Assembly (NCBI GenBank): GCA_030324005.1
Contig: JARDVH010000154.1
Span: 4,128,362 to 4,192,361, forward strand
Reading direction: 5' to 3'
DNA length: 64,000 nucleotides
Source: Negaprion brevirostris
Taxonomy: Eukaryota
In this document: one piece after another, positions 1 to 64,000 of the stretch
Layout: each line of letters begins with the position of its first letter
How positions within the stretch are numbered: the stretch's first letter is position 1
Notes under the pieces: generated by a model
Told to the model about the DNA's origin: nothing
The model's input: the letters and a program-made list of their open reading frames with translations, nothing else
Database searches by the model: none
Made by a program: the position numbers and the translations under genes

Positions 1-570
1 GGTGGGATGAGTTGGTCGATGAGTACGTGTAGTTATGGTAATTGTTAAGTGAATTTAGTGTGGAGAGAATGGTGCCATACTGAGGTACAGTATTCTGCAG
101 TTGAGTACGTGTTGCCAATGGATCAGCGTTCTTGTCGCGATAAGCCACTCATCCTTCAAGCAAACCATATTCAACAAGTCTACACTGGAAAAATCCCAGC
201 ATCATGGAATCCAGAAAACACCAGCAATGTGAAATCTCGCCGTTCCCATGCCGCTGGATCCGCACATTGCATTCTGCAACTCAGTGTTGAGGGATTATCT
301 ACAGTCAAGAGACACATTGTCAGACCAATAACACGACATCAATGTTAGGTACATACCAGAAACACGTGGCCCATTTGCTGAATCTGGAAGATTCAGGTTT
401 CGACTTGATGTGCCATTTTACATATCCTAAGCATGGTCGTGCCACACTTAACCAAGAAACCCAATTCATCATTCATGATCTGCAGTGTAACCAGAGACAA
501 GTTCCCCATTTCTCTATCCTTCTGGATTTGGAAAAATTGGTGAGTGGACAGACGTAATTGCAATTGCATT
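1..570 (-). mobile_element. decayed LINE ORF2 fragment (I/Ingi/Vingi-like)
   Basis: Minus strand encodes YSTAEYCTSVWHHSLHTK, resembling the YSTAEYCAPVW motif downstream of RT in these clades; contains stops and frameshifts. Confidence 0.45.
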
Positions 571-2623
571 TATTTGGGATCTTCAGCCTAAGAAAACGGC
601 AGAAGTTACTTTACAGGGGCGTTAACACATTCATTTCTGTGTATGTCTGAAGCACAATTTGACATCAAGCTGCATAGGGAGAAGTTCGGGCATGCGTCTA
701 AAAGAGGACAAAAGGGGAGGTTTTAGGGAAAACCTCAAAGGAGTGGAGAGGCATGAGGTTGGTTGTAGGGGGAAGGATTCTTCTCACTAAGGTCTAGACA
801 ACTGATCGTTTGATCGCCATTCGTGCAGTGCTGAAAGTACAGAGACAGAGAAACAGCTGCTCAGCACCATATTAGGACATACATAAACCCACGTAAGGGG
901 AATGATTAAGGCGTAACTGGAAATAAATGACAATGATTCAATGCCATGTANNNNNNNNNNAAAAGAATATGCTAATGTATCTTCACAGTTAATTACTTTA
1001 ATAAATTAGAATGCTGTCTATTTTGCCTAACGATGCACAAAGGTTTTCAGTTAGATAAAGTCAATATTGCCGTAAAATGAAGAAGCGCCTATTATATCAT
1101 GTTGTCAAAAGTTACCCTATTTCATGGCAGGCTCCGATCTGCTAATTTGTGTTATGACAATTTCGTAAAATATATCTACATATAAATGCGTCATATGAAA
1201 TGAATGTTAACAAGCTGAAAGATGATTTTGGACATTCTTTTAATATACGTGTAAATACCTTATTTTTATATATTGTAGCTAATTGTTATTGTTAAAATTA
1301 TTGCCATTCTTAGTTACATGTATCTAGATACACATTTTTGTTAACGATAAGTGACATCTTATGCAAAAGTGACACAATATTTTCTCAGAATGATTTCGCA
1401 TCTATCCTATCTTCACACGGGGCCAGACTCTCAAGTTATTAAAATGTTTATGATTTTTAATTTTTAAAATGTTTTAATGTTTTAAATGTTCTAATCATTT
1501 TGAAAGTAATAAGCAATCTTGTGAAACAATCGAAGAAAGTGAGTGGGCTGCAGATGATACTGCCGACTTCTGAGCTGCAACACAGATACAGTACATTATT
1601 CCACAACTAACTCAGGAATCATTATTCAAAATTGAAAGTACGAACGACAAATACTTATTTTCTTCATACTCCAAAATAAGTAAATAAAATATCATTATAA
1701 TAGCAATTTCGGACATTAACAGCGAAATCGGACATAAATCAAATCCCCCGAAACAGATCGGAATTGATACAATACATTTTCTACGAATGATTTGGGATAA
1801 GTTTACTTTGTCACATGTGTTGCTTCGGAACGCTGGCTGTAAGTATTTTGAGAAGTTATGCTCATAAAATATAATAGAATTAGCATGCTGCACTATTACG
1901 GCAAACTATTACTTGCACAAATTATAAAATAGTAAATTAATATAACATAATTAACCGTGAAAGTATTTATTTACTTCTTCATTTGATTTCTTTTGCTGAA
2001 AAATGGTGCAGATTCGAAAAATTTTTATATTTGCATTTGTAAATTTTGAGCGAGTAGTTATATCTATGACTTTATTTTTGCACTTTGATAAGCAGCTACA
2101 AACTGGGTACATTTTTGGTTTTTATGACACGATTATAGAATACAAATTACCATCGGTATAAAATGAAACTGCGTTACACTGAAAACTATGCTAAACAAGG
2201 CTTAGTTATAGTTAGAATAGATAACATACAATTCCAAACAAGCAGCCGCGCTCCGGAAGAGTCGTATTTACAGAAACTGTAGTGAGAATTGAATAGTCGT
2301 TCAACATCTTGATCATGTATAATCAGCTAGCTTACACTCCAGCATGAATGATAAATTATTCTCTATTTTGGTATACGTCAATTTCATGTTAAAACATTAG
2401 TTTTCAACGATAACTATTGAAGTCCATTAATAGCGCCATTAACTGCGATTGGATTAGCATCCATTCCAGAGAATACCCAAACATATTCAATGTCACTCGG
2501 AAANNNNNNNNNNNNNNNNNNNNNNNNNNNNNNNNNNNNNNNNNNNNNNNNNNNNNNNNNNNNNNNNNNNNNNNNNNNNNNNNNNNNNNNNNNNNNNNNN
2601 NNNNNNNNNNNNNNNNNNNNNNG

Positions 2624-2722
2624 CCCTTCTTCCTTCATTCCTTCCCTCCCTCATTCCTTCCTTTTCATCCTACCTCATTCCCTCTTTCCTTCCTGCCTCC
2701 CTTCCTTCTTCCTTTCCTTCTC
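2624..2722. repeat. (CCTT)n-like pyrimidine microsatellite next to a gap
   Basis: Imperfect CCTT/CCTC tandem array. Confidence 0.85.
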
Positions 2723-2782
2723 TTATGGTTCGTGCTTGGCAGCCTCTTGTATATCTGCAAAGCCTCAATGTATGTAGAGTGA

Positions 2783-3780
2783 CGTAGTGGTATTGACTTG
2801 TAATCCAGCGACAAAGGATAATGCTGAGGACCAGGGGTCACATCCCACCATGGAAGATAATGAAATTTCAATTCACGAAAAATCTGGAATTAAATGCCTA
2901 ATGATGACCATGGAACCACTGTCGATTGTCGGAAAAAGCCACTTGGTTCACGAATGTCCTTTAGGGGAGGAAATCTGCCGTCCTTACCTGGTCTGGCCTA
3001 CATGTGACTCCAGAGCCACAGCAATGTGCTTGACTCTCAAATGAATCTCACTGAATCCCCCCCGTCAACATCCTTGGGGTTACAATAGACCAGAATCTCA
3101 ACTAGATTCACCACATAAACACAGTGGCTGCAAGAATAGGTCAGAGGCTAGGAATAACTCACTTACTGGCTCCCAAAAGCCAACATTTACAAGGCACAAG
3201 TCAGGAGTGTGATGGAATACTCCCCACTTGCCTGGATGGGTGCAGCTCCAGCAATACTTAAGAAGCTTGACACTATCCAGGACAAAGCAGTCCGCTTGAT
3301 TAGCACCATATCAACAAACATTCCATCCCTCCACCACAGGCGTTCAGTAGCAACAGTGTGTACTATCTACAAGATGCACTGTAGCAATTCACGAAAGATC
3401 CTTAGACAGCACCTTCCAAACCCCAACCACTTCCATCTAGAAGGACAAGGGCAGCAGATAAATGGGAACACCACCACCTGCATGTTCCCCTCCAAGCCAC
3501 TCACCATTCTGACTTGGAAATATATCGCCGTTCCTTCGCTCGGTCAAAACTCTGGAAATCCCTCTCTAATGGCATTGTAGGTCAAATCACAGAATATGGA
3601 CTGCAACGATTCAAGAAGGCAGCTCACCATCACCTTGGCAAGGGCAACTAGGCATGGGCAATAAATGCTGACCAGCTAGCGATGCCTATGTCCCACGAAT
3701 GAATAAAAGGAATAAAAATGCCCCTGGGATGCGCAATTAATGCTGGCCCAGGATGCCCACATCCAATGAACAAACTAAAA
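2783..3780 (+). mobile_element. tRNA-type SINE (2783-3043 plus tail 3721-3780) split by a LINE insertion
   Basis: SINE body ends TGACTCTCAAATG and resumes CCCCTGGGATGCGCAATTAATGCTGGCCCAG; its tail resembles the inserted LINE's 3' tail. Confidence 0.6.
3044..3720 (+). mobile_element. 5'-truncated CR1-clade LINE, family A (YKAQVRSVMEYSPLAW type)
   Basis: ORF2 C-terminus (MEYSPLAWMGAAP..LKKLDTIQDKA) plus 3' tail GGGCAATAAATGCTG..GAATGAATAAAA; many copies in the window. Confidence 0.85.
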
Positions 3781-6049
3781 GAAGTTTTTTAACATATATT
3801 TCCCGAAATTATTCACAGTTTGACACATATTAAAGCATCTGGGTGGGTAAATAACACCAGGGAATGACAGCGCTAGTATACAAACCATGGGAATGAGACT
3901 GTTTAAGGATACGCGGTCATTTGATATTTGTTTAAGCTGCAGAATGCTTTATCTCGTAACTTTGTTAACTCGCCAATTAAAGAAATGCTTTACAATTAAA
4001 AGTAGATTGCTGAGAAAAAATCATGCTTTCCAGGTTTATTCTGCAAACAACTGGTTGTACGTTTCATTTCGATTTAGATATAACAACACAATTCAAATTC
4101 GTGTAAACATGCTGCTTAGATATTCCGAGCACGTCTCCTGGGGGAGGTGTTTTACACAAACACATGCAATATTTGGATAATTCTAAATTTTGAATTTAAG
4201 ACGTGCGTGAATATCTCTTTAAAACCGACAGGAAGTTTTTCCTTAATCCTGATAAATAGGGGAATGAATTCGGATGTCTACAGAATGGTTATAAATTNNN
4301 NNNNNNNCGGCCCATTGATTCCACCATGCTTTGGCTAAATGTAAATTGAACTACTTGTCTTCTCATTTTTTACAAGACGCTAATGGCGGAACAGCCATGA
4401 TCGACACGTGTTGCGTGTGATCTCTAACGTGCTGAGTAATTCATAATCAAGAAATTATTTTATGCTTGGTTTAAGGTTATAAATAGAAGCTTCTTTCTAC
4501 TTCGGGGATTGCATGTGGCTCACGTCAATGGGATGTGTTTTCTGCAGGACCTGAGACGCCACAATTCTATTCCCATATGTAGCTAATATCAACAACTCAA
4601 CTTTGATGTTTCCAAAAAGTAACTTGGATGGCATATCCGATTTAACAATGATTTTTCAAAATACTGTGCTGAATCTGTATCAATGTTTCGGTAAGATTTT
4701 ATTGTTACAATTGCTCTCATACCTTATATAGTGTTCATATATTTGAATCGTTCGTTGTGTTTAGATAACGCTTTTGGTGGTGCATAAATATTGATTTCTG
4801 TTGCCAATAACATCCGGTTGACGACACTTAAGTTATGATGCAATGTCCGGTCTGCATTATTTTAGTTTTCCGTTTGGATGTCAATTTATTTCATTGGTAA
4901 TTTCCTCCAATGTCTTGGAATTTCTCTTAATTTTTGTTTTGTGTTCTACCAATTTAAATATGCTATTCTGTACGTTTCTCAGACACTGACTGGAATGCAG
5001 CAACAAATCTCTCTCTCGCCTGCTTTACCCGATTTAGCAACCATCGGCATGTATGGCATGTAAAGCCGACAAAACATTCTAACAGAAGACTATGTTTAAT
5101 TTATAATTGGTAAATTCTTCCCCTGTTTTATAGAATCCTGAACCAACAATGTTAGTAAGCTTTTATACCAATCAAATATTGTCTCTGGGTGCTGCTGTAA
5201 AAAAATTTGAATCTTCGTGTCCATAAAATTCTATAATTAATCACGTTCTCTCACGGGGCTTATAGAGTTAGGAAGGCATGCAAAGTCTGCTTTATTTTTG
5301 CACATTTGAATCGCACTGGAACAATATCATACAAAGCAGAAAACTAATATTGACAATTAAAGCGTTCGCAAAAGGACATTATAATCATTGATTAATAAAA
5401 TAATCTGTTTGGACTCCCAGTGTCCCATGTTGCTTTAATTTCAATCAAACTCAATTAATCTTTTCTTATTCACATTATGTAGAATTATATAAATACATGA
5501 ACTGATATAACCATTTAAAACATTAATGTAGAATAAATGTAAAATACGATGTGTGTATGGAACAGTGTGCGTAAAATAATAGAAAAATACTGTTAAAAAG
5601 ATAGGCCGTAAACAGCAATATTCTGAGTCAATCAGGACCCAAATCATATTAAATCCTGCCTTGAGAATCAATGATAGTCCAACAGTCGTTAATTAATGAG
5701 TCGTTCACCTCGTTTTGAACAGAAAATATCAACAGCAGAATAAGAGGGGCTTTCTGTGGAAGAAAACGAATGCAACGCCAGACGAGACATTTCATTTCGT
5801 CCATTATCATGAACGCAGCGAGTCACTAATTAACGAATTGAGCAGATAATTAATGCATTGAGTTACTCAATCGGCACACCGAGAGTCGATCCATTTTAAA
5901 AAGTGTTCTCCAGATTTGTGGAATGCTTGGAAGAGTTCAGGCAACTCGTTAAAAACGCAATGTTCTGTTTTCACAGCTATGCAGATTTCTTTTGTTACTA
6001 AAGTTATAAAGAGTTGGAACCCATTTGCAAATGTTGTTCTTTGGCTGTA

Positions 6050-6380
6050 ATTTTGGCCAGTCGTAGCATTCTCATTCCTGAGTCAGGGAATCATGAACCG
6101 TCGCATCACTCCAGGAATTTAAGCATATTATCTAGACTGACACGTCCGTACAGTTCAAAAGAAAGCTGCAATATCCGAAGTGTAGGCTTTAGATGAGAAG
6201 CTGCCTGAGCTGTAATGCTAAATATTTCGTGGTTCTATTCAAAGAATAATAGGAAAATGCTCTCGGTGTCCAGAGCAACACAATTTATAATTGTGTGAAA
6301 CATAGTAATTTCACGTTTATTTCATAGATGGTAATGGGATTTTGGCCTGCACAAAATTGCTACAATGTTTGTCCACTTAA
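6050..6380 (+). mobile_element. decayed DeuSINE-like element
   Basis: Collinear with the better-preserved copy at 50930 (GACTGACAC..CAG, AGATGAGA, GAAGAA..AGG..GGTGTCC, GGGA.TT.G..TGCACAAA). Confidence 0.45.
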
Positions 6381-6775
6381 AGATATTGGCTATGCTTCAA
6401 ATGAATTCATTGTGAATTTCGCTGCAACGTCCCGCGGACTTGAATACCGCTTTATGAATCCAATTTTGTACAGATAATATTCCGCAGTCCAATTCTGAAG
6501 TTACTGAATTGAGATAAGATAACCCCTTTTTATGGAACACAGAAAACCGACTGTTGAATCCTTTTCTTAATGGGTACTTGCTAATTTCCAAATTCAAGAT
6601 AAACAATGACGATCAGTCAACACCACCAGAAAGAACTCAATAAAAATACACTTTGAGGTAACAAGCTCTGCACTATTCTCCATACTGTGTTTTATGCTAA
6701 AACAAATGCACTTATGTTGCAATCTATTGTTCCATTGATATTATTGATATATTATTCTTCTCACGCAGCAGTTAA

Positions 6776-7047
6776 GGACGGCACGGTGGCACAAAGATTA
6801 GCACTGCTGCCTCACAGCGCCAGGGAGCGGCTTCAATTCCCGACTTGAGTCATTGTCTGTGTGGAGTTTACACGTTCTCCCCGTGTCTGCGTGGGTTTTC
6901 TCCCACAGCCTGAAAGACATGCTGGTTAGGTAACTTGACCTGAACAGACGCCGGAGTGTGACAGTTAGGGGAATCCCACAGTAACTCATTGTATCGTTAA
7001 TGCAACCCTTACTTGTGACTAATAAATAAACTTTTAACTTTACTTTT
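6776..7047 (+). mobile_element. V-SINE/HE1-head SINE with alternative tail
   Basis: tRNA-like head GGCACGGTGGCACA..TTAGCACTGCTGCCTCACAGCGCCAGGGA, V core TCTCCCCGTGTCTGCGTGGGTT, tail CTTACTTGTGACTAATAAATAAACTTT. Confidence 0.85.
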
Positions 7048-7183
7048 TAAGACTGTCTAATACTCCTCCGACAATGAGAAGCGTGATGATTGTAAATAGC
7101 CGCTTTGGACCAATCCCTCAACTATCGATTCCAGATTAGTTTATTGTCATTAATATAAAATGAAGCGAGATAACAATGAATGT

Positions 7184-7452
7184 GGACGGTATGGAAGCTC
7201 AGTGGTTAGCACTGCTATCTCACAGCGCCAAGGACCCGGGTTCGATTCCAGCCTTGAGCGACCATGTGAACTTTGCACGTTCTCCCGGTGTTTGCGTGAC
7301 TTTCCTCCGGGTATTTCATAATCTAACAATGTGTAGGTTATGTGGATTCGTGGGTAAATACGTGGCGTTACGTCGATCGTTGTGGGTGTGCTTTGCCAGT
7401 GCAGGCTCGATGGGCTGAAAGTCTTCCTTCAGCACTGTAGGGATTCTATGAA
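7184..7452 (+). mobile_element. HE1-type V-SINE
   Basis: CAGTGGTTAGCACTGCT..GGACCCGGGTTCGATTCC (A/B boxes), V core, CR1-like tail CTCGATGGGCTGAA..CTGTAGGGATTCTATG. Confidence 0.85.
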
Positions 7453-7567
7453 TAAAGCTGACAACTGTAAATTCCACTAACTTGTACAGCAAAATGTTTG
7501 TATCAAACCACATAGAAAGCGGATATATATTAACTTGCTTTAAAAGCTAATGTTTCTGAATGGAAAT

Positions 7568-8683
7568 GTGTTAGGTATACATGGGGAGGTAGTAAATTGG
7601 ATTAGACACTGGCTCAATGGAAGAAGCCAGAGAGTCGTTGTAGAGGATTGTTTCTCTGAGTGGAGGCCTGTGACTAGTGGTGTGCCGCAGGGATCGGTGT
7701 TGGGTCCATTGCTCTTTTTCATCTATATCAATGATCTGGATGATAATGTGGTAAATTGGATCAGCAAATTTGCTGATGATACAAAGATTAGCGGTGTAGT
7801 GGACAGTGAGGAAGGTTTTCAAAGCTTGCAGAGGGATTTGGACCAACTAGAAAAATNNNNNNNNNNNNNNNNNNNNNNNNNNNNNNNNNNNNNNNNNNNN
7901 NNNNNNNNNNNNNNNNNNNNNNNNNNNNNNNNNNNNNNNNNNNNNNNNNNNNNNNNNNNNNNNNNNNNNNNNNNNNNNNNNNNNNNNNNNNNNNNNNNNN
8001 NNNNNNNNNNNNNNNNNNNNNNNNNNNNNNNNNNNNNNNNNNNNNNNNNNNNNNNNNNNNNNNNNNNNNNNNNNNNNNNNNNNNNNNNNNNNNNNNNNNN
8101 NNNNNNNNNNNNNNAGACATTGGTGAGGCTGAATTTAGAATATTGTGTGCAGTTTTGGTCACCTCATTACAGGAAGGATATTAATAAGGTTGAAAGATTA
8201 CAAAGAAGGTTTACAAGGATGTTGCTGGGACTTGAGAAGCTGAGTTACAGAGAAAGGTTGAATAGGTTAGGACTTTATCCACTGGAGTGTAGAAGAATGA
8301 GGGAAGATTTCACAGAGGTGTATAAAATGAGATGGGTTTTGATAGAATGAACGCAAGCAGGCTTTTTCCACTGAGGCTCGGGGAGAAAAAGACAAGAGGA
8401 CATGGGTTAAGGCTGAAGGGGGGAATGTTTAAAGGGAATATTAGGGGCTCGGGGGCTTCTTCACACAGAGAGTGGTGGGCGTGTGGAATGAGCTGCCGGA
8501 TAAAGTGGTAAATACGGGGTCACCTTTAACATTTAAGAAAAACTTGGGCAGGTTCATGGATGAGAAGGGGGTGTGGAGGGATATGGTCCAAGTGCAGGCC
8601 AGTGGGACTAGGCAAAAAGTGGTTCGGCACAGACAAGAAGGGCCAAAAGACCTGTTTCTGAGCTCTAATTCTCTATGGTTCTA
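7568..8683 (+). mobile_element. CR1 (HER1-like) LINE 3' fragment with reverse transcriptase
   Basis: [29 protein letters not shown] and LEYCVQFWSPHY motifs; ends in a TTCTATGGTTCTA tail. Confidence 0.95.
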
Positions 8684-9054
8684 AGGTGTGGAGCACTCGT
8701 CTGCATCACGCTTCATCACTTGCAAATATCATCTACTTAACGAAGAGAGCTTTCATATTTGTTCCCAGAGTGATTTGGCTGTTTAGAGAATATCCTCATT
8801 GTATGATGACTGACAAAAAAGTTGCGTTTGGTGCGAAAGTTTGAAACGTTCGTGCAAACCTCCCACCGCCACGTGGTAAAAGCCAACCTTCCAAAGGAAT
8901 ATGGGTCGTGCCGTCGCGTAACCACTAAAAGTATTTGATCTTCGTCACGGCGGACTGTACGTTAACGTGATGCAACATTAAATAACCAATACTCTTATTT
9001 TCCTGGCAGACAGCGCATTTATAAATATTCTGGAATCCATAAATTCCTATACTA

Positions 9055-9180
9055 AAGTGAAACACTGCAGAGGCTGGAATCTGAAATAAAACCGAAATTG
9101 CTGGAGGGAATCGGCCGGGAGACAGAGTTTGTGGAGAGAGAAGCAGAGTTTGAGGTTGATGATCTTTCAACAGAATCTCT
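9055..9180. mobile_element. Penelope-like terminal repeat fragment
   Basis: GCTGGAATCTGAAATAAAACCGAAATTGCTGGA..TGTGGAGAGAGAAGCAGAG, shared with copies at 33680, 39790, 43095 and 51805. Confidence 0.55.
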
Positions 9181-9821
9181 GAGTGTTAAAGGCGAGTGGG
9201 GCCAATCAAGGTCACAGCATCTGCTCCGACGTCAGATGCGGGCCTGATTCTGGACCTACCCCCACAATAGAAGTATGAAGCACTTGCCAGCAACATAAAC
9301 CCGACAGAATGACTTCCTTCTTGGAAGATCTTTTAAACCAACCAACAAATACGATTGAAACCATATTACAGTTTCACCATTGTTGATTTCTTTAAGGTAT
9401 AAGATTCCCCAGCAGTGATTGCAGTCTTTGCTGGTCACAAGGAGTAAAAGGTGATATTAGTGTTAGAAATGTCTTTTTTCTCTAGTCTGCATTTATTCTT
9501 TCCTCGTTCTCTCTATTCTTTGTGTATTTTCTTTTCTCCTTGTCTGGCCATCTCCCCCGACATTTTCCTTCTCACCTCTTATTTTTTCGCTGTGTCTTTC
9601 TTTGCTATTAATCTCTGAACGTATTCCTTTCTAATGCCCTCCCCATCTCTTTGCGTTTTTCCTCCTACTTGCACTGTTTCGCATTCTTTCCTTCATTGTG
9701 TTCATTCTCGTTTTCCAAGGTAACAGGAAGCATGAATCATTTCTTTGCTGCTGTGTCTATGAAAAATAAACGTGTAATCTGTAAGAAGCACACGTCAGCT
9801 ATGACACATGTCGAGAAAGGT

Positions 9822-10092
9822 GATTTGATTTGATTTATGATTGTCACATGTATTAACATACAGTGAAAAGTATTGTTTCTTGCGCGGTATACAGACAAAG
9901 CATACCGTTCAGAGAGAAGGAAACGAGAGAGTGCAGAATGCACTGTTACAGTCATAGCTAGGATGTAGAGAAAGATTAAATTAATGCGAGATAGGTCCAT
10001 TCAAAAGTCTGACAGCAGCAAGGAAGAAGCTGTTGTTGAGTCGTTTGGTACGTGACCTCAGACTTCTGTATCCTTTCCCCGACGGAAGAAGG
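9822..10092 (-). mobile_element. LINE 3' end (Rex1/Babar-like) with (ATCAA)n tail
   Basis: Minus strand has AACAGCTTCTTCCTTGCTGCTGTCAGACTTTTGAA (SFF.AA.RLLN) and ends ..TAAATCAAATCAAATC. Confidence 0.65.
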
Positions 10093-10279
10093 TGTAGAAT
10101 AGTAACAGGACTAACCCTAATTGTCTATTGCTTTTCTTTGTGCAATCTTCATTTTAGCCTTTGCAATGTCATTCTATGTGATTCATCTCGTCATTTAATT
10201 TGTTTTGCCCCATTTTTGGCACTGTATCATGTGATATGTCACCCGATCAACATATTAATTGCGTTTTTGTAACGTATTT

Positions 10280-10530
10280 CTTCAAACAATGGGGAATTTA
10301 TCTAGCGCCTGTAACGTGGAAAAGGACTCCAAATGTGCTTCACAGAAGTATACTTTCAACGAAACAGATTCGGAACTAAAGAAGGAAAGAATAGGAGGAT
10401 ATTTAATAGCCTGGTTTTGTGTTGGGTGCTAAAGGAAGATGGACAATTGTATTTTTGGATATGTCTATGGGATAATTCTAAACCGTGGAGTTCTGGAGTC
10501 CTATCAATGTTGGGTGGAATATGCAGGAGA
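10280..10530 (-). mobile_element. decayed L2-like 3' fragment
   Basis: Reverse complement resembles the L2 3' end at 43510-43912. Confidence 0.4.
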
Positions 10531-10589
10531 GCAAAGTTTATTAAAACAAAACATAGAGTTTGTGAACTGAGTACAGCGACTTAAGCACC

Positions 10590-11876
10590 AGAAACGACAA
10601 TAACAAACTTGACCCTGCAAAGCCTGGGCGCTTCGGGCAAAATTGGGCGAGGTGCCCCAGAGACTAGCCAGGCAACTGTCTGACCCAGCCATACTCAAGG
10701 AATCATATTTTAAGATAATATGCTGGAAGCCACCATCTTTGGTATGTACTGCCCCACCGGCAGGACAGACCCAGCAGGCGTGGCAGCGGCACAGTAGTAT
10801 ACAGCCGAGGGAGAGGTGCCCTCTGGGAGCCCTCAGCATCGACCCTGGACCCCATGAAACCTAGATGAAAAATAGGCAAGGAAACCTCCTTCTGATGACC
10901 ACGCACAGATGCACGGTCCCTCCCACCTCAGCTGATGAATTAGTACTCTTTCATGTTGAAAACCAATTGAGCGAAGCAACTGAAGATGACAAGGGCTCAG
11001 AACGTAGACTGGGTGGGGGCTTCAACAAATATCGCCAAGAGTGCCTCGGCTGCACCTGGGTCTACGGTAGATGGCGAGGGAACCAACAATAGGAAAAAGG
11101 TACTTGACTTCACCCTTACTAACCAACATGCCCCAGATGCAACTGTTCATGACAGTATAAGTAGGGGTGGCCACTGCACAGTCTTTGTGGAGACAGAGTC
11201 CCATCTTCACATTGAGGATATCCTCCATCGTGTTGAGTCACATTACCACAGTGCTAAATGGGATAGATTTTGAACACATCTAGCAACTCAAAAACTGGGC
11301 TTCCATGAGACGCTGTGGGTAATCAATAACTGCAGAATTGTGCTCACGCAGAATCTGTAACCTCATGGCCCTGCATATCCTGCACACTACCATTACCACC
11401 AAGCTAGGAGATCAATCCAGATTCATTGAGGAGTGCAGGAGGGCATTCCAGGGACAACATCAGGCATACCTAAAAATGATCTGTCACCTGGTGAAGCTAA
11501 AACACAGGGCTACTTGTACGCCAAACAACAAAAGCTCTGCAATCTCACCACATCCAGTAATGAATGCTGATGGACAATTAAACAACAAACCAAAGGTGGA
11601 GACACCACAAACATCCCCAACTTCAATGATGGGGAAGTTAAACTCTTCAGGGCAAAAGATAAGGCTGAAACACTTGCAATTGAATTTAATGAGAACTGCC
11701 GAGTGGATGACCCACCTTGACCTCCTCCAGAAGTCTGGAGTATCGCAAATGCTCGTCTCCAGCCAACTATATTCACTCAAGTAAGGGCTGAAGGCACTGG
11801 ATACTGCAAAGACTATGGGCCATAACAATATTCGACAATGGTACTATAGGCATGTACTTCACAGTTTATTATGCCC
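10590..11876 (+). mobile_element. CR1-clade family A LINE, decayed endonuclease/linker region
   Basis: Remnants such as VLDFTLTN..DATVHDSI, HYHSAKWDRF and ALDTAK.MG..NI across frameshifts. Confidence 0.75.
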
Positions 11877-12468
11877 NNNNNNNNNNNNNNNNNNNNNNNN
11901 NNNNNNNNNNNNNNNNNNNNNNNNNNNNNNNNNNNNNNNNNNNNNNNNNNNNNNNNNNNNNNNNNNNNNNNNNNNNNNNNNNNNNNNNNNNNNNNNNNNN
12001 NNNNNNNNNNNNNNNNNNNNNNNNNNNNNNNNNNNNNNNNNNNNNNNNNNNNNNNNNNNNNNNNNNNNNNNNNNNNNNNNNNNNNNNNNNNNNNNNNNNN
12101 NNNNNNNNNNNNNNNNNNNNNNNNNNNNNNNNNNNNNNNNNNNNNNNNNNNNNNNNNNNNNNNNNNNNNNNNNNNNNNNNNNNNNNNNNNNNNNNNNNNN
12201 NNNNNNNNNNNNNNNNNNNNNNNNNNNNNNNNNNNNNNNNNNNNNNNNNNNNNNNNNNNNNNNNNNNNNNNNNNNNNNNNNNNNNNNNNNNNNNNNNNNN
12301 NNNNNNNNNNNNNNNNNNNNNNNNNNNNNNNNNNNNNNNNNNNNNNNNNNNNNNNNNNNNNNNNNNNNNNNNNNNNNNNNNNNNNNNNNNNNNNNNNNNN
12401 NNNNNNNNNNNNNNNNNNNNNNNNNNNNNNNNNNNNNNNNNNNNNNNNNNNNNNNNNNNNNNNNNNNN

Positions 12469-12625
12469 AAACACAGTAAGAAGTCTCACAACACCAGGTT
12501 AAAGTCCAACAGGTTTATTTAGTAGCAAAAGCCACTAGCTTTCGGGTTTCTGACCCTTCATCAGGTGAGCAGTGAGTTCTGATCACAATCAGGGGATATA
12601 AAGACACACGCTCAGTTTACAGTTT
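12469..12625 (-). mobile_element. Penelope-like/retrozyme-like repeat terminus carrying the hammerhead
   Basis: The terminus AGTAAGAAGTCTCACAACACCAGGTTAAAG recurs at 57831; hammerhead followed by AATAAA on the minus strand. Confidence 0.55.
12531..12570 (-). ncRNA. minimal type-I hammerhead ribozyme motif
   Basis: Minus strand GCTCAC-CTGATGA-A-GGGT(CAGAA)ACCC-GAA-AG/CT-A-GTGGC: full catalytic core, stem II, palindromic AGCT stem III, stem I and CUA cleavage triplet. Confidence 0.7.
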
Positions 12626-12629
12626 ACAG

Positions 12630-13328
12630 GGTGGTATCATGTTTCTTTGTCTTGTTGGAGCTGTACTCAAACAGGCAAGTGGAAAGTACCCCTTCACAGT
12701 CCAGACTTGCACCTTGAAGATGGTGGACAGGTTTTGGCAAATCAGGAGATGAGTTATCCACCATAGGATTCTTAGCCCCTGCCCTGACTTGTAGCCACAG
12801 CTTATAGTCAGATAGTCCAATTCAGTTTCTGGTCAATGAAAACCCCTGGCATGTTGATAATTTTTGTTTATTTGCTCATGCGATATGGGCATCACTGGCT
12901 AGGCCACCATTTATTTTCCATCCCTAATTACCCTTGGGAAGCAGATGCTGAGCTTTAATTTTGAACTGCTGCAGTACTTGTTGAGAAGATACACCTACAG
13001 TGCTGTTAGGGAGGGGGTTCCAGGATTTTGGCCCAGCAACAGTCAAGGAATGGCAACATGCTTCCAAGTCAGATGTGTAGCTTGCAGAGGTCCTTTGTGG
13101 GTGCTGGTGTTCTCAGGGAGAATTCAGCAATGATAATGCCATTGGATGTCAGGAACCATGGTTAAATTCTCTCATGCTGTAGATGACCATCGCCTTGCGC
13201 TTGTGCGGTGCAAGTGTTTCTTCCCACTTGGCAGCCCAGGCCTCCATGTTGTCAAACGCTTTTTTGTGTTTGGACGCAGACTGCGTCAGTAGTGGAGGAG
13301 TCGGGAATGGTGCTGAACATTACACAAT
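12630..13328 (-). mobile_element. family A LINE fragments (minus), with a second 3' tail nested at ~12865-13130
   Basis: Reverse complement of the family A ORF2 end (FKVQV..KGYFPLACLSTAPT) and of its 3' tail. Confidence 0.7.
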
Positions 13329-13546
13329 NNNNNNNNNNNNNNNNNNNNNNNNNNNNNNNNNNNNNNNNNNNNNNNNNNNNNNNNNNNNNNNNNNNNNNNN
13401 NNNNNNNNNNNNNNNNNNNNNNNNNNNNNNNNNNNNNNNNNNNNNNNNNNNNNNNNNNNNNNNNNNNNNNNNNNNNNNNNNNNNNNNNNNNNNNNNNNNN
13501 NNNNNNNNNNNNNNNNNNNNNNNNNNNNNNNNNNNNNNNNNNNNNN

Positions 13547-14600
13547 CACATTGGTCAAATGTTGCCTTGATATCAAATGATGGAAAGTGTCATCAACAAT
13601 CCTAAGATGCAATATTTGCTTAGTAATAACCTGCTCGCTAATGCTCAGTTTAGATTCTACCAGGATCAGCCTTTGTTCAAACATTGTCAAAATAGCTGAA
13701 CTCCATAGGAAAGGTGAGAGTACATGACCTTGACATCAAGACAGCATTTGTTTATTGCCGATTGCACAAGGCCATTCGTAAATGCAACAAGGCCTTGACA
13801 ATAACCAGGCCGGAGCTGCCAAATGGCCAGTAACATTCATGTCTCAGGTGTTACAGCTAACGACTATCTCCAATGAAACAGAATCTAACCACCACAGCTT
13901 AACATTCAATAGCTTTGCCTTCGCTGAATCCTGCATTGTCAATATATTGGGGTTACTGTTGACCAGAAACTGAACTGGGCTACTTCCATAAATATTGCGG
14001 CTACCACAGCAGATCAAAGGCTAGGGACCTTGCGGCGGGTAACTCACCTCCTAACTCTCAGAAGTCTATACACCATCTATAAGGCACAAGTCAGGGAGGT
14101 GATGAAATACTCCCCACTTGCCTGGATGAGTGCAGCTCCAACAACACTCATGAAGCTCGATATCATCCAGGATAAACATTCTGCATGATTGGCACCCCCT
14201 GGACAAACATTTACTCTCCCCACCATCTATGCACAATGGCTGCAGTGTGTAGCATCTACAAATTGCATTGGTAGAGCTCAGCAAGTCTCCTTAGACAGCA
14301 CCTTTCAAACCTAAGACTGCAGTAATCCAGAAGGACAAGATCAGCAGATGTTTGGGAACACTACCACCTTGTAGTTCTCCTCCAAGACACCCACCACCCT
14401 GATGTGCAAATATATTGCCATTCCCTCACTAACGTCGGGACAAAATCCTGGAACTTCCTCCCTAATACCATAATGGGTGTCCCTACAACAGTGGTCTGCA
14501 GTGTTTCATGAAGGTGCCACCACCTTGTCAGGGGCAATTGAGGATGGACAATAAATGCTGGCCTAACAAACGATTCCCACAGCTCACAAATGAATATAAG
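13547..14600 (+). mobile_element. family A LINE 3' portion
   Basis: TACACCATCTATAAGGCACAAGTCAGG..GAAATACTCCCCACTTGCCTGGATG and tail GGACAATAAATGCTGGCC. Confidence 0.85.
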
Positions 14601-14659
14601 AAAGGTTTACAGATACAGTGAGGGCTATTAAGTTATTAAGTGATTTAAACACTGCATTG

Positions 14660-15510
14660 TGAATCTTAAATTTGAGGCGTGAAGGACTCAAATAAAATGT
14701 AAAAATGTAAATCACTGAAGGTAGGGTTGATGGGTTAGTTTGACTGGCAGCAAGACAGCAGGATAGTCTTGGAGGAGCAAGAGACACTGATCTTGAGAAT
14801 GATGCAATGCCGTTCTAAGGTGACAAACGGGTGTACTAGATTTGCCACGGCAGATAGGCAAAGAAAGGATTGTAGGAAGATGCTAAGAAAAGTTAGATAG
14901 GTTTTGTTGTTGCAAGTTTATCAGATTGAACGCACTGGGTCAGACGCATAGCCAAAATTTCGAAATAGTTGCCAAGCCGAGGGCGGAATGGTGGCCAAGA
15001 AACAAGTTGTGGCAGGTGAAGACAATACCAACTGATTTCTCAAGTCTATAAGGAGGGTAGGATTCTTCCAAGACTGTAGACAGTCTGAAAGGGCAAAGTT
15101 AGCGGAAGGGTTAAGAGATGTAGTGGATAAGTAATGTAGGGTGTTGAAGTGTTCAGGTGAAGCTCAACCTACGCCTGCAGATGATACCACCAAGGAACAC
15201 ACGCAAATGCTGAAGATACATACTTGAGGCAATAGTGCGGGGCGAGGAGACAAACCATTGTCAGACAAGTTTTGGCTCCAACCAGTTGGGGAAGAGTGGA
15301 ATCAAAGGCAGGTAAGTCCTCTTGCGCTAGACAACAGAAGTGACACTAAACAGAATGAGTCAAAGTCTGCATAGATTTTTAGGAGAAACAAAATATCGCT
15401 GTCACATAATTGCCATTTGGAATGTTGGATAACTCGCTGCAACCCTATGGTCGAGAAATAATTGCAGAGATTCCAAGAGGGGATTGAACTGGGGATGACA
15501 CGGTTGAAAA
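14660..15510 (-). mobile_element. highly decayed L2 LINE RT region
   Basis: Minus strand gives remnants resembling GDIIRRHG.SFH.YADD near 15190-15130, plus L2-like 3' sequence. Confidence 0.45.
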
Positions 15511-17204
15511 AAGGTTCACGCAATGTTTTATCTTTTTGGGTAGTAACCTGTGCATATTTGTGGCATTTCTCTGAGACATTCATATTTTCAATCAGTCCAT
15601 TTTACATCTCTTTGAAACGTTAACCAACCATTGTTTAAAGCAGGAGGACTACAAAACAAAAAGTGACAACAGAATAAATACCATACCCAGGCTACAGAAC
15701 GGTCCATTTTGATTAACGACATTTCTACATCTTCCTTGCTCGGATCGCTGGACTTATTTCGAATCTTACCTAACGGATCGTGGTAAGCTGTTAAGAATCT
15801 GTCACGTTATAAATTGCAGACGGTCTCGCGGAAGGAATGGACTGGAGGGGGTAAATACTTTCTTATTACATAAGGTTCTTTGCGGTTAACAACGTCAAGC
15901 ACGATGTTCCAAACTGAAAATCAGCATTTATTGACAACATTCTTAATGCATTAATTTCATTCGTCCCGTGAATACTTCAATTTCAATAAACATAACGGCG
16001 AATCTATTTAACGCATTTATTTATTTGAAATTGCATTATGGCGTTGTGCAGCCATCTCAGTTGTAAATAGAATGGGGCCTAAGTTGCTTTCCCACTGAAC
16101 CAAGGCTTTCAACAAATAAATATCAACGTTTTAGGATCAAGACTCTTAAGGTTCAACATTGGGATTGGAAATGGAAATGTCATCAAAAATCAAGCATTTT
16201 TTTTCTGCGTATCTTCGTCAAAACCAAGGACACATGATTAGCATGCACAGTGGATCACTTAGTACTAAGTAATTAGACAGTTTGAATCACGTAACTGTCA
16301 GTTCTGTTGGGTTGTTATAAGTAGCACAGGCTTCCAAAACACCGCTTCGGGTAACTATATTAATTTATTACATGTTGTAATTTATTTGAGCAAGATTAAA
16401 AGCTGCAATATTCATCCTGCCAGCACTTTGTTCATTCAAGGTCACGGTGCCGATTAATTCCAAACCAAATTCCATGTCAACAAATAAAGCATAACTGGCC
16501 AAAAAATAAGTACAGATGAAAAAAATGCAAAATATAGATGGCAAATTTCTCTACTCTTTTTGGCTGAAATCGATTTCGACCTTCCCAGTTGGAAATCTGA
16601 TTAAAACAATAAACAGAATTACGTATCTTCATCATCCAATGTTTTGATCTAGTGTAAGTCCTTGTAGGTATTAGGGAATGTCAGTGATATAAGAAACCCA
16701 ATTTCTTAATGCAGAAAATATTCAGATTGTGTCCCTTCTTCTGAAGGGACCTTTCAGCTTCTGTAGCATTTCTATACTTGCACCTATACTGGTCGCCACT
16801 TAGCAATTTTTAACATGCCCATCTGCCGTTAAAACTAATATGGAACTTTGCACGAATATGTTGTAAGGAAGGACATATTCTCATGATTTAAAACATCAGA
16901 TAATGTAACTATAACAAAACTGTGCCTCAAAGCAGCCTCATTTTTAAATACAAAATTCATAAAGGTACTAATTGAAATACTTTTCGCAACTAATATAATG
17001 CCAGATGGGTTTTAAATAGAAATAACACGGCAAGCATCTGTGAAGGGATGACCACTTACTTGTGAGGTATCTGGCCTAATGAAGGAATTGCAAGCCAATA
17101 TGTCATCCTGTACATTTCTCCCAACTCTGCTGTGAAATTCTAGCATCAGACTTATTAACCTGATCCTGTCCTGAGCCCGAAGTTTCTTCAGAAAGGCTTG
17201 TCTG

Positions 17205-17620
17205 GAAAATGGAATATTTCCTATTTACCTGGTTATGGGGAGCCATTGAAGCAGTCAAGAAACTTTGCACCATCCAGGGAAGAGCAGGGATTGGCTATCC
17301 TTACCACCAAGTTCAACAGCAATCATCATCCTATTATTGGTCCTGCAGCAACATAACAATCTTATGTGGACAACTCCTCTCAACCTCGACAGCATCACAT
17401 GGAGCAGGAAGTGCAACTTCCTGGTAACATCACCTGCAATTCACATATCATCCTGATCTACAAACCGAGTCTAGAATGTTCACTTCCCCTTGGTTTTTAT
17501 AGAACAGGATTTATTCCTAATACAAGTATTTCTTAAGTACTAGATGGGACTGCATCCTTAGCAATAATGGAGCCCGTAAACGTCACAAAGTACTTTCCTG
17601 GGACATAAATGAACATCAAA
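17205..17620 (+). mobile_element. decayed family A LINE 3' fragment
   Basis: MEYFLFTWL..KKLCTIQGRA is a degenerate MEYSPLAWM..KKLDTIQDKA. Confidence 0.6.
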
Positions 17621-17729
17621 TCACATGGTGGGATACTAGGACAGATAATCAAAACATTGGTTAAAAACGTCGGTTTCATGGATAAGTAGGTGGTAATGGA
17701 GGGAATTCCAGAACATACAACATACAAAT

Positions 17730-18425
17730 AATGAGGAGCAAAGACATTTGGTCCATTTAACCGTTCCTGTGCAATTTTGGTATACTAGAATGATAACATA
17801 GATACTTTCTATGCCACATTAACCACAAGCATCTCCTATGAGAGGCGGAAAACTAAAAATGACTTAGATCAGCTGTTAATCAGCCTAGGAAAAAATGAAA
17901 ACTTCATCTCTGGCACCTTAAGTAATTGGAGCTAGGCTAGGAGATCAGTGTGGTCCTGATCCTTCTATACAGATCTCTACACCCACAGATCTAGAACCTC
18001 TTGTTTGAAAAAGAACTTACCAAATTGGATGTACAGCGCTAGCAACATCTTCTAATAATTCTACAATCAGCTCAGTAAAGGAACACCGCATGGCATTTAA
18101 CCTAAATCTGGCCGTATATAACTTAAAATTTTAACCAATTGTACTCATTAACCTATTGGAACAACCTGCCGACCCAGTGTAATCTATTTCCTTTCGTCAT
18201 CTTACACATTTACACCGGACCACCCACTAAGTCTAAGTTTCTCTCAGGTTCATAATCCTAGCTGTTGTAATTCCTCTGGTTGACAAAAAATATTTTAAAC
18301 TGAAGATACCCTAGTGGTTCTAATTTATCGACTCTCCAAAGCCCCAATATCACTCAGCATGTGAGGGGACCCAATTTGAATACAGAATTCAAACTCAGGC
18401 CTGATGAAGGTCTTGTACAAGGCCA
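17730..18425 (-). mobile_element. very decayed CR1 3' fragment
   Basis: Minus strand TTGTACAAGACCTTCATCAGGCCTGAGTTTGAATTCTGTATTCAAATTGGGTCCCCTCAC reads LYKTFIRPEFEFCIQIGSPH (cf. LY..LVRP.LEYCVQFWSPH). Confidence 0.55.
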
Positions 18426-21400
18426 CCATTTATTTAGCTATATGTAGTTGACAGATCGCAAAACAGAAAAAGAACATGGAATGAAAAAAATATTTTGACA
18501 ATTAAAACTTTCAGGTTTGATATGTCACTTTAAAAGAGAAGTCCCCTCTTCTCTGCTGAAACTGGAGAGCAGAACTTCTTTCGCATGCCTAAGTTAAAAC
18601 CGCTGAAGACACCGTCATGGCTGTAGCATTTTAAATATGAAATACAACCTGTGGAATGCTACTTGACGCAATGTCACTGCAAAAGTATCCAAAGCTCACA
18701 GAAAATTCCTTTTACTAACCTGGTCGGCAACCAAATAGCCAGGAAACTATAGATATTAAAAACCAAGCCATACTTAAAATATTGATAAGTAAATGGATAA
18801 TAAGGATGAATGTATCCTGGATATTGGACATACAGACGACCAGCTGGATAGGTATACGTTACATTTTAGTTAAGGTTCTTACATTTGCTACGAGTTGACA
18901 CTGCCGCATTTACCCTAATTTTAGACAATAAGTAAACTTGCTTCACTCAACTGTTATTAAAAGCAAATGTGTTCTATTTATTTCCAACCCTTTTCATACT
19001 TGTTAAGATTCTATTTCTAAATTCGGCTATTCTTTTCGGTTATAAAATTTACCCTAGATGTGGCGTTGCCAAGCCATACGTTTTAATTTTCCCCACGCTC
19101 ACCCGTACTTTTCAGCCTGTCTTTCGTTAATAGTCCCCAAATCTTCAACTATATTTCCTATAACAGTTAGATGTTAGAATTAAAAAGACAACCAGTCATT
19201 TCATGTTTAGAAAAGTGCTCTTCCGGTGTGCTCATCTTGCAGGAATTTGTAACTTCGCCATCTCCTTGTGTGTTTTTTTATTCAGGGTGATTTATCTGTA
19301 ATGGGAGCTAGTGTCGATTGTTAGTTTGCAATGATGGATAGTCTGAACTCACGACACTGACAAAACATCAAGTAGTAGTGTATGTAAATTGGGTGCCAAC
19401 ATCAAAATTATGCTGTCTGCTGAAGCTTTCAGTCTGTCTACAATTAAATTTTAGAAACAAACAAGTTGCATATACTTAAACATGCAGTCAAGTCATTGAA
19501 ACTCCTAAAGAGGCAGCTTTACAACAATTGAGCTGAACTATCGCTGCAGTCATATATTCTTTTAAAATTACTGCTTATAATGCTGACTTATCGTCAGCAA
19601 GCACGTGCAGCTGCAAAGTGATATATGATTTCCAAGATTCATGCATCAATTATAGAATATGAGCTTTAACCCTCCTCGCTCTCCATTCTACACGCCTCTT
19701 AAACAGTTTTGGTTTTATATCCAATATCTCATATCCATTATTTTGACAATTGTATGGTTTCCTCCCTTGAATATATTTACTGTTGTTGAAACTAACACCA
19801 TGTTTGCTATGTTAGAGTATATTTTCTGATTAATTATCATACCTAGAGAAAGTACTATACATTTCATGTAGGTAATGATTGATTTGTCAGCTTTACATTT
19901 TACCATTATCATTACATTACATCAAAATGCGTGCATTTAGTGGAGCACTTTGTTTCTAACTCTGTGATTGGATTTTAAAAATGTTCAATTTCTTTATTTT
20001 ATGCGAAATTAGGTTGCTCACAGAATGTCAAAAACATTCTGTATGAATTTTTAGCCCCTTTCTGACGAAAACTCAGTCACAGACTTCTGGAAGTGAGAAT
20101 GTTAAAATGCACCAGAACTGAAAACAGCAATATGTTAATAATAGTTACGGATTTTTCGTGCGTTCAACAAAACTAATTAGAAACGCAAGGCTGAATTATA
20201 GTTGAATGCATTCGCCATCGGATTAATACAGAATTAAAGAAACGCAATCCATTTTATAAAAACTAGTAACCAAATCAGGGCAATCTAAAAACATCACATC
20301 AGAAAAATACAGAATTTCGGATTTAATAATTGCAATATTTGCCGAAACGTTTCTGAATGGTTTATAGACATTTACAGATATATTAAAAAGTCGTCCCGTG
20401 AAACAACATGATATTTTACGATATTCAATGGCTAAAATGCACATTTAAAACAGAACAAAGAGTTGCCATTCCAATAAGTCAGCAACATTCTTTATTCTAA
20501 CTGGATTTTTAAATTAAAAGGTATATCTGATAAACAAGGGCTTCATATTATAAATGCTATACCCGGGCTTATTTGAAATCATTATATTTTCAGTAATAGA
20601 GAATTTGAATTTAAAATATTGGTTCATTTTACCTTTGCTAATCACAATGCCCGGTTATTTAATGCATTAGAATTAATGTATTAATTGTACATGACAGTCT
20701 TACACAAAGTTCAATTGCAGCCTATATATTGATGTACATTAGACTTGTTAAATTATGTGAAAAATAAATGCTCACTTGCATTTACAATTAATCACAGGTT
20801 TGTTGACCTAAAAGGTTACGTGTTTCTAATCAAATGCAACATAGTGGCTGAATGTGTGTGCGTTTTATACATTGTGCTGGTGATCATTAATTTGTCTTTT
20901 TGTCTTCGGGCGAAAAGCGGAAACAGGCATTTTGGACGTGTTAATATGTCGCAATAATTTCCTGAAATTGAAATTGGGGTCGAGCATTCGCAAAACCAGA
21001 TCGTATATTTCAACTAAACAGTTCAAAATACTTTTAGATGCAATTTCTCATCAAGGTGCATTTCCCATTCAAGTTACTATAGTGAGTATTTTTGAGGGTT
21101 TTCATTAAACCATTTCTAGTTCTGTTTGCATTTGTCTTTAAAACTAGTAAACTTATTGAACTAAAATAAGATCGGCTGCTGCCTTCTGAGCATTTTCGTC
21201 AACCAACGTCGTTTTTCTTTGCAATTTCTTAACAATTATACATTTTTCGGTCTGGAATTAATTAACAAATGTATGACCGGATGTCTGTGAGAAATAAAAG
21301 GTATTTCCTAAAAGTGTTACAGCCATTTGCGAAAACAACATGGATTGCGTCACAAAGAGATCGCTGAAAGCTCAGATTTACCTTTGGAATTTCTAAATGT

Positions 21401-24400
21401 CGCTGGCAAGAATTGAAAATGCAGAAAATTCTAGATTTATTTGCAAAATTACACATTCTGTTTATCAAAACTATCAAAGCGATCCTTTTGGTGAGGTTGT
21501 AATTTAGCACGGCCTGTTCAATTCAGAACATCAAAAGCTTTGGCGCGCTTCCTTTTTGCATCAGAATGTTCTTCTGGCAAATGTAACTGCGCAACGCATA
21601 ATCTAAATAAACTTTGGTACAAAAAATAACTTGAACCAACAGTTTGCTGTTTTATTCTTATCGATCACAGCACAGTATTTTACTTGGAACAGACTCTAAT
21701 GTTCATGTTAGTGGTCCGTTTATATCCAAAGGAATGGCAGCAACTGCAAAGCCCTGAAGTCCTCGCAGTCCTTTTTCTCATTCAGATACAGCAGACCAAG
21801 TTATGACCTCATTAGCTCAAAGTTTTGCTTTATTCCCCCTCATTAATTTTAGAACTTATCTTAAAACATCCACCTTATCATCCCATCGCTTGGGCAGCAA
21901 GTACTTACTGCACTAGCCAGAGGACTTTCTGTTCCTTCCTGAGACCAAACCGTTGTCGGGGCCGCGGCGCTCCGTCTGATTGTTAACCTTGCCTTTCAAG
22001 TTCAACTGCAAGGTCATAGCTGGACACAAAGGAATGGCTAGCACGAGCTGCAAGCACTCCTCAACTTAATTACTTTCAATGCAATTGAACTTGGATTTCT
22101 GCCCTCCTCCCCCAGTCCCACAACTCCCCTCCCCCCACTAGAAAATGAGAGTGCAAGTCAGAAGCAGAATGCCACTTCTGGCCTCGTTGTTCTGGCCTGT
22201 CCTTCTTCGGGTAATTTTCTTACTCCTGACTAATGGGAAATTTTACGTTCGGGTGCGCGTAGAAATCCGATAGAAAGTAAAGCCTCAATTCGCCGTCGGC
22301 GCACTTGAACTTGAGTTACGCCTGCCATTTCCGAACACTCACGAGGAATATTATTGTTTTGCGCCGAGGATTAGAACTAATCCCGCTAAGTATGTGTTAA
22401 TCGCCTGGATGTAGTTTTTACTTTCGTAATGTTTTAATAAAAAATGCAGGGCTAAACAGTGAACTCAGAAAGCTATTTTGTGGTTGGCTCTTTTGCGTCA
22501 TGTGATGGTTGCAAAGATTTGAAATTACTTTTGTGATTTCGGGCTCTTTATTGCCATGCTTGAGTTAGATCCCCTCACACACCAGAATATTTTCAAAAGT
22601 GACCTTTTCACAATTCCACTGAAGTCGAAACAACCTATTAAAATTTCAAAAGGACGCGTGATAGCTTCACTGGCCGGGTGCATTATAAATAAGATATTGG
22701 AGTTTACTGTGAGAAGTGTAAACAAAACATTTCCTAAATATGGATTGTGTAATTGATTTGATGGTCACTTCTCTCATGTTTGCCGGTAGCTTCCTATGTG
22801 TTAGGCTGTTTTGTCATAGCCAGGTGGAAAGTCAAACATGGAACGTAGAAAATATTAATGTTCTACTGAATAGCTCCATGATAAATTCCTAATTCTTTGA
22901 ATGAAAACATTTTATTTATTTTCTTTCAGTCCATAATACCCACGCATATTTTCAGAAAGACACGCTAGCCCGGTTTTTGCAGAGCTCAGCGCTAACACAA
23001 GAATCTAACATAAGTGCATAAAATTTTTAAATAACTTGTAAAAAGGAGCGCTATGCAAATGGCGCACATAGGCGCTAAAACGCGTTTGCTTATCGGAAAG
23101 TTAAGTATATAATTTCCCAAATTAGAATTCAATAACTATTTGCAGCTTTTACCTGCAATTTATTTTATGATAAACTTCTGTTCATTAGAGTACTTGTGTG
23201 GCGGTTGCGTTCAGAAGTCAAAGCCTATGATCCTATATATGATTGAGGAAATCTATGACTCTATATATAATAGGACATATACCATTATTTACATACCTTA
23301 CTGTATATAGGTAATATATCGCATAACTATGTGTTAAAAAGAATGGTGAATGGCTTAAAACATGCTAAGATTACTTTTAGTATTTAATTGCCTCATTTGA
23401 AACCTTTAAAGCGGAAAAGCTGCTTTCACATATTTAAAAATAATAATGCCGCCAATAATACTGGAGGGTCGTGTATCCAGCGTAATGTATAAAACTCATA
23501 TGGTTAAGTGAAGGTTACTGATGCATATTTATGCGGAATTAAACTATTTGAAGCCCCCTTTCTCCATCGAGTCAGCATATTCAGTTCTTTGACCGCACCG
23601 CTATGAGTGAACTTAGTTCTCTGCAAAGAAATAGTTTTGGGTTGATAATTTTTATTTTGTACAAAAGCTGAGCTGAATTAGCCAAGTTCACACATTTAGA
23701 TTCTTCCCGGTGCGGCATGTGCGCATTCACAAATGAGCTCAGTAAATTCTCTGAACATTTTAATGAAAATATCCTTACAAGAAGTTAAGTAGTTTGTGCA
23801 TGGTCAATAATGGAAAATCAATACTTTATCACAAGGCTTTTAAAATCAACGCCTAGTTGATGCACAACCAGCAACCGGACAATCATTTCTGCTTGTGACA
23901 TAGTTAATGTTGTAGTAGGGAAGCCAAACTTGGCCTATATGCTGTTGATACCAGTACAGAACCCGGTTACAGTCAGTTATGTGACGGTACGCAACAACAA
24001 CTTCCCGTTTGCTTGTGTGCAGTTTCTTCAGTCTGTCGTGGCCTATTGGTGGAGCACGTCTCACTGTACTTACATCTCACTGTTCTCGTGATGATTACTT
24101 ACTCAACTGGAAACATTCCTGGTGTTAGATAACTCAAACACATTTTGCATTAACATCACCTTGCTGAATTGTTCTAAACTTCCTTTAGATTTACTGCAAC
24201 AAGCATGTGTAAGCGCGGATTTCCCATCGTGAGAAAAATTATAGTTTGTGCTCAAGAGAAGCATAATCAGGATGTTACATCTCAGGGATATGAATTAAAT
24301 ACAATGGCGGCAAACATTTCTACTACTTCCCGGCCGCTTATACATTTCTCAAAATGTATCTTCAAAGACACGTCAGATGTTTCTCAACGGCCCTAAATTT

Positions 24401-24895
24401 GCTTCGTGCAGTCATAGTGACTTTTTGCATTTTTTAAATTTCCGATTTGCTAAACTTTGGACTATCCGTGCTATTTTTGCGACGTAAATATTTGATTTAA
24501 TAGTGACACCGATTCCACAAGCAACAGCAGCTGCAAATAATTGTACCGAATTGTGTAAGGTAACGCCCGATGATATTTGTGTGTCAGTCCGGTTGGCTTT
24601 GTGTTTGTGTCTGCATGTATGTGTGTGTCCGCCTGTACATGTGCACACAGGCCTGTGTGTGTCGGGGAAATTACCTCGGCACTGGTTCTTCAGATAATTG
24701 TAAGATAATATTTTTAATTAACTGAACAGAGCATTATGTGGGAAGCGCTGTAGACAAACAGTTATTTGTTTTCTTAATCGCGTTTTAAATTTCCTTTATT
24801 TTGCATTATTTCTGCACGAGTTTTGTACAAGTTCATCCGACATGTTTAAACAAAGACTGACCATGTAGGCAGCAGTACTCCTGTTATGGAATGAT

Positions 24896-24915
24896 TAGCC
24901 AGGAGATGGCGCACT
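24896..24915 (+). promoter_or_regulatory. CTCF-binding motif
   Basis: TAGCCAGGAGATGGCGCAC matches the CTCF core CCASYAGRKGGCRS at 13/14 positions. Confidence 0.65.
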
Positions 24916-25012
24916 TGTTCTACTCATGATAACTGCCAGATCACATCACCGAAAACCGTTCGATTATTCATGAGCAGCTAGACGTCATGATCATTGGCGA
25001 ATACGCACGTGA

Positions 25013-25037
25013 CTGTCAAGGTCAAGGTCAAAGGCTA
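25013..25037 (+). promoter_or_regulatory. DR0 nuclear-receptor element (NR6A1/GCNF-type)
   Basis: TCA-AGGTCA-AGGTCA-A-AGGCTA; perfect DR0 at 25019-25030. Confidence 0.6.
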
Positions 25038-25521
25038 ATCAATACGATTTGAACTAAGAATCCAAAGGTTTTCGCAAATACTCAGTTACAAAGTCATCTT
25101 CACCCCACTAAATCCATACAGCCCAAGAAGCACAATCCAAACACATCCAACACGTTGCACAAGCAAGCACTTTCTGTGTCCCTATATCAATAAACGTGTA
25201 AAAGTAATTCTTTAACATTGTGCCACCAAACTGATAGTTCATGATGAAGTAGAGTGGCAGCTTTTTCTAGATGGAGACAGGAAAACCTTTTGTCAACTAA
25301 ACACTTCTTTGATTGAATTTCAAGTTCAGTAACTTCTGTTTGAATTCCGAGAGGCTGATGGCATGAAAACACGAATAAGTGGACTTGTCCGCATTTTCTT
25401 TCTTAAATTGATGTCATGCTAGATTATGTGCACATAAATACAGAGAACCAAAAGGTTGGGGACGGGTGGGGTGGCGTGGGGGAGTGGGGGAGCCTGTCTG
25501 GAGAGAGTTTGCAGCAAAATG

Positions 25522-25527
25522 TTTATT
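25522..25527 (-). terminator. candidate HoxB13 polyadenylation signal AATAAA (~1.1 kb 3'UTR)
   Basis: TTTATT on + strand at the end of an AT-rich UTR-like stretch. Another AATAAA lies near 26222, so the assignment is uncertain. Confidence 0.4.
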
Positions 25528-26661
25528 GGTTTTAAATTGTTGTATAAACCAGACACTATATTTAAAGTGTGAAATCCAGGAAAGATGAAGTTATATGCGT
25601 GATATTGTCCGGCTTCAGACAGTATATTTTCCCAGTATGTTTTCTTTCATTCATTCACTTCCTCCTGTTCAATAAGCAGCAAGTTATCTCGTGATATACA
25701 CCCACCTAATCTCATTTTGTTTCTCCGAGTAACTTACTTTAAAGTCAAATGGAAAAGATTTTCTGATTGCAAACGTAATTAATAGAGTCGGAGCTATATG
25801 CTTCCAGAGTTAGGATTTATCTCAACCTTAAATTTTCAACGCTCACTTTGTGATTAAATCATAATATTAAATTAGAAGTTAATCGTTGCTTGCAAGTGCA
25901 AAATGGTTACCAGCATCGGTTTATCTTTTTTTAAATCAAGCTTGCATAGTTAACATTAATTTATATATTTTAGATGATAAAGCACTAAACGTTAAATACA
26001 ATTTCACCTTTACGCGAGTGCTGGTTGTCACCTCTTGCGGTTAATATCAGTAATATCATCAGGTCATCGGTTTCTCATATATTATATGAAATATGAAACA
26101 TGTTCTATACCAAATAAGTCTATTATTACTATCAGTAAATGGATATTAAATGAATGCATGAGCATTCCCTGCTAAACACTATTGAACAAAATTAGTATAG
26201 TCGCAAAACATTTAATCCTTTTTTATTATTATTAATATTTTCCCTCAACCCGTTTTGCTTAAAAACAGCGTTTAGGCGGTTCTACTGCAGTCATGCCGAA
26301 AATCGACAGTTTAATGCGTAACCCAAACAAAACATAAAAAATAGCTTCTACACCAGTCAGACATACTTTGCATATCTTCACTAAACAAAACTGATAATAA
26401 ACAGTGATGTCGGTATGGTTACAGAGTCGTTATAATTAAATTTACATTCTGACCACGTATTTTAGTCCATTTTAATGGTATCCCATAACAAATCCTCCAT
26501 TACAGTATTAAAAGGAAGAGGACATGTTAGCATTCTGCAGACAGACTCCTTAAAAGAAGTGTGCAGTTAAACCCCGTCGGTCACAAACGTCTTTCGCATC
26601 TTTGTGATTAATTTCCGCGATTGAACAGTTTCAATTATCTTTTTTTAAAAGATAGTAATAA

Positions 26662-26909
26662 TTAGGGTGTGTTGGTTTTTACTTTCGCGATGACTTTCTT
26701 TTCCTTAACTCTCCTGTTCTGAAACCAGATGGTGATCTGCCGTTCGCTCAGGTTCGTAGCCGCCGAGATCTTCCTCCTCTTGTCTTTCGTGATGAATTTA
26801 TTTGTTGCATATTCCCTCTCCAGTTCTTTCAGTTGGACTTTGGTGTAAGGAATCCTTTTCTTCCTTCCGCGCCGAAAGGAGCTTCCATCCTGTTGGTGAA
26901 CTGCAACAT
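26662..26909 (-). CDS. hoxb13: HoxB13 coding exon 2 (homeobox, 248 nt)
   Basis: Acceptor ...CACAGCAG|ATGTT at 26910/26909; homeodomain; stop TAA at 26664-26662. Confidence 0.95.
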
Positions 26910-28117
26910 CTGCTGTGTGTGACCGTACACACCGCGCCAAAAACACAACAGAAAAACACATCAGGGAAATGCAGCATTGGAAAAGAATGCAGAAATATTA
27001 ATTAAACAACACGGTTANNNNNNNNNNNNNNNNNNNNNNNNNNNNNNNNNNNNNNNNNNNNNNNNNNNNNNNNNNNNNNNNNNNNNNNNNNNNNNNNNNN
27101 NNNNNNNNNNNNNNNNNGTCAACAATTTCAGTATCCAAAAGAGGTGTATTTAACTGAAAGGATGCTGCAAACGCCAGCAGCCTAACACTGCAACATGTGT
27201 GTAACATTCTAAGACGGAAAACAATGTAACAATAATGAAGTTAACATTATATTCCTACTGAAAGCCTTGCACCGGAAACGAAAAGTAAAACTGTGCATTT
27301 TTGAGCTTGTTCTAAATTACAGCATATTGCCAGAAATAAATTATTTGCAATCAATTGCATGGGTTCAAAATGTTTCCAATATACTTATTTAATCGGAGTT
27401 TGCAATTATAGGGAGTTTGGAATTATAGGGAGGAATTCATCTGTTACCTGCCAGTGTGGATTTCCAGAGATGTCCCGACTGTGCCTGCTCCTTAGAACAG
27501 CACATCTGGCTATTCCACCCATTAAGGGCCCAGGGCTGGTAGCCTTCCATAGGTAACAAGGCTTCATGCCTCGGCTCCCCTGCGCCACTGATAGTTTGGA
27601 CTACGGAAACGTCCAGATAACTTGGCATTGGTTGGTAGGCACTCGCATAGCCGTGGTAGAAAGCGAATTCCTTCGGCCGGCCTGGGTATTCATCAGTGGG
27701 GACAGGACTGTCCATATACTTGTCTCCTGGGTAACTAGACAGGGCGGCAGGCTGGGTACAAGGTTTGATTGAACTTCGACCCATTCGACAGGAGTAGTAG
27801 CCGCTGCCGAAATATCCATACGGTAGAGGGGCAGCGGTGGAGGCCTGTGGCATTGGACATGGGGTGCATTGCTTGCCAGGTTCCACTACCCCAGAGCCGT
27901 CGACTGTCGAGTAGCCAGAGCCGTGAACCAAAGGTGATGGATGAGCCCCGAGTGCAGAATGAGCCATCAAATTCCTGCACTGATTTGCAGAGAAATTGCC
28001 AGCACCTACAAATCCTTCCATTACCCCGTTATTCTTACTAATCTCATCCGAGTTGCTTTCATACAGGAACATCACACTGTCGACCCAGCGAGGTTTCAGA
28101 AGCAGTGACACTGTCAT
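26662..28117 (-). CDS. hoxb13: Homeobox protein Hox-B13, two exons: join(28117..27448, 26909..26662), 918 nt, 305 aa
   Basis: Exon 1 has Hox13 N-terminal motifs ([68 protein letters not shown]). Exon 2 homeodomain [66 protein letters not shown] has B13-type residues ([33 protein letters not shown]). A phase-1 GT-AG intron joins the exons in frame (WKSTLA-D-VAVH). Confidence 0.95.
26910..27447 (-). other. HoxB13 intron (contains a 100-N gap)
   Basis: GT...AG boundaries, pyrimidine-rich TTTTCTGTTGTGTTTTT tract upstream of the acceptor, phase 1 as typical of Hox13 genes. Confidence 0.9.
27448..28117 (-). CDS. hoxb13: HoxB13 coding exon 1 (670 nt)
   Basis: ATG at 28117; the ORF runs to donor CAG|GTAAC at 27448/27447. 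Confidence 0.95.
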
Positions 28118-28131
28118 ATCACGTTCAGCAT
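28114..28131 (-). other. upstream ORF MLNVI* whose TGA overlaps the HoxB13 ATG (ATGA)
   Basis: Minus strand reads ATG CTG AAC GTG ATA TGA; the main ORF starts at the last A of the ATA codon (AT-ATG-ACA). Confidence 0.5.
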
Positions 28132-28194
28132 TGGGTCTATAGTTTCTTTTAAGAGACGCAGAACTGAGAGCGTTACCGAATTTCTCCCAGCTAT

Positions 28195-28262
28195 CTGCAC
28201 TGACGCATAAACCCGGGTTAAAAAAACACGCCCGCCGATTGGCTGCTCGCGAATCACGTGTT
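28195..28262 (-). promoter_or_regulatory. HoxB13 proximal promoter: E-box CACGTG (28255-28260), CCAAT (28238-28242), GC-box-like CCCGCC, palindrome AACCCGGGTT, CRE-like TGACGCA
   Basis: Motifs read directly, 80-145 nt upstream of the ATG in a CpG-containing patch. The TSS is not determinable from sequence. Confidence 0.6.
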
Positions 28263-30232
28263 ATGCAAACACTGATAATAAACCTTCCTGCAGAATTGGC
28301 AGAAAAGAAAGGTTCATTGCGAAATAGAAATTATTAAAGGCACGCGTTAAAATGTCCAATTGTTGCAACTGTAGAAAGTAAGGGGTTTGCAATGGACACT
28401 GAACACTCTGCACAGCGTCAGTTCAAACAAAACAATGTCATGTTTTAACACATGAACCAAATCAAAGTAATTGCAGCATCTGGTTGCGTTCGTCGATCAG
28501 GGAGTTTCTTCGCTAAGTCTTTTGCATTAGACAGAGTTATGCATGGATATTTTAAAAAGTTGCTTCTAATTGTCAGAAAAATCGAATGTGAAACCTGAAG
28601 GGAAGTGGGTTGCAGCCGCCAGTAATACTTGTGTTTTTTAAAGCAGATTTGTTGGCTGGCATTTTACAGGCAGGTCAGTAGTTGTATTTTGCAATTGCTA
28701 TAAGAATGGTTGGTTAGTTATTATCTGTCCGGGATACCAAACCTAAACAATTATGAGAAGGTATTTCTTTAAAAAGCATTGAAAGTTAAAATCACATTAA
28801 CCAACTCTTCATTCTATACTTGGAACCCATTCTTTCAGACGATACGTGAGCATGTGTGGAAACATCTAACAAAAATAGCATCACCTTCCATTGAATGTAC
28901 AACACGTCAATAAACCACACACACATAGGTTGGCACACCTTCATAAACCTCTTTGAACAACATTTTGTCTATTCTGTCACATTTGGATATTTGGAGTCAA
29001 ACAAAATAAATAATATTACATGATAAATTCGAGTCAAAACCCTCCTAAAGAGTTAACGTTAACTGTACGTTATCCACATATCAAATATATCTAATAGCCT
29101 AAATCGAAATGGCTTTGCCACATGGCGCTTTGCTAAGAATTAACAATTCTTATGCGATTTGTCAGTTATGATCTATCACAGTACTGAGAAAATGTGTATT
29201 CTTCAGTGTGGAATTCTATTATCATTACCCCGTGCTCTTTTTACCTCGGATAATACCGCGCAATTCCCCATACATTTACTAAAAGTCAATTTCCCTTATT
29301 AAAGTCTTAGTAATTGACAAAGATTTATATCGGGGTTTGATATACCACAACAGGAATTTGCCTTACGTTTGCGGTCGCTCTTATTGTGAGCGTCTTATTG
29401 GTAATTATTTACCCAAACATCGTAAAGATTTATTCAGGTATTATTCTCTGGTTTTATTTTCAAATTGTGCATTTTGTTTCACACTAGAACTGTCCAAAGC
29501 ACAGCCGCATTCCCCTTTCTCAGACAATCCCCTAATGCTAAATATTTTCCAAAGTTCATTTTTATTTGGTGCCGAATGATTTGAAACTCGCATGTTTCTG
29601 AAATTTCTTAGTTTTTAAATAACTCTAATTCAGATTCCAAGTTCAACAGGACTGAAGTGTAGACATAGATGGCTCTGCTTTCTGTATCAGGCTGCAGAAC
29701 AGTGTTTCAACTGCATGTGTGAGGCAGGAGTAAGATTTGTTATATTAAACGTGCTTTATAGACACAAGCAGCTATTATTGTTATTTGCAAATTGTGGGCG
29801 AAGCTACCACTTAAAAGTGGTTTGATACGGTTTGAATGCAAGCCCACGTGAACATAAAGTTCCATATTAATTAAGAAATATCCTGCGATTGACGCTCATA
29901 AATCTCTTCCTGATTTTAAAAGCTCCAACATTGTGTTATGTACTAGTCGATCCAAACAAGATATCGCATTCCGAAAGACAAGAGCGATATGTTTTTGTTA
30001 ATTCCTCTCTCAATGAGCACCGTGGCAATAACATGTTGAGAGTGATGTGGCGACATGGGAAGTGCAGTGAAGACTGATCCTTGCTTATTTGTAAATTCCC
30101 AGGATTATTATCAACTTTGAAAGTATAACAAACTAAACTTTCTTTGCTTTTTAAAGAACAAAGTGTAAATTTGGGCGTAAACTGAAAATTAACTTCTGAA
30201 AATAAAAACAGCTGCTTTATCAACGGCCATTT

Positions 30233-30251
30233 GCTGCAGTTGGTGGCGCCC
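30233..30251 (+). promoter_or_regulatory. possible CTCF motif upstream of HoxB13
   Basis: GCAGTTGGTGGCGC has two mismatches to CCASYAGRKGGCRS. Confidence 0.3.
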
Positions 30252-31460
30252 GCATTGCTATAAAACCGATGAAAACTCCGAATAGAAAACATTGGTCAGA
30301 AAGTTAATACCAATGTTACACAAAGCGAACTGGTCAATCAAGCGATTCATCTCAAAATGTTATTTTTATCAGTAGGATTCATCGACGGACTAATAAATTA
30401 TAGATCACCAAGCGATGGGATTTAAATTTCAAATGCCATTAAGATAGAATCCAAAGAGCCTGGGAAATGGTTAGGCGCTATAGAGATGCAAGTCCGTTCC
30501 CATGTTCCATCTAAAGCCGCCAGGAGACAAACGCTTAAGCGGTATGTCACAATTCCTACGTATTTGAACAACATTTGATAACAAATATCAGATCTTTAGT
30601 CATTTGTCCCAATCATAGTCAGTCTATCAAATGAACTCCCCATCAAAATAATTCAAATGAAAGTGAACGTGTGCGAAGAACCATCTCTGTAGCACAATAA
30701 ATCCCTTCAGGGAAGAAAGGAGCACAAAACACCAAACATATTTACAAATAAACAATACATGTCGGAAACACTATGCCTAGCGAAATTCAGATTTCCTATA
30801 ATAATTTTCATTTGGTCCAAGCTACCCTCTTTAGATGGTAAGCTATTAACAACACCTTTTCCTACCGATCCCTCTTTCTGTTTATGAAAACTCAAGTGAA
30901 AAGATTATTTTTACTGCCTACTTAATTGTGCGAACAATGTTTTAAAAGTATTAAACAATACACAAGTGATGTGTTAACGTTTTTATGTGCGACTAATAGC
31001 AGATGTCTGTTTTCCAATATTACACCAAAATTTCACAATAAGGCGGGATGATAGGAAATTTATAAACGACATCTAAACAATTCTATTAGCAATTAAATAT
31101 TTGTCAGTCATCATATACCATGGAACAACATTACTATTTGTTTAAAGAGCAGTTAATTGTCGTCGAGTATAACTTACAAATAAAAATAAATGTTAGCTAA
31201 CCAGGCTTCCTATCAATTTGAAATTTGATTTTTCTTTAAATGCCTATAACCATTAGTTGTTTATTTGCATTTAACGCTTCTGATGTGAAGAGAGCAGCAT
31301 TTCAATTTTTATCAATTCGCTTGAGCCTGGGTTTTGAGTAAAGTCTTGGTACAGAAAAGCTCTGGGTCGGTGTTCGAGGGAGGGGAAGATGTGCCGAGGA
31401 CGAGACACAAGCAATTAAGGAAGAGTCAGCCTTTTTTACATACGAGTTAGACACGGCTGA

Positions 31461-31478
31461 AGGCCAAGGTCAAGGTGA
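31461..31478 (+). promoter_or_regulatory. triple DR0-like nuclear-receptor element
   Basis: AGGCCA-AGGTCA-AGGTGA in non-repeat DNA 3.3 kb upstream of HoxB13. Confidence 0.45.
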
Positions 31479-33679
31479 AAGTTAAGAGTCTAGCCGCTCA
31501 GAAAGCTGTCATTCAAGTGCTTTTCCTTCCAGTCTGAGTCCCATCAAAACAAAACCCCTGATCGCTTCACTGCTTCCTTTATTCGTTGAGAAAAGCATTC
31601 GGAAGCTAATACTCCTTAAGCAACGCAGTTCACAAGACGGTGTGAGACATATTAATTAATTTAAAGAAAAAAAAACTGGTTTCGAAGAGATTCCAAGTAA
31701 TATCACAGAACTTTTGCAGCTGACTTTAGTAGATCAACAACTGTTGGCTAAATAATTTGAGATACCCACATAAAAGTTCATTTTGCACGTGTTTTCCTAA
31801 CAAAAACTGACATCAAATTTATTCACATATGGTATCACTTTAGTATATTGTAATTATACCTTTATTTTAAACTCCGATAACCTAACAAAATATTTATATT
31901 ACGATCAAGCACAACTGTATGAAATGCCATTCAATGTGGGATTGCATGTATCTGGACCCAATGATAACAAAATCTCGGGAAAAAAATGGTCAGTCACTAC
32001 TTGAGATCAGTAAAGAGTTTTAATGAACCTTCATTTATTTACATTTACTGTTGTGTACAAAACACAGCTTTGTACACACATTTAATTTTTAAAAGCCGCA
32101 GAGATATACAAAAGCTGCAGCCGCAGTACAAACACACTGGTTGCTCCCCGTATGGTCACTGGGCCTTGATTTGTTTAGAGGTGTTGGATCTCGTGCTGTG
32201 TCCACACTAAAGTTATATAGCAGCTCGTTTCTGTCTCCCCGAGGTATCTGAATATTGAAAACTATTCGAGGAAGTAGAGTTAATTTAAATTCAAATTATT
32301 GAAATGTTACCATGCCACTACAATCGCTGGCAAAATATCTTAGCTTATTTGCTTCGAAATATTACATATACACAAAAATTCAGGCTTAGTTTCAATGGTG
32401 GTTATTTATATGAAATAGTTTCCACCAAAGGGCGGCGCATAGATTCAATATTATTCATGAATCAAAGAAATGACAACACGGTTCGACATGGCGAGAAGTT
32501 ATTTCCAATAACTTGCTTCTTTTGTCTATTAAAATATTATTTAAGTCTTTTTAATTCGAAAAAATGCATACTTTCACAAGCCGAGCTGATAATATTACAT
32601 TATTTGCATGAAAATGGTTTTATATTTTCCTCCAAGACTATTTTCTTGCGAGACTTGCATGGTGCTTTTTGTGGGGATTGGTGGAGTGAAGGGCCCATAA
32701 GCATTCGAAGAAAGGCTACGGCGAAATTACGAAGAATGAGAGACTCCAGTGTCCGAGAGAGAAAAAAACAAACACAGGAAAGGGAAGAGTCATCCTAACC
32801 ATGCTCCGGCACCTCGCATGCGTTTGCTTTGCGCGTCTTCTGCAGGATTTGCCCTTACTCTCGCCGGCGCTTTAATCAGTGATCCGGACAAAGACTTGTG
32901 GATGTTTACGGCGTAATAGTAATTTCAACCTCACTCTCAGCCCTACTCCGTTAAAAATTTATTTCTCACCAGAAAACGTGCATAATTTAAGATATTGTGT
33001 TAAAAGAGTTCGTTTTTTTTAAAGGAAATACGTCCGGAATTGGTAAATTGTTACTTTGGAAATGGAATTATACGCCTCCGTTGCCATTCCTTGCGAGTAG
33101 TCGTTTTAGGTCACTTTACAACGAATGTGGCGCGTACTTTCACATTTAGACCATCGGTAAGTATGGAAGTGAGTATATCCGAGGTAGAGTCGTCCTCCTC
33201 CCTCTGGGTAGTTGCAAGATGACCCAACTGAAAGGTATCTCAGAGTGGGGGGCACTTCCGGGACCTCTCCACGCTGTAAAAATGCAAAAAATGTTAATAT
33301 TAGACAAAATACTTCAAAAGTTATTTAAAGTTAATTAACCTCACGAACTCGAAAATAATTTTAGCTGTACTTAAATATATTCCGTTCACATTGTTCCGTG
33401 TGTTTTCTGCATTTACAATAATTGGGTCCCCATCAGCATCTTTAATAAAAGCTGAATAACCCAAAAAGACGAATCTCCCTTTTACCATTGCGGTGTTTAG
33501 ACTTTTCTCTTGCAGTAATAACCCCGTCTGCATTGGTATTTCCGTGTTATCTATAAAAGAAAGTCCATAAATAAAACAATTAAGAATTACTGGTTACTTT
33601 TTAAAAAAAATACTGCACTCATATATTTTATCCACCAGTTTTTGGTATTATGAACATACGGCATTGTATTTAAAGTAAA

Positions 33680-34195
33680 AACAAAAAATGCCAGAAAAAC
33701 TCAGCAGGTCAGACAGCATCTTTGAAGAGAGAAAATGGAGTTAACGTTTCGAGTCCGTATCTTCAGAGCATTGTATGTAACATTTTTTCTATGGGGTTGA
33801 ATACATTCAATTAAAGTAAGCAATGAAGTAGAAATATCGTCAACCTCGCGAAAGAGACCTGGGAGAGAATTGACCATTTTGCGGATATACATTTGGGATA
33901 TATTAACCATCCGAAAACTCATGCGATCCATCTCTCTAATGGATACATCGCTCAAGGACTTTACTAATCAATTTACTCTTTCTTCTGAGTTGGTGCAGAA
34001 TAGCATGCTTATACATGATGTTATTTCTTTGACAATTAAATAGCTTCTGTGTGAATTCCCTTCTCGAATTCTCACCATTAACGACCAATGCGGTCAATCT
34101 CGCAAATCGCTCAAACATCGATTAGTGGCTATTTTCCCTCTCCACAGTTGCTGGCAGACCTATTGAGTTTTTCCAGCATTTTATGTCTTTGTTGT
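33680..34195. mobile_element. Penelope-like element with inverted terminal repeats (33680-33770 and 34125-34195)
   Basis: AAAAACTCAGCAGGTCAGACAGCATC... and its reverse complement GTTGCTGGCAGACCTATTGAGTTTTTCCAGCATTTT. Confidence 0.55.
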
Positions 34196-34789
34196 CGTAG
34201 CTATTCCTGATTGAAAATGGCAAACGTTGATTTCATATCGCATAAAAATATCTTTTTGTTTCTATAAACTACCTCTGTACAGTCGAATTTGCGTACGAAA
34301 CATTTACGATATTTACACAGGATACACGGGTCAAATATACTGATGCACAATTCTACACGTGCAAAGGAAAATGAAAAAGTATAAAACAAGAAAGAGTAAC
34401 AATGCTGTAAATACAAAACTAACATAGATTGCTGATTACGGACAATGAGCCACTCAGCACCAGAAAACGAGAAAAAAGTCAACTTTTCTGCTGTGGGCTC
34501 TGGGTCAGAATGGTGCAATTAAATTTTCCTTTTCTTTTAATTTTCCTATTCAGATCTAAATACCTGTTGAAAGTTTGTGTGATATAATTAATATACAATT
34601 CTTGCGTTTGTCCATTAACAAGGGTATTTTTGATTTAATGACAAATAATAGCCACATATCACGAATAACCAGGAAAGATTAACGCCAAATGATTTTCCAT
34701 CAACTGGGAAAATAAGGCAGCTATGAGGAGATTGTTTTTCTGTCAGTGAATCATAAATCTTTGGAACTTTCTTCCTCAAAAGTCAGTGA

Positions 34790-34980
34790 AAGCAGAGTCT
34801 CCAAATCATTTGAAGGAGGAGTTGGATAGATTCCTGTGAAGAAGGAGTTGGATAGATTTCTGGTAAGCAAATGGGTGAAGGTTATCAGAGGTAGGCGGGA
34901 AAGTGATGTTGACCCTACATTCAGATTAACCATAATCTTATTGAATAGCAGAACAGGCCTGAGGAACTGAGTGGCTTCAT
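34790..34980 (+). mobile_element. CR1 3' end fragment
   Basis: GGAGTTGGATAGATTTCTGGTAAGCAA..GGTTATC..ATCTTATTGAATAGCAGAACAGGCCTGAGG. Confidence 0.7.
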
Positions 34981-35606
34981 ATGTTGTATTGAAGGGGAGG
35001 GAGAGAACAGGGTGAGAGTTATATGTTATTGTTTTTATATGGTTTTTTTCAACCTCATGTTACTCCAAAATGAATGCATCGCTTCCTTGCTCCTCAACCA
35101 AGGTATTCACTTATTGTTTTCCAACAATTCAAAGTATCTGTCAGCAAAAAATAATTCTCATTTGGGCTTTAATTGGGGAATAATTTGGGCAGTAACATGT
35201 GGCTGCCATTTGAAGAGCTATATGGACAGGATCACTGACCAATTGCAGGATGATGAAATTAAGCACAGTAACTCTTAATCGACCAGTGTTGTCACGATGG
35301 GCTAAATGGCCTCCTTCAGTGTCGTAAATTTTCGATGATTTTTGATAAGGTAAATGTGTCGTCCTTAAACAGTCCACAAGTCTCATGTTTCCACTTTATT
35401 CGCGCTGTAGAGAATGTCCAATATTTCGGGATTATGTCATCCAATTTTACATTAACTGGAGTTAGAATCAAAACAGAAAATGATTTTCATCTACCCAATC
35501 GCATCAAGGGGTGAATATTGGAATGACGCTCATTAACACACGAATGATTCTTTTCAGCATTTGAGAAACAGAGGTTACAGCATAAAGCTGTCATGGAATA
35601 TAAATA

Positions 35607-35850
35607 GAGCGACACAGAGAGAGAGAATGAAAGAGACAGATTGAAATAGCAACGGAGACGGAGGGAGAGAAAGTCATTCAGACTGGGGTGGCGGTGGGGA
35701 TTGCACAGAGATCGAGGCAGAAAGCGACAGAAACAGTCAAACAGTGACAGATAATCAGACGAACGGAGAGGTGGGAGCAGAGAAAGGAAATCAGAGACAG
35801 AAAGATAGAAATACAAACACAGAAGGATAGAGAGAAAAAAAGATAAATAA
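35607..35850. repeat. degenerate (GA/GACA)n microsatellite
   Basis: Purine-rich AGAG/GACAGA array. Confidence 0.7.
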
Positions 35851-35959
35851 AGCCTGGAATGAACCGTTCCAGCTTAATTATTCTCGAATGAGTAAATACG
35901 TCATGTTGTGCAATGCTCCAATCAAACCGTAAACAGGTTCAGGAGCAGGCAACGCTTCC

Positions 35960-35975
35960 TGACCTTGAACTTGAC
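35960..35975 (-). promoter_or_regulatory. DR0 nuclear-receptor element (NR6A1/GCNF-type)
   Basis: Minus strand GTCA-AGTTCA-AGGTCA; perfect DR0 at 35960-35971. Confidence 0.55.
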
Positions 35976-37989
35976 ACCATTAGGCCGCGGCTTTGTCGCA
36001 CTGTCGTTGGACTACGGGATATATAGCGAAATTAGAATGAATGAATATTTGAATATGTTGATGCGAAATATGCGTAATATACGCACTTAATTCACTAAAA
36101 TGAGATTAAAGCAATAGATCAGAGATGCATTTAAGGATATATTTCCCACAAAATGAACTTGGAGTTTTGAAACCGGAATTCTGTCACAGACTGTTGAAGT
36201 ATTGAATCAAACATCAAAGAAACCGTCACATTGAAGGCCCTTTCCTGAACGCACATTCAAAGGTTTTACAATTCCTACTTATTTAAGTTCTGCTTGTGTG
36301 TGCTTTCTTCACAGATGGGGTCTTGCAATGGGCAGGGCTTACAATTTATGTTTGTTTTTTATCATGCTGGATCCCCTTATTTTAAAACAAAACCTGTTTG
36401 TTATCTTGAGTGTGGAAGTTTGTTGTCGGGTAAGTGAAAAATGTATCCCTGTTGTCCCACAAATAACGTTATCTCCTCAATCTATATACACTTATAGTTC
36501 TTCCAATCTATACTCTTATAGACTGTAGGGCTCATTTCCTGTAGCACACTGACTGTTTATAAGAAATTTCGTCAGATCATCTCCCAAATGGTTTATCACA
36601 GTTTTAAACAAATTTTCTCGAATCTGACCATGTAGAAAGGATATATTTAGGAATCTGAACCTGAAGCTTTGATTCCTTTGGTCTTTAGTACAAACTCATA
36701 CTGTTCCGATATTGAACTTTAATGCCCCAGTCTGTCAGAGTATTAGGCTGCAAGCGTGGATCGTTTGATGTGAACAAAATCACCCTGCTGCTGTGTTCCT
36801 ATAAGCTTTTACTTAAGGACATACAATTATATACACGAGGAGAAAACACATTCAATTAAATAATTTAAAAGTTGCAGCAACAACACAAAACTTTGGCCTG
36901 TAGTTATTGTATATAAAAATATATGTACTTATAAATTAGATGGCCTTGAAGTATTTCTGCAACTATCCGTATATAAAAGATTCACTTTAGTAATAGTGAA
37001 ATATTGACAGGTAGAAGTACTTAGCGACGTGATGATCATGCTATGAATTCGCACAAGGTATTCATTAACAAATACAAAAATTTAAAACTGCAGCATGGAT
37101 GTTTACGTGTGCACAATAATCGTTTAGATTATATGGTACCGGACCAACTGATTACTATAAAATTCCTGTTAAATCAATCTACATTTTTGTCTGGATCCGG
37201 ACATTGTTATAACCACCCGCTGCCTTAAATTAAATAACAGATTTTTTATGATGCTCTGTGCAAACGTTTGGAATTTCGAGTATGGGACTGATTTATTTAT
37301 TACTGTATATCCTGCTCATCTGGGAAGTGATATCCTGTAGGTATTGTTTATGTGGTGGAATTCATTTCACTTACATTACCTTTCATTTGTATTTTAAACA
37401 CACAGAGCATGCCTTGATGCAAATATCCGCCAGTATTATCGCTGATTTTGTTTAAAGATGAAAACAATCTTGGCGTTGGGTGCAAAGTTGCTTTGGGGTT
37501 TATTGTTTTCTAATAGAACAATCCTTGTAGACAATTAAAACATTTTGGTACAAATTTTTGAATCTATTCCGAGAGTGCGAATTTTATTTTCGCTGTTAAA
37601 AAGAAATGTAGGGATTTTAGTGCAGACCAAATGGAAATAAAAATGTCGCTTAAAAATAAAACACGGTTGCTATCATGCCAGTAAAAGACTATTCTGTCCT
37701 GACTAAGTTTAATACTTTTGTCTGGACATATTCGCCTTTAACAAACTTATTTATATGCTGATCGATTTATTACCGTTCCACAAAGTAGTTTTCAAATGGC
37801 AGATTTGGAAATTATTTTAAAAGTATTACTTATTCTTGATCTTAAATAGTAGAGCAATGGATTTATCAGTTAGGCAATCTGCAATTGCAGAGTCTTGGTA
37901 TTAGGTTTAATTCGTCAACTTTACAGCAGAAAATATTGAATGTTAGCCAGAATTTATGTAGCATCGTATCTCATCTGACAGAAACGCTT

Positions 37990-38545
37990 CAAGGGCTTGA
38001 CAGAGTGGATAGAGATGCCATCACTAGTGGGGGAGTCTAGAACAAGGGGACATAGCTGCAAGATAAAGTTTAAAGTTAAAGTTTATATATTAGTGTCACA
38101 AGTAGGCTCACAATAAAATTACTGCGAAAATCCCCTAGTCGTCACACTCCGGAGCCTGTTCAGGTACACTGAGGGAGAATTTAGCGTGGCTAATGCACCT
38201 AACCAGCACGTCTTTCATATTGTGGGAGGAGCACCAGGAGGAAACCCACATAGACACGGGGAGAATGTGCAGACTCCACGCAGATATGGAGGATCCGACA
38301 TTTAAAGCCGAGGTGCATAGAAATTTCTTCTTGCAGTGGGTGGTGAATCTATAGAATTCTCTACCCATCGGGTGTTGGAGGCTGGACCATTAGAAGTATT
38401 TAAAATGGAGGTGGATAAATATTTGATAGGTCAAGGAGCAGAAGACTATGGGGAAACGGCACAGAAAATGAGTTGAGGCCGGGCGTAGATCAGCCATAGT
38501 CGTATTGAATGGTTCGTCAGGCTTAAGCCGGGTTGCCTCTCCCTG
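37990..38545 (+). mobile_element. CR1 3' fragment interrupted by a SINE
   Basis: GGGGAGTCTAGAACAAGGGGACATAG..| |..ATTTAAAGCCGAGGTGCATAGAAATTTCTTC..CAGCCATAGTCGTATTGAATGG. Confidence 0.75.
38065..38285 (-). mobile_element. V-SINE (alternative tail) nested in CR1
   Basis: Reverse complement of the 6776-7047 element's core and tail. Confidence 0.8.
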
Positions 38546-38639
38546 CTTCTATTTTTCGTGTGTTGTGTGTTCACACCTAATGGGCTGTCTGGTAGAAGTG
38601 TTGGCGCTCTTAACTGTGTTGTAAAGACATGTTCTTTTA

Positions 38640-38810
38640 TTCTTTCATGGGATGTAAGCATTACTGGTTAGGTCAACATTAATATTGTCCATGATAATTG
38701 CCCTTGAGAAGGTGGTGCCTTTTTGAACAGCTGGAGTTCATGCAATGTAGGTACACCCACAGTGCTGTTAGGAAGAGAGTTCCAGGATTTTGACCCAGCC
38801 ACAGTGCAGG
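38640..38810 (-). mobile_element. family A LINE 3' tail
   Basis: GCCCTTGAGAAGGTGGTG..GTAGGTACACCCACAGTGCTGTTAGGAAGAGAGTTCCAGGATTTTGACCCAG. Confidence 0.75.
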
Positions 38811-39789
38811 GACACATTTCGAAACTTCGATAAATGACAGCACTTCCTTATTTTAATAATGAATGTTGAAAAACTGAATGGTTACAGCATAGAAGGGGGC
38901 CGTTCCGCTGCGCTGGATCTCGAAGGCGCAATTTTCTCCGGGCCACTCCCCGGACTTTCGTCATAGGCCCTAGTTTCAGAATGTCCATTACACTGAGGCC
39001 CCAAAATATTAATCTTGACACAAAAGAAGACAATAATAGAAAATTTGCAATTACTTCAGGAAACAGCTGTAACAAATTTTCCGTAGCAGAAACCTCTGCA
39101 AAATTGGGTATTTGAATTTGGACAAATATAATATACCGGTTAACATCTAATAAAGTCGGTCAATAATATTCCACTGCATTTCTTATATCTTTGGTTCAAT
39201 GCATTGCCTTTTACATAAAAGGAAGTCATCTTAACATATCTTGCACCTTTTGTGCATCTTGCTTTTAACTTTTTCTCAGTCTTACTGAGGAACTATAGAC
39301 TGTGTGCACCATTTAAGATGTTGAAATAATTTTAGTGATAAGAATTACTCTTGTGTCGACTAAGACCTGTACAGCGGGCTGCTAGGAATTTAACGTAGCT
39401 CTTGAGGTCCATGTGCACTGGTTGATAATTTCAAAATTAATTTATAAGGATCATGTTATTCCACCAGCTAAAAAGTACGGATAGCGATGTGAAACAGTGG
39501 TACATTTGACGATGTAGGTTAAAAAGCTCTGCTCTCGGTCGCAATGCGATTACCCCACTTTAACTCCCTTCAAAATCAACGCTAGCATTGTTGTTTCAGC
39601 TTTAGGTTTTCGAACAATGACAGTAGTAAATGCTTTGATAACGAAATGTAGCAAATAAAAATTGACTGTAATGTTACCCAGTGTCAAACTAATGTAGTCA
39701 TTTATTATCCATAACCTGATGCACGTTTACATAAATTAATGTATCAGAGTCCCAATATATTAAAATCTATCACTGTAATGTACAGCAGT

Positions 39790-39895
39790 GTTTTCTTCTT
39801 TGAAGGAGACGCACAGACTCGAAACGTTAACCCTGTTTCTCTCTCCACGGATATTGCCAGACCTGCTGAGTTTATCCAGCATTTTCTGTTTTCAT
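39790..39895 (+). mobile_element. Penelope-like terminus with degenerate hammerhead
   Basis: TTGAAGGAGACGCACAGACTCGAAACGTTAAC..CCAGACCTGCTGAGTTTATCCAGCATTTTCTG. Confidence 0.55.
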
Positions 39896-40039
39896 TATCG
39901 TTATCTTCCGTTTAGGAAGATATGAAAAATCATAAGTTGGTGATCTTTAATTCGTTGCATCAACCAAGGTACACGATTTAAATACTTTAACTAGGGCAAT
40001 TGGTTACCATCTGATGTAATATGAAGGTATTAAAAAGTT

Positions 40040-40330
40040 AAAAACATTCAAGCCCTCAAGCCTATTCCACCATTCAATAAGATTATAGTTGCTTTGTGTC
40101 TCAACTCCACCCATTCTCGTTGGCTCTTTATCCTTTTATACCCTGATCTAGATTTCGGATCTAAAATAAAGTGAGTTAGCTGCGTTTTATTTTGAGTGCT
40201 ATAGGGTATTTTTTTAATTTCCACTGCTCTTTGCGAGAAGAATTATTTCTTAACTTCTTTCCAGGATGCCNNNNNNNNNNNNNNNNNNNNNNNNCAACAG
40301 AAGACTCCCTAACCAGGGGAAAAGGGTTTT
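40040..40330 (-). mobile_element. CR1 3' end fragment
   Basis: ATTCAAGCCCTCAAGCCTATTCCACCATTCAATAAGATTATAG is the reverse complement of the CR1 tail. Confidence 0.6.
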
Positions 40331-42619
40331 TTTAAATTTTTGCTTTGAAGATCGTCAGCAAGATTTCTTCTCAACACTATACTGTTTCATCATAGCGCAC
40401 ATATTTTCAGTTAATTCTACAAACTATGATTTCAACTCTCCTGACCTAATGCCGCAACTGGCGAATATCTGGACTGCTTCATCCAGTCAGCGGCGGAATG
40501 GTTAACCCAACCCTCCCCAGACATGAATCAAGCCACTTTGGTTGATGTTGACTGTTCTCCTAACATCGGATATAGTTTCAACTGCACATTGGGAGCAATG
40601 GTTACTTGATCTGCATATCGTTCATCTATTCTCTATATCAGAACGTCTACTGTATCTTTCACATTTCCAGTGATCCTAAATAGCAACATTGTTGTCAACT
40701 TCTCTGCAGATGTTCAGTCACTGGGTATATTTAAACCTGAGCTTTTCGGCCACGAAGGAAATCCGGGGTTATGGAGATAGTGTGAAATGTGGATCTGGTG
40801 TAAGGCATTATCCATAATGTGTTGAATCGCGGAGAATGGCCCGCACACCCTTCTATTTCTCATGTTATAATTCTAAAATTCATGAACACGTAATGAATTG
40901 CTTTAGCTCCTCTGCGCAGTCTCATTGCAAATGTGTTCAATTCTCCTTTCCGTTATTTTGGTGAAATAGTGAGTACCTTTATTTTTTGCTGTGTGTTTGC
41001 ACACTTCGCAATCAACTGGGAGGTCACATAGCCTTCACGTGCCGTAGGGGTGAAATTTGGGTTCAATTTCTCCAAAGAATAGTCATTTCAGTTTTATCAG
41101 CCCTGCCCCTTCACTTTTAGGCCCCGGTGTCAATATGGAATCAGATCCCTGGCCTGGTTCCCTCTTCATGGAGAAACTATTTACATATATATTGTCCATT
41201 TGTATCAAACAAAAACGAACACATAGCCAAAGGATGTAATAACGACTTCAAAAACACGTCACAATTTCGGACAAATTCAGAGTCAGAATCTCATTGTCTA
41301 CCAAGCAAGAATATAGTTACAATACCACTGTAGAGCTGATACAGAGCGATGTCCCTTCACATTCTTGTTACAATTATGGCCAACATTAATCTTGGATTCT
41401 GGCACCACCTGACCCATTGGGATGGGACTTCTTGTGGGAAGTATTTCCTTGGGAGATAGCTCTAGCACTAACGCTTTATACAAGGTCAAAGTTCCTGCAA
41501 AGCTGTGTATCCACACTAAACATCAGTACTTTCCACTTACGCCTCACAGAGCTCAGCCCCACCTCCGTCATGGGCAGAGCATCGCTGGCTGTGGCGTGTC
41601 AATTCTACATAGAAAACTGATGTAAACCTAATTCATTCTGAATCGTGTTGTTAACTGACTCCGAATTTCTGCTGCAACTCTCGGATGGATGTAATGCCAA
41701 CTGCACAAGTCATCTTCACATTCTTCATTAAGTGACTCGCTGTAGGCATTTACGGTATTTTCTCAATCCAATCCAGCTCCCACCTGTCCTTTAACCAGAC
41801 AGGTTCCACCTAATGCGTTGCGGTCTATTAATCATGATGATTATGTTGCGCTTTCTAATGGCATTGCCCATAAAATCTAAATGTTGCAGAGCATCTCGCC
41901 TGGTGTTTTTGCGCAGTTTGTCAACTCTCGAAACGAATTCCTTTCTGGAGTTCATGCGGTTTGCATTACGCCTTTCAAAAGACAGATGGACTGTAGTAAA
42001 GGCGCATCCAGTTCTATTGGAGATGAACGCGACATAAATCCTTACAGTTTTACACTACACTGCGGGTTATCTTTAACAGCTAAAAACAAGTCAGTCGCTT
42101 CTCTGCTCAACTAAAAAGACAGAAGTGGGTGAGGCGGAGGGCGGGGGTGTATGGGCGAGACCGAGTTTGAATTCTTTAATTAAATTGCCAGAACCCGCTG
42201 AGTAATTCTCATTTCTGCTTCGCTTAATATTTTTGGGTGGTCTCTGTAGCGAATTATAGAGGTGGACTTTGAGGAATTCCGACTCGAGCTAAGTTCAAGG
42301 CTCTGCCCCCCAAATCGCTGCATAGACACCAGGGTAATTCCCGCCTCCCCCGCGCCACCCCTTTGTTCAGCTTCATTTTTTTTTGGAAATTGGCCATGTT
42401 TACTTCACCTTCTGGCAATGGATTTACATCTATCACTGTGTCTACCAGCAAGCTGCGACCCGCACTGGCAAATCACCCGAAGCAAATCACACAAAGTACC
42501 CCTTAGCAACTCCGAAATTCGAAAGTATAAAATATTGAGAGGGGACATACTGGTAAATTGGTTCTTTGGTTGGATAGTCTGGTACGAGAGACTATTGTCC
42601 GTATAAGGATTCATTTACT

Positions 42620-42930
42620 TAGAATCACAGTGTCCCTACACTGCAAAAGGAGGCCAGTCGGCCCATCGAGCCTGCACCAACAGCAATCCCACCCATCCCC
42701 TATCCCCGTAACCCCACGTATTTACCCTGCTAATTCCCGTGACACGAAGGGTCAATTTAGCGCGGCCAATCCATCCAACCCGCACATCTTCGGACTGTGG
42801 AAGGAAACTGGATCACCCGGAGGAAACAGGCAAACATGCAAACTCCACACGGTCATCCAAGACTGGAATTCAACCAGGGTCCCTGGCGCTGTGAGGCAAC
42901 GGTGCTAACCATTGTGTCACCATGCTGCCC
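42620..42930 (-). mobile_element. HE1-type V-SINE, near full length
   Basis: Reverse complement: GGGCAGCATGGTGACACAATGGTTAGCACC..GGGACCCTGGTTGAATTCC..V core..CTCGATGGGCCGACTGGCCTCC..TGTAGGGAC. Confidence 0.9.
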
Positions 42931-43094
42931 GGACTTAGGACTGAGATAAGGAGCAATTTCTCCACTAGGGGACTGTGAATTGCTTGGCATTCTATAACTT
43001 AGTAGGCTACAGATGCTTATTTCATGAGTACATTGAAGATTGGATGATTGACTAGTTGAGATCGACTCTTCCAACTCATCAATATAAAAGCAAA

Positions 43095-43510
43095 GCTCTG
43101 CGGATGCTGGAAAGCTGAAATAAAAACAAACCAAAACATGCTGGAAAAACCCAGCAGCTCAGACAGCGTCTGTGGCGAGAAACAGGGCTAACGTTTCAGA
43201 TTGAGATAATCGCTGAGGCGCTCTCTGGACACAATATTTGCTTCTTTACTTTACCCAGTCCCGTTCTCTTTGCCTGTTGTTTCATTAGACCTTTTGCCAT
43301 CTAACTTCTCCATCCCTAGATCCTATAATGGACTCACGCTTTTGTTTTTCCTGCCTCCCCGCTCTGCCACTATCTTAGAAAAACCCTGACATTTTGATCT
43401 TTCGAAAGTTTTGATGAACACTCACCTCGACCTGAACTGTTAACTGCGTCATTCCACAGATGCTGCCTGGCCTGCTGAGCATTTCCAGCTTCTTCTGTTT
43501 TTGTTCTCCT
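43095..43510. mobile_element. non-autonomous Penelope-like element with inverted termini
   Basis: Left GGATGCTGGAAAGCTGAAAT..GCTGGAAAAACCCAGCAGCTCAGACAGCGTCTGTGG; right CCACAGATGCTGCCTGGCCTGCTGAGCATTTCCAGC; degenerate hammerhead remnant at ~43408-43444. Confidence 0.65.
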
Positions 43511-43912
43511 GGTTCCTCTCCCACATTCTGCCCTTCAGTAAACTTGAGGTCATCCAAAATGTTGCTCCCCACTTCTTAGCTCATAGTGAATTGCGTTCCC
43601 CTCGCAGCCCGTGTCCGCCGACCTGCATGGGCTCCCATTCAAGCAATGCCTTGATTTTAAAATTCTCCTCCTTGCTTTCCAGTCCCCCATTATTGGTACG
43701 TTGCCTTCAATTGAAGAGGCCTTAATCTCTGGAATGCCCTCTCAAAACTTGTCTACTTCCCTTTCGTCCTGTCAGACATTCTTAACCTCTACCTGTTCGG
43801 CCAAACTTTTTGTGATCTGACCTAAGTGAGATATTCTTTATAATTTTCCTGCGAAGCGCCTTTGGGACATTGAATTACACTGAAGGCATTATATAAATAT
43901 AAGTTGTTGTTG
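43510..43912 (+). mobile_element. L2 LINE 3' end
   Basis: KLEVIQN..A, LHGLPFKQCLDFKILLL (cf. LHWLPV..RI.FKILL); tail GAAGCGCCTTTGGGACATT..ATATAAATATAAGTTGTTGTTG. Confidence 0.8.
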
Positions 43913-44644
43913 ATAGATGTGGTAACATTAAAGGAATCGAGGGGCAGAGTGAAAGGTCGGAAAAGTAGATTTCATTTAGAAGTTTCTTCATGATCTTATT
44001 GAATGACTTAACAGTCTCGAAAGGCGGAACGGTCTACTCCAGCTCTTAGTCCTCAAATTCTGAAATAGAACATTTTTTCTACCATTTAATGATTGCAGGG
44101 CAACGTGGAGCAAGCATCAAAATTGTGAAATTGGGTATTGGGGGAATGAGGTCGTCTGCAAATATGTTTATCTAACAGACCTATAATGAATAAGCATAGC
44201 ATATAAACCAATTGTACGTGGGATGTTATTGGCGATAATCTGACTGGAGAATCATCGCAAGAATCTACCTCAAGATAGTTCAAGCCTTGATTTTATCATC
44301 CCATCCCACCTTCTCTCCACACATCCGTTACAAAATCTTCTTTCTTTGCAAACTGTGCAGCTTCCCCCCACCTCTCCCCAACTCCCCACCCCCACTTCCA
44401 TATATCCTTTGCTTACTGGAAATTCCCCCTCTCCCCACTCAGGCCTATTGTTTTCCGTAATCAATGGCAGGCCTTTGGGTCCGCACGCTAGAATTTCCGA
44501 ATCTGAATTTAATAACAATCCTGATCGCCTTCAGAAGGTTCACTGTGATATATCCGTAAGACTGGATGGTCTTTGTCACCCCTCACTTTGGATATTGTTT
44601 AAGAAATGCCCCACACATTTCTGAAATGCATGTGACATTCGAGC

Positions 44645-44866
44645 GGCAATGAGCAGATGTATGAGGCAAGTTTTTTACACAGAGGGTGGTGAGAACCTGG
44701 AACTCGCTGCCGGGGGAGATAGTGGAAGCAGATACGATAATGACTTTTAAGGGGCGCCTGGACAAATGCATGAATAGGATGGGAACAGAGGGAGATTATC
44801 CCCTGAAGGGTAGGGGGTTTTAGTTCAGTCGGGCTGCATGGCCAGTGCAGGCTTGGAGGGCCGAAG
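44645..44866 (+). mobile_element. CR1 3' fragment
   Basis: TTTTTTACACAGAGGGTGGTGAGAACCTGGAACTCGCTGCC..GCAGGCTTGGAGGGCCGAAG. Confidence 0.85.
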
Positions 44867-45109
44867 NNNNNNNNNNNNNNNNNNNNNNNNNNNNNNNNNN
44901 NNNNNNNNNNNNNNNNNNNNNNNNNNNNNNNNNNNNNNNNNNNNNNNNNNNNNNNNNNNNNNNNNNNNNNNNNNNNNNNNNNNNNNNNNNNNNNNNNNNN
45001 NNNNNNNNNNNNNNNNNNNNNNNNNNNNNNNNNNNNNNNNNNNNNNNNNNNNNNNNNNNNNNNNNNNNNNNNNNNNNNNNNNNNNNNNNNNNNNNNNNNN
45101 NNNNNNNNN

Positions 45110-45310
45110 GATGTTTTTGTTTGTAACCTTGGGATTTGAACGTCGTTTGCAAGACCAGCATTTATTGCCGTTCCTAACTGCGCTTGAGAAGATAGTTGTG
45201 AGCCGCCTTCTTGAACCACAATGGCCTCTATGATGTGGTACACTCAGTGCGATGGGGGAAAAGTTCCAGGAGCTTGGCTCAGATCAGGGAAGGAACAACT
45301 AACGCATTTC
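45110..45310 (-). mobile_element. family A LINE 3' tail
   Basis: CCAGCATTTATTGCC..CTTGAGAAGATAGTTGTGAGCCGCCTTCTTGAACC. Confidence 0.7.
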
Positions 45311-45796
45311 CAAATCATAAAAAGAACAATAGCAATATGTCACATATCTAAGCAAAATGACCCGTTACCTTTAACACGATTGCTGTGATATAACTGTCTA
45401 GAACTTACATAAAGCATTATCATGTTTTTTACGGGCCAGATGTGTCACGTCTGTGTAAATATGGATTCACTTATACTTGGGCTTTTCCATTGTAAAACAC
45501 ATTCCCCATGTAAAAGCCTTTACGTTTGATAACGTGATCTCCACTTCTAAAACCGATCAAGTCTTTATTAATAATGCTAACTTATTAGAAAAAAACGAAG
45601 TACTTCCTTCTCCCCAGGGGTAAAACTCACTTTCATGTTTTTTTTTGCCTTTAACATTTTATTAGCAAGTTTGTTGACAGGTAAATCTCTGGAAGGNNNN
45701 NNNNNNNNNNNNNNNNNNNNNNNNNNNNNNNNNNNNNNNNNNNNNNNNNNNNNNNNNNNNNNNNNNNNNNNNNNNNNNNNNNNNNNNNNNNNNNNN

Positions 45797-45864
<68 letters not shown>

Positions 45865-47614
45865 ACCCCACTTCAGCTTCCGCAGTCGGCGAACCGCAGA
45901 CTTCACTGTAACGGCTGAGGTACAGGCCCAAGCTCCTCCAGCTACAGTTTTCATGCACGATCCACAATGCCAGATGCAGATTGCCCTGCGTTTCATCGTT
46001 GTCCATTCTTTCTTACTGGAACGGTCCACTTTCCCTCTTTCTATCACTCCCTAACCAAACCTGCTGACCTGTGCATTCATTAGCATGCTGGAAGCGCAAC
46101 TGAGAGATTTTCTTTGGTCTATATTCTAGTTTAGATGCGTTCAGCGAACACGGAATAACTGTCTAAAATTACTACCATAAAGTGTTCTGGAGATTGAATC
46201 AGTTAAACTTGTAAAAAAAGGAAAGAAATCTGTGAACTCCGCAATCTGTGCTGATAACAGATAATTGTTATTTTAAAACGGCAGGTAAGCTCTTACCTTG
46301 AAAAGAAATTCTATACATTTTGCATTTATCTACAAGTTTATCAAAAGTAGCAAACAGGGCTTGTGTTGTTGATGTGTAAATAGAGGTGGGAAGGAGGTTA
46401 AAGTACAATAACTTGCTAAGTCATTTCAAACATTACCAGAAAAATTGAGACCTAGTCCACAGTCTAGGATGAAGTCTCGAAAATTTCGCCGGTTTAAGGA
46501 CTAAAACTAAAATCATTAGTTAACGGCTCGGATGAGGACCTAAATTTCAGTATGAAATTTAAAATCCAGATATTAATTTCTTGGGTCTCCCCACACTTTG
46601 TCAAAGCGAAAACTGAAGAATAAAATGCTCGTGTTATCTGTTCCCACTGCCTTTATACTTGTATGTCAACTGTGTGTATGGAGGGTGAAGTGTTTCCTCA
46701 CCAGAACATTCCTGTGATTCCGAAAATAAAAAGAACATTCTCACTTATAAAGTTATGTACTGGTTATGTATTATCACATATACTGGTCTGAATAGCCGTT
46801 GTCATATCAATGGCTTGCTTTCATAAATAACCTGCTTGTCGCGAAATTTTATTAAACTGCAAGCAGTCAGAGAATGGTATTCATTTTTCAAAATCCATTA
46901 ATGATATAAACCTTCTTGTAATTGCGGCAGAACTTGCACAGTAAGTACAAAATAATCACTGACGGCCCTGGAAATCTACACTGGCATGACTGATGAGAAA
47001 AAAAATGATACATACACAGCAAAATAAAGCGACGATGCACAAATTACGGCTATTAACCGTCCTAAAAGTGTGAACTTGCCTGGAAATATTAGAAGGTTGA
47101 TAGTTTATATTAGAGAAATTAGCATTAATTTGTCTATCTTGATTAATTCCGTGCTGCGCAGTAAAAAATGATTTCGAAGTAATTACTTTACAATGATGTA
47201 CGGGGGCAAGCTCGAAGTTTGTGCGTGTTAATTCAAGCTCAGTTATTGCTCTAATTGTTTCGAGGAATTATTGTAGTTAGGTCCGTCCTCAACTCTCGCG
47301 GAGAATGCTGAAAGTATGAATATTCCATCGTCCTGGGTTGTTTGGTAGAATGTTGTTTCCTTGCGCAGTTTTCCCCACTATCTTCATGCTTTTATAATAC
47401 ATGTATCAAAATCCCGAACATTGCCGTGTCTAAACACAAGCCCGACTTGGAGTCAAATTCATTTTTTGCTCTTCCGCCGTAACTTTGGCGAAAGGAACTT
47501 TTCCGGCGACTCTTCTAACGAAAGAAGAATAGAGCAGCGGAAGACAACCCGGGGAAAATTCTCCCCCATAAAATTTTACAGCAAAAGCCAAGCTTGCTTG
47601 GTACTTGGCCTTTT

Positions 47615-48020
47615 TACATAAGAAATAGGAGCAGGAGTAGGCCATGTAGCCCTTCGAGCCTGCCTCGCCATTCAATAAGATCATGGCTGATCTGNNNNNN
47701 NNNNNNNNNNNNNNNNNNNNNNNNNNNNNNNNNNNNNNNNNNNNNNNNNNNNNNNNNNNNNNNNNNNNNNNNNNNNNNNNNNNNNNNNNNNNNNTTGACA
47801 GCCAATCCTCTATCCACGCTAACACCCTACCCCCAACTCCATGCCCCCTGACCTTCTGTAATAACCTCTTGAGGCACCTTGTCAAACGCCTTCTGAAAAT
47901 CAAGAAAGACCACATCCACCGGCTCTCCTCTATCCACTGCCCTTGACACATGCTCATAGAACTCCAATAAATTTGTCAGACACGACTTCCCCTTAACGAA
48001 ACTGTGCTGCGTCTGCTCTA
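47615..48020 (-). mobile_element. CR1 LINE fragment (RT plus tail, across a gap)
   Basis: KGKSCLTNLLEFYE.V...VDRGEPVDVVFLDFQKAFDKVP on the minus strand; tail ACATAAGAAATAGGAGCAGGAGTAGGCCA. Confidence 0.9.
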
Positions 48021-48949
48021 TCGGGAAGGTGTTTCTAGTTAAACCCATTCCCCTCCTCCTGTTCTTTCCAGCAAACAGCACACCTGGAATGTTAAGCGTT
48101 CGTTTCGTGTTTTTGAATACAAAATATAATATGATTGGTACTACATCTCTTTATATATATAATTTATACACAGTTTCGGAAAAAGAACAAACGGCAAATA
48201 TATACAATAAAATAAAACGGTAGGCACAAAGGCCATGACAATGAGCAGGACAGCTTACATTAAAACGGCACTGCTGATCGAAGCACAGTAGGGTATGCAC
48301 ATCTGTACACATCAGCTCATTTTATGCAACATGGTGGAAGCCCAGATTCCTGAATAAGAAGGTACTCAAATACACAATTGGAAAAAGGGACTTTATAGTG
48401 AATGGACAAAGCATAATCAATGTCCATTGGGATAGCAGAGACTGCAAACTATAGGCACGGTACAATTTACATGCAATGGACAAATCCTGTTTAAAGACAT
48501 TGGTCGCAGCATAGGTTATGTACATTCGGGGAAAAAAAGTGCCTATAGAGGATCATCTGGCTGATGCATGTTGACTTGTCTTCAGCAGAGTTGCCCAATA
48601 GAATTTCAGTGTCCGCCAAACTTGTAGTGAACTAGTCACCATGTTCGCCACATGAATGCGCGCAAAATTCTTAAAACTACACAATATTGTGAAAGTAAGA
48701 TTGGCGTTTTAATCCATAAGCAATCAAGACTGATACACCCACTGCGAGCTGGGAAAAGAGTTTCAACAAGGTTTTATAATCCACAAAGTAAACCTACTGT
48801 ATATAGTCTCAAAATATGCTGATAGACTCTCAACTGAAGTGCCCCGTTTCTGACAGTGTACTCCAGACTTTTTTTTACATTCTCTAACAGTTAATTGTTT
48901 TTATTTTATCAGAAATTATACATTAGGAGGCTCTGGAAGGAAAAGTGGC

Positions 48950-50190
48950 AGATCTCTACGCATTGTCTCCTGTGTCCTGACTTTTGCCTTAGTTACTTCA
49001 GTTCTGTCTTCTGTCATGTTCACCCACAGCATCTGGACAGACCACTGCTCATGATCAACCTCCTGTCATCTTTTCTTTTCCTGAAAATCTCTTTGGAACC
49101 TTGATCCAAACTTGGAGAAAAGAACTATCTTCCAGAGGGAATGTGAAAATGAGTGCCATTGACACCGTGTGGCATCAAGGAACCAAAGCCAAATTGGAGC
49201 CAATGGGAGTTAGCGGAGGTATTCTCCACTTATTGGGCTCATACTTAATACAAAGGAAGATAGTTGTGGTGTTTGAATGCAAGCCACCTCAGACCCAAAA
49301 CATGGCTGCACGGGCTTCTCGTGGTAATGTCTTAGTCAGTCTGCTTCAATACTTTATCAACGACCTTCCTTCCACTTTAATGTCAGCAGTGTGGGCGTTG
49401 GCTAATTATTAGACAGTTTTCAGTAACATTGGTGTCTCTTTAGATTCCAAAGAAGTCTGTGCCCACGTGCAGAAAGACCTGGACCACATTCAGCTTGAAC
49501 TGATAAATGGTAAGTAACTTTAACAGCACACAATGCCAAGCAGTGGCTAACTCCAGCATGAAAGAAGCCAGTCATTTATGAGGTTACATTCAACAGCATT
49601 ACTATGGCTACATCAACATCCAGGGGGTTGCCATTGCCATTGNNNNNNNNNNATTTAATGGAACCTGTCATCTTTGCAGTTACAAGAGCAAATACCTCAC
49701 CTCCTGACTCCCTATAGCTTGTTCATCATCTACAAGATGCAAGCTAGGAGTATAATGGACTGCCTGGATGGGTGCAGATCCAGCTACACTCAAGAAGCTC
49801 ACAATCCAGTCAAAGGGCCTACCTGATCTACACCTCTTTCATCACCTTAAATATTTGCATCCTCCACCATTAGTGCAATGTATGCCATCTATAAGACACG
49901 TTGCTGAGATTTGCCAGGCCTCCTTCTACAGACCTTCCAAACCTGCCTCCTTTATAATTAAGAGCAAAACAATCAGACACACAAGGAGTATCATCACCTG
50001 CAAGTTCCAGCATTAAGCCACAGATCATCCCGACTTAGATCTATAACTTATAGTCGTTGTGTCAAAAACCTGGAACTCCCTCCTTAAATGGACTACATGA
50101 ACTGGAACAATTCACCATTGCCTTCTCAAGGGCAACTAGGGATGGGCAACATGACTAGCTTTGCCCACGAGGACTCACAGCCCAAGAAGG
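48950..50190 (+). mobile_element. decayed family A LINE (RT to 3' tail)
   Basis: DTVWHQG..KLE.MGVSG, FINDLPS remnants; tail CTCAAGGGCAACTAGGGATGGGCAA..GAATAAAAAA. Confidence 0.8.
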
Positions 50191-50929
50191 AATGGAATAA
50201 AAAAAAAGATCGCTGCTGCTTTCAATTTCCACATTCCAACAAAGTTATTAAGGTGAAGGCTAAAACCATTTAGATGTTGTTGCACCTCCCCATCTTGCCA
50301 ATGTTGAACATTAAACTCTCACTGGCAGCCATGAAGTGCTGTAAGCAGGACACACGGTTTGTCTTGTGAAACCTGTCAACTACGAAGCTAAACAGAAACC
50401 CAAGTTCTCAATTCGCTGTCTTATTATATTCCCCAAGAAGGTTTCCAGAACAATTGATCACTGTCCTTCCAAAGAGCAGTCCTGCTTTCACAGCTCAATC
50501 GCCTGTAGATCTAATGGCAAGATCATTTAGAGGCACCCAGAGAGAACAGGAAGTATGAAGGAGACTTTTCTGCTTGGTCCATTGAGCAAATGACCCTTCA
50601 GCTTCCAGGTCACTAGAACGATACTCTGATGGTCATTGCTAAATTAACAGCAGCATGGTCGATTCTTTCTTGCCCATTCAGCAATGAACGAGTGACATCC
50701 CTACTCATATCATCATCGCAATTTTGGCACAACTCTGCATTGTGTGGCTTCAAAACTGAACAGGACAGAACAGGCTGATTCAGTGTGTATGGCGAGTGGT
50801 GAATTTATTGAACATAATTCCTCTATGCCATGTCCATACTTTGAATTGTGATTGAAAGACTACTTAGACAAAATGATCATTCCATAGTCAATGTGCCAGA
50901 GGGAAATTGCAGATTATATTCAATGTGAA

Positions 50930-51460
50930 GTCAAAAATCAAGACTGACGCTCCAATGCAGCACTGAAGGAGGCCTGCACTGTTGGAGATGTCGTCATTTG
51001 GATAACACACTAAACAGAGACCCATCAGATCCTCAGGCGGAGGTAAAAGATTCCATGCCACTCCACTACCTCGAAGAAGAGCAGGGAAGTTATCACTAAT
51101 GTCCTGGCCAATATCAATCCCTTGAGACATATAAGATGATGAATGGGATGGATAGGATAGAGGTGGAGAGACTCTTCCCGCTCAGAAAGGACAGTAGGNN
51201 NNNNNNNNNNNNNNNNNNNNNNNNNNNNNNNNNNNNNNNNNNNNNNNNNNNNNNNNNNNNNNNNNNNNNNNNNNNNNNNNNNNNNNNNNNNNNNNNNNCC
51301 TACTCCTGCTCCTATTTCTTACGTTCTTATGTTCTGAATCAACATCACGAAAGCAGATGATCTGCTCACTAGCACAATGTTGTCCGTGGGAGTTTGCTGT
51401 GCTCCAATAAGCCAAAGCCTTGCGTCCCGTTCGCGAAAAGCGCTATATAAATGAAACTCT
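50930..51460 (+). mobile_element. DeuSINE (SacSINE1/AmnSINE-like) interrupted by a CR1 3' fragment (51131-51335)
   Basis: GACTGACGCTCCAATGCAGCACTGAAGGAGGCCTGCACTGTTGGAGATGTCGTC..CGAAGAAGAGCAGGGAAGTT..GTCCTGGCCAATATC Deu-domain pattern resumes after the CR1 tail. Confidence 0.75.
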
Positions 51461-54094
51461 TATATCTCTTTATTTATATACTTTATTGACACGAAACTTC
51501 CAAATGAATCAAGGGCGAATTATAGAGAATAGTGTGGCTGCCAAGTGACGCGGCGGTATTTCAATCACGCTTCGTACAAATGAATTCATCCCGGCGCATT
51601 AAAGCGGAATATTTCCATTTTAATATAGGCGATAAATACTGGTTCCAAACAACGACACAACCGTGGTCAAATCGTACACTACAATCAGAATTTGGATGCA
51701 TAGAGAATGCACTTTGTACACAATTAGCACAGCGGAGCCACTCTATACCTGACATGATGCATGATATTAAAATAGGAAATGTTGGATATGCCCAATAGGT
51801 TCGGAAAGAGTTAAGTTTCAGGTCGATGACTTGTCCTCAGAACAGGTCTGAAACTGAGCTGCTGAATATTTCTATAATGTGCTATTTTTCAGTGTTTTGC
51901 TTTAATTTCACACGGTAGCCTTGGCTGGGACACTCCAATATTTCCTCCGTGAATTGGTTTTAAACAGTCAGCGAACACCTTCCCTGAGTAAAATCCATCG
52001 CCTCGGCAACCACAAACTCTGACTTGGTGCTGTCATATCACATAATAGCAAATGTTCGAAAAATAGTTTTAGTTGATGTTTGTAATTAATTAAAACATAT
52101 ATCCAGAAGGAAACTGAACAATATATGACTTTTGTGCTCTTTTGCAGAACGCATTCTACACTTATCCGATTATTATCAGTTTTCTCCGAATGAAGAGGAT
52201 TCACATCCCCAATATTTTTATTTGTCGCATCTAGATTTAATTCCATAATCTCTTTATGCTAAAATCAACAGTTAAAATAACAACTTAAGTACAACGTTCT
52301 CCGGAATAGCTGAACTCGGGTACATTGCAGCGTGAGTTTCTGTGCAATCCTCTGAGTTTAAAACGGAAGAGATTAATCAGCGGATTAGTCAATTGTGCGG
52401 AATTTCGGAGAGGGAGGAAACAATTCAATAAAACAGACTAAAATGACTGCACTTCAAAACTGGGCAGAACTGGCTGCAGGGCCATACCATCCAGGTTAAA
52501 TGGAGTAACAAAATAATTGAATGCTATTCATTGCAAGGATATTCCTAGATATCGAGATGTCCGTCTACTGTCGAGCACAAGAGCGTCGCCTTTACCGTCA
52601 ATTACTCAAAACCTCTTCTTTCTGTAGGTTGAACAGAGGCAATCAGTATTCCTATAGAAACTTTAAAAGTCTATGCTAAGAAAACTGAATGAAACAGCTG
52701 ACGTTTCGTTCAAAGTTATCCAAATAATACAGCGACCAAGCCGCAGCAATGGGAAACACAGAATGTCATACTGCTTTTTCCATTTCACTTTAAGTATTGG
52801 AAATGGATTCAAGTCGTTCTAATTTTGAAGGGATCTCTAGGCACTGCATTCAAGTAAGGTAAATAAAATACTCAGTGATTCAAATGAAAGAATGTTTGCA
52901 GGCTATTTATAGAACAAAAAAAGTATAAAAACCAAGCGCTGTCACTTTACTATGATGGAGTAAAAGAGTAAAAGTTCTTTTATTTCAAAATACTTTGAAA
53001 AACATATTACCGCAGGAGCTGGAATACACAATACAGAAAAGACAAGCTTATTAATATGAACAGAGTGAGACATTGTCTTCGAAAAATATGATTGCTGAAG
53101 TGTTGCTCGTAAGTCAACTGAGGTGTTAAACAAATGTGGAAAATACATAGCTGAGCAGAAGGATTAAAGTCTGGGAGGACTTTTCAGAAAGAGACATTAC
53201 GGTTAGTAATATCTTAAAGGTGCCCTATTGAAGGTTTGACGATTTGTGAACATGAATATACTATCGCCTCTGAAACATTCGGATGGAATAGAACAATGGC
53301 ACTATTTTAGTTACTTTCAATCCATTGCTTGACAGAGCGTATGTCTCAAAATGCCTACAAATTACACACACATCGAGGCCATAGGTTTGACAGGTGCAGC
53401 AGCTGGTATGGAGTTTTTTCTGTGAATGGAGGCTTGTGATGTTTAGATAGATCGTAGGGAGCCTGCACATTCCGCTCTGCTTCATTTCCGAGTGAGGGGG
53501 CATGTAAAGTTCGATATTGATATTATTCTTCAGGCATACGAATTTACAATCCTAATTTTCATTTTCGAAAACTCCTTGTACTCTGAAGAGATGTTGATAT
53601 TAAATACTTGTAAGTAGCCAGACCTTTAGTGTTCACTTTATTTGTTTCGTGCACATACTTGTCCAAGTCCACAGTGAAATTCATCACTTTTTTATTTATT
53701 GAGATGTTTTTCAATGAATCTTCTGTGTTTGAGAGAATTGATTAAGCAAATGTAAACGCAAATAAATAAATTGTTGATCCTTTAAAGTGAAGTCCGTGAT
53801 ATTTGATTACATCTATTGCAAAAGATGTTGAGATAGCCGACCATTGTTTAAAACACATACAGATTGTCCGGTTATTCTCTGTGTTTCAGTGAGCAGTCCG
53901 CTTGATTGGCATCCCATTCACCACCAGCATCATTTGAAACAGAAATGACTGGCCCTGAGTTTATGGACCATTCCTTCAAGCCTAAGAGTTATGTAAATAT
54001 GTGCATTATTTTTAATGATAAAGACAGATAAAAATATAAAACAAATGTTTCCCTTTGACCATAATAAATATACCGTTAAAAAAACGTAGGCCCT

Positions 54095-54645
54095 CTGCAC
54101 AACCTTCAAAGCCCGTCACCTCTTCCACCTAGCAGGGCAAGGAGAGCAGATACAGGCGAACACCACTACCTGCAAGTTCCCTTGCAGGCCACACACCATT
54201 CCTTCACCGCCGCTGGGTCAAAATTTTGGAGCTCCCTCCCAAGCATCAATGTGGATTGCAGCGATCCAAGAAGGCTGCTCACCACCACCTTAAAGTCTAT
54301 TTGTTAGTCACAAGCAGTGACACCTGCAATGAAGTTACTGTGAAAATCCCCGAGTCGCCACACTCCGGCACTTGTTCAGGTCCACTGAGGGNNNNNNNNN
54401 NNNNNNNNNNNNNNNNNNNNNNNNNNNNNNNNNNNNNNNNNNNNNNNNNNNNNNNNNNNNNNNNNNNNNNNNNNNNNNNNAATGTGCAAACTCCACACAG
54501 ACAGTGACCCAAGCCGGGAATTGAACCCAGGTCCTGGTACTGTGAGACAGTAGTGCTAACCACAGTGCCACTTCTCAAGGGCAATTAGAGTTAAGCAATA
54601 AATACCATTCTAGCCAGCGAAGACTGCATCCCCAGAATTAATAAA
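54095..54645 (+). mobile_element. family A LINE 3' end with nested minus-strand V-SINE (54291-54570)
   Basis: The tail is split at CACCACCACCT|..|CTTCTCAAGGGCAATTAG by the SINE. Confidence 0.8.
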
Positions 54646-55084
54646 AATGAAAAGAAACTCATTTTCACCCCCATTTTGTTGTCTGCTTCAATGGCTTAAT
54701 TGCACAAATTGACTCGGTTTGTGTATTCCAGATGAAGGTTAAATGATGCTTGGCTCTGATAGCAAGAGCCGACTGACCTAGCTATGTACCTGAAATCTTC
54801 AAACAAAAACAGATATGGTGTTATCCGCTGAAGCACAAACCAACAAGGGTAGCGCAAGATAACACTGAAATAGGTAAACTGCTGCTCAAATAACAGCATA
54901 CCACTCAGTTTTGACAATGGCATTGTTGGGGTTAGTCTGACGCTCATGCAAAAACAAAATAATGAGAATAGTGGAAATCTGAATAAGAAAGAGTAAATGC
55001 TAAAAATATTTAGCAGATTATGAAGCACCTATGGAGAAGTTCATGCTGTACTCCAGGAGCACACTCCGTCCTTTAAGAATCAAG

Positions 55085-55740
55085 TAGAATGTCAGAGTCT
55101 CCTGTTGGATCCATGGCAGCAGTAGTCAGAGCTATTATGGAGAAGATCATCAAGGGGAGAAAATGTCAGAGAAGGAAAAAGAGGGCGAAGTTAAAAAAAG
55201 TAAGATTAATGGGGCTGAGGATGCTATTGGAGGATACTCCAGTAGCAGGTGGGTTACTGGATGACAGCCAGCATCCGTGAGTATCGGTGGTGGAGGTGAG
55301 AGCGCCTCTGATTAAAATAGGGCAGAGTGTTTCTCAGAATTGGGAGACGGGAGCCTGCCTCCGGTCGGTGGGTCGACAGAAGCACAAAGTATGCGTATGG
55401 ATTGAATGGAATGGAGGGAAGAACTGAACGCAGCGGTCAGGTGAGAAGGTATCGTTGTTGAACAGGTAGGGGTTAGAGAAGAAAGCCACCGTGAGCAAGA
55501 CGGCGATTGTTCAGGTAACTTCTGCAGAAATTATGCTGATCGATATGATCAATTTGGACGAAATTATACATATTGTCCGTGCTTGGAGTGTGGGTCACAT
55601 TTGGAAGCAATGTTATCATTTCAAATTGTGTGCCTGCACTAAATATGTCGGCACACATTTAAAGAATGAGGCCTTGGATGATGTCCAACAGTGTGACGGG
55701 ATTGGGGCGGAGAAGAGGAGGAGGAGGATTGATGAGAGAA
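55085..55740 (-). mobile_element. possible decayed L2-like ORF2 fragment
   Basis: Purine-rich + strand with weak L2-like patches; no clean motif. Confidence 0.3.
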
Positions 55741-57828
55741 GGTCAACATTTACAGGATATGGGAACGGGCAAAACCAGCTTTATTTTTTGCTGCATGTGG
55801 AAGAGAAAATGTCAGCTGAAAATTACACGGTAATACGATTTTAAAAATTTCTCTGTGTGTTTGTCCAAAACAATTTGCATATAAATGGTATCCTTTATTT
55901 TCTATCAACTTTGACCTTTCTCATTGCTCTTTCGATATTTCTAATTATTTAATTTTCTACCTTTTGCTCTTATTTTTCCCACTGCTAGTAACCTAGTAAC
56001 TCCCTGCATTTGATTTCTGTACAGGGAGTGTGTACTTGACATAACAGCACACATTTACTCTAAATACTTTAACATTTACAGAATCTTTGTTTTCTGTCCT
56101 ATAGTCATGAATTAATTCCATTTGACTACATGATCTATCGTAATGGAGCTTTTCTTTTCATTGAGAGATCTGATTGGCGGGAAAAGAGCGCAAACTTTTT
56201 GGTGTTGGCGCCATTTTATTCAGATTGAGGAAGAAAGCCAAATCGCATGCTCAACGGCAAACCTGTTAACTCATGGCAAACTGGGTTTGCAAACCTATCG
56301 TTTAGTAGCATAAAGATTGGGAGTTTCTCACCAAGACCAAGCTTCCAGAAATTGGACTAAAATAAGGTCAATAGTCTGAAAGTGATTATAGTGAAACCAG
56401 TAAGAAAGAAGAGTATCATTGGCTCCTGTCAAGCATGGTTAGTGGCTGCTTTTAAACCACAAGATAACATCATATTGAGAGATGGAGAGACTATAAGAAA
56501 TTTCAGATCCGAGGACAGGATTACAGAGCTATGCCTAAGGTGAACACAGGGACAATATACTTAAAATCTCTTCCATGTGTTCAAATTTCTGCACGCCCTC
56601 GTCCCTCAGTAAGTCTGCGACTCCCTTCAGCCTGCAGAATTCGGCTTTCCTCCAAATTTAGATTTTCATCGTTCTAACATTTGTGTCTTCCGCTGTCTAG
56701 ACATTAAGCACTGAAACTGACTCTATCCCTCTCCACCTCTCGACCCATCTCTCCTAATTCAAAAAGCGCCTTAAAACCGCCCTCATCCACTGTACTTTGG
56801 CCCGCTATCTTGTTGTCTCTGTATCTCCTGTGTCTTTTCTACTCGAATGCCCCTATGAAATGTCTAATGAAGTTTCACTCCGTTAAAGACACTATATTTT
56901 AAGAGGAAAGATAAAGCTTGAGAGAGATATTTCACAGTAGAATCAAGAGCACAAAAATAATGAAGGGTTTTGCGAAGTGTCACAACAGTGGTCACAGAAA
57001 GATGTGTTGAGATTAACTTGTGTTTTTTGACAGTGGTTCCTCCCACTATTGACCTGAACGAACTGCAGTTGGATTTTCAAGAGGGCTTAGGTCGGTTATA
57101 TGCCTGTAGACTTGGCCATTCCAGATTTTTAGCAAGTCTTGGACATGGCATGATGACGTGGGCACGCAAAGACGTCAAGTAGACTGAACAGTTGAATGTG
57201 TAGAGATGGGAGTGGATTTCCCAATGGGACAAAATAACGCCGCCCCAGACAGAAACATATAAATGCTTCCGAGACGTTTGATCTCGCCCTTCAACATTCA
57301 AATTCGTAAAAACTCAAGTTATACGGCCACATGTAAAGCTGAAATTCCGATATCTGCTTTTGCACCTCTGCCAAGAAAGCGAATTTACTTCCTGCCGACC
57401 TCATGTAATTATGGCTTTAAATATACAATGGCGTTTAATTCCCATGTATAGTAAATGTATCAAAAAAGCAAACAATTTTCACAGTACACTTTTGAGAGAG
57501 GACAGAGGCAAGCCAGACGAGGAATGAAAAACACTCCAAAAATCCTACAAAACATTACTTTTAAAAGCTATTTTATAAAGTAGAAGTTGAAAATGACATG
57601 GACAGCTTGTGTTGCCTTTACGGCTGGGCTTTGGGAAACGTTCCCGAAGCTAGCCAGGATTCTGAGCTTGGCCTCCATCCCTAGCTACACTGTCTTGGTG
57701 ATTTTGCTTCAGGACAGCAAAGTGACAGATATATTGTTTGATAATGGCATTAACGATTTGATTATTTGTTTAATATTTATTATTAAAAAGCATCAGTAAA
57801 TTAAATGGAATATTCTGCCGAAACAAAT

Positions 57829-57943
57829 ATAGTAAGAAGTCTGACAACACCACGTTAAAGACACCAGATTAACACCAGGTTAAAGTGGTGTGAGACTTCT
57901 TACTGTATTTACCCCAGTCCAACGCCGGCATCTCCACTTCATG
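57829..57943. mobile_element. collapsed inverted-repeat remnant of the 12469 element family
   Basis: AGTAAGAAGTCTGACAACACCA ... TGGTGTGAGACTTCTTACT inverted arms with internal ACACCAG(G/A)TTAA duplications; no hammerhead left. Confidence 0.65.
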
Positions 57944-58134
57944 GAAACAAGTATATGCAAATATTAACACTAAATCTAAAACATTTAATATTTTCTACAG
58001 AGAGACTTTGTAATGATCACAGTTAGGAGTCACAATTTATACAAACGGCAGGTAAGTAAAGGTACAACTTGAAAATCTTTGCCTTACAGACCATTTAATC
58101 ATATAATCCTATAACTATAACATAGTTAATGATA

Positions 58135-58350
58135 AATCCAATAAAGAATTCAAGAAAAACTTGTTCACCCAGAGAGCGGATATAATGTGGAACTCGCTAC
58201 CAGGTTAAAGCGAATAGAATAGACGTATTTAAGAGACATTCAGATTAGTACATGAAGGGGAAAAGAATCGAAGGGGAAAATGAAATAGGGCAGGTTTGTT
58301 TGGGGCATAGATACCAGCATGGATTCTTTGGGCCGAGTGGCCTGTTTGTG
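58135..58350 (+). mobile_element. CR1 3' fragment
   Basis: AAACTTGTTCACCCAGAGAG..ATGTGGAACTCGCTACC..TTGGGCCGAGTGGCCTGTTT. Confidence 0.75.
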
Positions 58351-60879
58351 CTCAGCGATAATTAGCTGGACCATTCTAAAGTTAAAAGGGTTGTGAATAT
58401 TAAAACTCAGTTTTTACATAAACAATACGAATGTACTGCACAGAATAGTAATATATTATGTGAATCATGTTAAGGCATGTTTCTTGAAACGTGATAACAT
58501 TTTCTAAAATTATCAGTTTTATTTTCTTTTTATTCAAGAGGTAAGGCCGGAAATCTGAAATAGGCAGAGATCCGATCCTGAAGTTCGAACAAAAATGTCA
58601 ACCGCAAACTTTTTTTTAAACAGTCGACTGGCTTATCCTTGAGGTTACAGTACTTAGCACCTACTCGATTCAGTCTAGCGAACCGTGCTGGTATCCCTCA
58701 GGTAAAAAGCACTGACTGATCTGACCTGACCTATCCATTCTGTATAAGTTAATGAAAAATAAAAATTTTCAGACAGTTTGCTCTAAACCAGACAAGTATG
58801 ATCACCAGCAGAATGGAGAATACTAGCTAGGTGTTAAATACATAAAATATTCGTTTATAAACGGTATTTTAAAAAGTTGCAGATATATTATATCGCTATG
58901 CCCATCAATTAAAATCAACAAACGTGAAACTTGTGTTTAATATTAGAATATACCTCAATTTGGAGATACTGAGATTTTTCTTTAGTATTCCCCGATTCCC
59001 CAAAAGAGGAGGGGATTATTTTTGGTGTCCAATCTCTTCCTGGAATTATATAAAAAAATGAAAAGTGTTTCTCATGCAGAATTTGTATGAAAACTTTAAA
59101 TCGAATCTGAGTTCGCACATCTTTAGAGCTAAATTGTCAATCAGCAGAACTTTAAGGAGAGTAGAATGTTCATTTGTAAGACAATATAAATATTTAACAA
59201 AGCTATTGCACTACCTCGGCAGATCTTAACGGGTGCAGGCAGCTACAGCATAATTCAGCATAAGATGCTTTGAACGGAAGGGCTGGTGAAGCAAATTCAG
59301 GACAGGGTACCAAGCAGCAACAGTCGACCGACCGGAGTTATTATATTGTAATTTAAGACGCGCAATGAATAATTTAATCATCATTTTTACTTCTTCTGGG
59401 TTAATCATCATACCAATTCGCCTAGAATGAGCCTACTAACAAAAATGTTTTCTTTTGTACCTAACTATTCAAAATGTTCTAATACACAGGTAAAGTTACA
59501 ACAAAAATTCCTTCTGGAAACAGCTGCAGAGCGAAATAATACAACAAAATAATAGTCTAAATCGGAATCAAAAGCTATCCTACTACCTGTTCCTAACATC
59601 ATTTACTTTAAAACGTAGGTAAGCATCTAGCATCTGTGTTAAAACTATACTGTTCAATGAGATTAATGGGTTCGGGATTTCACTGTACTTTCTACATAGA
59701 GGAAGTCGATTTAGTACAAATGAGATAAAAAGTTGTCATCTTGCATTGGATATAATAACAGGTGTTCTTGAGACAGGGCCACATTTCTCCAGTTGTAATA
59801 TGGATCTAGACCTTCTTTGTGAGTTTCTTACTGCCTATATTGATATGTCAGATTTACACAATTACCTTCAGACCATACAACAACAGCAATGCAGTGCTAA
59901 CCTCAAGTTTCCCCGTAACTATTATTATTTCACAGTATCAGCTTATACTTTTATTGGCGGGGTCCAATGTTGGACCTCACCATTTCAACAGAGAAGACCA
60001 GAGAAAATTGAAGAAAGGAAATAAATCACTTTAATTTCACCTGACGTTAAACCTTTGAAAATATAAACTCGGAAGGTTTTCATATTTTAGCAAAGGTTCA
60101 AAGATAAATTTTCCGAAATTATTGGAAGTAATGTGATGGATTCATCATTTTCCTGACGTGCACCTGTAAATCGGTATATATTGCAAGTGGGCTCTGTAAT
60201 GGGAACCGACAGGACACATTTAGATTAATATCACTGTGTAGATGATGGTCATGTGAAAATGAAAGATTCCTGATCGTAATGCTTCTCTTTCANNNNNNNN
60301 NNCTCTCCCTTCTCAAAATAAACTGCATGACCACCTATCTATTCAATAACAGCTCCCATGTGTCAAGCACCCGCCCCTACCCCATCCCCACCCACCCCCA
60401 AAAAAGCAGTCTGGATGGCGGCGTATTTATACTTAGCTGATGGAACTCAAAAAGAACTGTTCCCGTGTTCACTTCAGGTTTGGCACCCCTATAGCTTAAG
60501 CAACTCTAACCCCCAACCTAAGGTACAGAGGATTCATTTGGCAGTGGATGCTGTAAAATTACGATGTAAAAGTGGTCACTTTTGAACAGGTTTATTANNN
60601 NNNNNNNNNNNNNNNNNNNNNNNNNNNNNNNNNNNNNNNNNNNNNNNNNNNNNNNNNNNNNNNNNNNNNNNNNNNNNNNNNNNNNNNNNNNNNNNNNNNN
60701 NNNNNNNNNNNNNNNNNNNNNNNNNNNNNNNNNNNNNNNNNNNNNNNNNNNNNNNNNNNNNNNNNNNNNNNNNNNNNNNNNNNTGCAACTTTAGACAGAG
60801 TGTGAAATTTGGTGAGAGTGGGAAGGAGATATTGCTTTGCTTCTGCAATTTAGGAATTGGATTCTGCTGTTTAACAGGG

Positions 60880-62830
60880 GAGGAGGTGAGCTGTTGGTGA
60901 GTGTCTGTTGCATATCCAGCAGTTGGTAATAAGATTAATTAATATCTAAAAGAAAATAAACAACTGAATAAAATAATTAAGTAATTAGTAAAAGTATGAT
61001 AGGACAGATGATCTATCATGCAGTATCTGGGCCCTTATGGATGTTGGTGTTATCCAGGGTAGTGAGCATCTGCAGCTCGAGGAGCTTCAGTTCATTGCCA
61101 TTGAGCTGGAGGCTGAGCCGCAGACACTCCGACACATCAGGGAAGGGGAGAGTTACTTGGATGCTTTGTTCCAGGAGATGGTCACTCCTCTTAGTATAGA
61201 ATCTTCTGGTTTGGAAAGTGGTCAAGGATAGAAGGGTGTGACTGCCGGTGAGGCAGAAGAGGTAGGTAAGGAGATACAGAGGGCAAGAGTGCAGATTGTC
61301 AGCTAGTGCAATTGGCCAATGGGTTTAAGGTTCTCTCAGTCTGTTTGGATGAGAGTGGGGCAGCAGAGTGGATGAGCTGATTGACCACGGCATTGTGGTA
61401 CAGGAAGCCAATCAAGTGGGGGCATATTAGAAGGTAGCAGTGGTAAAGGGCAGTAAAGTGAGGGGGATAGACACTGTCCTCTGTAACAAGGAATGAGAGT
61501 CCAGATGGATGCATTGCTTGCCCAGTGCCAGGGTTCAGGACTTCTGCTCTGGGCTGGAGAGGAACTTGCAATGGAGGGGGAAGATCCCATTGTCGTGCTC
61601 CATGTAGTTTCAAACACCATTGGTAGAATGAGCCAGACACTACATTAAACAACAGAACCTTCAAGGTTATAATCTCTAGATTATTACCTGAGCCAAGTGC
61701 TTATTGGCACAGGGTACATAAATTCTCCCGCAGCTTAACCGAACAGGCGGCGGCTAGGGGATTTTCACAGTAACTTCATTGCGTTAATTAAGCCTATTTG
61801 TGACACTAATAAATAAATAAACTGAAATTAGAGGGATTAATACATGGCTCAAAGACTGGTGTAGGAGAAGTGGGTTTCAGTTCGTGGGGCACTGGCATCA
61901 GTAGTAAAGAGAGTGGGGTCTGTACTGTTGGGACAGCCTACGTCTGAACCATGCTGACCAGTGTTCTTGCAAACTGCATAAGCATGGAATTTGAGATGTC
62001 TTTAAACTAAATAGAACAGGGATGGTTCTGCAGAGAGAATATGTAGGCTTATAAAGTAAAAGGATACGGAAATGTTACTTAGATATTAATACCAAAGTGT
62101 TACAGGAAGAGACAGCGTGTACAAACATCAGAAACAACAATGAATGGTATCAAAAAGGGACATAATTGTAACAAGGCAAAATTAATGGCTCTTTACTCAA
62201 ATGCACATAGTATTCATCACAAACTGAATAAAAAAGGCACAAATTAAGGTTAATGGATATGATCTTGTAACCATCATACAGCTATGTTTACAATACGATC
62301 AACGCTAGAAACTAAATATTCAGGAACATGTGACTTTCATGAAGGCAGTTAGGAAGGAAATGATTGTGGGGTAGTTTCATTAGTACGAGATGGAAGATTG
62401 ATGGAGTGTATTTGGGACAATTCCCTAGAACAATATATTGTGAATGCAATAAGTATCAGTCTCTTTTGGATCTGGTAATGTGTAATGAGGCAGGTTTAAT
62501 AAACAATCTCATGTACAGATCCTCTAAGAAACAGTGACCATAACATGGTAGAATTGGAAAGTGAGAAACTTGTGTTCGCAACAATTGTGCTACACCTAAA
62601 CAAGGATAATTATAAATGAATGAAGGCAGAGATGGCTGGAGTGCACTGGAAAAGGAGTTTAGAAGACAAGACAGCTGACCAGCAATGGCAAGTGCTTATG
62701 AAAATTGTTCACACCTCACATGAAAGAGAAATCTCAGTGAGGAAGAAGACTTCTAGGAAGGGGATAAATCAATCATGGCTAACCNNNNNNNNNNGTTAAG
62801 GATAGTATTAAACTGAAAGAAAAGAACATA
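60880..62830 (+). mobile_element. CR1 LINE 5' half: decayed ORF1 (coiled-coil plus SGNH esterase) and ORF2 endonuclease; SINE tail inserted at ~61724-61823
   Basis: LEELQF..IELEAE.QTLRHIREGESYLDALFQE.VTPL; esterase remnants (VRGIDTVLC, CLP.ARVQD); endonuclease remnants (NA.SI..K, LDLVMCNE, SDHNMVE). Confidence 0.85.
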
Positions 62831-63147
62831 TAGGCTGTGATTTTACCTGCTCACCCTGCCCAGCAAGGTTTGTGCCTGATTTCTTGGCTCTTGCAATCTT
62901 ACTGGCACCGAATATCCAGTGTGATCAGCGTCTTGCCCATTTCCAGTTAGAGACTGAATATATTACCTAAATCTATTCAAATTTTCATTTACATGTGTTT
63001 GGCGAGGCCACTGCCACTCTGCATGCGACCTGTGATGGGGGGTGGGGACGTTGGGAACGAATTCGTCTGGGTGGTGAGGGGGTACTGACAGGAGTGATAT
63101 TTCCAGGTGGTGTGGGACAAACAACTCACTGGAGGGGGAAATTCCAC

Positions 63148-63335
63148 AAACCCACAGTCCGAAGATGTGCGAGTCAGGTTGAGTCGCCGAACTAAATTGC
63201 CTCTTAGTGTCCCGGGATGCGTAGGTTAGAGGGATTAGTGAGTAAGCATGTGGGGTTATGGGTATAGGACCTGGGTGGGATGTTGTTGGTGCAGACTTGA
63301 TGAGCGAAATGGCCTTCTTCTGCACTGTGGGGTCT
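63148..63335 (+). mobile_element. HE1-type SINE 3' half
   Basis: CCCACAGTCCGAAGATGTGCG..CTAAATTGCC.CTTAGTGTC..GGTGCAGACTTGATGAGCGAAATGGCCTTCTTCTGCACTGT. Confidence 0.8.
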
Positions 63336-64000
63336 CAATGATACCCCCAGCCTCAATGAAGGGGGAGCCCAGCACATCAGCGCAAAAGATAAGGTAATGC
63401 TGAGTGGATGATCCATCACTGCCTCCTCCAGAAGACCTCAACGTCGTCAGTGCCAGTCTTCAGCCAATTCAATTCACTCCATGTGATATCATGAAATGGT
63501 TGAAGGCACTGGATGCTGAAAAGCTATGGGTCCTGACAATATTTCAACAATATTATTGAAAACTTGTTCTCTAAAAATTGCCACATCCTTAACCAAGCTG
63601 TTCCATACAGCTGCAACACTGCCATCTACTCGGCAATGTGCAAAATGGCCCGGGTATATCCTGTGCACAAAATGCAGGACAAATCCAATTATCATCTTTC
63701 AGTCTACTGTCGATCATCAGTAAAGTGATGGAAGGGATCTTCAAGAGGGCTCTGAGTGGCACTTGGTTAGCAATAACCTGCTCACCGACACTCAGTTTAG
63801 GTCCTTCCAGGATCACTAATCTCCTAACCTCACTACAATTTTGATTGAAATATGAACAAAATAGTTCAACTCCAAGTTGAAGTAAGAGTGACTGCTCTTG
63901 ATATCAAAGCAGCATTTGTCCAAGTGTGGCATTAAGGAGCCCTAGCAACCTTGAAGCAACTGAAATCAGGGAAAACTCTCCAACAGTTGGAGTCAAGCCT
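63336..64000 (+). mobile_element. family A LINE RT region (runs off the window)
   Basis: KAMGPDNISTILLKTC, SLLSIISKVMEG, ALDIKAAF..VWH motifs with frameshifts. Confidence 0.85.

Follow-up and report, generated by a model that had tools for sequence, protein, structure and literature searches.

Loss of Nr6a1 in the mouse derepresses Hoxb13 more than any other Hox gene, and the increase exceeds 200-fold in vivo and reaches 25-fold in vitro without Gdf11 (Chang 2022, PMC9755267). According to the same paper Gdf11 is the dominant activator and NR6A1 the brake, mouse Hoxb13 is expressed earliest in hindgut endoderm, and the mechanism of its derepression "remains to be defined". All four Hox clusters are said there to carry putative Nr6a1 ChIP sites, the statement itself giving no positions, and the Nr6a1 effect, which spans the four clusters, could in the authors' view be indirect (PMC9755267). 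A 2024 review gives DR0 elements and extended half-sites as the binding sites of NR6A1, with repression following (PMC10909835), and NR6A1 targets may be activated as well (PMC12957460).

The DR0 of the Oct4 (Pou5f1) proximal promoter is reported to be bound by GCNF/NR6A1, LRH-1, ESRRB, COUP-TF and RAR/RXR, forming a hub common to activating and repressing receptors that undergoes NR6A1-driven silencing. There, however, one composite site close to the promoter undergoes permanent silencing, whereas about 14 sites are distributed over the two flanks of shark HoxB13, whose silencing would need later lifting. Classical Hox RAREs are DR5 and DR2 elements at anterior Hox genes. The likeness here lies in conserved nuclear-receptor direct repeats near Hox genes; the difference is that the retinoic acid response activates 3' Hox genes, while the HoxB13 window lacks perfect DR1, DR2 and DR5.

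The mouse Hoxb13 gene has a DR0 of its own, which reportedly goes back to Moutier 2012. Known from Osz 2020 (PMC7515732), from PDB 6XWH and, in a 30-nt form, from the supplement of PMC12489474, this element has served in studies solely as a substrate for RAR/RXR or RXR, and no role in Hox timing has been given to it; RAR/RXR binding is the only receptor binding shown at it. RAR/RXR bound at a DR0 leaves reporters without activation, and a DR0 is no independent RARE. The searches made found no literature linking the element to NR6A1 or to fish, and the text of Mahony 2011 does not mention Hoxb13. Among the matches listed is a strong peak of RAR/RXR binding at mm9 chr11:96051451-96051951, between Ttll6 and Hoxb9; it is reported as belonging to an ESRRB/NR5A2-associated cluster, with occupancy dropping after 2 h of RA.

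The window, a 64,000-nucleotide stretch of Negaprion brevirostris DNA, contains a gene that a sequence-only reading had called HoxB13, and the name stands. Pairwise identity is 95-96% to shark HoxB13 proteins and 84-85% to ray and chimaera HoxB13, the best HoxA13 match (a ray HoxA13-like protein) reaching 62%, and the product carries the Hox13 N-terminal domain and a homeodomain. The exon 1 donor and exon 2 acceptor sites were read off the sequence. No further homeobox was found in the window (best other match E 0.79), nor any Rfam family at gathering score, miR-196 included. HoxB13, which helps to bring the body axis to its end, stands apart from the remaining Hox genes of its cluster.

Table. 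Coordinates in the window of the HoxB13 coding exons and of the nuclear-receptor-type elements around them.
Feature	Position	Strand	Remarks
HoxB13 exon 1, coding part	27448..28117	-	ATG at 28117; HoxA13_N domain; tblastn
HoxB13 exon 2, homeodomain	26662..26909	-	stop 26664-26662; Pfam Homeodomain E 1e-19; 97.6% to shark HoxB13
Perfect DR0 with 5' extension	25016..25030	+	1.6 kb 3' of HoxB13 stop codon
Perfect DR0 with 5' extension	35960..35974	-	7.8 kb upstream of HoxB13 ATG
Triple near-DR0	31459..31481	+	3,342 bp upstream of ATG; probable counterpart of published mouse Hoxb13 DR0
Four 8-base cores in 317 bp	21996..22314	21997 +, 22009 +, 22086 -, 22306 -	4.3-4.7 kb 3' of stop
8-base core half-site	23683..23690	+	
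8-base core half-site	24828..24835	+	
Extended half-site	25320..25328	+	one mismatch short of DR0 (25317-25328)
8-base core half-site	29638..29645	+	1.5 kb upstream of ATG
8-base core half-site	36154..36161	-	180 bp from upstream DR0
Four distal cores (9207, 13725, 16437, 17308)	9206..17315		

We find exactly two perfect DR0s in the window, both with the three-base 5' extension described earlier. Markov models of orders 0-5 predict 0.033-0.088 by chance, with P for at least two of 5e-4 to 4e-3, so that the rough expectation of ~0.03 in the sequence-only reading holds; a looser, purine-first half-site raises the number of DR0s expected to 0.10-0.19 (P 0.004-0.016). The predicted enrichment over dinucleotide shuffles is likewise borne out: when one mismatch is allowed the window yields six matches (two perfect, four with one mismatch) against 1.63 +/- 1.32 expected, and at least six occur in just 2 of 100 shuffles. 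Across direct, inverted and everted repeats with spacings of 0-12, two perfect pairs are found at DR0 alone, and the window holds no perfect DR1, DR2, DR3 or DR5. The zero-spaced hexamer direct repeat by which an NR6A1/GCNF response element is defined (PMC10909835) is thus present, as is its 5'-extended half-site, and the match of the HoxB13 sites to the NR6A1 type is upheld by that source. A classical activating RARE was rejected, since perfect DR1, DR2 and DR5 are all missing from the window.

The extended half-sites singled out before are all present (9206, 16436, 21996, 22306-22314 on the minus strand and 25320), and another, at 13725-13733 (-), had been overlooked. This 9-mer, which the review prints one base shorter (PMC10909835), has 10 matches, 8 of them independent, against 1.2-2.4 expected. 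Bases 2-9, referred to here as the 8-base core, occur 20 times where about 4 are expected and rank first among about 295,000 comparable motifs (8-mers in which one position is two-fold degenerate), whether the Markov order is 2 or 3. Both half-site variants are in excess, with 9 against 1.4 for G at the third base and 11 against 2.5 for T, a base that the NR6A1 extended half-site tolerates at this position. The 5' CA extension is found on 20 of the 89 half-sites in the window, and by definition in all 20 cores. Core sites occur on both strands. As the earlier reading had claimed for its sites, none of the 20 cores falls inside within-window repeats detected by self-BLAST, and none of 7 TRF rows covers a site, which speaks against a tandem-repeat origin; some may still be relics of old repeats present in a single copy. 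Merging two overlapping pairs leaves 18 independent sites, with a Bonferroni-corrected P of 0.05-0.08; against order-4 and order-5 expectations, which absorb the sites, the excess loses significance once corrected. The analysis confirms the earlier observation of such sites around HoxB13 and makes it stronger than first reported.

The sites are also clustered at the gene, as had been proposed: 10 of the 18 independent cores lie within 5 kb of the HoxB13 coding span, a zone that makes up 18% of the bases (P=4e-4), 11 within 8 kb (P=3e-3) and 13 within 10 kb (P=1e-3). The surroundings of HoxB13 hold 12 sites against 0.9 expected and the distal 47 kb hold 6 against about 3.1 (P=0.09), a split whose boundary was set after the sites were seen and with which the fixed-width tests agree. 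DR0 and 5'-extended half-site elements thus form a homotypic cluster over about 14 kb around HoxB13.

The triple near-DR0 noticed before at 31461-31478 is present, and with its flanks it agrees with the last 23 nt (3' end) of the mouse Hoxb13 DR0 30-mer at 20 of 23 positions. It is the only match in the window to the mouse 23-mer at three or fewer mismatches, and none of 100 shuffles contains one. Its flank bases match the mouse at 10 of 11 positions (P about 1.5e-4, from 13 near-DR0 loci). The two elements belong to the same gene and have in common an imperfect third half-site and a 3' tail; all three differences (6, 12 and 17 of 23) affect variable bases of the half-sites, the two half-site variants come in swapped order, and the 5' flanks are unlike. 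Given that the runner-up, at 25011-25033 over an unrelated perfect DR0, scores 18 of 23, that P is about 0.009 when only the 5 bases lying outside a tandem array are counted, and that the first 7 nt (5' end) of the mouse 30-mer agree at only 1 of 7 positions, the likeness is in part motif-level. On sequence similarity, the shark element is the probable counterpart of the mouse DR0 and may be an old element shared by shark and mouse. It lies 3.3 kb upstream of the ATG; the mouse oligo is presumed to lie in the RAR/RXR peak between Ttll6 and Hoxb9, from which the mouse Hoxb13 TSS is, by our assumption, ~4 kb away. The figure of ~4 kb upstream for the mouse element therefore presumes both that TSS and the placement of the oligo inside the peak.

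How might such a cluster act? We give an even chance to the proposal that NR6A1 reads it as a DR0 silencer composed of multiple sites, working as a gate; the word timer used before is not retained, Gdf11 being the dominant activator and NR6A1 the brake in the account of Chang 2022 (PMC9755267). During trunk elongation NR6A1 (GCNF) would occupy the HoxB13 sites, as a dimer at the DR0s and also at the extended half-sites, and would bring in NCoR/SMRT and the DNA-methylation machinery, keeping HoxB13 silent. At the trunk-to-tail transition NR6A1 would be cleared, in the mouse by miR-196/let-7 and Gdf11, after which Wnt and Gdf11 inputs could turn HoxB13 on. Being separated from the other genes of its cluster, HoxB13 may depend on a lock placed locally, and such a lock would account for the finding that in Nr6a1-null cells Hoxb13, alone among Hox genes, fires in the absence of Gdf11. 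At earlier stages ESRRB, NR5A2 or RAR/RXR probably hold the sites, followed by a handover as described at the Oct4 promoter. More tentatively, HoxB13 may have kept its own NR6A1 silencer since the shark-mammal split, with the mouse DR0 as its core and as the direct cause of Gdf11-independent derepression; we consider this possible, if doubtful.

Which receptor reads the sites? They may be real and selected and yet be read mainly by other receptors of like preference, any effect of NR6A1 being indirect or incidental, which we consider rather unlikely. NR5A2 or ERR monomers might switch HoxB13 on in tissue of the hindgut, the cloaca or the genitalia; alternatively, ESRRB and RAR/RXR might act in early cells as bookmarks of the locus. 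The published binding of RAR/RXR to the mouse DR0 strengthens the case for conservation and these rival readers alike, as the mouse element is known through that binding and the nearby peak falls, as reported, in the ESRRB/NR5A2-associated cluster. For NR5A and ERR monomers a T as third base of the half-site is unfavourable, and NR5A favours C at the fourth. Yet the third base is T in 11 of the 20 cores (G in 9), the NR5A-type variant, with C as fourth base, is found just 3 times (about 1.3 expected; obtained by subtraction), all six ERR-pattern matches are of the form that doubles as a DR0 junction, and DR0-bound RAR/RXR fails to activate reporters. On the other side, NR3B and NR5A are reported to need CA 5' of the half-site (PMC7406977), which the cores carry, and hindgut endoderm is the first site of Hoxb13 expression in the mouse (PMC9755267).

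We judge it improbable that the cluster arose by chance, by slippage of a six-base unit or by genome-wide word bias, with the mouse match reflecting convergent short tandem arrays. Some motif must top any ranking, the corrected P for the 18 independent sites is 0.05-0.08, a second window site reaches 18 of 23 to the mouse oligo, and the background models were built from the window alone; but the motif was named beforehand from independent mouse genetics, the excess is concentrated around the gene, and the sites lie on both strands, clear of within-window repeats and tandem arrays. COUP-TF and RAR/RXR prefer DR1 or DR2 spacing. That the cluster is a silencer on which COUP-TF (NR2F) or unliganded RAR/RXR acts as repressor, either by itself or in redundancy with NR6A1, is likewise improbable: binding to DR0, with displacement of RAR/RXR at Oct4, is reported for both COUP-TFs and GCNF (PMC4446430), but perfect DR1 or DR2 is absent from the window, the majority of sites are extended monomer-type half-sites, and the Nr6a1-null result (PMC9755267) would be left unexplained.

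The 2024 review (PMC10909835) treats direct repression of posterior Hox genes by NR6A1 as an open question; a referee called a test of it "mandatory", and the authors put it off. The special sensitivity of Hoxb13 to Nr6a1 loss, as described in PMC9755267, still lacks an explanation, and the present finding points to a short mouse element whose mutation would be a direct test and which has been cloned and crystallised before, for other ends. The shark-mouse similarity suggests that the trunk-to-tail brake may include a cis-element dating back to the origin of jawed vertebrates; the earlier term pan-gnathostome went further, with one 23-base match between two species behind it. If NR6A1 does read a silencer here, the lengths of trunk and tail could be adjusted among jawed vertebrates by gaining and losing such sites.

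The six distal cores (the four in the Table, 41481 and 47071) are near background and may be of chance origin. Among the 17 cores without a full preceding half-site, position -2 is G or T in 14 (binomial P=0.006) and position -1 a pyrimidine in 13 (binomial P=0.02), both counted by eye, and by these preferences the core flanks resemble partial upstream half-sites.

We favour, with middling confidence, the reading that the cluster of sites around HoxB13 in Negaprion brevirostris is a silencer read by NR6A1 (GCNF), a gate and not a clock. NR6A1 would read the cluster and keep HoxB13 silent during trunk elongation, its clearance would release the silencer and free the gene, and Wnt/Gdf11-driven HoxB13 expression would thus be gated. 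Three links of this reading are inferred: that the sequence is bound, that binding represses, and that what holds in mouse also holds in shark. The type of site is already known and one mouse site is already published; a literature search that covered few subscription papers returned none tying the Hoxb13 DR0 (a zero-spaced direct repeat of the half-site AG[GT]TCA) to NR6A1 or reporting a Hoxb13 DR0 in fish. Gurtan 2013 and Moutier 2012 may contain peaks of NR6A1 or RAR at Hoxb13.

The window holds a single homeobox gene, with two exons, and the sequence-only reading rightly named it HoxB13: among the best 120 of 369 matches, shark HoxB13 shares 95-96% identity with exon 1, the HoxB13 of ray and chimaera 84-85%, that of coelacanth and sturgeon 74%, and the best HoxA13 62%, and the protein carries the Pfam domains HoxA13_N and Homeodomain. 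Neither a second homeobox nor an Rfam family was found in the window; the 26.6 kb 3' of the gene (1-26600) matched neither another homeobox nor miR-196, and in this shark HoxB13 is set apart from the remaining HoxB cluster, as in mammals. Self-BLAST found no within-window repeats at 14,603-33,677, a stretch of about 19 kb that surrounds HoxB13 and runs on 3' of it; the CpG observed/expected ratio at 20-34 kb is 0.75-0.98, versus 0.26-0.7 in most distal bins. The gene's surroundings show the repeat exclusion, and probably also the low methylation, that typify Hox domains. Tandem splice acceptors 3 bases apart precede exon 2; the choice between them could yield isoforms that differ in a single residue. 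A 17-bp tandem duplication lies just within the intron.

Coordinates of features in the window
Feature	Position	Strand
HoxB13 exon 1	28117-27448	-
HoxB13 exon 2	26909-26662	-
Tandem splice acceptors	26909-26915	
17-bp tandem duplication	27395-27432	
Perfect DR0, 3' of HoxB13	25016-25030	+
Perfect DR0	35960-35974	-
Additional extended half-site	13725-13733	
Match to mouse Hoxb13 DR0	31459-31481	
73-base C run	45797-45869	
LINE-like broken ORFs	3158-3580, 7544-8350, 11323-11784, 47430-47975, 48993-49412	

Every DR0, near-DR0 and extended half-site (a 9-mer, the half-site with a 5' extension) listed from sequence alone was located at its stated place, and one more extended half-site was found. 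The two perfect DR0s are indeed unexpected, as had been estimated (0.033-0.088 expected, P 5e-4 to 4e-3), and DR0s with one mismatch number 6 against 1.63 +/- 1.32, a count reached by 2 of 100 shuffles. When repeats in direct, inverted and everted orientation were counted at spacers of 0-12, DR0 alone occurred twice; there is a single DR4, DR6, DR11 and ER10, and the window lacks DR1, DR2 and DR5. A CA extension is present on 20 of the 89 half-sites; in 56,224 unmasked bases the 8-base core thus defined, a motif chosen beforehand from mouse genetics, is seen 20 times where 3.9-4.0 would be expected. Of about 295,000 8-mers in which a single internal position is two-fold degenerate, it ranks first at Markov orders 2 and 3 (log10 P -7.9 and -8.2; runners-up -6.4 and -6.0), and both variants, with G or T at the third half-site base, are enriched alone (9 versus 1.4 and 11 versus 2.5 expected). 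Should NR5A2, ERR or RAR/RXR be the working readers of these sites, the main rival to NR6A1 and one that we consider rather doubtful, the CA extension would fit, being common to NR5A2/ERR-type sites (PMC7406977). RAR/RXR are likewise the sole receptors shown to bind the mouse element. By the usual specificities of these receptors, however, the T variant, found in 11 of 20 cores, leans against NR5A2/ERR readers, and so does, for NR5A, how seldom its C variant occurs (3 versus about 1.3 expected).

Chance as the source of the excess, or convergence behind the mouse match, appears improbable. Two pairs of cores overlap within DR0s, and the 18 independent sites give P 2-3e-7, which becomes 0.05-0.08 after Bonferroni correction over all motifs; order-4 and order-5 models expect 5.6 and 8.4, values raised by the very sites being counted, and against these the excess is not significant once corrected. 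The proposed clustering at HoxB13 is borne out: a distance of 5 kb from the coding span takes in 10 of the 18 (P=4e-4), 8 kb takes in 11 (P=3e-3) and 10 kb takes in 13 (P=1e-3), whereas the number of distal sites, six, is close to the background level (3.1 expected, P=0.09). By eye, in the 17 cores without a full half-site ahead (3 of the 20 being left out), G or T stands two bases 5' in 14 (P=0.006) and a pyrimidine one base 5' in 13 (P=0.02), as if each core were a worn DR0.

The mouse Hoxb13 DR0 is a standard reagent in the RAR field; RXR has been crystallised on it, and DR0s are bound by RAR/RXR yet are not independent RAREs (Osz 2020, PMC7515732). The supplement of PMC12489474 gives a 30-nt version, whose 3' 23 bases agree with the triple near-DR0 of the shark and its flanks at 20 of 23 positions; nowhere else in the window is there a match with at most 3 mismatches (0 of 100 shuffles). 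Flank bases agree at 10 of 11 (P ~1.5e-4, conditional on a near-DR0, 13 loci), or with P ~0.009 when restricted to the 5 bases breaking or outside a tandem array. Against orthology count the 5' 7 bases of the 30-mer, of which 1 is identical in shark, and the DR0 at 25011-25033, which itself matches the mouse oligo at 18 of 23; conservation would rest on the single 23-base match at the triple. The PMC4446430 supplement lists, for F9 cells, a strong peak of RAR/RXR in cluster B at mm9 chr11:96051451-96051951. It sits between Ttll6 (end 96,026,765) and Hoxb9 (start 96,132,823). Mouse Hoxb13 presumably starts about 4 kb beyond the peak, a distance that, with the oligo assumed inside the peak, resembles the shark's 3.3 kb.

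According to PMC4446430, cluster B regions are DR0-rich and ESRRB/NR5A2-associated, and 2 h of RA strips them of RAR/RXR; its authors propose GCNF or COUP-TF displacing RAR/RXR, as at Oct4. That COUP-TF or unliganded RAR is the repressor here we hold to be very unlikely. To return to NR6A1 as the reader, a 2024 review (PMC10909835) names the DR0 and the extended half-site as its sites and calls the directness of its action unclear. According to Chang 2022 (PMC9755267), Hoxb13 is the Hox gene most derepressed upon Nr6a1 loss, rising more than 200-fold in E9.5 tailbud and, in vitro without Gdf11, 25-fold, which they call a "striking exception" with a mechanism that "remains to be defined"; putative Nr6a1 ChIP sites are reported there in four of four Hox clusters, with no positions, and direct-target tests are deferred. 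One small mutation would make the stated open question of direct NR6A1 action testable.

Beside the 3' DR0, at 24900-25012, lie what we take, by eye and from the usual consensus, to be an E-box, a CCAAT-like box and a CRE-like word, with a presumed CTCF-like site about 100 bp from them and a second near 30235-30252. Taken together, the words beside this DR0 resemble a composite element with a regulatory or boundary role. Elsewhere, a 73-base C run adjoins an assembly gap and is probably an artefact, and five broken ORFs resemble, by eye, fragments of LINE reverse transcriptase.
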